The translations under genes were made by a program, and so were the position numbers. Source: Mantamonas sphyraenae STR306 (lineage: Eukaryota > Protista > CRuMs). Taken from it: a stretch of 64,000 bases of DNA. The DNA lies in assembly GCA_026936335.1 (NCBI GenBank), contig JAPMXV010000076.1, positions 62,001 to 126,000 on the forward strand, in the 5' to 3' direction. Positions 1-64,000 of the stretch are shown one piece after another. Each line of letters opens with the position of its first letter. Position 1 is the stretch's first letter. Under the pieces are notes generated by a model. It worked only from the letters and a program-made list of their open reading frames with translations, ran no database searches and was not told where the DNA came from.

Positions 1-1690
1 GGTGTCGGCGACCAGAAAGACGCCGGAAGATTGCGCGGGGCTCCTGCTGTGCCACCGTACGCACGCGGCAAGGGGAATCCTCCAGGGAGGCAGATGGTCT
101 CATGCAAAGTATGGGAGGGTAACGGGCCAGCAGGTTTGGCATGTTGTGGTGACACCCGGGGCAGTGTCAACTTCTGCCAGGATCAGTGCCCTGCGCAGCG
201 TGTTTGTGCAGATACAACACCAACGAACAGAACCAATTGGTCATGGGCATGCACACACGAAAACGAGTCCCCGCACATTGTTTGTGGTTGCATCGAGGAC
301 GACGCAGCATTTGGGTGGGAATTCCACCCTTGGATTGCGACTGCATGCCGGGAAGACCCCGTGGTGGTTGCGATCCCGATGCATGCAGTTTGCCAACACA
401 CTGTACTTGATGGTGATTCCACTGGCAAGAATGACAGTGGTACAACACAGCACACAAAGAGCAAGAGAGACCACACCACAACCCAACACACCCGACCGCA
501 AGAGATGAGCACACGCGTTTGCCAGACTTGCCACCAGACCACAGACCGAACCCAGGATTGTCGCTATGGCCAGCGATGCCGGTATGGGCCCGAGCGATGC
601 CGGTTCCACCACTGCCATCACCACCTCCACCGGCCACGATGGAGTGGTGAGCACAGCCACCGGACGCAGCCGCAGCAGCAGCAGCAGCAGCAGAGACACA
701 CGAAGAAGCAGCGGGAGAAGAAGCAGGAGGCAGGAGACGAGGAGCAGGCAGAGGGAGCAATGACCGAGCAGCTGATGCAGGTGGTCGTCACCGTCAGCAC
801 AGCTGTGGTCACCAGCATCCTCCGCTCACGCGGATGGATCTGAGCCCACCTGCCCCCCCTGGACGACACACGTGGACGAGGAGAGGAGAAGGAGAGACTG
901 GGAGAGAGATGGAAGAGAGAAAGTGAGCGGATGAGATGACATTCTCTCTTTTTATCCCTTTTGGCTTGTGTCTTGGTTCCCCGCACCACCCCCAATGTGT
1001 GACAATGACACCAACCAAGGGATGCAAAAAAGAAAGAACCCCCCCACAGTTGTGTGCGTGGGGTGGGGTAGGGTGTGTGTGTGTGTGTGTGTCGGTGCTG
1101 GTCATGGTGGATCACCATCCATTGTCTCGGGCCATCCGCTGCAGACCTCGCACCAGCTGCACTCGGTCATCCCCCGACGCTCGCCCTGGGTCGATGTGGG
1201 CGTTGGCCAGAAAGGCGCGGTTGCCTCGGGCCAGGTTGGGAGCTCCGTCTGCGTTGATGGCCATCCACCGGTAGTCACCGCCGGTGGTCCAGACTCGGGC
1301 GCGTCGCTGTCGCTCGTTGGGCATCTTGTGTGTGTTTGCTGTGGGTTGGGGTTGGGTTAGCGGGGTGCGCTGGTGTCATTGTGGGTCCCATGGTGCCATT
1401 TTGTACACGGCAGGAGCCATCCACATGCTTCTGGGATCGCAGCCATGGCTTTCTCGGTGTGCAGTTGCCCATCGACCTCCACCGCCAGAATTCCTGATTC
1501 CCCACACCGCACCCGCCAGTCGACGAAAACGGACACTTGGATGGCATTGGATGGTCCCACACGATGATTGTGTTCCATGGGAACCCATGCATGCGGTTCA
1601 TTGCATGACAATCGTGCCTGTGCATTGTCCAGGTGGATCGAGTGGGTGGAACAAGGAGATGGCTTTGGCCACGACGATGGGTTTGTTGAA
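1..1690 (+). repeat. Dispersed repeat family A, copy 1 (runs off the window start); near-identical to 3751-5430
   Basis: 1 ggtgtcggcgaccagaaagacgccgg... aligns by eye with 3751 ggtgtcgacgaccagaaagacgccgg... and stays colinear to about 1690/5430 (gtgggtggaacaaggagatggctttgg). Confidence 0.92.
505..843 (+). CDS. Small CCCH-type zinc-finger protein with poly-Q/charged middle and hydrophobic C-terminal helix (inside repeat A copy 1)
   Basis: MSTRVCQTCHQTTDRTQDCRYGQRCRYGPERCRFHH has CxxC plus C-x5-C-x6-C-x3-H. The frame is kept in copy 2 (4255-4581) and in the N-terminus of the RBR gene (5616). Confidence 0.6.
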   Translation: MSTRVCQTCHQTTDRTQDCRYGQRCRYGPERCRFHHCHHHLHRPRWSGEHSHRTQPQQQQQQQRHTKKQREKKQEAGDEEQAEGAMTEQLMQVVVTVSTAVVTSILRSRGWI

Positions 1691-2014
1691 CGGCCAATTG
1701 GGCGCGGGATTGAGTCGCACGTTGGCGGGGAACAACATTGGGAACCATTGTGGATGACCATGGATGAGGGAATATCAGCAGCTGCGGTGCGCAGTGGGGA
1801 CTACGCTTATCTTTCACCCGTGGGTTTCATGGAGGGAGGGCTTCATTGAGAGTTGTGGGGAAAGGCACACAGAGAGAGAGTCTGTGTGTGTGTTCAGTGA
1901 CATACAGGGGGTGGTGAGGTGGGGAAGGGTCATTGTTGTTGGCAAAAAACCCTCTCGCGTCACACTTGATCTTTGGCTGCTTGCTCACGCGGCCGACGTA
2001 CAGACACGTTCAGG

Positions 2015-3511
2015 ATGAGTGAAGAACTGAGCAATGAGGAATGGATAGAGATACTGCATGGCGGTGATGAGCAAGCAATCAGTGAAGCCCTGGCAAGTGC
2101 TGGCAAAGTAAGTGTGGTGGATTTGATGGGCATCCCTTCCGGGGCCAGTTCTTGAGTGGCAGTAGACTGGGAAACTGACAGCACATTGCAGGAGCTGGAC
2201 CTCGAGGACATCATGATCGGTGTCGAAGGGGCAGCTGCGTTGGGCACAGCACTGGCACAGAACAGCACATTGCAGGAACTTAACCTCAAGGAGAACCAGA
2301 TCGGGAACGCAGGGGCAATTGCATTGGGAACGGGACTGGCACAGAACAACACCTTGCAGGTGCTGCTGCTCGGACGCAACAAGATCGGCGACGAAGGTGC
2401 AGCTGCACTAGGCACAGTACTGGCACAGAGCAGCTCATTGCTGTGGCTGGACCTCAATGACAACCAGATTGGGGACGAAGGCGCAGCCGCGTTGGGCACA
2501 GGACTGGTACAGAACAGCAAATTGAAGGAGCTGGTGCTCAGACGCAACAATATCGGGAACGCAGGGGCAGCTGCGTTGGCCACAGGACTGGCACAGAACA
2601 GAACATTGCAGGGGCTGGTGCTCGGACCCAACAGCATCGGCGACAAAGGGGCAGCTGCGCTAGGCAGAGTACTGGCACAGAACAGCTCATTGCTGTGGCT
2701 GGACCTCTGGAGCAACCAGATTGGTGACGAAGGAGCAGCTGCGTTGGGCACAGGACTGGTACAGAACAGCACATTGCAGGAGCTGTGGCTCGGTGGCAAC
2801 CAGGTCGGGGACAAAGGAACAGCTGCGCTGGCCTCCAATCTGGCACAGAACTGCACGTTGCAGAAGCTGGGCCTCGAGACCAACGAGATCGGCGACGAAG
2901 GGGCAGCTGCGCTGGGTCAAGGACTGGCACAGAACAGCTCATTGCAGAAGCTGGACCTCAGAGGCAACCAGATTGGGGACGAAGGGGCAGCTGCGTTGGT
3001 TCAGGGACTGGCACAGAACAGAACATTGCAGGAATTGCGGATTTCTTTCTTGATCCCATCTCTGACAAGCAACAATCTGGCTCGCAATACCAAAAAGGCA
3101 TTTGTCTTTGCTGACTCTGTCTGCGGTGGTGATTTGGTGACCATGCAAGAACTCCTTGCATGGGGCGTCCACGTTGATGTGCTGGTGGGCGAACGTGCAG
3201 CCACCCCGTTGCTGCTCGCTGTTGAAGCATTTCAAGAAAAAGCCGCGAGAGTCTTGTTGGAGCATGGTGCCACTTTGACCCCTGATGTCAGGGAGTGGAT
3301 GGACAAAGTGGGCTGGTCACCCCAGTGGCACTTTCTTTGGAGCCCACAGCTGGACAAGCAAATGGAGACGGCCATGGTGATGAACATGGAGGAGCGGGAA
3401 GTGATGTTTGGCGCAGGGAGCATGGCAGAGTACGAGCCCACGGCTGAGTGGTGCACCCAGCCAGACGAGGTGTTATCGAGGGTCATGAGCTGGCTCAGCG
3501 CGACTGCCTGA
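2015..3511 (+). CDS. LRR (RI/NLRC3-like, 10 x 28 aa) + ankyrin repeat protein with C-terminal F-box-like motif; exons 2015-2107 and 2192-3511
   Basis: Repeats LxxLxLxxNxIGDxGAAALxxxLxxN; ankyrin TPLLLAVEAFQEKAARVLLEHGA. The in-frame TGA at 2153-2155 lies in a predicted 84-nt phase-0 intron (GTAAGT 2108, CTGAC ~2175, CAG 2191). Exon 1 is homologous to exon 1 of the paralog at 37519. Confidence 0.85.
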
Positions 3512-3750
3512 GGACCAGTCATCGAAGCCAGCTGGTGGCAATCAAGCACCCAAGTGCCAGATCGATGACGACGACGACGTAGTCCACACTACAGGCAGCG
3601 ATGGCAGCACGCACGATACCAAACGGCAGCGTGTGTAGGCAAAGTCTCCTTGCAAGCGGTCACACCTTGTCTTCTGTGCTCCATCCACCAGGAGTGTAGC
3701 ACATGGCAAGCGTTGGTTGGGATGTGGAAATGTGGCAGTGGTGTGTGGCT

Positions 3751-5430
3751 GGTGTCGACGACCAGAAAGACGCCGGAAGATTGCGCGGGGCTCCTGCTGT
3801 GCCACAGTACGCACGCAGCAAGGGGAATCCTCCAGGGAGGCAGATGGTATCCTGCACAGTATGGGAGGGTAACGGGTCAGCAGGATTGGCATGTTGTGGT
3901 GACACCCGGGGCAGCGTCAACTTCTGCCAGGACCAGTGCCCTGCGCTGCGTGTATGTGCAGATACAACCCCAACGAACAGAACCAAATGGTCATGGGCAT
4001 GCACACACGCACACAAATCACCGCGCATTGTGTGTGGTTGCATCGACGACGACGCAGCAGTGGGGTGGGAATTCCACCCTTGGATTGCGACTGCATGCCG
4101 GGAAGACCCCGTGGTGGTTGCGATCCCGATGCATGCAGTTTGCCAACACACTGTACTTGATGGTGATTCCACTGGCAAGAATGACAGTGGTACAACACAG
4201 CACACAAAGAGCAAGAGAGACCACACCACAACCCAACACACCCAACCGCAAGAGATGAGCACACGCGTTTGCCAGACTTGCCACCAGACCACAGACCGAA
4301 CCCAGGATTGTCGCTATGGCCAGCGATGCCGGTATGGGCCCGAGCGATGCCGGTTCCACCACTGCCACCACCACCACCACCGGCCACGATGGAGTGGTGA
4401 GCACAGCCACCGGACGCAGCCGCAGCAGCAGAGACACACGAAGAAGCAGCGGAAGAAGAAGCAGGAGGCAGGAGACGAGGAGCAGGGAGAGGGAGCAATG
4501 ACCGAGCAGCTGATGCAGGTGGTCGTCACCGTCAGCACAGCTGTGGTCACCAGCATCCTCCGATCACGCGGATGGATCTGAGCCAACCTGCCCCCCCCCT
4601 GGACGACACACGTGGACGAGGAGAGGAGAAGGAGAGACTGGGAGAGAGATGGAAGAGAGAAGTGAGCGGGTGAGATGACGTTCTCTCTTTTTGTCCCTTT
4701 TGCTTGTCTCTTGGTTCCCCGCACCACCCCCAATGTGTGACAATGACACCAACCAAGGGATGCAAAAAGAAAGAACCCACCCACAGATGTGTGCGTGGGG
4801 TGGGGTAGGGTGTGGGTGTGTGTGTGTGTGTCGGTGCTGGTCATGGTGGATCACCATCCATTGTCTCGGGCCATCCGCTGCAGACCTCGCACCAGCTGCA
4901 CTCGGTCCTCATCCGACACTCGCCCAGGGTCGATGTGGGCGTTGGCCAGAAAGGCACGGTTGCCTCGGGCCAGGTTGGGAGCTCCGTCTGCGTTGATGGC
5001 CATCCACCGGTAGTCACCGCCGGTGGTCCAGACTCGGGCGCGTCGCTGTCGCTCGTTGGGCATCTTGTGTGTGTTTGCTGTGGGTTGGGGTTGGGTAAGC
5101 GGGGTGCGCTGGTGTCATTGTGGGTCCCATGGTGCCATTTTGTACACGGCAGGAGCCATCCACATGCTTCTGGGATCGCAGCCATGGCTTTCTCGGTGTG
5201 CAGTTGCCCATCGACCTCCACCGCCAGAATTCCTGATTTCCCACACCCCACCCGCCAGTCGACGAAAACGGACACTTGGATGGCATGGGATGGTCCCACA
5301 CGACGCATTTGTTCCATGGAAGCCCATGCATGCAGTTCATTGCATGAAGCATGTGCCTGTGCATTGTCCACGTGGATCGAGTGGGTGGAACAAGGAGATG
5401 GCTTTGGGCACGACAATGGGTTTGTAGAAC
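3751..5430 (+). repeat. Dispersed repeat family A, copy 2
   Basis: Direct repeat of 1-1690 with substitutions and microsatellite length changes. Confidence 0.92.
4255..4581 (+). CDS. Small CCCH-type zinc-finger protein, second copy
   Basis: Near-identical to 505-843 with a shorter poly-Q run (in-frame indel). Confidence 0.6.
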   Translation: MSTRVCQTCHQTTDRTQDCRYGQRCRYGPERCRFHHCHHHHHRPRWSGEHSHRTQPQQQRHTKKQRKKKQEAGDEEQGEGAMTEQLMQVVVTVSTAVVTSILRSRGWI

Positions 5431-5615
5431 GGTCGTGGTGGTAGCGGATGCACGTGTGCATGTTGGAATCATGGAATGGTGTGGTTTTGGTGGAACTCGG
5501 GTGCAGTCCTCGGAGTCGATCGACTGCACTTCTGGCCAGTTCCCTTTTGCACGGACGGACTGCGCCAACTCACTCAACACAACTACCATCCACACGACAA
5601 CCCATCCAACAAGCG

Positions 5616-6773
5616 ATGAGCACACGCGTTTGCCAAACTTGCCACCAGACAACAGACCGAGCCCAGGATTGCCGCTTTGGCGAGCAATGCCGCTTCGGCC
5701 CCGAACGATGCCGCTACCATCACTGCTACCACCGGCGTGGATGGCGAAGTGAGTGCAAACACCGCAGGGAGCACCAAAGCTACAAGGAGTGGCAGATGGA
5801 GCAGCCCTGGCGACGGAAGCAGGATCAGCGAGCACAGGACACCGAGCAGGCAAGGAAGATCCAGCTGCTGTATGAGGCTCCCAATGGCCGCACCGGTGCC
5901 ATTCTCCTCACAGAGAACAGCACCATTGCCACGCTGCACACATCACTTGCTGACCGCGTGAGGATTCCCGAGGACAGGCTGTGGATGACACACCATGGGA
6001 AGCCGCTGCGTCCGTCGACATCGATATCAATCCACGACTACAACATCGATGAGGGAAGCATCGTCCGCATCATGCTGCGCAACTCGTGGCACCACGAGCC
6101 GCATGACACCGAGGAGACAGAGACAACCACGACACCGGCAGCCACACAATTCACATGTCCAATCTGCGACGACGACGAGGTCGACCCGTCCACCGAGGCC
6201 ACGGCGATGGGATGTGGTCACACGTTCTGCCACCAGTGCTGGTCGAAACACATCGAGGCACGCCTGGGCGAGGCACCCCAGATCCGCTGTCTCGAGAGTG
6301 GCTGCGGAATGGTGGTGGACAGTGGTACGGTCAGCCGTGTGGCAGATCAGGAGCTGTGTGACCGCTACGAGCACATCTGCCTCGGCAAGGCTCTGGACGA
6401 GCTGGGATTGCTGTACTGCGCCAACACAGAGTGCAGCAACGCCTTTGAGGCCGACGCTGGCGACAGCTACGTCACCTGTGCCGCCTGTGGACACAGCACA
6501 TGTGTGTCATGTCGTGCAGCGTGGCACACCGGGATGACATGTGCTGAGGCCAGCGATGCATCGTCCATCCAGGATGTGGCATCCCTGAAGACCATTGCCC
6601 AGACGACAAAGGCATGTCCCGAGTGCAACGAACGCATCGAGAAGAACGGTGGGTGCAAGCACATGACGTGCAAGAAGTGTCAGCACGAGTTCTGTTGGGG
6701 CTGTTTGCAGCCATACACACGCACAGCAAGGAGAGGCCTCAGTGTACAATGTCTGGACACGTGTACAGCGTAG
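5616..6773 (+). CDS. CCCH zinc finger + ubiquitin-like domain + RBR (RING1-IBR-RING2) E3 ubiquitin ligase, Ariadne-like
   Basis: Ubl: RIPEDRLWMTHHGKPL...SIHDYNIDEGSIVRIMLR. RING1: CPICDD...CGHTFCHQCW...CLESGC. IBR: YCANTEC...CAACGHSTCVSCRAAWHTGMTC. RING2: TKACPECNERIEKNGGCKHMTCKKCQHEFCWGC, with the catalytic GGC Cys. Confidence 0.92.
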   Translation: MSTRVCQTCHQTTDRAQDCRFGEQCRFGPERCRYHHCYHRRGWRSECKHRREHQSYKEWQMEQPWRRKQDQRAQDTEQARKIQLLYEAPNGRTGAILLTENSTIATLHTSLADRVRIPEDRLWMTHHGKPLRPSTSISIHDYNIDEGSIVRIMLRNSWHHEPHDTEETETTTTPAATQFTCPICDDDEVDPSTEATAMGCGHTFCHQCWSKHIEARLGEAPQIRCLESGCGMVVDSGTVSRVADQELCDRYEHICLGKALDELGLLYCANTECSNAFEADAGDSYVTCAACGHSTCVSCRAAWHTGMTCAEASDASSIQDVASLKTIAQTTKACPECNERIEKNGGCKHMTCKKCQHEFCWGCLQPYTRTARRGLSVQCLDTCTA

Positions 6774-6879
6774 CACAGGAGCAGTGAGGAGGAAATGGTG
6801 TGTCTGGCTGCGGATGGAAGAGAGAATGGAGCGGGTCAGGTGATGCATTCTCACTTGTTGTCACTCTTGCTTGTATCTT

Positions 6880-7490
6880 GTTCCTCAGCACCCTCATGTG
6901 TGGCAATGACACCAACCAAGGTATGAAAAAAAGAAAGAACCCACCCACAGATGTGTGCGTGGGGTGGGTTAGGGTGTGTGTGTGCTGGTGCTGGTGCTGG
7001 TCATGGTGGATCACCGGAAGCGGTCTGAGCCCCTCTCCTCAGCAGCTCGTCTTGGCGGATGCTCACGGACGGGGTAGGGAGTGTACCATCTGGCATATCT
7101 GTCTGCGTTGATGGCCCTGCGCCGCTCTGCCTCGCTGGTGGTCATGTCTCGCTGTCGCTCGTTGGGCATCTTGTGTGTGTTTGCTGTGGGTTGGGGTTGG
7201 GTAAGCGGGGTGCGCTGGTGTCATTGTGGGTCCCATGGTGCCATTTTGTACCCGGCAGGTGCCACCCACATGCTTCTGGGATCGCAGCCATGGCTTTCTC
7301 GGTGTGCAGTTGCCCCTCGACCTCCACCGCCAGAATTCCTGATTCCCCACACCGCACCCGCCAATCGACGAGAACGGACACTTGGATGGCATGGGATGGT
7401 CCCACACGTCGCATGTGTTCCATGGAAGCCCATGCATGCGGTTCATGGCATGCCACATGTCCCTGTGCATTGTCCAGGTGGATCGGGTGG
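6880..7490 (+). repeat. Dispersed repeat family A, partial copy 3 (3' non-coding part)
   Basis: caatgacaccaaccaagg...ggtcatggtggatcacc and cgctgtcgctcgttgggcatcttgtgtgtg...gcattgtccaggtggatcg match about 985-1115 and 1300-1645. Confidence 0.85.
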
Positions 7491-7805
7491 AGGGAAGCAG
7501 ACAAGTGTCGCCACCGCCATGTCCCTTTGTGCACCACCACCCTCTCCCCCCTTGACACTGCCTCTGTGCAGTGAATACACTGCACATGGCGATCAATCAC
7601 ATGTGCCTGCACACAAGGCTGCACATGCAGCGTGTGTGTGCAGTCGACCGTGGCCAGATGAACATTAAAAGGATCCAAGCGACCTCCCGCTGCGACAAAC
7701 CGACCATCCCAACCCATCCAACCCAATCCATGTGTGTCACCACCCACCATCCAACCACCACCGCCATCCACGCACGCGCAGAGTGCATCTGGTGTGGAAA
7801 CACCT

Positions 7806-8420
7806 TTTCCACACGAGGCATGGTGTGGACAGGCTTCCACTGGCTCTGCCGGTGGTGCTACGAGGACGACGACGCCAGTCCCGGGTAAGGATCTGTGGGG
7901 TGGACACGAGGGGAGGAGAGGATACCAATGAAGAGAGAGCACAGACACACATACACACATTCTGTCCCTCGTTGTGTCCTCTTGCAGATCGATCACCGTG
8001 TGAGGGAAGGATGTGTTGAAGCAATCAGCCAGCTGCTGATAATGGGTCGCTGCAATGTCCATTCTGGAGTGTGCTGCAGAGAGAGAGATGAAAGGCACCA
8101 GCTTGCACTGCATCCACATCCCACGCCTCCCTCCCTCCCTCTCTTTGCAGGCCAGTGCCACCCCACAGACGCACACACAGGGCCATCACCAGTCACTGCA
8201 CGCGGTGCATGGCGGCATAGACGACAATGGTCGCCTCTCAACGTGTCGCCACCGCATATGTGCAATGACTGTCTCACATGGCCCTGATTCCCGTGCGTCT
8301 GTGTGATCACTGGCCCAAACAGGAGGGAGTGGTGGGGTGGGATGGGGTGCGGGTAAGTGGGTGTGTGGAAGGAGGGGCGTGTTTCATCCCCAACCACCGC
8401 CCACTCCCTCCTATCTCATC
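7806..8420 (+). repeat. Dispersed repeat family B, copy 1 (upstream of NLR-like gene)
   Basis: ttccacacgaggcatggtgtggacaggcttccactggctctgcc...tcatccccaaccacc matches 13857-14470. Confidence 0.9.
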
Positions 8421-8602
8421 GAGCATCCCCTGACTGTACGTCTGACGCGTGTGCGGTTCGATGTGCAGCACCATCTGAGCATCCTCCATGATTGGATCAC
8501 CACAGGGTGCTTTTCTGCTGACGGCGCTGAACGGTTGGGTTTGTGTGCAGTGACACGAAGGATGCCCCCGCCGACCCAAACAATCGACAAACACGGCTGC
8601 AC

Positions 8603-11600
8603 ATGAGCACAAAGGAAGACAGCGGTGCGCTGTGTCGGCGGTTGTTGGACTGTGAGGGCGAGGATGACCAGAGGAAGGCGTTGAAAGAGTGTGGGTTCCA
8701 CAAGAAGGTCATCGATGCCTTGTTGGAAGAGAATGCGTACGGAGTGGCACTGGTGGAGCTTTATCAGACGGAGGACGAGTGGGTGAAATTGCTGGATGAA
8801 GCTGGGATCGAGCGGGAAGTGCGAAGATGGCAGCGGCAGATCAAGCTTTGGGAGACGTTTATTCTGGACTGCGAGACCAAGGCAGGCATGGCGGTGGTGG
8901 AAGACGGGGGAGGTGAAGAGAAGGAGGAGGCTGGTAAGTGAGAGGAGAGAGGGGGTTTGGGGGGTGGAAAGGTTGGAGGAGGCGCTGACACCTGCCCGCG
9001 TGCTTGAGCAGAAAGGGCGTCCAGCTCGTCATCGGCAGGGAGTGTCATGGGCATCATGGACTATTCACGTGTGATGCAGATGAGTGTGGTGCGTGGAGGG
9101 GATGTGTCGTCGGCAGGTTCGTCGAGTGGAGGAGGGGCGAAAGGGAAAGGTGTCGTTGTGAAGGAAGGGCAGATTGTGCCACACAAGCGAAACTCGCGGG
9201 AGAGGTGTGGATGGGACAAGGGCGGGATGAGCGATGTGCGTGTGCTGCTGCTGGGTTCGGATGGACAGGCACGAGGAAAGGTCAAGATAAGCTGTGCAGA
9301 GGAGCAGAGGGCGGTGGAAGCAGCGCGACGAGTGGGCGGCTTGCTGACGAGTGCTGTGGGGGCGGCTGAGCAGGTGGACTTTGTGGCGGAGATTCGTTCA
9401 TTGAAGGCACCGATGGTACACATCATGACACACATGGGGGTGGCAGTGGTGGAGGGAGAGGATGCCTCTGTGACGAGAAAGACGCTTGTGCACTCGCTGC
9501 GAGAAGCAAGTCCCGTGGCGGTGTTTTTGAACGGATGCAGCAGTGCAGAGATGGCCATGGAGATCAATGACCATGTGCCACTGGTGATTGGGTACACCGA
9601 GGCAGTGGACGATCATGCGGCTTTGGACATGGCCAAGGTGTGGTACGAGAACATTGGGAGTGGAGAGACGGTGGAAGAGGCGTTCCGGGCTATGGTGGAA
9701 GCAGGAGGGGAGAAGGAAGGGCCGAAAGCACTGTTGTGTCATTGGCAGGGCATGGAAGACACAGTGTTGGTCAACGCGAGTGGAAAGAAGGCACAGGATG
9801 GGTTCTCCAGGAGACGTGTGGACAATCTGGGCAAAGCACGAGAGCTTGTGCGACGAGAGGAGGTGCTAAGGGAGCTGGAGGAGGCAGAAGGGGTGGTGGT
9901 GGTGTGTGGAGCGAGGGGCATGGGCAAGACAAGCGTGGTAGAGATGCATGCGCAGGAAGTGAAGGAGAAGGGTGGCACGGATGTGGTGTGGTGGTGTGCA
10001 GGACAGAGCAGAGAGGCTTTGGTGAGTGACTTGCTGCAGCTGGGTGTGGCATTGGGCGTGTTCACGGATGCTGGAGTTCAGTCGGCTGAGAAGGAGGAGG
10101 TGCGAGAGGGAATGGCAAAGAGGGTGATGCAGGCGTTGGATGGACAGCGATGGATGTTGGTGATGGACGGGGTGGAGGCATGGGGGGATGTCGAGGCGTT
10201 TGTGCACGGAGGAGGTCGTGTGGTGATGACGACATGGCGGGATGGGGTTTGGGACAAGCGGGTGGTGGACGCTGTGGTGAGGGTGGATGTAATGCGGAAG
10301 GATGAGGTGGATGCCGTGTTTGCGAGTGAGGGTGTGGTGGTGGATGGGGAAGAGGAGGAGAAGGCATATGGGGAACTGAAGAGGCTGCTGGATGGGATGG
10401 CATTGGCTGTGCGACAGGCAGCGGCAGTGATTGGAGAGTGGGGAGAGGGTGGATCGGTGCAGAAGTACGTGAAGAGACTGGGACGCAGTCTGAGACAGCT
10501 GGGGAAGGAGGTGGAGGGCGATGTGTACAGTGGAACAGCGCTGAGTGTGTGGCAGATTGCGATGGAAGAGGCATCGGAGAGGAACGAACATGCAGCAAGG
10601 TTGATGTTGTGCATGGCGCTGTTGGATGGGCAGGATCTGCCAATGAGGCTGCTGGTGACGCTGATGGAGCAGATTGCGGGTGTGGAGGACAGGGAAGAGG
10701 CAGAGGAAATGGCAGAGGAGGCATTGGAGGCACTGCAGAGAGTGTCGCTGGTGCAGAGGATGGTGGAAAGAGGGAGTGGGTGGAAGGTGCATGGGCTGAC
10801 GCAGATGATGGCAAGGGGAGGACAAGCGGTGGTGTTGGATGGAGAGGAAGGCGTAGGGAGGCTGGTGGGTGTGAAGCATGTGTTCATGATGATGCGGAGG
10901 GAGTTTGCTTTCGATTGGAGTGAGTCGCTTGACGAACTTGGATGGCACAGGAGAATGCTAGTGCATGGTGAATCTGTGTGGAATGCATGTCACGAGGTGT
11001 GCGCACTCAGAAGAAATGTGGAGGACATGTGCTGGGTGGGACGGAATGTGGCGCATGTGCATGACTGGATGGGCTCGTATGGAGAGGCGGGAAAGTGGGT
11101 AGAAGAGGTGATGAGAATGCAGAGGGAAGCTGGAGAAGAAGAGGAAGAGACCGAAGGATGGGCGAGAAGTTTGTTCCTGGCTGCAGGGATTGCAGATGCG
11201 AAGGGAGAGTACGATCGTGCACTGGAGCTGCATGAGCAGGCACTGGGAATTAGGCGACGGGTGCATGGTGGGGATGAGCACCCGGATGTGGCATCGAGCA
11301 TCCACAACATGGCTGGGGTGTACGATGACAAGGGAGAGTATGATCGGGCACTGGAGCTGTATGAGCAGGCACTGGATATCAGGCGACGGGTGCATGGTGG
11401 GGATGAGCACCCGGATGTGGCATCGAGTATCAACAACATGGCTCGGGTGTACGATGCCAAGGGAGAGTACGATCGGGCACTGGAGCTGCATGAGAAGGCA
11501 CTGGGGATCTGGCGCCGGGTGCATGATGGGATGAGCACCCGGATGTGGCCACGAGCATCGCCAATATGGCTGGGGTGTACCAGGCCAAGGGAGAGTACGA

Positions 11601-23778: not shown

Positions 23779-25500
23779 CGTATTGGAACGAAGAGTGTGA
23801 ATGGACGAAGTAAACGATGTTTTCATTAGAGTTCAACTTCAGCCAGAACAGGAGGTTCTGGAGGTTCACACTGACGCCGCTCTGCCCTTTGCTGGGCTTC
23901 TTTGGGGCAGCCAACACATCCAACTCCTCCGTCTGGGCGAAAAGCTCAAAGTCCAGCCGCCGCAGCCGCAATCCTCCACGCCTGCTCGACTCGTTGCTTC
24001 CCGTGCTCCCGTGAGGTTCTTCACCACTCTCCGGTGGCCCCTTGTGGCTCATGGTGTCGCCGTCTGGCGCTGTGCGTGCTTGCTTTGTTCCCGAGGGCGC
24101 GTCAGGAATCCGCCTTGGAAATCAAGCAAACCGCCTCCCCCTCGCCCTGCTGCGACGCACACGTCCCTGATCTCCATGGAACCAGCACACGTCACAGACC
24201 CGTCACAACATCTTTCTCTTTCCCATCCCCCACCCCATTCCACCATGCCTGGTCCCTGCCCTTGTGTGCTCCCACTCCATCCTCACTATCACGATGTTGC
24301 CCTCCAAATGCCCATGTCCCACCCTTGGATTCAACCACCTCCGTGTCTTCTCATCCACACATGTTCCCTTTGCCCATTTTGCCCATATGGAGCCTGTCTT
24401 ATACCCCCCCCCCCCCCCTGTGTTCAGAAAGTGTTTTGCCAGGCCTGCCCTTTGCCTTTGCCTTTCTCCTTTGGCATCCCCACAAGGCATTCCCATGCCT
24501 CCCGCGTCGGCGTGTCCATCCCCGCCCCATCAGCCAGCAACCCAAACTCAAAGCCACACTGGTTCCTGCGCCGGTGGCAAACCTGTCCCCTCTGCTCCGT
24601 GCTCTTGGGGCCTTTGTCTCCCTTGGGCTCTCTCTCTTTCCGTACATGGCTGCCATGCCGCCTGATGCTGCATGCAACCATGTCCACACATGCATTTCTA
24701 TGCTGCTGTCCCAGCCCACAATGTGTGTGTTGCACCAGCTGGCATCTGGGTCGGGTTGTGAGTATGCGTGGCTGCGTCGCCGCTTCTCCTCCTCCCTCGG
24801 CTGTGCATCCATTGTTCACCCGCTGGCGTGAGTTCGCTCGGTGGCATTGTCCTCCCATGCACCCCATCCATGACATGCCTGGGGGGAATCCATTCCCACT
24901 CGTGGCAGAGGCACCGCATGGAAGAACGGGCCCCCACCAATCGGAGCAAAAAGTCACTGAGCCTTCCAATCGCCCTCCAGCCACACACAGAGGCAGCAAC
25001 CAACCACACGCAAGTCCGATCGGGGGATTATGGCATGGAATGAACCCAACCGAGTCACCTTTCGATGCATGCATGAGCGATGCAGTGACGCCGAGAGAAG
25101 AATGACAACTCCGTTCTGAGTCGTGCTCACCCAATCCACCGCACATGCACTTCCATCCTAGTTCCACAACTCCATCTCTTCCACCGACCTCCTGCCCACT
25201 TGGATGACAGCTCTCTGCTTTGCGCTGGTGATTTTTTTCCTGCCTGGTTCCGGGATGACAATCACGCGCGCGATCCAAACCAATCCCTTCTCCAATGTCC
25301 GACATCAAGCCTGGATGGGAGCGAAAGCTCATGGTTTGCAACCCGCGTACGTCTCTGCTTCATATCCGCCTTCCTTCCTTCCCCCCCGTCCCACCTCGTC
25401 CCATCGAGTATTCGAACCTTACACCCAAACCGTGCCCCTCCCGTCTCACCAAACCCTCCATCGACTCCATTGTTGCCAACTCCCAACCCTTCTCCTCCAG

Positions 25501-26039
25501 TCGACCGGTGCTGCTGCTCTTCAGTCTACACGGCATCCATGGTGCTGCTTGTGCTCTTTTGCATTCTAAGCATCGTCGAGGCCGTCATCACGCTGCTTTC
25601 CTTCATCGCTGCTCTTATCTTTGCACCGGCGTACGCCGTCTTTCTGATCATTGCAACCATCCTTGCTGTCGTAGTCGCTGCGGTCAACGTTTACGGGTGT
25701 TGCGCGGTGCGTGACGTGCAGGAGGTGAAGATCATCAAGTTTCTTCGTTGGTCCGTGATCCTGTACTTCACTTCGCTCGGCATCAATATTATCCGCCTCA
25801 TTGTTGGTGCCGCCACAGACCCAGGCTACGCTAGTGGCACGCAGATCAGCAACGACATCGTCAGCCTGATTATTTCGCTCATCATCTGGGCTCTGGTCTA
25901 CTGGACAATGTGCTCTTTCGCTGTGGGTGTGGAAGAGGGCAAGTTTACCGCTGCCGACCCGCATGGCACCGCTGCTGCCATGAACAAAGGCCCCAGTGGT
26001 CCTCTCGGCTCCTCTGACGAGGAAGAAGCCAGCGTGTGA
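25501..26039 (+). CDS. Four-transmembrane protein with N-terminal CCC motif (LAPTM/tetraspanin-like topology); 5' end uncertain
   Basis: Four hydrophobic segments in the 3' part of ORF 25200-26039; RCCC precedes TM1; possible acceptor ctccag at 25500, or Met at ~25539. Confidence 0.65.
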
Positions 26040-26151
26040 GGCGCGGAGCTGCAAAAGGAAGAAAGAAAACGAAGGTGGCGCGCATTTTTCGCTGCTTCGA
26101 GAGCCTTCCAAGGTACCGACAAATACAAGCCGCTTCAGCGCAACCAAGACG

Positions 26152-27369
26152 ATGAAAGCATCTGTGACACTTCCGTGCCTGCTCATTCTTGTTGTCGTCT
26201 GCTTCACGCAGGCCAAGGTGGTTCTGGAAGGTCAGGAGTGGGTGGTGCGGCGTGGCGAGTTTTTGCTGGAGTCCGACGTCTCCAAAAACTCGGATGTGGA
26301 CATTGCCCCCTGCCGCTTGATCGGCTGCAACACCAACTTCACCAAGCCTGCGAATCTGTACCTGACCAACCCTGCCGTGGGAAAATCGTCCTTGGCCGTC
26401 GCATGGCTGTGGAACTCGACGGCTAGCCGCTTCGATGTATTCCGCAGGGAAGTGTTGCAGAATCCTCAACCGTTGACCAACCTGGCGATGCCATCGTGGC
26501 TACCGTCGTTCCTCAATTCTTCCGTGGCTGAAAGCACGGGAACACTGATTGGAAGCGTCACGGCGGCAGACACAAGCTGCGATCAATGCAAGAAGCATCC
26601 AGTGGGCTTCTTTGCGGACACGAGCCTTCGCGCCAACACGATGTACGCGTACAACGTTGTCGCTCGTCCGAGCAACCTGACGTATGGCGGAGTGGTGGCA
26701 ATCACCCTTTCCGACACGGAGTTTGAGTACCCGTACGCTCTGTACGGTGTGCTTCCTCTGTTCTTGGGGGTTGGCTTTGGCACCGTGTTGGCGATGCTCT
26801 CCACACTGTGTCACGTCAGGTGCGACGACAACAATGGCAAGAATGACAACTATGTGCGAAGGACTGTCACCAAGCGGGTGGCCGCATTCTTTGTGGTGGG
26901 CTTCATCGCCTTTTTCGTGGGCGGCTTTGTCTTTATCGACGCACGCTCCAGCAGCTACAACAGCGCGGTGCCGACGATTGCGCTGATCCAGAGCCTGGAC
27001 GAGGGCCAAAGTGCAGGAGGAGGCAACCCACGCGGGCGACAGGCGGCAGACAACCAGGACGAGCAAGGACGCCAGTCGTCTGTGGTGTCGGTGGTGCAGG
27101 GCGGTTGGGAGGCGTTTGCAAAGACGGACAACAGCACGTCGCAGGTGCGAGACATCGAAGCATTGGTCAAGCTCACCTTCCCTGCGCAGCTCATCATGTA
27201 CGATCAGGTGGAGGACAACCTATACACCGCCACGCCGCAAATCCAAGAGGCATCCACGGCGACCTTGTTCTCGTTCGCAGGCACGTTTCTGGGCGTTGCG
27301 GCGGGCCTGGGCCTCTCCATGTTCTGGGCACGACAACGCAAGTATGGGCTGCGGGACTCCTTTCCGTAA
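26152..27369 (+). CDS. Signal-peptide membrane protein with FN3-like ectodomain segment and ~3 TM helices
   Basis: MKASVTLPCLLILVVVCFTQA signal; FADTSLRANTMYAYNVVAR resembles FN3 C-terminal strands; three hydrophobic segments follow. Confidence 0.7.
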   Translation: MKASVTLPCLLILVVVCFTQAKVVLEGQEWVVRRGEFLLESDVSKNSDVDIAPCRLIGCNTNFTKPANLYLTNPAVGKSSLAVAWLWNSTASRFDVFRREVLQNPQPLTNLAMPSWLPSFLNSSVAESTGTLIGSVTAADTSCDQCKKHPVGFFADTSLRANTMYAYNVVARPSNLTYGGVVAITLSDTEFEYPYALYGVLPLFLGVGFGTVLAMLSTLCHVRCDDNNGKNDNYVRRTVTKRVAAFFVVGFIAFFVGGFVFIDARSSSYNSAVPTIALIQSLDEGQSAGGGNPRGRQAADNQDEQGRQSSVVSVVQGGWEAFAKTDNSTSQVRDIEALVKLTFPAQLIMYDQVEDNLYTATPQIQEASTATLFSFAGTFLGVAAGLGLSMFWARQRKYGLRDSFP

Positions 27370-27467
27370 AAACCACCTCGGACCCGAATACACACTGCGC
27401 GCGCGCGGCCTCCTCCTGTCCCTACTGTCCCTACTCGTTGGGTTGTTGCTCCATGGCGCAACCTCCC

Positions 27468-27506
<39 letters not shown>

Positions 27507-27598
27507 CCGTCTTTTGCTGGTCTGGACTCGGGACAGCAGTAGTCAGTCACATGGGGTTGTGGACACAGTGCCACTTTTGTATTGTTGGTGAACTCGTT

Positions 27599-28547
27599 TT
27601 ACAGCAGGCTGGCAGGGATCTTGAGTTCTTGAACCTTCTTGGACCACTTTTGCATCTCCACAAACCGCTTCGCGTACTCGGAGTCTGAGGCATTCGGTCC
27701 CAGAGTGCGCAGTGCATGTGCTGCAGCGACAATCTGGCGGCGTGCCTCCACACGGTTTCGGGCGCCGTCGTAGAAGTTACACCATTGAACGGAACTGCGA
27801 CAATGAGGCAGAGCCGCAGCGTTGAGTTGCAGCAGGACCGTGGCAGCATGTAGAAAAGCCTGCGTTTCCGCATTTTTCTTTTGGTAATGCCAGTGTTGGT
27901 TCCGGTGTCCGCACGTGTAATGGTAGTAGTTCAGCATCGCCGTGGCAAACGATTCGTAGCCGGACCAGCGAAGCCTCGCTGCCTCGCTGGCCACCTTGTT
28001 CTTGGTGGTCATGTACAGATGCTTTTGTTGAGCAGCTGCGTGCAAGTAGTGGTTGCGTTGGTGCAAGTAGTACGCGTTGCAGCCCGTGTCGTGGTCCTTC
28101 ACCTCCGGAGCACCCACTTTGGGTGAAAACGACGCCAGGCGCCCGTTTCTTTCTGGGACGTCGCAAGGTCTCACGCCGCCGGGTCGTCAAGCTCCTCGTC
28201 CATCCCGAGCGCATCAGCGTCCAAGGACTCGTCGTCGTCCAGGTCCGAATCTGGGGGAAAAGCGGGGAGAGATCGAGCGTGAATACCAAGTCAAATGGGA
28301 TGGGAGTGCCCGTTGTAGGGGTACTCCCATCATAGCACGTATTCCCTGGACCATCCTTTTCCCCTGTTGCGCACGCAGTGCAACGCCCAAACTCACTCTC
28401 GTCGCCCTCCACGGTCTCACCATCGGTCAAAGCTTCAGCAGGATGCTGGACCTCGACGTACTCAACGCTGCTGGCCCGCGCGGTCACGCACGCTACCATC
28501 AGCAGCACAAGCAATGCAAACAGAGATTTCGTCATCGTCATCGTCAT
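27599..28547 (-). CDS. Secreted hypothetical protein, probably multi-exon (signal peptide, acidic region, helical C-terminal domain)
   Basis: MTKSLFALLVLLMVACVTARA signal. A GTGAGT donor and a ttttcccccag acceptor flank an acidic exon (SDLDDDESLDADALG). ORF 27599-28174 looks coding. The last splice junction was not resolved. Confidence 0.5.
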
Positions 28548-29656
28548 CGTCAGTGTTGTGTTTCAATGCCCAGCTCAGCGCGTCAGCACACTCCTCTGTA
28601 CGTGTCAGCACCTTGGATATGGCAGCACTGTCGTTCGTCCTCTGTTCCATGTCGGTGTGCATGGCAAATTGGATGCCCTACCCAAACAGTGACCTGAGCG
28701 CAGAAAAGCGGATGCAGGTGGTCCCGGAAGGAACACGCCCGAGGATGGGTCGCTGGGACGCAGTGTATAGCACGAGAGGTATATATCCCACACATCGGTC
28801 GTAAAAAACAGGAGAGGCGCACACACCAGCACTGTGTAAAACGACTTTTGTGTGCGATGATGGCGGTGTGACCCCTTTGCTGGCAATTCCACTCCACCTT
28901 CCCACCTCATCTAGGCTTTTGACATTGGCCCCGTTCTGTCCGTCGGACTTGCCATGACTGGTACGTGCACAGACACCTCCTTCACGTGTCTGGGATTGCC
29001 TCCTCCAAGCTCCACACCCTGCATCGGGGAGTCCCATGAAGATTGGCGAGCGCACGACCCAAAAGACAAGCGAAACAAACGTGAAAAACTCCTGCAGATG
29101 CCCACTATGATGGGAAGCTGTTGCGCGCTGCCCACCTGTGTAGGCTGGCCTGACACCCGTGCCAGCAGTGATGACATAGAGGGCAACACATGGATCCATG
29201 TCTGCCCGCATGGTGACTGCCAATTGTTTGGCGCGTGTGGGCTTGTAGGCGGTAGCGACAGCAAAAGGAAATTGCCCAAAGAGACCTTGACCCTGGCAGG
29301 GCAATGCCAGGGACGATTGAGAGAGTGTGTGGGGTACCGCACCCCCCTTCCCCCGAGGGGCTGGCCACCTTGCAGAGGGGGTGAGGATAGAGCGCAGCAA
29401 TGGGACATACCATATCATCACTGCGCTGTGGTCCCATGTCACCCAAGTGCACTGTGTGGGTTGACTGGGATGCTTCGTGTCTCCCTCCACCGGCTCCGCG
29501 TGTCCCACAAAACGGATTTCATTGCGTGCCATAAATACCCCGTGCTTCCTGTGTGCCATATCCATGCCCATGGTTCCATCCCAGGTGTATGATGATGGTG
29601 GTGACACGAGCAGGGGCAGCCAAGACAAAACCAAAACGAGAAGCACCCACCTGCAA

Positions 29657-30958
29657 ATGCACAGGATGGCACACACACACCCACTTGCCCTGTTGTCGCT
29701 GGTGGCAATCATCATCCTTTTGCCCATGGCCAGCGGGTATGGCACAGTGTCAACCATCAGCATGGTGGCCTCTGCCAACCATGCGGCAGGAGCTCCCGAC
29801 GGGCCCAGCAACGGCGAGGCTGTGGTGGACCTCACCCAGCACAAGGACACGTTCCCGGAAATGTTTTCGCATGATTCGTTGCTGCGCACGGCAATCCTTG
29901 TCGACGTACGTCCCGTGCCGTTCAACGCAAGCATTGGGCAGTACGACGCCTTGCTGAGGCTGGGCGTTCCGTTTTGGCGAGAAAAAGCTGCAGGAGGAGG
30001 GAGCACGGCACTGTGCAATGCCGCCACCACCTCTGAATACGGCACTCTCACACACGTGGGCAACATCCAATACGCAAACGGGGAGAGTGGAGCGGTGTCG
30101 CCGTGTGTGGGCAACAACAGCGTGCTGCCCACGGAACTGGTGGTGCCCATTTGGTTCAAGTTGAAGGACACCCCTGCGGGCACGGTGGTGCATGGGTTCC
30201 AGCTGAACATGACCACCATGCCCACACAGCAAGTGACCGTCGATGGGCCCCCACTCATCACCGACCTGCCCTGGAACGACAACGACAACGACAACGATGA
30301 CGATGACGAGGGTGGTGGCCCCACCACCACCATCTCCCCCCGGGTGCTGCTTGCTCCACGCGTGCTCTTTGCACAGCTTCACACACCCAAAGTGCCCACT
30401 GCATTTGACATTGCCATTGCCGGCCAAGACGGTGCCAAACACTTTGTGAAACAGGTCACGGCAGCCGTGTTTGCCGACGTGTCGAACACAGGCACCACGT
30501 ACGGGGTGTCCACGGGAAAGGTGCTGGCCATCACGGCTCCATTTGGACCCGTGGTATCCAGCAACGACACCCTGGGTCCCTTTTTGTCTCATGTGGCCGC
30601 GGAGGTTGGACAGCCTGCGTATGTGCAGCTGATGTTGGAGTCGGGCACACCGTGGTCTGTGGACGGGTACAGCAGGGCGATTGCCGTGACGCTGGTGTCC
30701 AGGCAGGTGGGACGGTGTTTCAAGGGATGCAACGACATCGCTGGGGCTCGGTGTGACATGTACGCAGGTGGTGTGTGCAACTGTGGTCCCACAATGCAGT
30801 GGGATGTGGCAGAGAACGGCGACCGTGTGTGTGTGAAGCTGCCGAAGCTGGCTTTCAATGTGGCTGTACGCCCGTGTATCACCAAGCTGTGCAGATGTTG
30901 GCTGACCGATGGGAGCAGCTGGTGGCTGCAGGCGACGCCATTGATCTCGGGTACATGA
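29657..30958 (+). CDS. Secreted protein with Cys-rich EGF-like C-terminal motif; last ~35 codons come from an out-of-frame BTB-gene fragment
   Basis: Signal PLALLSLVAIIILLPMASG; CFKGCNDIAGARCDMYAGGVCNCGPTMQW...VCV. Confidence 0.65.
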   Translation: MHRMAHTHPLALLSLVAIIILLPMASGYGTVSTISMVASANHAAGAPDGPSNGEAVVDLTQHKDTFPEMFSHDSLLRTAILVDVRPVPFNASIGQYDALLRLGVPFWREKAAGGGSTALCNAATTSEYGTLTHVGNIQYANGESGAVSPCVGNNSVLPTELVVPIWFKLKDTPAGTVVHGFQLNMTTMPTQQVTVDGPPLITDLPWNDNDNDNDDDDEGGGPTTTISPRVLLAPRVLFAQLHTPKVPTAFDIAIAGQDGAKHFVKQVTAAVFADVSNTGTTYGVSTGKVLAITAPFGPVVSSNDTLGPFLSHVAAEVGQPAYVQLMLESGTPWSVDGYSRAIAVTLVSRQVGRCFKGCNDIAGARCDMYAGGVCNCGPTMQWDVAENGDRVCVKLPKLAFNVAVRPCITKLCRCWLTDGSSWWLQATPLISGT

Positions 30959-31106
30959 ACGCCGGTGTGTTTTGTACCTTGGTCAGCCAAGCAGTCGCAC
31001 AGAACGACCAACGCCTGGACGAGGGTCTGAGTGAGGTGGTGGGACGCTACCTGCGCACAGACAACATCATTGAACTCTGCGACGACGACGACGTCGGCGA
31101 GTACCT
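30852..31106 (+). pseudogene. ~255-bp duplicated internal fragment of the BTB gene (40960-41211)
   Basis: ctttcaatgtggctgtacgcccgtgtatcacca...gacgtc(ggc)gagtacct is nearly identical to 40960-41211; encodes FQCGCTPVYHQAVQMLADRWEQ... Confidence 0.9.
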
Positions 31107-31394
31107 CTGCAGGATTTGAATGACCGTCGTGCCACACCTGATGCCTTTCACGTGGACCTGTGTTGTGAAGACGGATAGTACTCGAGACTCGTGAACAAAA
31201 GGCGCAATGGCCATCCCGACGTGATGTCAACAGGGACAGAAAAAAAAAACGCTCCTACCACAAGGTATGTGATGTCAACCGCGCTCTAAGGCACCCAATA
31301 CAAAAGGAAAGAATGAACAAGTTTGACCAAGTCCTTGACTTAGTGAAGAGCAGTACGTGAATGTTAATTGATTTTTCAGCAATGGCACTAACCC

Positions 31395-31619
31395 GTGAGA
31401 ACTGTAGATCCATCATTGGGATACATCGCCCTTGTCTTGGTGGTGCTGGTGGTGTTGCTTTATTTTAACGGGAGTGGTGGAAGCAGGGTCGCTGTTGGCG
31501 GAAACGTAGGAGGTAACATCGACAACCGCACCGTGAACGGAAACAACAACAACATGGGTAGTGTCAGACAACGAAACAACCACCACGGAAAGCGAAAGAA
31601 TGTCAGAATAAACTTCTGA
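31395..31619 (+). CDS. Small single-TM, Gly/Asn-rich hypothetical protein (true start uncertain)
   Basis: YIALVLVVLVVLLYF hydrophobic segment followed by a G/N-rich tail; lower-GC patch. Confidence 0.35.
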   Translation: MRTVDPSLGYIALVLVVLVVLLYFNGSGGSRVAVGGNVGGNIDNRTVNGNNNNMGSVRQRNNHHGKRKNVRINF

Positions 31620-31857
31620 GCACGCGAGGGCGAGTAGGAGGCAGGAATGATAGACAACCCCTTTGCTACCTTAAGCACAAACATGTCCAAGTCGTCCTGT
31701 GGAAAGCCTCGAGCGAGTGAAGGTGGCCTTGGCCAGCTGGACCGCCGTGAAGAAGTCGGGGCCACACCTCCGTGCAACGTACGGGCCCAAAGCTCGTACC
31801 CGGCGTCTATGGTGGACGTTCCCGTAGAGGCAGATTTGATTGACGTGTCCCGTAACG

Positions 31858-32654
31858 AGTCCACCCTGGGAACACGTTGACCACACCCGCGTGTGCAGGG
31901 AGGCAGAGACGCCCCACAACCCGATTTTCCACGGTGGCGCCAATCCCCCTGGTCTGCGTTCTCAGCCCTGCTGAGGATCACACAGACACGCGTCGAGCAC
32001 ATACACCCCACCCAACCGTGCATACAACCTATGGGATGTGCCACATCACCCTCTACATGTCAATAGAGGTCCACCGCGAATACACGGGCCGCAGGAAACC
32101 CCACGCTCGCGCTAGAGGCGGGGAATCCGCCACCCGTTCCCTGCCGCTGCACCCCGCCACAGACCTCACCACGCCCCCACACTCTGCGTCCGGCCCCGTG
32201 TCACAGAGTGCCACCCGTTGCCTGATTCCCGATTTTGGGTGAAATTTTGGCCGATCCTTTTTTGCAATGGGTGATGTCAGCACTTTTTCCACCTCAAAAT
32301 GCAACCCCTGCTGAAACTGGGTCTATGCATAGATTCGCCATGGAAACCTCGACTTGTTCCTCGGCAGGATCACATGCGCTGTGTGTGCCGAGAACGGGGA
32401 GGTTGTTTGCGCCTTGTGTTTTTTCCGGTGGCGCATGTGCCCCAAACGAACAACATGAACGAGAGGGCGATGCATCCCTTCCAATGGTGACAGAATCGTC
32501 CCTGCCTGTTCTGCCCGAGTCTGGATTGCGTGTGTCACCAGCGCTACTGCTCTCTTCTGCCCCTTTCACTCAGCTGAATCTGTCGGACCCAGCGCGTTCA
32601 GGGTAGCATGGCAGACGACCACAACACGCGCCTGCAGGTTCATGAGGTCTGATG
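31858..32654 (+). repeat. Dispersed repeat family C, copy 1
   Basis: gagtccaccctgggaacacgttgaccacaccc...ttccaatggtgacagaatc...ctggattgcgtgtg is shared with 46473-47160, 49553-50194 and partly 37830-38055. Confidence 0.9.
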
Positions 32655-33159
32655 CCAGCAAAAACCAAACCCACCTCACCTTCGTCCGCACCTCCGCTGC
32701 ATGTGTGGCAGACGGTACCCGCGCAAGGGCAGGGTGACGGACCACAAGAAGCAGGCAGTGGGGTTCGCCTGCGACGAGTGCGGTCATCGGCTGGCACGCA
32801 AGGACCGCCTGGCAGAGCACAAGTGCATCTACCACTGCTGCTGAGCAGAGGGCAGGAGCGCGGGGGAAGGGAGGGGGAAGGGACGACGGCAATGCAGCAC
32901 ACACACACACACACCAACTGTCTTTCAATTCCACCATCGCCAACTGACAACTGATAGCCTGCTTCACAGTCTTGTGCAGTCGTTGTTTTTTCGTGCGTGC
33001 ATGGATGTACGCATGGTGAGATGGTTCGTGTGGGACTGAGCAGATGCAAGAAGAGAGCAAACGAATGCAGTGCCATGCTGTGTTCCCTTGCTTCATTGTG
33101 CCGCCCATTGGGGGGTGCCCGAGTCCTTGGGCATGCGGCTGCTCGCACTCACTCTCCCA

Positions 33160-33480
33160 TCACCGGTTCAGCCTGGCCAGATTCACACGAGAATCCAGGA
33201 ACATGTCACTCCTGTTGCTGCTGGCATTGTGGCCATGGCACATCGGGGCAATGTACCACGCGTTGCTGCTCCGACCGTCCGACACCCGAACATGCGCCCC
33301 AACCCGCGCATCATTGCTGCATCCCATCACGGAGCAGGAGCTTCGACGTGTCCCCGTGACCCCACGATACATCCCGAGCCACGAGCCGTACCCGTCGCGA
33401 GAGCTGGACCGAGCGTACCGGGGATTGCTGGTGCCGTTCACATTGCGCACGCGGAGGTTTGTGTTGCAGTTGAAGGACAT
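33160..33480 (-). CDS. Small Cys/His protein resembling His-Me finger (HNH-like) zinc-binding proteins
   Basis: VRNVNGTS...SWLGMY...CSVMGCSNDARVGAHVR...WYIAPMCHGHN: C-x4-C, GAHV and WYI.P.C..HN pattern. Confidence 0.65.
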   Translation of the reverse strand: MSFNCNTNLRVRNVNGTSNPRYARSSSRDGYGSWLGMYRGVTGTRRSSCSVMGCSNDARVGAHVRVSDGRSSNAWYIAPMCHGHNASSNRSDMFLDSRVNLARLNR

Positions 33481-33547
33481 GTTTTGTTGGGTTGTGGTGA
33501 TGGAGGGTGCGCAAGGAGCTCGGGTGTATTTTGAGCAAGACAGCGAC

Positions 33548-33592
33548 TGCACGCCACTGCACGCCACTGCACGCCACTGCACGCCACTGCAC
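33548..33592 (+). repeat. 10-nt tandem repeat (ctgcacgcca) x ~4
   Basis: actgcacgccactgcacgccactgcacgccactgcac, just upstream of the minus-strand small gene. Confidence 0.85.
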
Positions 33593-34218
33593 ACCCCTGA
33601 ACAGCAGGCCATGCAATTCTGACACCCATCAATTCTCTTCTGGCACCTCCACACGCCAGCGTCTCGGACAATCTACCCTTCGCTGCGGGTTTGTTTTGAA
33701 ACTTGCTGTGTGCAGGAGGATGAAGTTGTTAATTCCCCCCCCTGCTGGCTCGATCTTTGTCTCAGGGACTGTGCGACCCATAGACCTCTCCTGGAATCCT
33801 CCCGTGGATTATTACCAGCGAAGCCCCGTACATGGACCTAGCTGTTGTACAGACATTGAAAATCACAATGCGGATTGCCAAGGGTGTATCAAGGATGGGA
33901 AATGGGTTTGTTCGTCGGTGCATCCTCCATCTGGTGGAATCGCTGTTGCTGCTGGTGGCCGGGATTCTTGTTTGTGACTGGCAGTGATGTGTGACTGGAG
34001 CGGAGGAATGGGGGCACACTGATGACGACCATCGTGGCAGCGAGTGTGCTGGTGGTGTGTCTGTGGTATGCGCTGCGAGATGTGTGGGCTGGTGTGCAGG
34101 AGAGACAGCGGGAGAAGCAAGTGGATGAGGACAAGGCGAGTGCAGCAGAGAAAGTTTTATGGCAGCGGTGACGTCCCCTGTTCCATGCGGATACCACACA
34201 TGGGTCGCCCCGCCCGCC

Positions 34219-37200
34219 TCACTGCTTCTCCCCCATCAACTGCTGCACCAGTGCTTCCAGTGCACTGATCCGCTTCTCAAATGCAATTTCCGTACGCCAG
34301 CGACTCAACCGCTGCTCGGTCGTCTCTCCCATCACATTCGCTCCCAGGCCCAGCAGCAGCTCAAACAATCCACGGTCGTCCTCTTCGCCTGCAATCTGCA
34401 ACGGCGTTCTCCCTCCCACCTGCGCATTCACGTCCACAAACTCCGCGCACACTTCAACCAGCGCGTGCGCTGCTTCGCCACCACGCAGCACATGCTCCCA
34501 CACCGTCCGTGGCGCGTCTCCACCCACCATCTCCACATCATCCACCGAGTACCCTGCCTCCAACAGCACCCTCAACACGGCGACCTGTGCCGTCGTCGTC
34601 TCCACAGCCACGTGCACCAGTTGCTGTCCTGCGGCGTTTGTCGTCTCGTCAGTCCTCGCCGCACCCGCAAGCGCCACCTGCAAACACTCACTGTGCCCTC
34701 GACGCACCAACACATGCAAGCACGTCTCATCACCTCCTGCGCTCTCCTCCTGCGGCGCCCACCACTGCCATCCCGTCGCTGCACGTGCCAGCACACGCAC
34801 CGCTGCTTCATCCCCCTCGCTGCACGCTTGCCACGCCCACCTCTTTGCCGCCTCACTCACATCGACGCCCGTCATCTCTGCTGCCATGTCCATGCCCTCG
34901 GCAACCACCAGGCCCACAGCACGCCCACATCCACGCGCATCCACACGCTCCGACGTCAGCACCACTTGCACAAACCTACCCGCTCCCACATGCTTCACCA
35001 ACTCCACCAACAGTCTATCATCCACCGTCTCCTCCATCACCGCTGCTTCCAACACCGTGCCCAGTTCTCCGTTCTTCCCCACGCTTGCCAACGGGGTCCC
35101 ACCAAAGCGCAGCACCGTCTGCACCACCTCCACGTCGCCTCGACTCACTGCCACCTCCACGATCGTCTGTCCTTCCCCGTCGCGTACTTCCTGCACCTCT
35201 GCCACCGTCGGTGCCTCCATCAACCCAAACAGCCTGCTCAGATCTTCTGCACACAGCGACGCCGTCATCGCGTGTGCTACCAACTGTGACGACGTGCGCG
35301 AGTCCGTGGACGATGATGAAGACGACGACGACTGCGTTCCCTCTTCAACAACGCTACCCATCGCAACCACGGGTGTGTCGTGTGCGCTACGGACAAGCAA
35401 CGCCAGCGCGTCGAGTTGCGACAAGATCTCAGTCGTCAGCAAAGCACGCGCACCGTCGCCCAGCCGCTCTGCACGCTCACGTGGCTCCCCAGCACAGGCA
35501 CACCCAAGTGCACCAAGCCGTTCCACAAGCCACGCCACGGTTTCCGCCTTTGACACGTGCTGCACCGCCTCATGCGCCACCGCCACCAGCTCTAGCCACA
35601 CACACATCTCTCCCACACACGCGTTGGCCGCCTGTGCTGCCACACGCGCCGCACTCAACACGTCAAGCATCGCTCGCTCTCCGTTCAGTAGCACGCCCCA
35701 TTGCACACCCGTGTATCGCAACACCTTGCCACCTCCACCCGCACCTTGCTCTTCCCCATTACTCTCACTCACCCCGTCCTTGCCTGGAGCGTCCCATTTC
35801 GCCGCCGCGTCGTCATCGGCCGCACGTCCACGCACCGACACCGTCCGACCCATCAGCGTTTCCTTCCCCAGCCGCGGCGTCTCTGCCAGCAGCTTCTCCA
35901 CAGCCTCCACCTCCCCTGCCTCTATCGCATCGATCAGTGCTTGTTGCACCTTGCGTTCAAGATACATCTCGTCTTCCAGCTGCGGATACTCGCCCAGCAG
36001 CGCTTCGATCTCGTTGCGTGTTCGCCGATCCGCAATCATCACGTCCTTGTTGTCCACCGTCCCATTCGTACACGGATCCGTGTCGTGCTCCAACAGCCAC
36101 TCCTCCAAACATTCTCGCTCATACGCATGCGACATCTCCCCTTCCACAACCGTCACGCACGGGTCTTGCATCAGCTGCGCACTGATTGGACACACCAGTC
36201 CTTCGGGGATCTCCACCACCGCAACCTTCTTCGACGCCTCCATCGCCTCCACTGACGCACGCACCATGGCCAGCATCTCGTCCACTTCTTCAGAAGGCAT
36301 CGCCGTTCCCTGCAACACCGTCGATCGCCACGCCTCTCTTGCTCCATCCGCCTCGCGTTCCACCAGGCGGAGTACTTGCTGAAGAGGTAGTGACCGCGCC
36401 ACGCCACCATCTCCAAGCAAATGCAGCACGCCGTTGTTCTCAGCCATCTCGTATGGGGTGAAACGCGCAGACTTGGGTCTCGTGTGCGGGTTCGCCCCAT
36501 GAGACAACAAGAACGCACACATCGCCTCGCTGTTGCTCTCCACAGCCACGTGCAGTGCTGTTGTCTCCCCATCGGGCCATGTGTCCACGGGCACACCCCA
36601 ATCCAGTAGAGATTTCATCGTCGCTGTGTCTTGGTCGCGGGCCGCTTGAACAAACGCCTCCGCTCGTGATTTGTTGCGTAAGATCGACTGGTCAGCCCCA
36701 GTGATTCCATCAACACGCCAAATCGATCGGTTGACCTCTAGCGCACGGGCCACTGCTGCGGCACCTTGGTCGCCGATCTTGTTGTTGTAGAGGTACAGCG
36801 TCTGCAGCGTGCTATTCTTCTCAAGCGCAGTGGCCACTGCTGCGGCACCTTGGTCGCCGATCTGGTTGCCGCGGAGGTGCAGCGTCTGCAGCGTGCCATT
36901 GTCCTCAAGCGCACTGGCCACTGCTGCCGCACCTTGGTGGCCGATCTGGTTGTACCCGAGGTTCAGCGTCTGCAGCGTGGTGTTGACCTCAAGCGCACGG
37001 GCCACTGCTGCAGCACCTTGGTCGCCGATCTGGTTGTTGTTGAGGTCCAGCGTCTGCAGCGTGCTATTCTTCTCAAGCGCACGGGCCACTGCTTCGGCAC
37101 CATGGTGGCCGATCTGGTTGAACCCGAGGTTCAGCCTCTGCAGCGTGCTGTTGACCTCAAGCGCACGGGCCACTGCTGCGGCACCTTGGCCGCCGATCTT

Positions 37201-37519
37201 GTTGTTGTAGAGGTACAGCGTCTGCAGCGTGCTGTTGCCATCAAGCGCACGGGCCACTGCTGCGGCACCTTGGTCGCCGATCTGCTTGGCGTAGAGGTTC
37301 AGCGTCTGCAGCGAGTGAAATCCAGAGAAACGCATCTCCCCGCGCGTGTGAGCATAATGCACGGAACCAAACATCCCTAGGTCGTCCAAACCATCCCCAA
37401 CATACGCTACCATGCGCTTTCATTGCCTCGATCACCTTGTCAATGTCAATATCGCCCGTGAGAAGCGATTTCCACTCAGCCACCGAGAGGGCTTTTTCGC
37501 TCGCTTTTCTGCACACCAT
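34219..37519 (-). CDS. LRR (7 x 28 aa) - ankyrin - U-box - ankyrin E3 ligase-like protein; exons 37519-37406 and 37305-34219
   Basis: LRRs TLxLxxNxIGDQGAAAVARALExNSTLQ; ankyrins GETTALHVAV, DETCLHVLV, GRTPLQIA; U-box IPEGLVCPISAQLMQDPC...YERECLEEWL...DPCTN. A 100-nt phase-0 intron (GTATGT..CTCAC..CTGCAG) reconciles ORFs 37241-37600 and 34219-37413. Confidence 0.88.
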
Positions 37520-37829
37520 TGTGGACAACGAGGATGTTTTGAAAGGCTGATATGTCAGTTGCAACCCAGTACGCACCCCAGCGTCACTTTGCATCGTCAT
37601 AGCTTCAATTCATGGCCACTCACCTCGACGACATGTTTGCGTGTGTCCTCACCCGCAGCAACGAGGCACATTGAATCACACCGTCGCCGCCTCCCCGGCA
37701 AGCGACCCGTCTTTAACCCTGCCTCCACGCAGCGGACAAGATACTCCTTTCTCGCACCAAGAGGCGGTTATCTTTTCCGCTGCGTGAGGGCACGACGGGA
37801 GAGAGCACGCCGAAAAGTGCAAGCACGGC

Positions 37830-38055
37830 GCACTGTGCCCCAAACGAACAACATGAAAGGAAGGGCGATGCATTCCTTCCAATGGTGACAGAATCACCCA
37901 CTGCCTGTTCTGCCCGAGTCTGGATCGCGTGTGTCACCAGCGCTACTGCTCTCTCTTGTGCCCCTTTCACTCAGCTGAATCAGTCGGACCCAGCGCGTTC
38001 AGGGTAGCATGGCAGACGACCACAACACGCGCCTGCAGGTTCATGAGGTCTGATG
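37830..38055 (+). repeat. Dispersed repeat family C, partial copy 2
   Basis: tgtgccccaaacgaacaacatgaa...gcctgcaggttcatgaggtctgatg matches about 32435-32654. Confidence 0.88.
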
Positions 38056-39698
38056 AGATGTCTTCCAATGGGATGCTCGCTTCAGCAGTGCCGTGGTGCT
38101 GGGCCCCACCACCGTGTTCCAATGTGCAAGTGTACGGTGCTGACGCACTCTGAGCAGTGGGCAAAAAGAGGTCGCTGTGGGGTTGGATGGGTTGGATCCA
38201 AAGAACGACTTGGATTGCTGGCATTGTTGTCCGTCTTACTCACAAGAGAGACACGAAACAAAACGAACGAACCCGCAGTGCAGTGCAGTGCCAGTGCAGC
38301 TCTCTCTCGTTCTTTGCGTGGGTTGTGGCCTGCACAGCAGCACTTCAATGATCCAACTGTTTCCCTTTCAGCCCATTTTTGGAACCCCAACCCGACCCAA
38401 TTTGCCAGAAAGCAATTCGCCACCTGTGCAACCCTCGCAACCCCCCGGGACACAACTTGCCTCTTGCTGTGTTTCCGAATGGGGTTTGCCGGCTTGCCAT
38501 GGCCACCATGCATGCCAGACAGCACGTGACGCGTGGATACGAAACAAACTCAATCCAGTGCAAGGATTCAGTGAGTGTGCCTCCCCCTTTGAATCTCTTT
38601 CTGTCCGTGCTCGTCGAGGAGGCTGCCTGCCTCCCCCGCCCCTTCCCGCCACTCCTCTTGCTCCAGGGGACATGTTGACACAAATTCAGCGACCATCCCA
38701 CCCTTTCCACACGCATGTCTGTGTGTCACTCGAAAGTTGCAGTGGCATTGATTCACCAGGGCCTCACATGGTGGTTCGCCGGGTTGGATGATGCACACAC
38801 TGGCCACTCCACACGGTGCCACAGCCCTAACCCACAGGACAGGCAACAGCGACATTGTGCATCCACGCCTGCCATCCGATCCCCCCACCCCCTCCCTTCA
38901 TGCGGAGGGACGAGCATGCGCATGTTTACGCCGAAAGGAGGCCGGTTTGGGTTGGCTGGGTGGTGAGGGAAGCTGGAATCAGCGCTGTGTGGGCTCCTGG
39001 CACCGCTGTAGGGGCAAGCACCACTTGCCCATGGTACCATACACTCTTAGACACCAATCCAGACATCTAAATGCAGTTTCAAATGAATACGATGCACGTA
39101 GCACTAAAGCCACGCGATACAGTGCCGCCGGATTGCAACGCCCCGTGTGGTTGTATGTGGTATGTGGGTGCACATCCAACCACCTTGGCCTGTGCAATGC
39201 AGTGCAGTGCAAAACGTTGTGCCAGCGAAAGCGGTGTCAAATGCTCAGGAAAGGAGCAGGAGCGAGGCAAACGTGGGCGTTTGGAGCCGCCTGCTGGCCC
39301 ATACATATATTTGGCGATGGTGGCCGAGGGGCCCGGAACCCAGACCCAGCTCAGCACCACCGGGTGCCATGCTGCCGTTCCACATGCCACCCATGTTTGC
39401 ATTGGATGCAGTTGGGCCGGTACGTGGCAAGCAGGTACTCATTGCATCGTCCATCGTGGACACAGAGGTGTGTAAAGAGGAGGAAAACCCGGCTGCGCAG
39501 AATGGCTGGCTTTAGTGCTCACCATGCGTTGAACATGTGTCCTTGTGCCAGAGGGGAGCCTGGGTATGTGGCTTCCGAATGTGAGATGGGCAACTTTAGC
39601 AATGGAGTGTGCTGCCCATTTGGTATGGTGCCGCAAGTGCACTGGGTGTGCCCCCCACCCCCACCCCACCCCACCCCACCCACCCATCACACCAAAAG

Positions 39699-40133
39699 TC
39701 ACAACCGTGGGCTTTGCAGACACAAAAGGCTCCATGTGTGTATGGCAACAACATGGCACGCACAGCGTGTCACATTGGGCTTGGCAGGCCACACCACGCG
39801 CAGGTAACCCAGCGCATCCGTGCGTGCGTCCCATTCGTACCCCTTCGCCTGACCCAACAGTTGCTGCAGTTGCACCAGAGCCAGTCGATCCCGTGCGAGC
39901 ATGTCCACCTTGCTTCTGGGGCTCTCATCCTCCTCCTCCTCCTCCTCCTCCTCCGTCATTCTGTCCGACAGCCCCGGCGTAGTCTGCCACACAAACGCAC
40001 TCAGGGCCTCGACCACGCTGCCATGGACCACATTCCCGTCCTCGTAGTCAAAGCGGGCATCGGTGGCAAGCAGCTTTAGGGGCAAGGGATTTCTGCGACC
40101 GGCGTGGCGTTGCTTTGCTTGGCTTTCCTGCAT
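39699..40133 (-). CDS. Hypothetical protein with poly-Glu tract, divergent from the BTB gene
   Basis: ORF 39699-40208 from MQESQ has protein-like composition; no recognised motif. Confidence 0.35.
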   Translation of the reverse strand: MQESQAKQRHAGRRNPLPLKLLATDARFDYEDGNVVHGSVVEALSAFVWQTTPGLSDRMTEEEEEEEEDESPRSKVDMLARDRLALVQLQQLLGQAKGYEWDARTDALGYLRVVWPAKPNVTRCACHVVAIHTWSLLCLQSPRL

Positions 40134-40309
40134 CAGCAATGGGAAATGGGGACAATCGGCCTGTGTGATCCGTAGAGACACATATGGATGTGTGTCGTAG
40201 TACAACACCGAGGGTGTTTGTCGTTGCTTGCATGTGTGTGCGCTCGACTCGCTGGCGACGGGAGTGACTTTGGTCGTTGGTGCGCATGTTCACACAGATA
40301 AAACATCGG

Positions 40310-43300
40310 ATGTCGACACGAGACGGAAAGGCGGGCACAGCAGCAGGCAACGAAGCGTCGTTGAAGTACGGCGGCATGGAACTGGACACCTCGGGGGCGA
40401 ATCATTACCTGCACGGACAGCGCGAAAACGAGTACGGACCTGCTTCGCAGTTCAGCGCCAATCAGGATCCCATGCAGCAGCAGTTCCACGACTGGTTTGT
40501 CAACCAGTGGGACTGCGACGTGACGCTCAAGCTTTGCATCGCCGATGAAGGTGAGTGCGACGGGTGCGACGGGAGGGCTTTTTGTGCGTTGTCAGGAACA
40601 CAATGGCTCACCGTTGGCACAGGCAAAGACGACGAACAAACACAGGTGGCCGCTTCCCTGGGATCACATTCCCTGTTCCTGCGCATGTTCTCGGGCTACT
40701 TTCGTGACATGCCCTACGAGCGGGAGGATATGGTCGAGCAGCCTGTGTTGGCGCGGTGTGAGGAACACGTGCAGGCGTTTCGCGCCGCCATCGAGTGGTG
40801 CTACACCCAAAGGATCCCAACAGGCGACCCTGCGCTGTGCTACTCACTGCTGTGTGTGGCCAGTGAGTGGCGCATGGCCAAATTGACCGAGCAGGTGCTG
40901 CACTGGGTGCAAAGTGCACAGCTCTCTGCTGCACAGGTCGCTCGGATGTGCAAACGTGCCTTTCAATGTGGCTGTACGCCCGTGTATCACCAGGCTGTGC
41001 AGATGTTGGCTGACCGATGGGAACAGGTGGTGGCGGCAGGCGACGCCATTGATCTCGGGTACATGAACGCGGGTGTGTTTTGTACCTTGGTCAGCCAAGC
41101 AGTCGCACAGAACGACAACCGCCTGGACGAGGGTCTGGGTGAGGTGGTGGGACGCTACCTGCGCACAGACAACATCGTGGAGCTATGCGACGAGGACGAC
41201 GTCGAGTACCTGACTCTGCTGATGGGGCAAGTGGAGCACAACGAAGAAGCTGTGCTGTTGCGTCTGTGTCTGGCAACGCAGGCCGATCCACAGTCATTGT
41301 GCATGCAGATGGCGGGAAAACTCCAGACTCTGGTGGACGAGGACAAGATGGATATGAACGCCCTGCCTGTCGACGTCGTGGTGCAGGTGTTGTCGCAGGA
41401 CGAAATGACGGTGAATAGTGAAGACGTCGTGCTTGGATTGGTGCGTCAGTACGTGGCACAGCATGACGGCGACGGGGAGGAGCAAGGGTGGGAGAAACGT
41501 GTGTTCGGATGTGTGCGTTGCGGCCTGCTCTCGGCCGATGTCCTCAAAGCGGCAAAGAAGGAGATTCGGCAGATGCTGGGCGCAGACGTGTACGGAGACG
41601 CACTCGAGGACTGTATGTCAGTCCGCGACGGGGGCGAACCAGAGAATTGTACAAAGCGCATGGCACCGGCAAAGGAGATCGCAGTCAAGCCGGCGATGCC
41701 CCCAACCACGCAGTCGACCGTGAATCCAAACATGGGCTTGAGTAAGTCGGGTGATGAAGCAGGTGATGAGGGAGCGAGCTGGGAGGAGCGCATTCGTGGA
41801 GCAGTAGGCGGCAGGAAGGACTGACACAGAGGACGCAGAACGTAAGTCGGGTGATGAAGCAGGTGATGAGGGAGCGAGCTGGGAGGAGCGCATTCGTGGA
41901 GCAGTAGGCGGCAGGAAGGACTGACACAGAGGACGCAGGGAGTAAGTCGGGTGATGAAGCAGGTGATTAGGGGGCGAGCTGGGGAGAAGCGCATTCGTGG
42001 AGCAGTGGGTGGCAGGAAGGACTGACACAGAGGACGCAGAACGTAAGTCGGGTGATGAAGCAGGTGATGAGGGAGCGAGCTGGGAGGAGCGCATTCGTGG
42101 AGCAGTAGGCGGCAGGAAGGACTGACACAGAGGACGCAGGGAGTAAGTCGGGTGATGAAGCAGGTGATGAGGGAGCGAGCTGGGGAGAAGCGTAGTCGTG
42201 GAGCAGTGCGTGGCAGGAAGGACTGACACAGAGGACGCAGGGGGTAAGTCGGGTGATGAAGCAGGTGATGAGGGGGCGAGCTGGGGAGGAGCGCATTCGT
42301 GGAGCAGTAGGTGGTAGGAAGGACTGACACAGAGGACGCAGGGAGTAAGTCGGGTGATGAAGCAGGTGATGAGGGGGCGAGCTGGGGAGGAGCGCATTCG
42401 TGGAGCAGTGGGTGGTAGGAAGGACTGACACAGAGGACGCAGAACGTAAGTCGGGTGATGAAGCAGGTGATGAGGGGGCGAGCTGGGGAGGAGCGCATTC
42501 GTGGAGCAGTGGGTGGTAGGAAGGACTGACACAGAGGACGCAGAACGTAAGTCGGGTGATGGAGCAGGCGATGAGGGGGCGAGCTGGGGAGAAGCGTAGT
42601 CGTGGAGCAGTAGGCGGCAGGAAGGACTGACACAGAGGACGCAGGGAGTAAGTCGGGTGATGAAGCAGGTGATGAGGGGGGGAGCTGGGGAGAAGCGTAG
42701 TCGTGGAGCAGTAGGCGGCAGGAAGGACTGACACAGAGGACGCAGAACGTAAGTCGGGTGATGAAGCAGGTGATGAGGGGGCGAGCTTGGGAGAAGCGCA
42801 TTCGTGGAGCAGTGGGTGGCAGGAAGGACTGACACAGAGGACGCAGTTGGTAAGTGGGGTGATGAAGCAGGTGACGAGGGGGCGAGCTGGGGAGGAGCGT
42901 AGTCGTGGAGCAGTGGGTGGTAGGAAGGACTGACACAGAGGACGCAGCTCGTAAGTGGGGTGATGAAGCAGGTGATGAGGGGGCGAGCTGGGGAGAAGCG
43001 TAGTCGTGGAGCAGTGGGTGGCAGGAAGGACTGACACAGAGGACGCAGGGAGTAAGTCGGGTGATGAAGCAGGTGATGAGGGGGCGAGCTGGGAGAAGCG
43101 TAGTCGTGGAGCAGTGGGTGGCAGGAAGGACTGACACAGAGGACGCAGAACGTAAGTCGGGTGATGAAGCAGGTGATGAGGGGGGAGCTGGGGAGAAGCG
43201 TAGTCGTGGAGCAGTAGGCGGCAGGAAGGACTGACACAGAGGACGCAGTTGGTAAGTGGGGTGATGAAGCAGGTGATGAGGGGGCGAGCTGGGGAGAAGC

Positions 43301-44586
43301 GCATTCGTGGAGCAGTAGGCGGCAGGAAGGACTGACACAGGGGGTGCAGCTCGTAAGTGGGGTGATGAAGCAGGTGATGAGGGAGCGAGCTGGGGAGAAG
43401 CGTAGTCGTGGAGCAGTAGGCGGCAGGAAGGACTGACACAGAGGACGCAGTTGGTAAGTGGGGTGATGAAGCAGGTGATGAGGGGGCGAGCTGGGGAGAA
43501 GCGTAGTCGTGGAGCAGTAGGCGGCAGGAAGGACTGACACAGGGGGTGCAGCTCGTAAGTGGGGTGATGAAGCAGGTGATGAGGGGGCGAGCTGGGGAGT
43601 AGCGTAGTCGTGGAGCAGTAGGCGGCAGGAAGGACTGACACAGAGGACGCAGTTGGTAAGTGGGGTGATGAAGCAGGTGATGAGGGGGCGAGCTGGGGAG
43701 AAGCGTAGTCGTGGAGCAGTAGGCGGCAGAAAGGACTGACACAGAGGACGCAGCTCGTAAGTGGGGTGATGAAGCAGGCGATTAGGGGGCGAGCTGGGGA
43801 GGAGCGCATTCGTGGAGCAGTGGGTGGTAGGAAGGACTGACACAGAGGACGCAGAACGTAAGTCGGGTGATGAAGCAGGTGATGAGGGGGCGAGCTGGGG
43901 AGGAGCGCATTCGTGGAGCAGTGGGTGGCAGGAAGGACTGACACAGAGGACGCAGAACGTAAGTCGGGTGATGGAGCAGGCGATGAGGGGGCGAGCTGGG
44001 GAGAAGCGTAGTCGTGGAGCAGTAGGCGGCAGGAAGGACTGACACAGAGGACGCAGGGAGTAAGTCGGGTGATGAAGCAGGTGATGAGGGGGGGAGCTGG
44101 GGAGAAGCGTAGTCGTGGAGCAGTAGGTGGTAGGAAGTACTGACACAGAGGACGCAGGGGGTAAGTCGGGTGATGAAGCAGGTGATGAGGGGGGGAGCTG
44201 GGGAGAAGCGTAGTCGTGGAGCAGTGGGTGGCAGGAAGGACTGACACAGAGGACGCAGGGGGTAAATCGGGTGATGAAGCAGGCAATGAGGGGGTGAGCT
44301 GGGGAGAAGCGTAGTCGTGGCGCAGCAGGTGGTATGAAGGACTGACAGAGAGGGCTTAGCCAATGTTGGCTACTCCTCAAAGGGACAAGTGCTCAGCCAA
44401 GGTACACAAGTGAGTGTGGCACCATCTTACGCCGCTGGGGACACAGTCACGATTGACTTTTCTCACAGGAACCAAACGGTGACTTTCTACGTCAACCACA
44501 AAGAACAAGGTGCGGTGGAGGTTGGAGCAAAGTCTCCCCTCTTTCCAGTGATATCTGCAAAGCACGCGACCGCTTCGCTTTGTTGA
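40310..44586 (+). CDS. BTB/POZ - BACK - SPRY-like protein (putative cullin-3 adaptor); exons 40310-40550, 40623-41741, 25 three-nucleotide microexons, 44360-44586
   Basis: BTB: CDVTL...SHSLFLRMFSGYFRDM...AIEWCYT. BACK: LPVDVVVQVLSQDEMTVNSEDVVL...CVRCGLL. Last exon GYSSKG...GDTVTIDFS..TVTFYVNHKEQG...LFPVIS is SPRY-like. First donor (41742) and last acceptor (44359) are both phase 1. Confidence 0.8.
41742..44359 (+). repeat. Tandem array of 26 near-identical 97-98-nt spliceosomal introns separated by 3-nt microexons
   Basis: Each unit reads GTAAGT(c/g)gggtgatgaagcagg...ggACTGACacagaggacgCAG + NNN. NNN in order: AAC GGA AAC GGA GGG GGA AAC AAC GGA AAC TTG CTC GGA AAC TTG CTC TTG CTC TTG CTC AAC AAC GGA GGG GGG. 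The last unit is slightly divergent (GTAAAT..TAG). Confidence 0.88.
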
Positions 44587-45273
44587 AGCCCTGGCACACA
44601 TGCGCATCCATACACATGCGATCTTTCTCACCATGCTGTCCACGTGGACGAAACGCCGTAGAAATCCGTTGGCCAACGACGTCCGAAAAGATGAATCCTC
44701 TCTGGGACGTTAAGGCAGCGTGCGTGAACTGGTGAGGACCAGCAAGTGAGTTTGACTGTGGAGTCGGATTACAGCGAGCGTGTTTTTATTGCTCAGCAAC
44801 AAAGGCCAAGCCAATGTCGTGTGGCAGTGGTGCACTCATGTCCTGATGACCGATGTCTTGCTGATGGGTCAAATCCTTGGCACTTGCGGTCGGGTGCAAA
44901 CGCATCCACTCGGGATCGCTGTACAAAAGTGTGAAGGGCGTAGTTTGTGTTCCAGTTCATCAAGGTGTTTGCACATGTGTTTGCCATGGGTTTGCTGGGA
45001 GTAGCCGTGTCACTGTTCCTACACGGGGCCGAAGTTTCTTTTGATGCGGAGCCCTGGATTGCCACATTCGTCACACTCCATGCGGCTATTTGCCCACTCA
45101 TACACGCAGTCCAGTCTGTGGCAGGTCCTCAGAGAAGGATTCATTGATCGTGTAAACAGGCAACGGCAATGAGTCGTCCGAGTGGTCGCTTCTCCCATCC
45201 GCGTCCCACACCTGCTCACGCGTTGGTTGCGGTGCTTTGAGAAAAAGACGACGCGGGACAAAGGCCGCCCGCC

Positions 45274-45747
45274 TCATTGTGAAGCCAAGGAGGGCATGAG
45301 CAAGCACAGGAGGCCAAACAGGACAAGGCACCATGTGGCCTTGCGTGCACCCTTGCGTGTCGACACACACGGCACAAGGCGCATCATGCCATCGTCCATG
45401 ATGTCGCAGCAGCCGGGTTTCCCATCTTTTTCGAGATGCGCCTCGTTGAACCAGGAGCACGCACGGATGTCCGACCTGATGAAGAGTGGGATGGGTTGGT
45501 TGTCAATGGTGGTCACAGACACCACCGACACGGCACTCTCCGTGTCCAGCATGCTCCCGGGAGACAGTGTGATCGATCCTCCCCCGCTGGTGACGATGTT
45601 GACGGGCACGTTCAGATTGTTCACCGTCACCGTCGCCCGCCAGCTGCCTCGGTACAGCACAGGCGACGACGACGACTGAAACACGTCCAGCACTCGTGCG
45701 TTTCCTTCTTCAAGCCGATTGTAGTTGTTGTTGTTGTTGCGTGACAT
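45274..45747 (-). CDS. Hypothetical protein with C-terminal hydrophobic (tail-anchor-like) helix
   Basis: 157-aa ORF with ATG start, beta-rich core and WCLVLFGLLCLLMPSL end. Confidence 0.5.
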   Translation of the reverse strand: MSRNNNNNYNRLEEGNARVLDVFQSSSSPVLYRGSWRATVTVNNLNVPVNIVTSGGGSITLSPGSMLDTESAVSVVSVTTIDNQPIPLFIRSDIRACSWFNEAHLEKDGKPGCCDIMDDGMMRLVPCVSTRKGARKATWCLVLFGLLCLLMPSLASQ

Positions 45748-46472
45748 GTGTCCCTTTTCGCTTGATTCTTCCTGGTGTGTGGGTGGTGGTTGACTTGGTC
45801 AAAGGGGGGCACACGGGACGAAAAGCAGCCCTTCCATGCACCTCTCCATCCCCACTCACTCTTCTTGGACAGCTGGCCCAGACGTAGAGTTGCCTTCACC
45901 CTGACGAATGACAGCGTGGTGCGTTGTGTGGTTCAGTGCCCCAGTGCCCCACTCCACACAGTGGACACCACCGACGCATGGGGTGGCCAAACACACGTGC
46001 AATGAGCATGGAATGGGCAACCCGAGACACACATGGCCACACATCGTGACACCATTGGCAGCATGGTGTGGAGGTGGGAGGTGCAGATGCTCATCCTCCT
46101 CCTCATTCCCCGTTCTGTGTTGGCTGACAGGGGGAATGGGGTGGGGGGTGGGGACGGTGAATGTCATGCAATGTGGATTGACATGAGTCAGGATGGCAGT
46201 CGTTCTGGGTTTCGGAGGAAGGTTGATAGATGCGTCGCTGCGCACCCACTCTTGCAGTTCCTTTTCTTTCCCCCCGCTTTTGTTCAAACGTACGGTCGGG
46301 TGGCTGACCTGTAGAATGTGGATGTTCGGGATGGCCATCCACTGTTGGAGGGGGAGGAGTGGTCTTTGACGTCTCGGGTGTCACCTTTTGCAACCGCCGT
46401 GGCTCGCTCCCTCGATGTTTGAGCAGCACGTGGATCATTGGACACAGAAGGAGAATGCAGGGAGGTGTGCTG

Positions 46473-47160
46473 GAGTCCACCCTGGGAACACGTTGACCAC
46501 ACCCGCGTGTGCAGGGAGGCAGAGACACACTGGCACAATTTCACTCGGTGGCGCCAGATCCCGTGGCCTGCGTTCTCTCCCCTGCCGAGGGTCATACAGG
46601 CCTGTAGAAAGCACATGCGCCCTATCCACCCGTGTATACGCCCTGTGGAATGTGCCACGTCACCCTCCACATGTCAACAGAGGTCCCACGCGTGAACACG
46701 GGCCGGAGGAAACCCACATTCGACTTGACGTGTGTGGATTCTGACCACCCGTTCTCCGCCGCTGCACCGCGCCACAGACCTCACCACCCCGCCACACTCT
46801 GCATCCGGCCCCGTGTCACAGAGTGCCACCCGTTGCCTGCGTCTCAGTTTTGGGTGAAATTCTGGCCGATCCTTTTTGCCATGGGCGATGTCGGCACTTT
46901 TTCCACTCCAAAATGGAACCCCACCTGAAACTTGGTCCATGCGTGGGTTGGCCATGGAAACCTCGACCTCTTCCTCAGCAGGATCACATGCGCTGTGTAT
47001 GCCGAGAACGGGGAGGTTGTTTGTGTTGTGTTTTTTCCAGTTGGCCAGCACGGCGCATTGTGCCCCAACGAACAAGGTGAATGGAGAAAGCAATGCATCC
47101 CTTCCAATGGTGACAGAATCACCCACTGCCTGTCCTTCCCGAGTCTGGATTGCGTGTGCC
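46473..47160 (+). repeat. Dispersed repeat family C, copy 3
   Basis: Colinear with 31858-32535 and 49553-50194. Confidence 0.9.
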
Positions 47161-47409
47161 ACGAGCGCCGGCGCTCTCTATCTTTCATCCCACCGGTGCC
47201 CCGCGCAGCTGTCGTGAGACACCTCTCACTCAATTAGGCGGCGACACTGCGTAGCAGAACTGTGCCATGCACTTTTTGCGGGCAGGGGTCTTCTCACGCT
47301 CACCGATCACTGCGGTCCCGTGATCTCCGCCGCTCGCAGGCACCACGGTCACCCCATGCACTGACAAGGATCTAAACCTGCACTGAGTGCCTCCACACAA
47401 AAGAAGGAT

Positions 47410-49403
47410 CTATTCCTCCACGCAGCTGATGCTGATTTGGTCTCCCTGACTGAAAAGCGTTGCTGCCGGGTACCAGTCTTCTTCAGAGTTGATGCTCCGC
47501 AACCGGTAGCGAACCTGTTTGGAGGTCACCGTCAACGTGATCACAAGCTGACCATGTGCGTCGCAAATCAACGTCACTTCGTCTCCCGGATTCAGCGGCT
47601 CCACGTCGCGCACCATCCTGCCACTCTGCCAAAGTTCCCCCCGTGTGTTCACGCCTATGCCTGCCTTCCCCCCAGAGAATTCGTCTGTCGGATGTGTTAG
47701 TGCGTGCCAAACAAACCTCCACTGTCTCTTCCGAACAACTCACACAAAGGGGTTCCTTGGGATGGAAAGCTGCCACGGACGACGCCGATCGTGTTTGCGA
47801 TCTCAAAGTGTTCACACTTGAACTTGCACGTCATCCCGACTCGCAGCGGTTGTTTTGCGACCCACAGCAAAGGTGTCTCTGACTGCGATGTAACTTTTGC
47901 GCCGTCATTGCGAAATTCCCCAAGGTGGTGAGGGACTCGCAATAAATCAACTTGCATCCCTGCGCTCAAGGATGCACGCCACTGGTTGAATACAGGTTGC
48001 TGGCCGTCTTGGATCAGTGTGCGATCCTCCAAGGCGTTCATGAGCGTCTCCATCCGCACGTATCTCGTGTCCCAGCGACCTTTCACCTTGAAGGATCGCA
48101 GCACATCCCCCGAAAGCAGCCCAAAGCGAACACATTCGAGCACTCGCCTTCTAACGTCATCACATTGACACGAGTTGTAGCCTTGGGCCATGGCCAACGC
48201 CTCATCCTCCGACTCAACATTCAGGATATCCGAGCCGAGAATGACTTGAACGACGCTGCATGGCCAATCTGTGGGGATCTGATTGTCCAACAGGTATGCA
48301 TGAGCAGCCACGTTCGTACACAGTGTCACGAGCAGGTCGTCATCCAAGTGGTCATTCTGTTGCACCTCGAGGGCGAAACAAAGCATGTCCACATGGAAGG
48401 TGTGATCCAAACTGGACATGAGAGCTTCAATGAAACGAAAATGGAGCTCCGTGCATCGAGAGACCACACTTGGGTGAGAGACATACCCCATCAGAACATG
48501 AGCAAGGACGGACTTCGCTCTGTTAGTGTGTGGGCAGTTGATTCTCATCTTCCTGAACAAGTCGAATGTGTCCATCCACTTCGAGCCGGGGAAAAGCACT
48601 TCGACAACCAGCGCACAGAACACATCCGGGGTCATGAAGCTCAAATCGAACCATGCTTCGTGCACACTCTCGAACATGTTCTCCTTCTGCGCAAGTTGGC
48701 GTACGGCATAGTGGTAGATGTTCTCTCCAGCATCTTGACAATAGCTCGCCACGCGACACATCTCCATGAGATCCTCGACAGAGTGCTCTGCATCCAACCA
48801 AATCATCACGTGTTTGGTCAACGCCGGCATCCGCCAGTACTGAGCGACAAAGAGGAGAGAAAAGCAAAGGCCCGGATTGTGCACGGGCAGAGGGTGTCCG
48901 TAGCACCAAGCCACTGCCTGTCTCATGGCACGCATCACAGCCACACTGGTGCTTTCCGCCGACACCACAATCTTTGGCTCGCCTTCCACGTCCAAACAGT
49001 CCCTCCAGAACCCGCTGTGCAGACACAGGAATAGAGAATGGGCGTCCACGTGTGTGTCCTCGTTTCCATGCGTCGAAGCGTCTGTGTGCGTGAGGGTGTC
49101 AGCGCCCGAGTTTTCGTTGTGTGTGGATTCCATTTCACGCACGCTTTTTTGGTACTCACCGGCGTTGCTGAGTCCCTCAAAGACGATGGTCAGGTCGGTG
49201 CGGAACCCCTGCAGAAACAGGTCGTTGTGTAAATGCGCCAGAGCAGGGCGGTGCGGCAACTGGCCCTGGCTGTTCGTGCTCTGCGGAGTTGCCGGCCCGT
49301 ACGCCTTGTCGTCCCGATCTATGGACAGGTACGCATCCGGTGTCTCGTCCAGCAACTGAGGAATGTCGTTGCGGTTGTCGGCCACGAAGCGCATGAATGT
49401 CAT
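47410..49403 (-). CDS. BTB/POZ - BACK - SPRY-like protein, paralog of 40310-44586; predicted introns 49159-49082 and 47743-47685
   Basis: TDLTIVF...AHSLFLCLHSGFWRD...AVAWCYG; ILGSDILNVESEDEAL...CVRFGLL; TIGVV, GVNTRGEL, PGDEVTL, WYPAATL. Both introns have GTGAGT, CTRAC and CAG, are phase 1, and keep or restore the frame. Confidence 0.85.
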
Positions 49404-49552
49404 ACTCCCCCCGGGTGCTTTTCGGTGTGTGTGGCCCAGGGCACCGTGTTGGCGCTGAGTGGTTTCTATCGCATACATTTTGTCTCTCACACATCCGAAG
49501 GAAATGGGCCAACCAAGACTGTGCTTCACCGAAATCCAGGTGAAGTTCTAAC

Positions 49553-50194
49553 CAGAAACACACTGGCGCAATTTCACTCGGTGGCGCCAGATCCCGTGGC
49601 CTGCGTTCTCTCCCCTGCCGAGGGTCACACAGGCCTGTAGAAAGCACATGCGCCCCAATCATCCGTGTATACGACCTGTGGAATGTGCCACGTCACCCTC
49701 CACATGTCAACAGAGGCCCCACGCGTGAACACGGGCCGGGGAAACCCCCATGGGCCGTGACGTGTGTGGATTCTGACCACCCGTTCCCAGCCGCTGCACC
49801 GCGCCACAGACCTCACCACGCCGCCACACTCTGCATCCGGCCCCGTGTCACAGAGTGGCACCCGTTGCCTGCGTCTCAATTTTGGGTGAAATTTTGGCCA
49901 ATCCTTTTTGCCATGGGCGATGTCGGCACTTTTTCCACTCCAAAATGCAACCCCACCTGAAACTTGGTCCATGCGTGGGTTGGCCTTGGAAACCTCGACT
50001 TGTTCCTCAGCAGGATCACATGCGCTGTGTATGCCGAAAACGGGGAGGTTGTTTGCGTTGTGTTTTTTCCAAGTTGGCCAGCACGGCGCATAGTGCCCAA
50101 ACGAACAACGTGAATGCAGGAAGCAATGCATCCCTTCCAATGGTGACAGAATCACCCACTGCCTGTCCTGCCCGAGTCTGGATTGCGTGTGTGT
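49553..50194 (+). repeat. Dispersed repeat family C, copy 4
   Basis: acacactggcgcaatttcactcggtggcgccagatccc...ctggattgcgtgtg, highly similar to 46525-47160. Confidence 0.9.
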
Positions 50195-50538
50195 CCATCC
50201 GTTCGCGTTGCATCATCATTTCCAATCAAAACCACGGAGCCGGTGGCCATGCGCAGCCCATGATGCGAGACACCCAATCTCGGGATGATCCACTCATCCT
50301 CTCCTCCCCTCTCCCTCTCCCCCTCCGCAATCCTCTCCATGTCTTCAATCTCCTCCCCGTCGACTCTTGCTGACACCAGGGCCACCATCCCCTCCTTTAC
50401 CAAGTGCACCGCCGGCGTGATGCACTCCATGACCAATCTCCTCCTTGCAGCTTCCCAGGTGGCCATTGCGCTGCAGTTCATTATCCAAAGACATCACGCA
50501 CTCGCTCTGGTTCAGCAACCACCAGGCATGCTCTGCTC

Positions 50539-52241
50539 TCATTCTGTGTGAATGATCCATGGTCCCTTGACACCAGCTTCTGGTGAGCATCCATCCTGGA
50601 AAGGGTCCCACATGTTCTCCAACCACGCCAAATGCTCCCCCCACGCGAGCCACGTCCACACCAAGGCAGGCGTCCACATCTCCAGCTGGGTTGGTAAACC
50701 TGACGACGACACAGGCGTTGTCAGCGTCTGCAACCATGCCTCTGTGGCGTCTCGCGTGGGGACACGACCATCGGGAAACATCTGCGTGGTGGCAAGATCG
50801 CCTCCACGATGATCATCTCTTCTGCAGACACAACGCAGAAGCGAGGCCAACAGCACGCGTGGTTTGAGATACGACAGCACAAAGAACAGTGCAGCGTCTT
50901 TCTCCTTCATGGGATCCACCACCGTCGCGGCAGCAAACGGGTGCACCGCCTGCTGCTTGCGTTTGTTCGGTTGCTGTTGCTGCTGCTGCGTGCGTGTCCA
51001 CCACGGTTGCGCGAGGCCCACCACCAGTCGATCCAAGTTGGCAAAGGCTTGGATTCCTGCAGTGGCAGCAAAGTAGGATTCCAGTCGGTGTGTGAGCAGG
51101 ACATCGCCACCGGTTGTGTCACACCACGCGGAGAACCCGATTCCCAGTGGCGTCGGGTGCAGCCATTGACACAAACCAGCCATGGATCCCCAGCGCAATG
51201 GTCGTGGGTGACTCCATGCAGCAACACCAATGCTCAACCACGCACCAAAGTCATCCTTGTCCTCATCGTCCACGTTGTCACCGTCACCATCACCACCACC
51301 ACCACCACCCTCAACTCCTTCTTCCTCCATCTCATTGTCCATGACGGCTGCAACCAGCACGCCCAAACACAGAGCCTCCAAGTGGGCTTTGGTCTGCGGA
51401 CGAGCACTTTCGTCTCGCGGCACAATCAAACGAATCAGCTGCAGCGCAACCATCTCACGCACCGGCCGTTCCGATTCAATGCACACCAAGTCGTTGTCGT
51501 GCACATGAGGAAGCAGCCCGCGGAGCCGAGTGCATACACGGGGCATAGCGTTGTGATGCAGACGCAATCCTTGCTGGAGGAAAGAGTCCACCATCGCTGT
51601 GATGCCCTCTCCCGTCTGTTGCACAAACGACTCGCACATGAGCACGTCCAATGGACACACACACAGGTTGCCGCGGGGCACATGTTCGCCCCTGATGTTG
51701 CGCATGGTCACACGGACGACAAACGGCTGATTGTTCGCAATCACGCCGTTCAACGCCTGCAGCAAGCTGCTACGCCTCAGCAACTCCTCCTCCTCCTCAT
51801 CTCCATCTTCAGTTGCATCGTCATCACCATCACCATAACCACCACCGGCCGTGTTCCTGCCGCCGGGTTGGTTGCGCATTGTGATGATGCCCGTGCGTGC
51901 CTGCCGAATCCCACGCGTGAGCTCGTCACGCACTTGGGTCAAAGGCAGCCGGCCCAACGAGCGCAACGTCATCAGTTCCACGGCCAGGACGTACTGTTGC
52001 TCGTCCGTGATGATCTCCCGAATGGTGTTGCCCCCATCGCTGGGACGCAGGGGCCCATTGGTGCGTTTGTCCATGGCACCCAAGAACGGGTGCAGCTGCG
52101 GTTGCCCATGCGGTGGCAGCTGTGGCCACTCGTGTGCACACTCCGCGCTCAGCTGCTTCTCGACCACGAGTCGTACCACAGTCGCACCGTCGTAATCGTC
52201 ACGCACGTAGTTGTCACGCTCTGTGTGCGGGAAGTTGCCAT

Positions 52242-52289
<48 letters not shown>

Positions 52290-52709
52290 AGAGGGAGAGC
52301 GGTGGTGGGTGGCGTGTGTGTTGTGTGTGTGGAGTGTGGGGTGTGCCACCCTTTTCCTCACCTTCCCGAACGACGACGACAGTGTCATTGGTGACGTGAC
52401 TCTCCTCCTCTTCTGTGCCCTTTGCCATCGTCTGTTCCACACAGAGGCGCTTCGACGCCCTTCCATGCACCACTGCCACTCGGTGGTCCGCACGATCATT
52501 CCAATCCTCCTCCTCCTCCTCCTCCTCCAATTCCACAAACACATCGAATTCACGTCTGCGACGTCGTTGACGTGGACGCTTGATCAGTCCCAGTTTCTTC
52601 ATCATAGTTTCTCGGCGTGGGCTTGCATGAGACACACGCGAGTTGCCTCTGCTGCTGCGGCGCATCATCATTTCTTCTGTGCCCACCCCCACCCCCTGTT
52701 CCTGCTCCA
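50539..52709 (-). CDS. Large hypothetical protein (probably intron-containing; may continue into ORF 50152-50481)
   Basis: 772-aa ORF with globular-looking segments and acidic tracts; an internal (TC)n(AC)n tract near 52245-52300 suggests an in-frame intron. Confidence 0.55.
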
Positions 52710-55700
52710 TCGACTCTGTAGGGGTAATCAACGACCACTGACGGGTGCCCAACACCATGGCAATGCATTGCATGTGGTTTGTGTGAGTGTGCATACCAGC
52801 GTAGAGCGCACACCCACAACGGCTCTTTTTGCAGCGCAGTGGCGTGTACACACGCAACCACAGATGGACTCACCTCTTGCACATCGTACGGTGGTGCTTC
52901 CGGCCCATACCCCTGTGTGTGTGTCCTGGTTGTCATGACAAGGTGAAAAACCAAGCGAGGAGTGGGGATGGTGTGGGACACTGTGCGCATCGTCGTCCAC
53001 CCTCCCACCGTTGTTCCCTATTTGGTCGTTTGCCAAAACGGAATTCCCTCCTTGCCCTCCGTCTGGGGTTTGGTTGGGCACTGTATGGTGTGTCCGAACG
53101 ACAACGACGCAGAACACCACTCACACACACACCACACACACACAAACGAATGTGGCACACATGCACCGGCGCCCATGCGCAAGCGGATGGGTGAAAGATG
53201 ATGCCGCTGTGTGGAGGGTCCCTCAATGTGAGGGTGGGTGGTGCACAGGCACAGGCGCCCCAGGCGGAAAACGCCATCATCACACACACCCCCACACCAC
53301 GCAACATACGCGTCTCCTACTCCTTCCCAAACGAGCCTGGACATTGGATGCCATCATCGAAAGAGGAGGGGTTCCTACACGACGGCAGCGAGTGTCGTCC
53401 ACGCCCCCTCCCGTGGTCCCAAAGGCCAGGCTGGGTGTGTTGGAGGAGGATGCCAAATCGCACGGCGGCAAAAGAGAGAGGAGTTTCTCCAACATGACGG
53501 CAGCAAGGCGTCGTCCACGCTAACCCAGTGGTGTCCTATGCGGCGTATGCGTTGAGTGGCACATGCGCAGAGAGGAAAGGCGACGGGAATGCAAAGCTTT
53601 TTGGTTGTTGTGGTTTGGCTGGTTTGACCAGCGTGTGGTGGGATGGACTCATCGCTCCCGTCCTCCCCAATCAACAAGAGTCTGTGTCGCAACAGAGCAC
53701 ACCCACAATGCACACGGGTTGTGTGTGTGTCCATAAACTACCCCCCATGAGCCGATGCAGCCTACGCAGGCTACCAAGTACTGACGTCGTCCTGCACCAC
53801 CCTACACAATGTGGCACTAGAGGGGATCTGATGCGGACTATGGTGAGGGAGGAGTGCATGCACACTCACTGCACACACCGACAAGCCAAGTGTCTGTCGC
53901 GGAAGCAATCCACACTCACAACCAGACCAAAGCGGGCCCACTAAAAGCGGCTGGACCCTTTCTGACACTGTCTTGGGACGGCATGGGCCGGTCTGAACAC
54001 ACGTCGCAAGACGGCGAAAAGGACCGCAAAATTTAGTTCAAAAGTGAATTGTGAATTTTGATTGAGCGCAAAATTCCGTTCGGGTTTCGAAAATACACAT
54101 TCATGTATGAATCAAAATTTCCACCAACGCTTCCATCATGATTTCGTGACTTTATTGCCCGTTCCCAATTCACCCGTCTCCGCCACATCCGTGTCAAAAC
54201 AGACCGAGATGCGTCCAAGCGGCCTCTTGCACCCATCCCCCGTGGCCTCGGCTTGGTGCTCCTGACGCCAACTCCTCAATGCTCTTTGCACCGCCGCCCC
54301 GCCAACACACCGCTTGCCCTACCAAAAGACCACCACCACCAGGCGTATCACCAAGTGCTATACGCACCAACGGACGAGCACACGCATCCGCTGGTGATTG
54401 CTGATGGTTGTGCACTCTGTGGGCGGTCCCAGCGGGCATTGTGCAACATCCGCGTCGTGAAGCGCGAGAGGCGATACCCAACACAGGCACGAAACAGGTG
54501 TAGATGGGCGTCCAAGCGTGGTTTCAAGTGAAACACGTCGAAACCAGTCCGTACAGGGGAGTGATGGTCAGCCCGTGAGTGTGGTGGATAGATGATGTTG
54601 GATCCCCCCCGAAACTGCCCTCCATCAACCAGCTCCATCCGTTCCAAAAGCATGCCACCAAGGCTTTCAAGTGCCCTCCACCCCCCTGCGTCGCCCACAT
54701 CGTCTGGCGATGTGTCTGCGTGAGTCGGCAAGGCCCCACCGAAATCTCGCGGACGACCAGTGTACACACGAAGGAGAAACGAGACGCCAACCCGCCAAAA
54801 CCCGCCCACACCTTCCCACGATGTCCAGGGACCCTTGTATGCACCACGGACGAGCCCTTGCGTGTTTGTACGGACGTTGGACAAGCAGCCGAGGCGATCC
54901 TCCCCAGCATCCCCCGAAACACATCCAATCGTCTCCAAACGCCCCCACAACGTTAATTCCAACGTCAATCAAATTTTGGCGGGAAATGTGACCGTTGCCA
55001 GCGACATGGCGCCACCATGGCGCGGTTTTTGGAGGTGGTGTCCCCAAAACCATGTCCTCCGCTCGATGTACACGGGCGCATATGCATCACACATACCATG
55101 GACATGCGTACATGGGTACAGGACCCCGTTTGGTACGCTTCACGTGGCCCCACAACGCATCTCTGCTCGTTTCGGGGGCGACGAGATTGGTGGTGATGAT
55201 CTCCCGAGCAGTGCAGGGCCCTCTCGTCACGGCGTTGCCTTTGCAAGCGGGCCCACGTGCGTGCATCGTGCCAATGCGACACTAACCACTCCGTAGAAAC
55301 CCACCATGTGCAATGTGGCGTGCCCAGCATGGGTGGCGGGCGAGCAGTGGAACCCCGAGTTGATTTGCAGATCCAGCTGCTGCTGGCACCGCACAAGGCA
55401 CGGAGAGTCTACGTGCTCACCCTAACCATGCATAATGGCTGTGTGGCACCAACCTCGAGCAGGTGCACGTGACACCAGTGCTGAATGCGACTCATGCGTG
55501 GACGTTCAGGACAACCAAAAAGTTGACTGGGGGAGGGCATCTTTCCCACTCCCCAAATCACATGCCAAAATTGAAAATGACAAGCTTCCAACATAGCACA
55601 CGTGTTCACAAGCCATGAACCCAGTGGGAGGTGGCAAATTTTGCTGGGTTGTGTCGTTTGCCTCGCCGTCTTCTTCGGACCCCTCCATCCCTGAGCTGGT

Positions 55701-56680
55701 CATCCACTCTGAGTTGCTGGAGATGGACCGTGGTTCACAGTGGCCAAAGTTCAGGAACATCAGGTCTTCCATGTCACCGGTGTCATGTGAGTGTGTGCTG
55801 GTCTGCGGCGTCGTCGTCGCTGTGTGAAATCTGCCGTATGGCCTGGTGGGAGGAACACGACGATGTGGTGGTGGATGTGGTCCGTGTGATGCCGACAAAT
55901 GCAGGGCTGATGCGTTTGGGGACGCCGTTGTGGTTTGTGGTGGGTTGTGCAGGCGGACGTTGCAACGGAGTTTGAGCAAAGTGCAGCTGGGCGGTTTGTC
56001 GCGGCTGAGGAGGCGGCGGAGGAGGGTAGAAGTAGTATGTATGACCCTGGTGAGCATATGGGTGGTGCTGCTGGGTGTGGGTGTTGACAGGGACTCAGAT
56101 GATGGGTGGTTGTGGGTACTGGTACGGGTTTTGTACGACGGGGACGGGCCGCATGTTCGGAAACGGCTGGGCAGCCATGGGAGGGACCATGTACCCGTAG
56201 CTGTGTGGAGACGGGAGGGGGATGGACGGGGTGGGAACGGTGAGCGAAAGGCGGAATGGACGCCGTCAGGGCGGAAGCGGGGGTGAAGGGAGGCTGGAAC
56301 GAGCAGGGAGGAAACTGAGCGAGGAGGTCTGGAAAAGGAAACTGGCAACGGGAAGGGCAGTGACAGGGGAGAGGGGATCGGAGAAGAGCGGAGGAGGCAG
56401 CAGAGATGGTGATGGGGAAGTGGCGATGCAGGGGAGGAGTGCAGAGAAGCGAGGGAGACATGGAGGAGGCATGGAAGCGGGAGAAGCGGGCAGTCAGAAA
56501 AACGGAGTGGAAGGCAGAACGCACGCTGGGTAGGTGTTGGGTGTGTGTTGTTGCTTCGGAATGCTTGAATAGTCGTTGTCCATGGTGGTGGTACCGGAGT
56601 GGATGTGGATTGTGTTGGACTGGACTGGAGGGTGTTGGCAATCGAGTGGACAGAGCTGCGTCCCTGTGCCCACAGTGACC

Positions 56681-57340
56681 ATGTTTCTTTTTCTCCTTGA
56701 CGCCGACCCCCACAAGATCGGAAGTCTGCTCGAACCCACGCACGTGACCAGTATGATCCTGGAGGCGACCCAAATGTTGGTGAACAGCCACCACGTGCTG
56801 TGTTCGAGGTGCAGTCTCCGCCACTCTGGACAGGTTCTGCCAACAGTGAACCGCCTGCACCAGCCCTGGACGATCTGGGTCAGGAGCAGTGTCGAAAACT
56901 ACGAATACACCGTCACTCTGGCACTTGCGCTGGTGGAACACCAGGGTGGACACGCGTATCAAGGCCTGCTGGAAACGCTGCGGCAAAACCGGCCCCCGTT
57001 TCAACGCAAACGCAGCGTCAGCAAGTTCACGTTCTACACAAAGCATGACGAGGTTCGCTACGTCAATGGTCGTGCTATTGCAGTGCACCGCTCCCACCAG
57101 GTCTTGCGCAGACGCCTGAGTGGTGCCACGCCCCTGCCGCTGCTCCCTGTCCCGTTGCCACGTGAGTCGGATCCGTTGGCCAAGATGCACAGCGTGAAGC
57201 CAGCTGTTGACATCATGAATGAGTACTACGATAAGCACAAGAGAGCACCAAGCGAAAACGAGGCGAACCCAAATCCTTTCAATCGCGCAAACGCCAGCGC
57301 GTTAGCTAACACGCTCCAGCATGATTCGCCTCAAGGTTGA
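56681..57340 (+). CDS. Pyrimidine-dimer DNA glycosylase / T4 endonuclease V-like family protein (divergent)
   Basis: MFLFLLDADP...HVTSMILEATQML...HQPWTIWVRSSVENY...LALAL...EYYDKHK follows the family pattern MNIF.LD.DP...HV.KMILE.AQML...HP...WVR.S..NY...YY...K. Confidence 0.75.
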   Translation: MFLFLLDADPHKIGSLLEPTHVTSMILEATQMLVNSHHVLCSRCSLRHSGQVLPTVNRLHQPWTIWVRSSVENYEYTVTLALALVEHQGGHAYQGLLETLRQNRPPFQRKRSVSKFTFYTKHDEVRYVNGRAIAVHRSHQVLRRRLSGATPLPLLPVPLPRESDPLAKMHSVKPAVDIMNEYYDKHKRAPSENEANPNPFNRANASALANTLQHDSPQG

Positions 57341-58522
57341 GATTGAACTTGTGTACCAATCCCTCCACCTGGTAACGTCCCCACTCGTGTCCTGCGCCAG
57401 TTCTGCGACGCGCTCTATTTTGGAGCGGATCTCCCGGTCCCAGCGGGCGCCGCTGCGGCTCAAATCCACCACTTTCTCCTTACCCCACCCCAAACCATTG
57501 AACAGAGCGTACAGATCTTCCTCGGAGCGGTGACTCTTCCTCCACGCAGCCACGGCCGACTGCTCCCCGTCCCCAACCGCCTGCTTCGTTCCCAGTCGCA
57601 GTGCAGCGAGCTCTCTGCGACCCAAATTGAACCTCTTCCACCTCTCCTCCAAATCCTCTGGTGGTTTACCCAGGTGGGTGTCCACCACGGTGTCCACAAG
57701 CTCGGCAAAATGCTTGAACTCTGCCCGTTGCCTGTCTTCCTCGGTCACCCTTTGTCGTTTCAACGCCTGCACCGCTTTGCTATTCATGGCCTCCGGTTCT
57801 TGTTGTTCCACTCCGTGTGCACTGTTGATATTGGACCCGTTGTCCGCCACGTCATCCCACACACGCTTCCGTGCGTGCCTGACTCGCTGTGCTTGCTTCA
57901 CGTCGGGGGCAAAGGTCACCGATTCGCAGGCAAACAGTCGCTCCACCGCCGCAGCGATGCCCATGCCATCATCCCTGATGTACTCTTCGTAGGTTGCAAT
58001 CACGTGATCCTTCATGACGAGCATGCTATCCCGGGCAGTGCGGGCCAGCGCTGGTACATCCCGTTTCTCCCCGAAGAACATGGAGTATGCAGTCCCTACG
58101 GAGTACTTGAACGACTGGACGAGCAGCCCCCACCAGGGAGGACTGCTATCGGCGTTCATCTTGTTGATGTGGTCGATTGCACTCTCTGCAAACGCCTCTG
58201 CTTTTTCTGAAGCACAGCCCAGCGAATCCTTGAACCCCTCGCAAAGATCTCTTTGCCCCAGCGCCCACGCTGTGGTGGTAACATTGTCTGGACGGTTGCC
58301 ATATCCAGTGAGAAACACGCCACGGAGCCCAAGGTAGTACCGCTGAGCCTCAGAGTATCCACAGCGCTGGCGGTAGACGGCAGCAAAGGGGCACGCATCT
58401 GGGACGGTGGAGGAGGCCAACGGAGGGGGGTCCTGCGGCTCGACGTCCTCATCCAGACGCGGGTCGATGTCATTGGGGGAGGTGGTGGTTGTTGTGTTGG
58501 GTGTGGAGGGGTCTTCGTCCAT
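57302..58522 (-). CDS. Hypothetical protein (~406 aa); 3' end overlaps the glycosylase-like gene by 39 bp
   Basis: Long ORF with helical, protein-like composition from MDEDPSTP; no family recognised. Confidence 0.6.
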   Translation of the reverse strand: MDEDPSTPNTTTTTSPNDIDPRLDEDVEPQDPPPLASSTVPDACPFAAVYRQRCGYSEAQRYYLGLRGVFLTGYGNRPDNVTTTAWALGQRDLCEGFKDSLGCASEKAEAFAESAIDHINKMNADSSPPWWGLLVQSFKYSVGTAYSMFFGEKRDVPALARTARDSMLVMKDHVIATYEEYIRDDGMGIAAAVERLFACESVTFAPDVKQAQRVRHARKRVWDDVADNGSNINSAHGVEQQEPEAMNSKAVQALKRQRVTEEDRQRAEFKHFAELVDTVVDTHLGKPPEDLEERWKRFNLGRRELAALRLGTKQAVGDGEQSAVAAWRKSHRSEEDLYALFNGLGWGKEKVVDLSRSGARWDREIRSKIERVAELAQDTSGDVTRWRDWYTSSISTLRRIMLERVS

Positions 58523-61500
58523 TGGGGAAGGGTTTAGGGGGCGGGCGCAGGTGTGGTGACGCAAAAGTCCCGGTTTCACATAAGGTCGCCGGGCGCTGGT
58601 TCCTGAAACCGTCTGTGTCACGGGGCTCTGGGCGGCTTCACAGGCATCCATTCCTGAGTAGAATGTCGATATAACCCTAACCCCAACTGTAGCTTCCACA
58701 TGGTACGTGTGTCAACATCCCTAACCCATACATCATTGCCCAGCAGGCGCTCGACGACTCAAGGCAAACGCGCGAGGACACAACAGCCATCCACGATGCT
58801 GTGGGCATACAATGGTCGACGAGACCGCCTTGTTCATTGACCCTGTGTGTGAAGCTGCACACCAACATCCTCTTCAACTGCGCTACACTCCTCCACAGGC
58901 CCTGTTGTCTCGCAAGTGGCGAGGCCCCGAGCGCTGGTTGCTTCTTGCTTGCCCCGCAGGGCCGCTCCACACTGCCGTATGCCACAAACGCCCTCTGAGG
59001 CCCTTTCCTGCACATTGGATGAGCAAACCTTGCGCTCCATGGCCACCCACAGATGAGTTTCCGGCGTGTGGGGGGCCGGGAAGGCTGGGGCGACAAATAC
59101 CCGTTCTGGTCGCGTAACCAACGTTGTCTCTTGGGCGTCCCCAGTCGCTATCATTGCCACTGCTGCCCTTTGTACCCATCTGCTGGCCATTGTGTCCCCA
59201 CCACTTCAACCCTGAGCCTTTTTGGGCCACCTTTCGCGGGTGGGAACGACGCGCTCCCGGATCACCGCATCCCCCGCAACGGCGAACCGTCTCCCTACTC
59301 GCAGGCACCCCTGCGATCCACTGCTTCGTCGACACATGCTCTCTGCATCCTCTACACTCTACCCGTACTGGACACTGCTCTCTCACATGCTCCCCTGTCC
59401 CCCCAAGTGCGCGTTTGTGCTCGGCGCTTCCCGCTCCTGCTCTGGGTTCCCTCTGCTCCTCCGACTTTCCAATCCCACATGTGGCTGGCTGACCAACACA
59501 CCCCCCAGCACACACACACAGCACACCCTTCTCCGTGCATGCATCTGCATCTGGTACGCACTTGTCGACCTGCGCAACCCAAACACGCCTTCCTCACGCC
59601 CCTGCGAGTGGTTGTGTTTTTTTGGTGCCAAACCACGTCCTTTTCGCGCGCTTTCTTCCTTCCTTAAGTGTGCATGCACGCCCACGCCCCCCACTATTGC
59701 GTATTCCCACCCGGGTGCGGTGGTCCTACGGCCAGCACGCACAGAGCGCCTTTCACCACACAAGACACACCCGCAAACACAGCCCCGCGCACACCTCTTT
59801 GCATGCGTGCACGTCAGCCTCCCGTCCGTTCTATGTCCCACAGACCTCCCTTGCCGTGTTAACGGGCGCCAGACTTTGCGGGCGTCCAGCTGCTTGTGTT
59901 ACACGCACCCGCAATACACCCACACTCCCCCCGTGTCTGTTGCTATTCCTCCATCCGTGTTGTCGTCTCACCCATGCCCATACACTGTGTACGTGTTTCG
60001 TGTTCCGAAGGTTGATTGCCATGGTGTGAGACGCAGGGCAGGCGCGAGGGTCAACCCAACCCTCCAACCCGGCCTGAAGTCCAAGTACATCCACTCAGAG
60101 ACCCCCTCACGCCACATCCAACACGTCCATTACACTCTACATGGACTTCCAATCCATTTGCATGTGTCTGTTGGCCAGTTTTGTGCCACACAGGCTGGTC
60201 ACCGGCGTCCTTCCCACCTTTTGCCCCGCAGGGCCGCTCAGCGCTTTCGATGCCACACACGCCCTCAAAGACACCCTTTCCTGTACGTGGTATGTCCTTT
60301 CCATGCGGCGTATGACCGTGTTAGCCGCCGCCAGGGCCCACCCTCAGCACATATGCCTCCCAATATTCTCCTCCCACTCACTCTGTTTGCTCTGCCCACC
60401 CACAATCATCTCAGGCGCCCCTACCCCTCGTCTATGCCTCGTCCACACCAACGCACACCGATCCCCTTTGTGCCGTTGCCCTCACATCGACGTGGTCACG
60501 CGCAGAGAGCGACCACGCACATATCCGCCGCCTCTCAGCCGCGTCTCTCCCCTCTCCCCACCCCCTTAGGCATCCCCACGACTCCTGGCCGCGTCCACGC
60601 ATGCTCTACATGTTCTACCCTCCATCCGTACCGGTCATCATCCTCAAGCATGCTCTCTTTGCCCTGGCGAGCCCTCGCCGTACCCGCTGCTCCACTTTCG
60701 CGCCAAAACTCGCGTCACGCGCGCCTCTGCTCACCCTCCCTGATGCCCGTGACCATTCCCTGCCCATCCAACACACTCATCCACCACCACATCATCACCC
60801 CGTGCGTCGCACATGCCCCTTCACCCGACTTCCCGCTCGCCAACACCCAACACACCCCTCCCAAACACGCTGCGTCCCACCTTTCCTCGCCTTTTTTTGG
60901 CGCCAAAATCATGTCTCCACCGCCCCTTTTTTGTGTGCATGGACCTCCGCCTTCTCCGCCTTCTCCCTTCCCCGTGTGTGCTCCAGGTGTTACCCCAGGT
61001 GTTGCGACGCCCCTGCACCCCACCACACACACACATGCCGCTTGAAACCCCGCGCATGTGCCTCTTTGTGTGACCTCTCCGCGTTGAGCTGTGGCCACGC
61101 TGCGCCCATGCCTGTGTGCCAGCCACAAGGCGTCAAGAAGCGCACTGGCGGCCGTCCTTTGCGCCAACTCGCTCCCGGGTTCCAACGGTCCATCGTGGCA
61201 AAAGGGTGCACGGGGGTAGCAAACGCGGTGGCGACCACTGCGTCAATGCGTGGGCAGGGCCACACAGGACGGCAAAGAGCCGGGCCCAGCTCTCCACAAC
61301 GAGGCTGGCACACATATGGCTGGATTGCCCTTTGCACGCTGCTGTTCGTATGCCAGTGGCACTGTGTGTCGTTGCACAGTTTCAATGTATCCGATTCTCC
61401 ATCCTTTCTTCCTTCCAGGTCGACTCTGCCGCGACAACACCCGCGTCCCCGCCCCACCCACGCAAACGCAAACACAGACCATCCCCACGCCATCGGCGTC

Positions 61501-62668
61501 CCCACACACTCCCATGCACAGCCACAACCTGTGCATGCCATCATGACCCTGCACACCCCGCAACCACCTCACTCCTGTTGTCTCAGCAACAATTTCCTCT
61601 TTGGCCCCCGCGGGCCTCCTGGGAGCAAAATTCCCCCAAAAAACCCTTTCGCAGGGCTATTTTCGCTATTGGCAACCAATCAATGGTCAACGCTACCACA
61701 ACACAGCCACAAAACTTACCCAGCACCCACACCACCTCACCCAGCGCCCGTTCCTCAACATTCCCGACCTCTCTCTCGCGTGGCCCTCTCTCTGCCCCTT
61801 GCCCATGAGCCACCCATTCGACCCTGTCTAAGCACCGCCAGCCCCATTCTCACTCGTCTGCCGCCCTTCTCCCGCCTCCGCCTGAACACCCAACCAACTT
61901 TTCCCCATGCCCCACCCTCCCGCCCCTGCTCCACTGTCTCTTTGTTATCCATGGCATATGTCTCGTCCGCGCACCCACACACGTGATGCTGGTGCCCATA
62001 CCATCGTACGATCGTACAGCGCCCGCCACCACTCCCCCCCCCCCACACTCCCTACCACACTGCTTCTCTGCACAACCCCAACCACGCACCCATATGACCA
62101 CTGTGGCCCCGTTCTGTATCGTTACTGCATGCATTGAGCCCCTCCTGGCCCCCCTGCACGCACTCTGACCCCGACGACCCCCCTCGTCCGCCCTTCTGCC
62201 CAGCACAGCACCCTTTCCCCCCTCACCGTCCATACCACACATCCATCCACATTACAATACACCTACTCAACGCCCTTTCCACCCTTCCTCTGTGTCCTTC
62301 CCTGCACACGCGGAGCTCGGCAACCGACCTTCCCGTGTCTCTCCCCCCACACACCGCAATCATCATCAGCGTCCTCTACAACTCCCCCCACACATTTTCC
62401 AATACAGCTAAACACCCCTCCTCCATTATCATGACCCAACATCACCTTACTGGCGAGATCCAGTGTGATCAAATTTCGGTCCCCATCCTGCCCAACATCC
62501 AACCAAACTCCGCAACCACACACGCGAACTAGCCGTTAGGTTACCGTTATCCATTTTACCGCCATATCTTATCCAAACGGCTTGACAGGTAGCCGTTACA
62601 CCGCCGGGACGGGTTCAAATAGAAACGTTGCCGTCGCGCCGCCGGATCCAACACAACCCCAAACACCC

Positions 62669-64000
62669 ATGTCAAACCCCCGTCGCCGGAGCAGACACGT
62701 GTATGAGGAGGATGATTACTTCATGGACAACAGCATGGACAGCATGGACAGCATGGACAGCATGGACAGCTTGGAAGAGGACGCTCCGCCGTCTGCCCGC
62801 CAGCGTGTTGCGGACGGTGACGGCCACCATGACCTGTCCGCAGAGACGTCGTCTTTCATGGCCTCTTTAACGCGCAACACGGATCCAGATCCAACCCCGG
62901 ACGATTCCTCTGAGTATGAAGCAACGCAGTTGGTCTCCACGCAAGACCGTCTGAGGATGTGTCATCTCAGCCTTTTCGACTCCCCCACCACACGTTAGTG
63001 CTTACTGCAACGGGTTTTCCACCAGCTCCAGGGCTCTACTCACACTCACAACACACGCACACACACGCACGCCAGTGGCCAACCTCAGCCCCGCCAAGGC
63101 TGATGAGCACCTTGCGAGCGTTCTGCCACTCAATGCAGACGCAGCAGAGGCGTCGGCGACATGTCTTTCAAAGCGTGTCCCTGCCCCCATCACCTCCTTG
63201 GACACGTCTGGCCTCGTTGGGGGGGATGACGTGCATGCGCTCGTTGCCCAGTCGATCGGCCGCCTGCCATGGCTTCACTTGGTAGATGTGCTTGGTGCCT
63301 ACATGCACATTCGCCTTGTGCATGCGCCTACGCACAACCGGTCGATTCAGATTCGGCGAGGAGACCATGTGGTGCTCTCCGTCTCACCCGCGGACATGTA
63401 CCGTGCCGAGCTGCGCTGGGCAAAGGCGATGGACGACACGACTTTCTTCAAACGCTACCTGGACGAGCTGTGGACAGCCAAGATTTGCGTGCAGTACGTG
63501 GTGGGCAGCGATGCCCGGGACGTGTTTGTCGACGCACTTGTCACCCACAGTCCACACTCCATCGCCATGGCCCACCTGCTCGTCACCCAGTGGTCCCGAG
63601 AGCAAGCACTTGTGTCTGCACAAGAGCACGCTGGTGAGACATCCAACTCGCGCCGTGCTCTGGCTCTCTCGGTCTGCGTGTTTTCGATGCTGTTTGGTGA
63701 CCACGACGCGGACCACGTCTACGACCCATACTACCTCCACTCGGACTCCCAATACCCGCTCCTGCAACCCTTTATGTGTGTGCCGCCCGACGCCACCCTG
63801 GCCCACGATGCCACCAACCTTGTGTGGCCCACCTCCTGGCCCACGATGCCGGGATCAGCCTCAGACCTGAACGCCGCCCACTTCTTCGCCTCGAATGCCT
63901 TTAAGCACATCGACCAGTGGCTGGCGAACGCCAAGGACAATGCCATGCTCTTCCTCTACCCCATCCGTGGCATCCGGGCCAGATCTCGCGCCCCAGTCCC
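62669..64000 (+). CDS. Hypothetical protein, runs off the window end; exons 62669-62993 and 63076->64000
   Basis: MSNPRRRSRHVYEEDDYF... A phase-1 intron 62994-63075 (GTTAGT..CTCAC..CCAG) joins a frame (ANLSPAKADEHLASVL...) that stays open to 64000. Confidence 0.65.

Follow-up and report, generated by a model that had tools for sequence, protein, structure and literature searches.

Gene content and features of the locus

The window is a stretch of 64,000 nt from Mantamonas sphyraenae STR306 (JAPMXV010000076.1:62001-126000), a deep-branching protist of a lineage near the base of Amorphea, and positions are counted from its first letter. A predicted gene on the plus strand encodes BTB and BACK domains and part of a SPRY domain, and a tandem array of introns and 3-nt spacers lies between its second and last coding exons (Table 1).

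Table 1. Features of the BTB-BACK-SPRY gene and of the intron array
Feature	Position	Strand	Details
Coding exon 1, putative ATG start	40376-40550	+	In frame with exon 2; residues 3-53 match paralogs; RNA contig from 40457
Ordinary GT-AG intron, 72 nt	40551-40622	+	Spliced joint in run X3 only
Exon 2: BTB, BACK and short Pro/Thr-rich tail	40623-41741	+	Pfam; ends in phase 1; RNA contig identical up to 41741
Tandem array of 25 three-nt exons between 26 purine-rich introns (97 or 98 nt) that form no stable fold	41742-44359	+	Period 100-101; 26 units of 100 or 101 nt
Span of 3-nt exons 1-10	41839-42748	+	First 41839-41841, tenth 42746-42748; in RNA contig 17 they follow exon 2 immediately, joined in genomic order
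Span of 3-nt exons 11-19	42847-43655	+	Probable, from the 57-letter overhang (19 x 3); exons 15-18 or 17-20 joined between introns
Span of 3-nt exons 20-25	43754-44261	+	Intact splice signals; exons 4-5 or 23-24 give the GGA+GGG join in RNA
Intron 26, diverged edge unit	44262-44359	+	12 differences from consensus, versus 2-8 in other units
Last coding exon (exon 3): SPRY C-terminal half, stop codon 44584-44586	44360-44586	+	Pfam SPRY positions 41-110 of 121, E 3.4e-6, above cut-off

Pfam searches with exon 2 returned BACK at E 1.4e-7 and BTB at E 6e-4 (20.4 bits, just below the cut-off of 20.5). The final 442 nt of this exon are single-copy in the genome. Part of it (40960-41176) shares about 84 % amino acid identity with window positions ~30830-31116 and with G000:C77:102991-103275, and these two places score identically to each other; the shared piece would be a captured fragment or a recent conversion. 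The exon beyond the array had been described in an earlier note on this DNA as an orphan SPRY-like exon. Its relationship to SPRY stands, and the description is refined in that the exon holds the C-terminal half of the domain and the N-terminal half is missing from the gene; an HMM of the paralog N-half found no match over 40300-45200. The gene therefore has the BTB and BACK domains of a BTB-BACK-SPRY Cullin-3 adaptor and an incomplete SPRY domain. Structure prediction for exon 3 by itself gave no informative fold (pLDDT 44). Searches with exon 2 and exon 3 found no homologues outside this genome. The product is probably a Cullin-3 substrate adaptor, the role that BTB-BACK proteins generally have.

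The predicted protein has 531 residues when all 25 of the 3-nt exons are included and 506 when 41741 is joined directly to 44360. These exons sum to 75 of about 1593 coding nt (~5 % of the CDS). Full inclusion adds a basic stretch of 26 residues, KRKRRGKQRKLARKLALALAQQRRGA, identical to the peptide read earlier, in which 11 of the 26 are Lys or Arg. The stretch begins like a nuclear localisation signal and occupies the place that the SPRY N-half has in the paralogs.

Elsewhere in the window, a 144-bp unit repeated 25.8 times with 99 % match (19163-22878) has open frames on both strands and appears to be a young coding macrosatellite. A 129-bp x 13 array (11195-12890, TPR-like by eye), 84-bp LRR arrays (2178-3033 and 36731-37313) and a minus-strand ORF with LRR, ankyrin and U-box domains (34219-37413) are also present.

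Structure of the array

The earlier note had described the array as introns with constant signals separated by spacers of fixed length, and this description was largely borne out. The spacer is exactly 3 nt in 25/25 cases, and 1-nt indels are confined to two G runs, both of them intronic. The A of the branch-point motif CTGAC sits 14 nt before the acceptor end in all 26 introns, where the earlier reading had placed it at about 14 nt. The spacer is also the most variable part of the unit, with a pairwise difference of 0.70 per site against a mean of 0.058 per site among introns 1-25, when unit 26 is set apart as a diverged edge unit. One detail was amended: GTAAGT donors and CAG acceptors, attributed to every unit, are present in introns 1-25, but the last intron has the donor GTAAAT and the acceptor TAG. 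Donor, branch point and AG are intact in 26/26 introns, which lack a pyrimidine tract and have the branch point close to the AG. No stable fold was predicted for the array intron (z-scores 0.1-1.8). Five triplets make up the 25 spacers, namely AAC (8), GGA (6), TTG (4), CTC (4) and GGG (3). Long minus-strand ORFs that run across the array are explained by the purine-rich plus strand.

Translation agreed with the earlier statements that both outer junctions, 41741 and 44360, are phase 1 and bring BTB-BACK in frame with the SPRY-like exon, and that the unspliced ORF from exon 2 ends within the first branch point (stop at 41824). All internal junctions are likewise phase 1. Because of this, and because none of the pieces ends in T, the frame is kept and no stop arises whichever spacers are joined in their order; 15 codons are possible. 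The phase also qualifies the claim that each intron-plus-codon unit adds one amino acid. Addition by whole units is supported (see below), but each codon of the insert straddles two exons, and one exon does not equal one residue.

Splicing of the 3-nt exons into RNA

The published data for M. sphyraenae (PMC10492846) comprise a FALCON assembly of 25.06 Mb in 78 contigs with 59 % GC, together with one RNA run and two DNA runs from Illumina sequencing. The window has a G+C content of about 58 %. The upstream flank is present in three runs from a single study (X1, X2 and X3), and reads were compared over 39960-41841, with exon 3 outside this span. The 72-nt intron is absent from X3, which is therefore RNA, and is retained in X1 and X2, which are therefore DNA.

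Contig 17 of X3 (1270 nt, depth 48) has no differences from exons 1 and 2 up to 41741 and then continues for 57 letters. The first 30 of these are spacers 1-10 in genomic order, for which the chance is about 1e-6 given the five-triplet alphabet; letters 31-57 are not displayed. Two other forms in X3 have spacers joined to each other between introns, four in one case (depth 6.9) and two, GGA+GGG, in the other (depth 4.0). In the DNA runs no joined spacers were found, only single spacers between introns, and the end of exon 2 continues into the intron. The spacers are thus internal exons of <=27 nt with canonical flanking splice sites that are joined in spliced RNA and not in DNA, exons 1-10 as displayed and exons 11-19 by length. 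We conclude that the 3-nt spacers are spliced into RNA as exons in genomic order; this is seen directly for exons 1-10, and exons 11-19 fit by length. At least ten consecutive 3-nt exons are present in RNA, and probably 19-25. The earlier proposal that ordered splicing spells out the peptide holds to this extent, as far as the contig reaches, which is short of exon 3.

Summed over 26 copies, the intron-containing contigs of X3 have a depth of ~20, whereas the spliced form reaches 48. Splicing thus seems efficient, as far as contig depth, a rough guide, can tell. The RNA evidence consists of one run from one culture in the form of contigs, which carry neither read counts nor strand, omit rare forms and would hide 3-nt skips. 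When contig formation was simulated, a single full-length form ran on into exon 3; a contig ending after 57 nt would be consistent with exon 20 being skipped, with intron 20 being retained or with an intermediate beginning at intron 10.

The same simulation bears on whether the array is simply one 2618-nt intron (41742-44359) with unused spacers. Direct skipping is in frame, and the 'mirage' repeats of amphioxus do bear unused splice signals (PMC3087553). An abundant direct skip would, however, end a contig at 41741; no loose end is listed there in X3, and contig 17 has exons 1-10 in order. An inert intronic minisatellite is thus exceedingly improbable, and direct skipping is refuted as the main form, although it may occur as a minor isoform. 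Outcomes that the earlier note had listed as contrary to its reading were transcripts that end before or within the array, that retain it, or that always skip directly from 41741 to 44360; neither a transcript end at 41741, nor dominant retention, nor the direct skip was found as the main form.

Tandem arrays are hard to assemble, and the search for further copies covered the primary assembly rather than alternate haplotigs; the array could in principle be misassembled, or the RNA contig could come from an intronless copy elsewhere. In X1 the junction depth per assembled copy was 33 for GGA, 34 for TTG, 33 for the variant-acceptor CTC and 24 for GGG (rough values), and single-spacer depths in X1 and X2 fit the assembled copy numbers, so the DNA runs back the assembly of the array. 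The end of exon 2 is single-copy, so the RNA contig is not accounted for by an intronless duplicate within the primary assembly, and the joined form is absent from the DNA runs. An artefact of either kind can hardly account for these data. A GGC spacer that is absent from the assembly was recorded among the array junctions of X1 (depth 10.6) and is either a sequencing error or a minor unit variant.

Occurrence in the genome

All 26 matches to the array unit in the 25,061,354 bases (78 contigs) scanned are within the array. Pattern scans of the 25 Mb for a second array of consecutive 3-nt spacers gave scattered matches at or below the control level, though such scans could miss arrays with other branch-point spellings or intron lengths. 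As the pattern rises above the control nowhere else, the array is not a product of chance. A strict scan of C76:131-161 kb, a candidate acidic-microexon stretch, gave no match.

Two kinds of candidate were rejected. Two single 3-nt matches that looked promising, on C10 and C54, seem to represent the downstream end of a TnpB/Fanzor-like element, and a 51-bp tandem repeat with CAG-NNN-GTGAG at G000:C22:98007-98272 (-) has no branch-point motif and is probably a coding repeat rather than an intron array. The region G000:C10 ~89018-94216 (L075:19-5217, +) contains a 1732-aa ORF in which Pfam identifies a Cas12f1-like TNB zinc finger close to the C-terminus (E 3.4e-7), and judging from this domain it is likely a TnpB/Fanzor-type element. 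The C-terminus and downstream end at G000:C54 ~290100-290500 (minus) are similar to it.

Confinement of the unit to one place also bears on a mobile origin. Introners are similar introns dispersed over unrelated loci, and here 26/26 matches are inside the array. Repeated entry of an introner-like intron into an older coding sequence (the SPRY N-half) at intervals of 3 nt would be in keeping with the first residues of the insert, which briefly resemble the paralog motif around KKKLRSGQR. Yet there are only five triplets, they occur in repeated blocks linked to variants of the flanking introns, and, compared exon by exon, the spacers fit the paralog DNA no better than in shuffled order (p 0.5-0.97). 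Repeated insertion is accordingly a highly improbable source of the array.

Paralogs and origin of the array

The genome has at least 12 BTB-BACK paralogs. The eight that were examined have a full SPRY domain split by a single phase-1 intron of 58-60 nt. Its donor and branch point are of the kind found in the array, and it lies about four codons from the position of the array end. With one short intron at nearly the same place in eight paralogs, the array is the derived state. BTB-BACK-SPRY genes form an expanded family with variable SPRY loops, with members on G000 contigs C24, C29, C34, C51, C69, C73, C75, C76 and C77, and in the C34 copy the 60-nt intron reads through in frame. A second BTB-BACK paralog in the window (47697-49529, -) keeps a stretch like the SPRY N-half and has no array.

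Several features point to amplification of whole units. Units 2 and 4, 7 and 8, and 9 and 23 are identical, TTG-CTC pairs recur, and a G at donor position +7 of the next intron follows TTG or CTC in 8/8 cases and other triplets in 0/17 (Fisher p 9e-7); the diverged edge unit agrees with this. Recombination between units is evident from AAC and GGA, since at ten intron sites both alleles accompany each of these triplets. The introns of units 1 and 2 are identical, yet their spacers differ at 3/3 letters. The minisatellite amplification proposed earlier is therefore upheld by the identical units, with the refinement that units also recombined and did not arise by duplication alone. GGA might derive from the final three letters of exon 2, yet such a match is expected by chance, and this derivation was not adopted.

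Change is concentrated in the spacers, where there are 7 alleles at 3 sites against 23 at 98 sites in the intron, a difference of about tenfold per site. The Poisson p for this excess is about 1e-5 by alleles and about 0.006-0.01 if counted as 4 events. From the sequence pattern, the excess would fit selection for peptide diversity against a homogenising background, but it could also stem from a mutation hot spot at this place or from a small number of old founder exons.

Comparison with known systems

Arabidopsis APC11 has a 1-nt exon (PMC4674806), and plant microexons of 1-15 nt have been described (PMC8831610). Exons of 3 nt are mentioned for RPS24 and MAP4K5. Like the array exons, these single tiny exons are too small for exon definition, and their flanking introns are thought to be removed successively by intron definition. 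They occur alone or as two to three neighbours among unrelated introns, whereas the array has 25 in succession, separated by near-identical introns.

The micro-exon genes (MEGs) of schistosomes (PMC10526429) and the bicycle genes of aphids (10.1101/2021.09.24.461719) share with the array many small, same-phase, frame-symmetric exons in fast-evolving families. MEGs have 10-20 or more short exons, mostly multiples of 3, as does the array with its 25 x 3 nt. Schistosome MEG exons are mostly 15 bp (6-81), lie between introns of 0.1-5 kb and make up most of a secreted protein (PMC10526429). In contrast, the array exons are all 3 nt, account for 75 of ~1593 nt rather than for most of the CDS, are separated by homogenised introns of 97-98 nt instead of long ones, and belong to a single member of an intracellular-type family.

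Spider silk genes (Argiope MaSp2 and flagelliform; PMC9779670) resemble the array in the form of their repeats, with tandem exon-intron units, introns ~94-99 % alike, edge introns set apart, and unequal crossover. The array has the same iterated near-identical introns and diverged edge. Silk exons, though, are whole homogenised protein repeats, while the array exon is of codon length, out of phase and the most variable part of the unit (0.70 per site). By analogy, the array would work as a silk-type exon-intron repeat reduced to the length of one codon. Amphioxus mirage minisatellites (PMC3087553) are likewise built from splice-site sequence and show concerted evolution and diverged edge units. 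They arise from duplication of one exon-intron boundary and are reported to be without effect on the mRNA, from which the repeats are left out, whereas the array unit is a whole working intron and the RNA contig includes its spacers.

Tiny exons, microexon-rich genes and homogenised introns are thus each known, and for their combination no description was found in the literature searched. A run of 3-nt exons was not found in the open-access literature, subscription journals being mostly outside this scope, and within that scope the earlier assertion of no described equivalent stands. As every step uses known machinery, we rate the array as an extreme variant and not as a separate category.

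Proposed mechanism of splicing

We consider it very likely that this is a real, transcribed BTB-BACK-(half)SPRY gene in which the region of one ancestral phase-1 intron became a minisatellite of intron-plus-3-nt units, with each intron removed singly. A 3-nt exon cannot hold factors at both of its ends simultaneously, which excludes exon definition; the same argument has been used for the 1-nt exon of APC11 (PMC4674806). Instead, the strong donor of each 97-98 nt intron, with a branch point 14 nt from the AG, would pair with the nearest acceptor by intron definition, and the neighbouring intron would stand in for exon sequence during removal. Introns would be removed singly and not strictly 5' to 3', inner ones being removable while their outer neighbours remain, and the remaining 3-nt pieces would join in genomic order. 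The internally joined forms in X3 indicate that inner introns can go before outer ones; re-splicing inside skip lariats is a less simple alternative source of these forms. The array may have originated by one duplication of an intron with 3 nt, after which unequal crossover and gene conversion would have multiplied and mixed the units.

Possible roles of the insert

The role of the inserted peptide is the weakest part of this reading. As a guess, somewhat short of an even chance, the insert would be a variable basic linker or a nuclear-localisation-like segment in the probable Cullin-3 adaptor, and selection would maintain diversity among the spacers during homogenisation of the introns.

Close behind this linker or targeting role in likelihood, if on the unlikely side of even, is a neutral by-product of a decaying paralog. 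The array would grow because the paralog, with half of its SPRY domain lost, tolerates any in-frame unit, and the peptide would have no role. The absence of the SPRY N-half, the low complexity of the peptide and a genome without a second array are in keeping with this, and the missing half together with the absence of outside homologues means that the product may belong to a decaying paralog. Against it, splice signals are intact in 26/26 introns, the spacer length is fixed although indels occur elsewhere in the unit, exon 3 retains its frame and SPRY motifs, and neutral homogenisation should have erased the differences among spacers as it has in the introns. This reading is about function only and is compatible with the splicing result.

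Regulated or random skipping, combined with recombination of units, might alternatively yield proteins with differing basic linkers, an idea put forward for the micro-exon genes of schistosomes. In its favour, every subset of the exons keeps the frame and avoids stops (15 codons are possible), the spacers are hypervariable, the gene is a member of an expanded adaptor family, and a contig that breaks off after exactly 19 triplets suggests heterogeneity at an exon boundary. The break is explained equally by splicing intermediates, however; a stop-free alphabet (no triplet ending in T) has a chance of ~1 in 4; and the first 10 exons (19 by length) form one dominant ordered path at depth 48, although assembly into contigs would hide 3-nt skips. 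We regard such combinatorial diversification as unlikely. A comparably doubtful extension is that the array serves as a splice-assembled peptide writer, a minisatellite whose introns are complete in themselves and whose codons each draw on two adjacent 3-nt exons, in which gain, loss, reordering or skipping of units would edit the segment residue by residue with neither frameshift nor stop, and which would have been selected to generate variants.

Implications

As far as the searches reach, this is the most extreme exon-intron architecture with RNA support. It means that the spliceosome can remove an intron that is flanked on each side by three bases and another intron. Questions that the array opens to direct test are how small an exon can be, whether neighbouring spliceosomes clash sterically, in which order introns are removed, and how intron definition works in a lineage near the base of Amorphea. 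It also represents a route by which tandem amplification yields new introns and microexons. Coding sequence of this class would be overlooked where repeats are masked or reads are mapped with ordinary tools.

Follow-up and report, generated by a model that had tools for sequence, protein, structure and literature searches.

The position at which related genes carry one ordinary intron in their SPRY region is occupied, in one putative BTB-BACK-SPRY gene of the 64-kb window (the whole stretch of DNA that we analyzed), by 26 intron-like units in tandem with three bases between each unit and the next. On balance we think it probable that this array is a tandem-amplified intron carrying three exon bases, that its units are spliced singly, and that the triplets left between them are translated. 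From what can be read off the DNA, namely, the anatomy of the array, the statistics of its columns, and the intron found in the paralogs, we infer that single units are excised, that the triplets are translated, and in which order splicing proceeds. Table 1 gives the layout of the gene.

Table 1. Features of the array-bearing gene and its neighboring paralog (positions in the window)
Feature	Positions	Strand	Signals and basis
Exon 1, start of BTB region	40310..40550	+	Open frame 40277-41824; ATG at 40310 predicted; boundary GAAG/GTGAGT
Putative 72-nt intron, in frame, without stops	40551..40622	+	GTGAGT…CTCAC…CAG, branch A 12 nt from AG; predicted removal
Exon 2 (rest of BTB, BACK, nonconserved tail; final codon base A at 41741)	40623..41741	+	Pfam, paralog alignment
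Array of 26 intron-like units	41742..44359	+	GTAAGT, branch motif ACTGAC, CAG 14 nt past branch A
25 three-base spacers, candidate one-codon microexons	41839..44261	+	First 41839-41841, last 44259-44261; putative inclusion
Last exon (codon bases CC, C-terminal half of SPRY, stop 44584-44586)	44360..44586	+	Pfam SPRY, paralog last exons
Neighboring paralog, complete SPRY, one ordinary phase-1 intron	47410..49529	-	59-nt intron 47685-47743, GTGAGT…CTAAC…CAG, branch A 12 nt from AG

The array and its host gene

Each exon was searched on its own. Exon 2 matches the Pfam BACK family at 30.9 bits (cutoff, 20.9), the BTB match is slightly below its cutoff (20.0 against 20.5 bits), and positions 44362-44583 match SPRY at 27.6 bits (cutoff, 26.3) over profile positions 41 to 110 of 121 only. 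Exon 2 can be aligned with the paralogs until about 30 residues short of its end, and the last exon aligns with the paralog last exons. About 57 residues of the N-terminal half of SPRY, kept in all eight of the paralogs compared, are absent from the array gene; in one paralog, L016, the match extends over profile positions 4 to 116. The homologous SPRY position holds a single ordinary phase-1 intron of 59 to 72 nt in eight paralogs, and in seven of the eight this intron starts with GTAAG or GTACG and contains ACTGACAC. A word search with the translation of exons 1 and 2 returned no relatives at E <= 0.001. The neighborhood of the array is rich in repeats, and a 258-bp piece of the array-bearing gene is duplicated elsewhere.

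TRF describes the array as 25.9 copies of a 101-nt period with 93% matches, and a pattern scan placed 26 unit starts from 41742 to 44262, each opening an intron-like part of 97 to 98 nt. Of the 26 units, 25 have GTAAGT as their 5' site, the last one having GTAAAT, and all 26 contain CTGAC. Units 1 to 25 end in CAG followed by a triplet, while unit 26 has TAG instead, ending in TTAG at 44359. Despite 1-nt indels in the bodies, which give units of 100 and 101 nt, the spacer is 3 nt long at 25 of 25 junctions. The pattern CAG-NNN-GTAAGT (AGNNNGTAAGT) occurs 24 times within the window against 0.54 expected, and the array itself therefore lies far beyond chance. Five kinds of triplet make up the spacers (AAC, GGA, GGG, TTG, and CTC), in the order AAC GGA AAC GGA GGG GGA AAC AAC GGA AAC TTG CTC GGA for spacers 1 to 13 and AAC TTG CTC TTG CTC TTG CTC AAC AAC GGA GGG GGG for spacers 14 to 25. 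The gain and loss of units, which a preliminary description of this DNA had raised as a source of variation, is the visible growth mode of the array, as evidenced by duplications of blocks of several units (u09 equals u23, u07/u08 resemble u22, and the mean difference is low at an offset of 14) and by four TTG/CTC dimers. The junction CGCAG-TTG-GTAAGT is identical to the exon end and 5' site of one paralog (14/14 positions).

The host is a small, GC-rich eukaryote with a genome of 25 Mb, across which no copies of the unit were found outside the array. A scan of this genome for two successive AG-NNN-GTRAGT sites gave, beyond the array, only (AGTG)n microsatellites and two to three chance matches (C59 and C34). 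Metagenome scans yielded 0 matches to the unit junction pattern and, when based on protein, 0 confirmed loci. With its copies confined to the array and fold z-scores of 0.3 to 1.4, the unit was ruled out as an introner or introner-like element. It was also rejected as a remnant of the lost half of SPRY: when three units were compared in all frames with the N-terminal SPRY halves of the paralogs, no match was significant, and the best case was equaled by 7 of 300 shuffles.

Splice signals and the removal of the array

The splice signals of the units can be compared with those of ten reference introns of the gene family, in which the AG used lies 12 to 25 nt from the branch A with none before it. 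The CAG of the array units, at +14, is within this range. Unlike the reference introns, most units have extra AGs at +5 and +7 past the branch A, and splicing to the one at +7 would create an exon of 10 nt that disrupts the frame. At 97 to 98 nt, the units are also longer and much more G/A rich than the family introns (59 to 72 nt). Juxtaposed 3' and 5' sites of the ratchet-point type were not found, AG and GT being 3 nt apart at 25 of 25 junctions, although a junction may act in the manner of such a point; the architecture is that of a candidate microexon, a short frame-keeping piece with a 3' splice site on one side and a 5' splice site on the other. Because the units largely follow the intron pattern of this genome and the introns of this genome are short, unit-by-unit removal appears most likely. 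The starting piece was probably a complete short intron with three flanking exon bases, located at the ancestral phase-1 intron position of a fast-evolving BTB-BACK-SPRY paralog, and unequal exchange would have expanded it to 26 tandem copies. The spliceosome would most likely excise these units singly in a stepwise, recursive-like manner, leaving 3 nt per step. What also counts against serial splicing is that 26 successive intron removals are costly and that any retained unit brings an early stop.

The whole array of 2,618 nt could instead be removed as one long intron, with the first GTAAGT and the last AG as its ends, so that A and CC form a Thr codon and the triplets belong to a noncoding intronic minisatellite. 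The direct junction is in frame, and a minisatellite of identical 5' sites in human F7 uses only the most upstream one (PMC1557585). We regard removal as one intron as possible but doubtful, since 25 complete branch and 3' sites would be bypassed although the known introns measure 59 to 72 nt and since both the focusing of diversity on exactly the 3 nt that separate CAG from GTAAGT and the occurrence of identical bodies with different triplets would be left unexplained.

It is also conceivable that the gene is decaying. The array would then go unspliced, the protein would run 27 codons into unit 1 and stop there at a TGA (41822-41824), and the array and the half-SPRY exon would be drifting relics. 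Because the N-terminal half of SPRY is missing, the downstream exon may indeed be a relic, and the loss of those ~57 residues, the copied 258-bp fragment, and the repeat-rich surroundings are all in keeping with decay. However, the last exon is still open over 74 codons, its end matches the paralog ends, and it retains SPRY motifs despite ~25% identity; 25 units share unvarying splice signals, and the triplet pattern is nonneutral; decay of the gene is therefore unlikely.

Two further readings concern small RNAs and the minus strand. The intron bodies might be box C/D snoRNA-like, as in the mammalian SNORD115/116 arrays, in which case conservation would be expected in the bodies while the spacers could vary freely. 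Within the unit, positions 10 and 22 carry RUGAUGA and position 81 carries CUGA, and there are weak Rfam matches to the archaeal C/D family sR2, but these score 14 to 15 bits against a cutoff of 42 (E of 4 to 8). The CUGA is merely part of the branch motif, no terminal stem is present, the box columns vary like others (4/14 against 16/84) with both boxes lost in two units, and the longest match to the organism's own 18S, 5.8S, and 28S rRNA, at 7 to 10 nt, is at the level of shuffled units. With boxes unconserved, the stem absent, and rRNA matches at the shuffled level, a box C/D host array was ruled out, and we consider it very improbable. The least credible reading is a repeat protein on the minus strand, where open reading frames of 946, 920, and 591 amino acids run across the array in three of three frames. 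Composition explains these frames, since 14% of shuffled units are without minus-strand stops; in addition, a Pfam search gave no family, and units of 100 and 101 nt shift the frame freely, and this candidate was likewise rejected.

Spacer diversity, reading frame, and the putative linker

The spacers and the unit bodies have diverged very differently. Mean diversity is 0.70 in the 3 spacer columns against 0.058 in the unit body (12-fold), and no other 3-column window across the whole unit is as diverse. The spacer columns require at least 7 substitution events (2.3 for each site), compared with 0.23 for each site of the body (Poisson P = 9e-6). Across 25 units, none of the 15 splice-signal columns varies, compared with 20 of the 83 other columns (Fisher one-sided P = 0.024). 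Both P values are rough because the units are not independent samples. In the pairs u01/u02, u01/u04, u06/u07, u06/u08, and u10/u15, the bodies differ at 0 to 1 of 98 positions and the spacers at 3 of 3. Near-identical bodies with fully different spacers cannot result from neutral divergence; they require that exactly those bases which splicing would leave behind be selected or protected. Hypervariable spacers between invariant splice signals thus suggest, indirectly, that translation reads the triplets as real microexons.

Exon 2 leaves one codon base and the last exon needs two, and the gap between them is therefore in phase 1, in agreement with the phase-1 introns of the preliminary description, which the frame of exon 2 and the SPRY frame of the last exon bear out. 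All of the triplet arithmetic in that description was reproduced by script: the exons end in A, C, or G and never in T, the 15 reachable junction codons include 0 stops, every pattern of inclusion and skipping preserves the frame, and the residues E, I, V, T, and P, besides K, R, G, Q, L, and A, are gained only through skipping. Full inclusion conceptually yields KRKRRGKQRKLARKLALALAQQRRGA, skipping of all triplets yields ACC (Thr) with the frame intact, and the 2^25 inclusion patterns reduce to 2,616,108 distinct mRNAs. An upstream acaCAG, which had been proposed to give a 12-nt exon, would do so in frame, encoding [K/Q/E]-D-A-[E/A/G/V]; its use is unlikely because it lies only 5 nt from the branch A, too near when compared with the reference AGs at +12 to +25 with none between.

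Stop freedom and frame keeping follow from the 3-nt spacers and from five triplet types without a final T. The suggestion that stop-proofness was designed or selected does not hold up, as about half of random five-triplet sets share the property: among sets of five distinct triplets, 49% are stop-proof with uniform composition, 57% with that of the window, 53% with that of the array, and 55% with that of exon 2, and the lack of a T-ending triplet by itself occurs in 22 to 46% of random draws. The stop-proof alphabet is a by-product and not a design, with nothing in it beyond arithmetic. GC3 of the junction codons is 10/26 against 0.69 in the gene (P = 0.001 if codons are independent), a test that is not informative because there are only 8 distinct codon types, 4 of them ending in G or C.

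If the units are spliced singly, the outcome would be up to 25 one-codon exons and a 26-residue linker, KRKRRGKQRK-LARKLALALAQQRRG-A, before the truncated SPRY remnant, basic at first and then Ala/Leu rich. This conceptual peptide, which comes from the script only, begins with KRKRRGKQRK. Basic runs of the KRKR type fit the classical nuclear import motif, whose core, K-(K/R)-x-(K/R), would have to lie in an exposed segment. In the preliminary description, the array was considered a possible source of loop sequences in a putative cullin-3 substrate adaptor. Cullin-3 binding by a putative BTB-BACK adaptor is something that we assume from knowledge of the family, and the adaptor-loop reading fails because the array gene keeps only part of the SPRY profile (positions 41 to 110 of 121) and so has no intact substrate-binding domain. 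The peptide would sit between the BACK-linked tail and the half SPRY rather than forming a loop within an intact domain.

A broader version of this proposal is that the alphabet is shaped for a large functional set of linker or loop peptides made by alternative splicing or for the tuning of nuclear import. Every pattern is in frame and free of stops, some 2.6 million distinct mRNAs could be formed, identical sites make mispairing plausible, and the KRKR-type basic runs would suit an import signal, but chance alone makes about half of all random alphabets stop-proof, only five triplet types are present, and the SPRY domain is not intact. Where introns rather than exons are defined by the splicing machinery, exon skipping is rare, which also counts against such a repertoire. 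We consider the shaped repertoire quite improbable: it is plausible that some triplets are skipped in frame between identical sites, but a functional set of isoforms is not indicated. More tentatively, the array may be a satellite that encodes a peptide via splicing, at one codon per 101-bp unit and through the serial removal of 26 introns. Unit gain and loss and the mispairing of splice sites would then produce a basic linker of variable length, with the triplets selected and the bodies homogenized; this goes beyond single splicing of the units, and we hold it to be possible rather than likely.

Relation to known systems and significance

Runs of very short symmetric exons (6 to 36 nt) with in-frame skipping and protein variation occur in the micro-exon genes of schistosomes. 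In those genes the introns between the exons are unrelated, whereas the array repeats one intron as a satellite, with putative 3-nt exons between the identical copies. Minisatellites that repeat splice donor sites include that of the IFI6 (6-16) gene. Another, in intron 7 of human F7 (PMC1557585), resembles the array in that the repeat spans an exon-intron border and carries many identical splice sites with in-frame effects. These donor-site minisatellites repeat 5' sites only, in units of 12 to 37 nt, whereas each unit of the array comprises an entire intron, branch and 3' sites included.

Plants and animals are known to splice exons of 1 and 3 nt (PMC8831610, PMC7392893), including the 1-nt exons of plant APC11 and VPS55 (PMC8831610) and a 3-bp exon of Drosophila homothorax (PMC7392893). 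As proposed for the array, an exon of at most one codon follows a 3' site, is itself followed by a strong GTRAGT, and leaves the frame intact. Those microexons, however, are single, conserved, and confirmed by RNA, while the array has 25 candidates in a row between near-identical 98-nt introns and is young, confined to one locus, and known from its sequence. A zero-nucleotide exon has been described in BOT1 of the short-intron yeast C. neoformans (bioRxiv 10.1101/224170), and recursive splicing occurs at ratchet points in Drosophila (PMC8605326). In recursive splicing (PMC8605326, bioRxiv 10.1101/224170), as would be the case here, a 5' site nearly abuts a 3' site and stepwise removal presents the 5' site again; ratchet points leave nothing in the mRNA and are scattered in a long intron, whereas the array would leave 3 nt per step in tandem copies. 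Intron gain via tandem genomic duplication (Hellsten et al. 2011 [PMC3265369]; potato RdRp [PMC4974935]) shares with our proposal a duplicated segment that contains splice signals and at once yields a functional intron. Each known case is a single duplication that leaves the mRNA unchanged, whereas the array would reflect about 25 rounds, each adding a codon.

Should the array turn out to be just an intronic minisatellite, only its unit would set it apart from ordinary repeats. With its units spliced singly, it would be the first tandem array of one-codon exons to our knowledge, based on full-text literature searches. It would then provide a test bed for the minimum size and packing of exons and for the order in which neighboring introns are removed, and it would bear on whether intron gain by tandem duplication can run away and write new peptide sequence. 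The coding and noncoding parts of one repeat unit would, in that case, evolve under opposite regimes.

Anatomy of the intron-like array

In the source assembly (25.06 Mb, 78 contigs, ~58% GC), Tandem Repeats Finder resolved the array as 25.9 copies of a 101-nt period with 93% matches, and a pattern scan located 26 unit starts, with units of 97 to 98 nt. Each unit begins with GTAAGT (GTAAAT in the last), contains ACTGAC and ends in CAG (TAG in the last) 14 nt past the branch A. Successive units are spaced by exactly 3 nt, giving 25 triplets of five kinds. The gap that holds the array is phase 1: one base of the interrupted codon lies at the end of exon 2 and the other two at the start of the last exon. 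With exons searched separately for domains and sequence matches, the upstream frame gave BACK at 30.9 bits and BTB at 20.0 bits, just below the 20.5 cut-off.

Features of the array gene, its surroundings and the rDNA (window positions unless a contig is named)
Feature	Location	Details
Upstream open frame of array gene	40310-41741	
Array	41742-44359	
Array triplets		AAC x8, GGA x6, TTG x4, CTC x4, GGG x3
Last exon of array gene	44360-44586	74 codons; SPRY profile positions 41-110 of 121
TTG-type junction	42845-42855	CGCAGTTGGTAAGT
BACK piece of array gene	40957-41211	258 bp
Copies of BACK piece	30849-31106; G000:C77:102991-103275	
Dispersed repeat	46520-47158; 49553-50191; 31864-32555; 37819-37956	640-700 bp
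129-nt tandem repeat	11195-12890	13 copies, 88% identity
144-nt tandem repeat	19163-22878	25.8 copies, 99% identity
LRR_6/ankyrin/U-box open frame	34219-37413 (-)	1,064 residues
rDNA unit (L034)	G000:C78:9800-19799	Locus positions: 18S 482-2293, 5.8S 2627-2780, 28S 3397-7009

The triplets as candidate one-codon exons

The best-supported explanation is that the introns of the array would be spliced out one after another, with each triplet retained as a one-codon exon, and we hold it slightly better than an even chance because the pattern is non-neutral at exactly those three bases. The local splicing rules were taken from ten reference introns (eight from paralogs, one from the window's own paralog, and the array gene's intron 1), which are 59 to 72 nt long, have GTRAG or GTACG at the 5' end and are spliced at an AG that lies 12 to 25 nt past a CTNAC branch motif; every array unit reads as a complete intron under these rules. 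None of 15 splice-signal columns varies among the first 25 units, against 20 of 83 other columns (P = 0.024), and the 3 triplet columns need 7 or more substitution events against 23 for 98 columns (Poisson P = 9e-6), although these P values are only rough because units are not independent samples. Nowhere else in the unit is diversity nearly as high as in the triplet columns (mean pairwise values 0.70 versus 0.058), and five unit pairs (u01/u02, u01/u04, u06/u07, u06/u08 and u10/u15) differ at 0 to 1 of 98 body positions and at all three triplet positions. On these alignments, neutral point mutation cannot account for the contrast; unit bodies appear to be homogenised and triplets kept apart or altered, exactly at the bases that would outlast splicing. 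None of the five triplet types departs from 3 nt, yet 1-nt indels occur inside unit bodies, giving units of 100 and 101 nt. The array period, 101 = 98 + 3, is the sole tandem period in the window not divisible by 3, the others being 84, 129, 144 and 252 nt. Given its divisible period, the 144-nt repeat is probably coding and of very recent origin, and the 129-nt repeat probably encodes 43-residue repeats.

Several observations weigh against the exon reading. In most units further AGs lie at +5 and +7 from the branch A; the reference introns have no such AGs, and splicing at +7 would disrupt the frame. Units also exceed the family's introns in length and, by a wide margin, in purine content, and junction codons have low GC3, though over only 8 codon types. 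Splicing out 26 introns in series is expensive, and retention of any one unit leads to an early stop. Possibly the array is removed as one long intron; skipping all triplets leaves an ACC (Thr) junction codon. Plants and flies splice single exons of 1 to 3 nt (PMC8831610, PMC7392893), recursive splicing uses zero-nt exons, including in a short-intron yeast (bioRxiv 10.1101/224170, PMC8605326), and minisatellites can repeat 5' sites (PMC1557585); no tandem array made of one-codon exons turned up in full-text literature searches.

Other candidates were rejected. A box C/D snoRNA host array was suggested by two GUGAUGA motifs and a CUGA, but Rfam scores reached just 14 to 15 bits against a cut-off of 42, the boxes are conserved no better than the remaining unit, two units lack both, no unit has a terminal stem, and complementarity to the genome's own rRNAs is 7 to 10 nt, as in shuffled units. 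The rDNA unit itself recurs about every 10.7 kb on its 32-kb contig, and more 18S sites lie on C39 and C40. An introner-like element would leave dispersed unit copies, of which the genome has none, and the units have no stable fold. Minus-strand open frames through the array match no Pfam family and are explained by base composition, as 14% of shuffled units likewise stay open.

Stop-proofness and frame arithmetic

The preliminary description proposed a stop-proof, combinatorial triplet alphabet, and its arithmetic was entirely correct: the last base of an exon is always A, C or G, the 15 junction codons that inclusion and skipping can produce include no stop, the residues E, I, V, T and P are gained through skipping, and the upstream acaCAG would yield a frame-preserving 12-nt exon. 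Full inclusion gives KRKRRGKQRKLARKLALALAQQRRGA, and the 2^25 patterns reduce to 2.6 million different mRNAs. The property itself is at chance level. When five distinct triplets were drawn at random under four base compositions, 49 to 57% of alphabets were stop-proof and 22 to 46% had no T-ending triplet; for 26 random codons the probability of meeting no stop is 0.29. Stop-proofness follows from few triplet types in a T-poor context, with no evidence for design or selection, and a combinatorial repertoire as a designed feature of the array seems unlikely.

Gene context and origin of the array

Placement of the peptide in a loop of a cullin-3 adaptor did not hold up: aligned with the eight paralogs, the array gene is missing ~57 residues, the N-terminal half of SPRY, just before the array and ~7 after it, and the paralog at L016 covers SPRY profile positions 4-116. 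The triplet peptide, if made, would follow a non-conserved tail and precede half a SPRY domain. The array gene is possibly a relic; its last exon is open, has the same end point as the paralogs and retains SPRY motifs. The BACK piece is copied twice, with 93% nucleotide and 84% protein identity and inside a 120-codon open frame. Two direct copies of the dispersed repeat, 94.5% identical, flank the minus-strand BTB-BACK-SPRY paralog on both sides, a third (82%) adjoins the array-gene fragment, and a partial copy lies upstream of the array gene; this repeat may mark a duplicating cassette. The LRR_6, ankyrin and U-box combination beside a BTB gene is an unusual domain mix.

The eight paralogs (38 to 44% identity) each have one phase-1 intron at the homologous SPRY site; most of these introns start with GTAAGTC, and 7 of 8 contain ACTGACAC. 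No homologous array was found in the rest of the genome or in the metagenomes searched. At the homologous position, the exon end plus 5' site is identical to the TTG-type unit junction, CGCAG-TTG-GTAAGT, in two paralogs (14/14 in L018, 13/13 in L017), and a third, L016, agrees with it at 18 of 22 positions. This 13- to 14-nt identity spans an exon-intron border in genes whose proteins are only ~40% identical, and could reflect shared ancestry or gene conversion. Growth in blocks is visible: u09 equals u23, u07/u08 resemble u22, mean difference is low at offset 14, four TTG/CTC dimers occur, and a G at unit position 7 always goes together with a TTG or CTC just before. The TTG-type junction hints that the unit 3' end and TTG triplet descend from the exon end of the ancestral gene (GCA GTT G, likewise phase 1), which fits intron gain through tandem duplication (PMC3265369) over many rounds.
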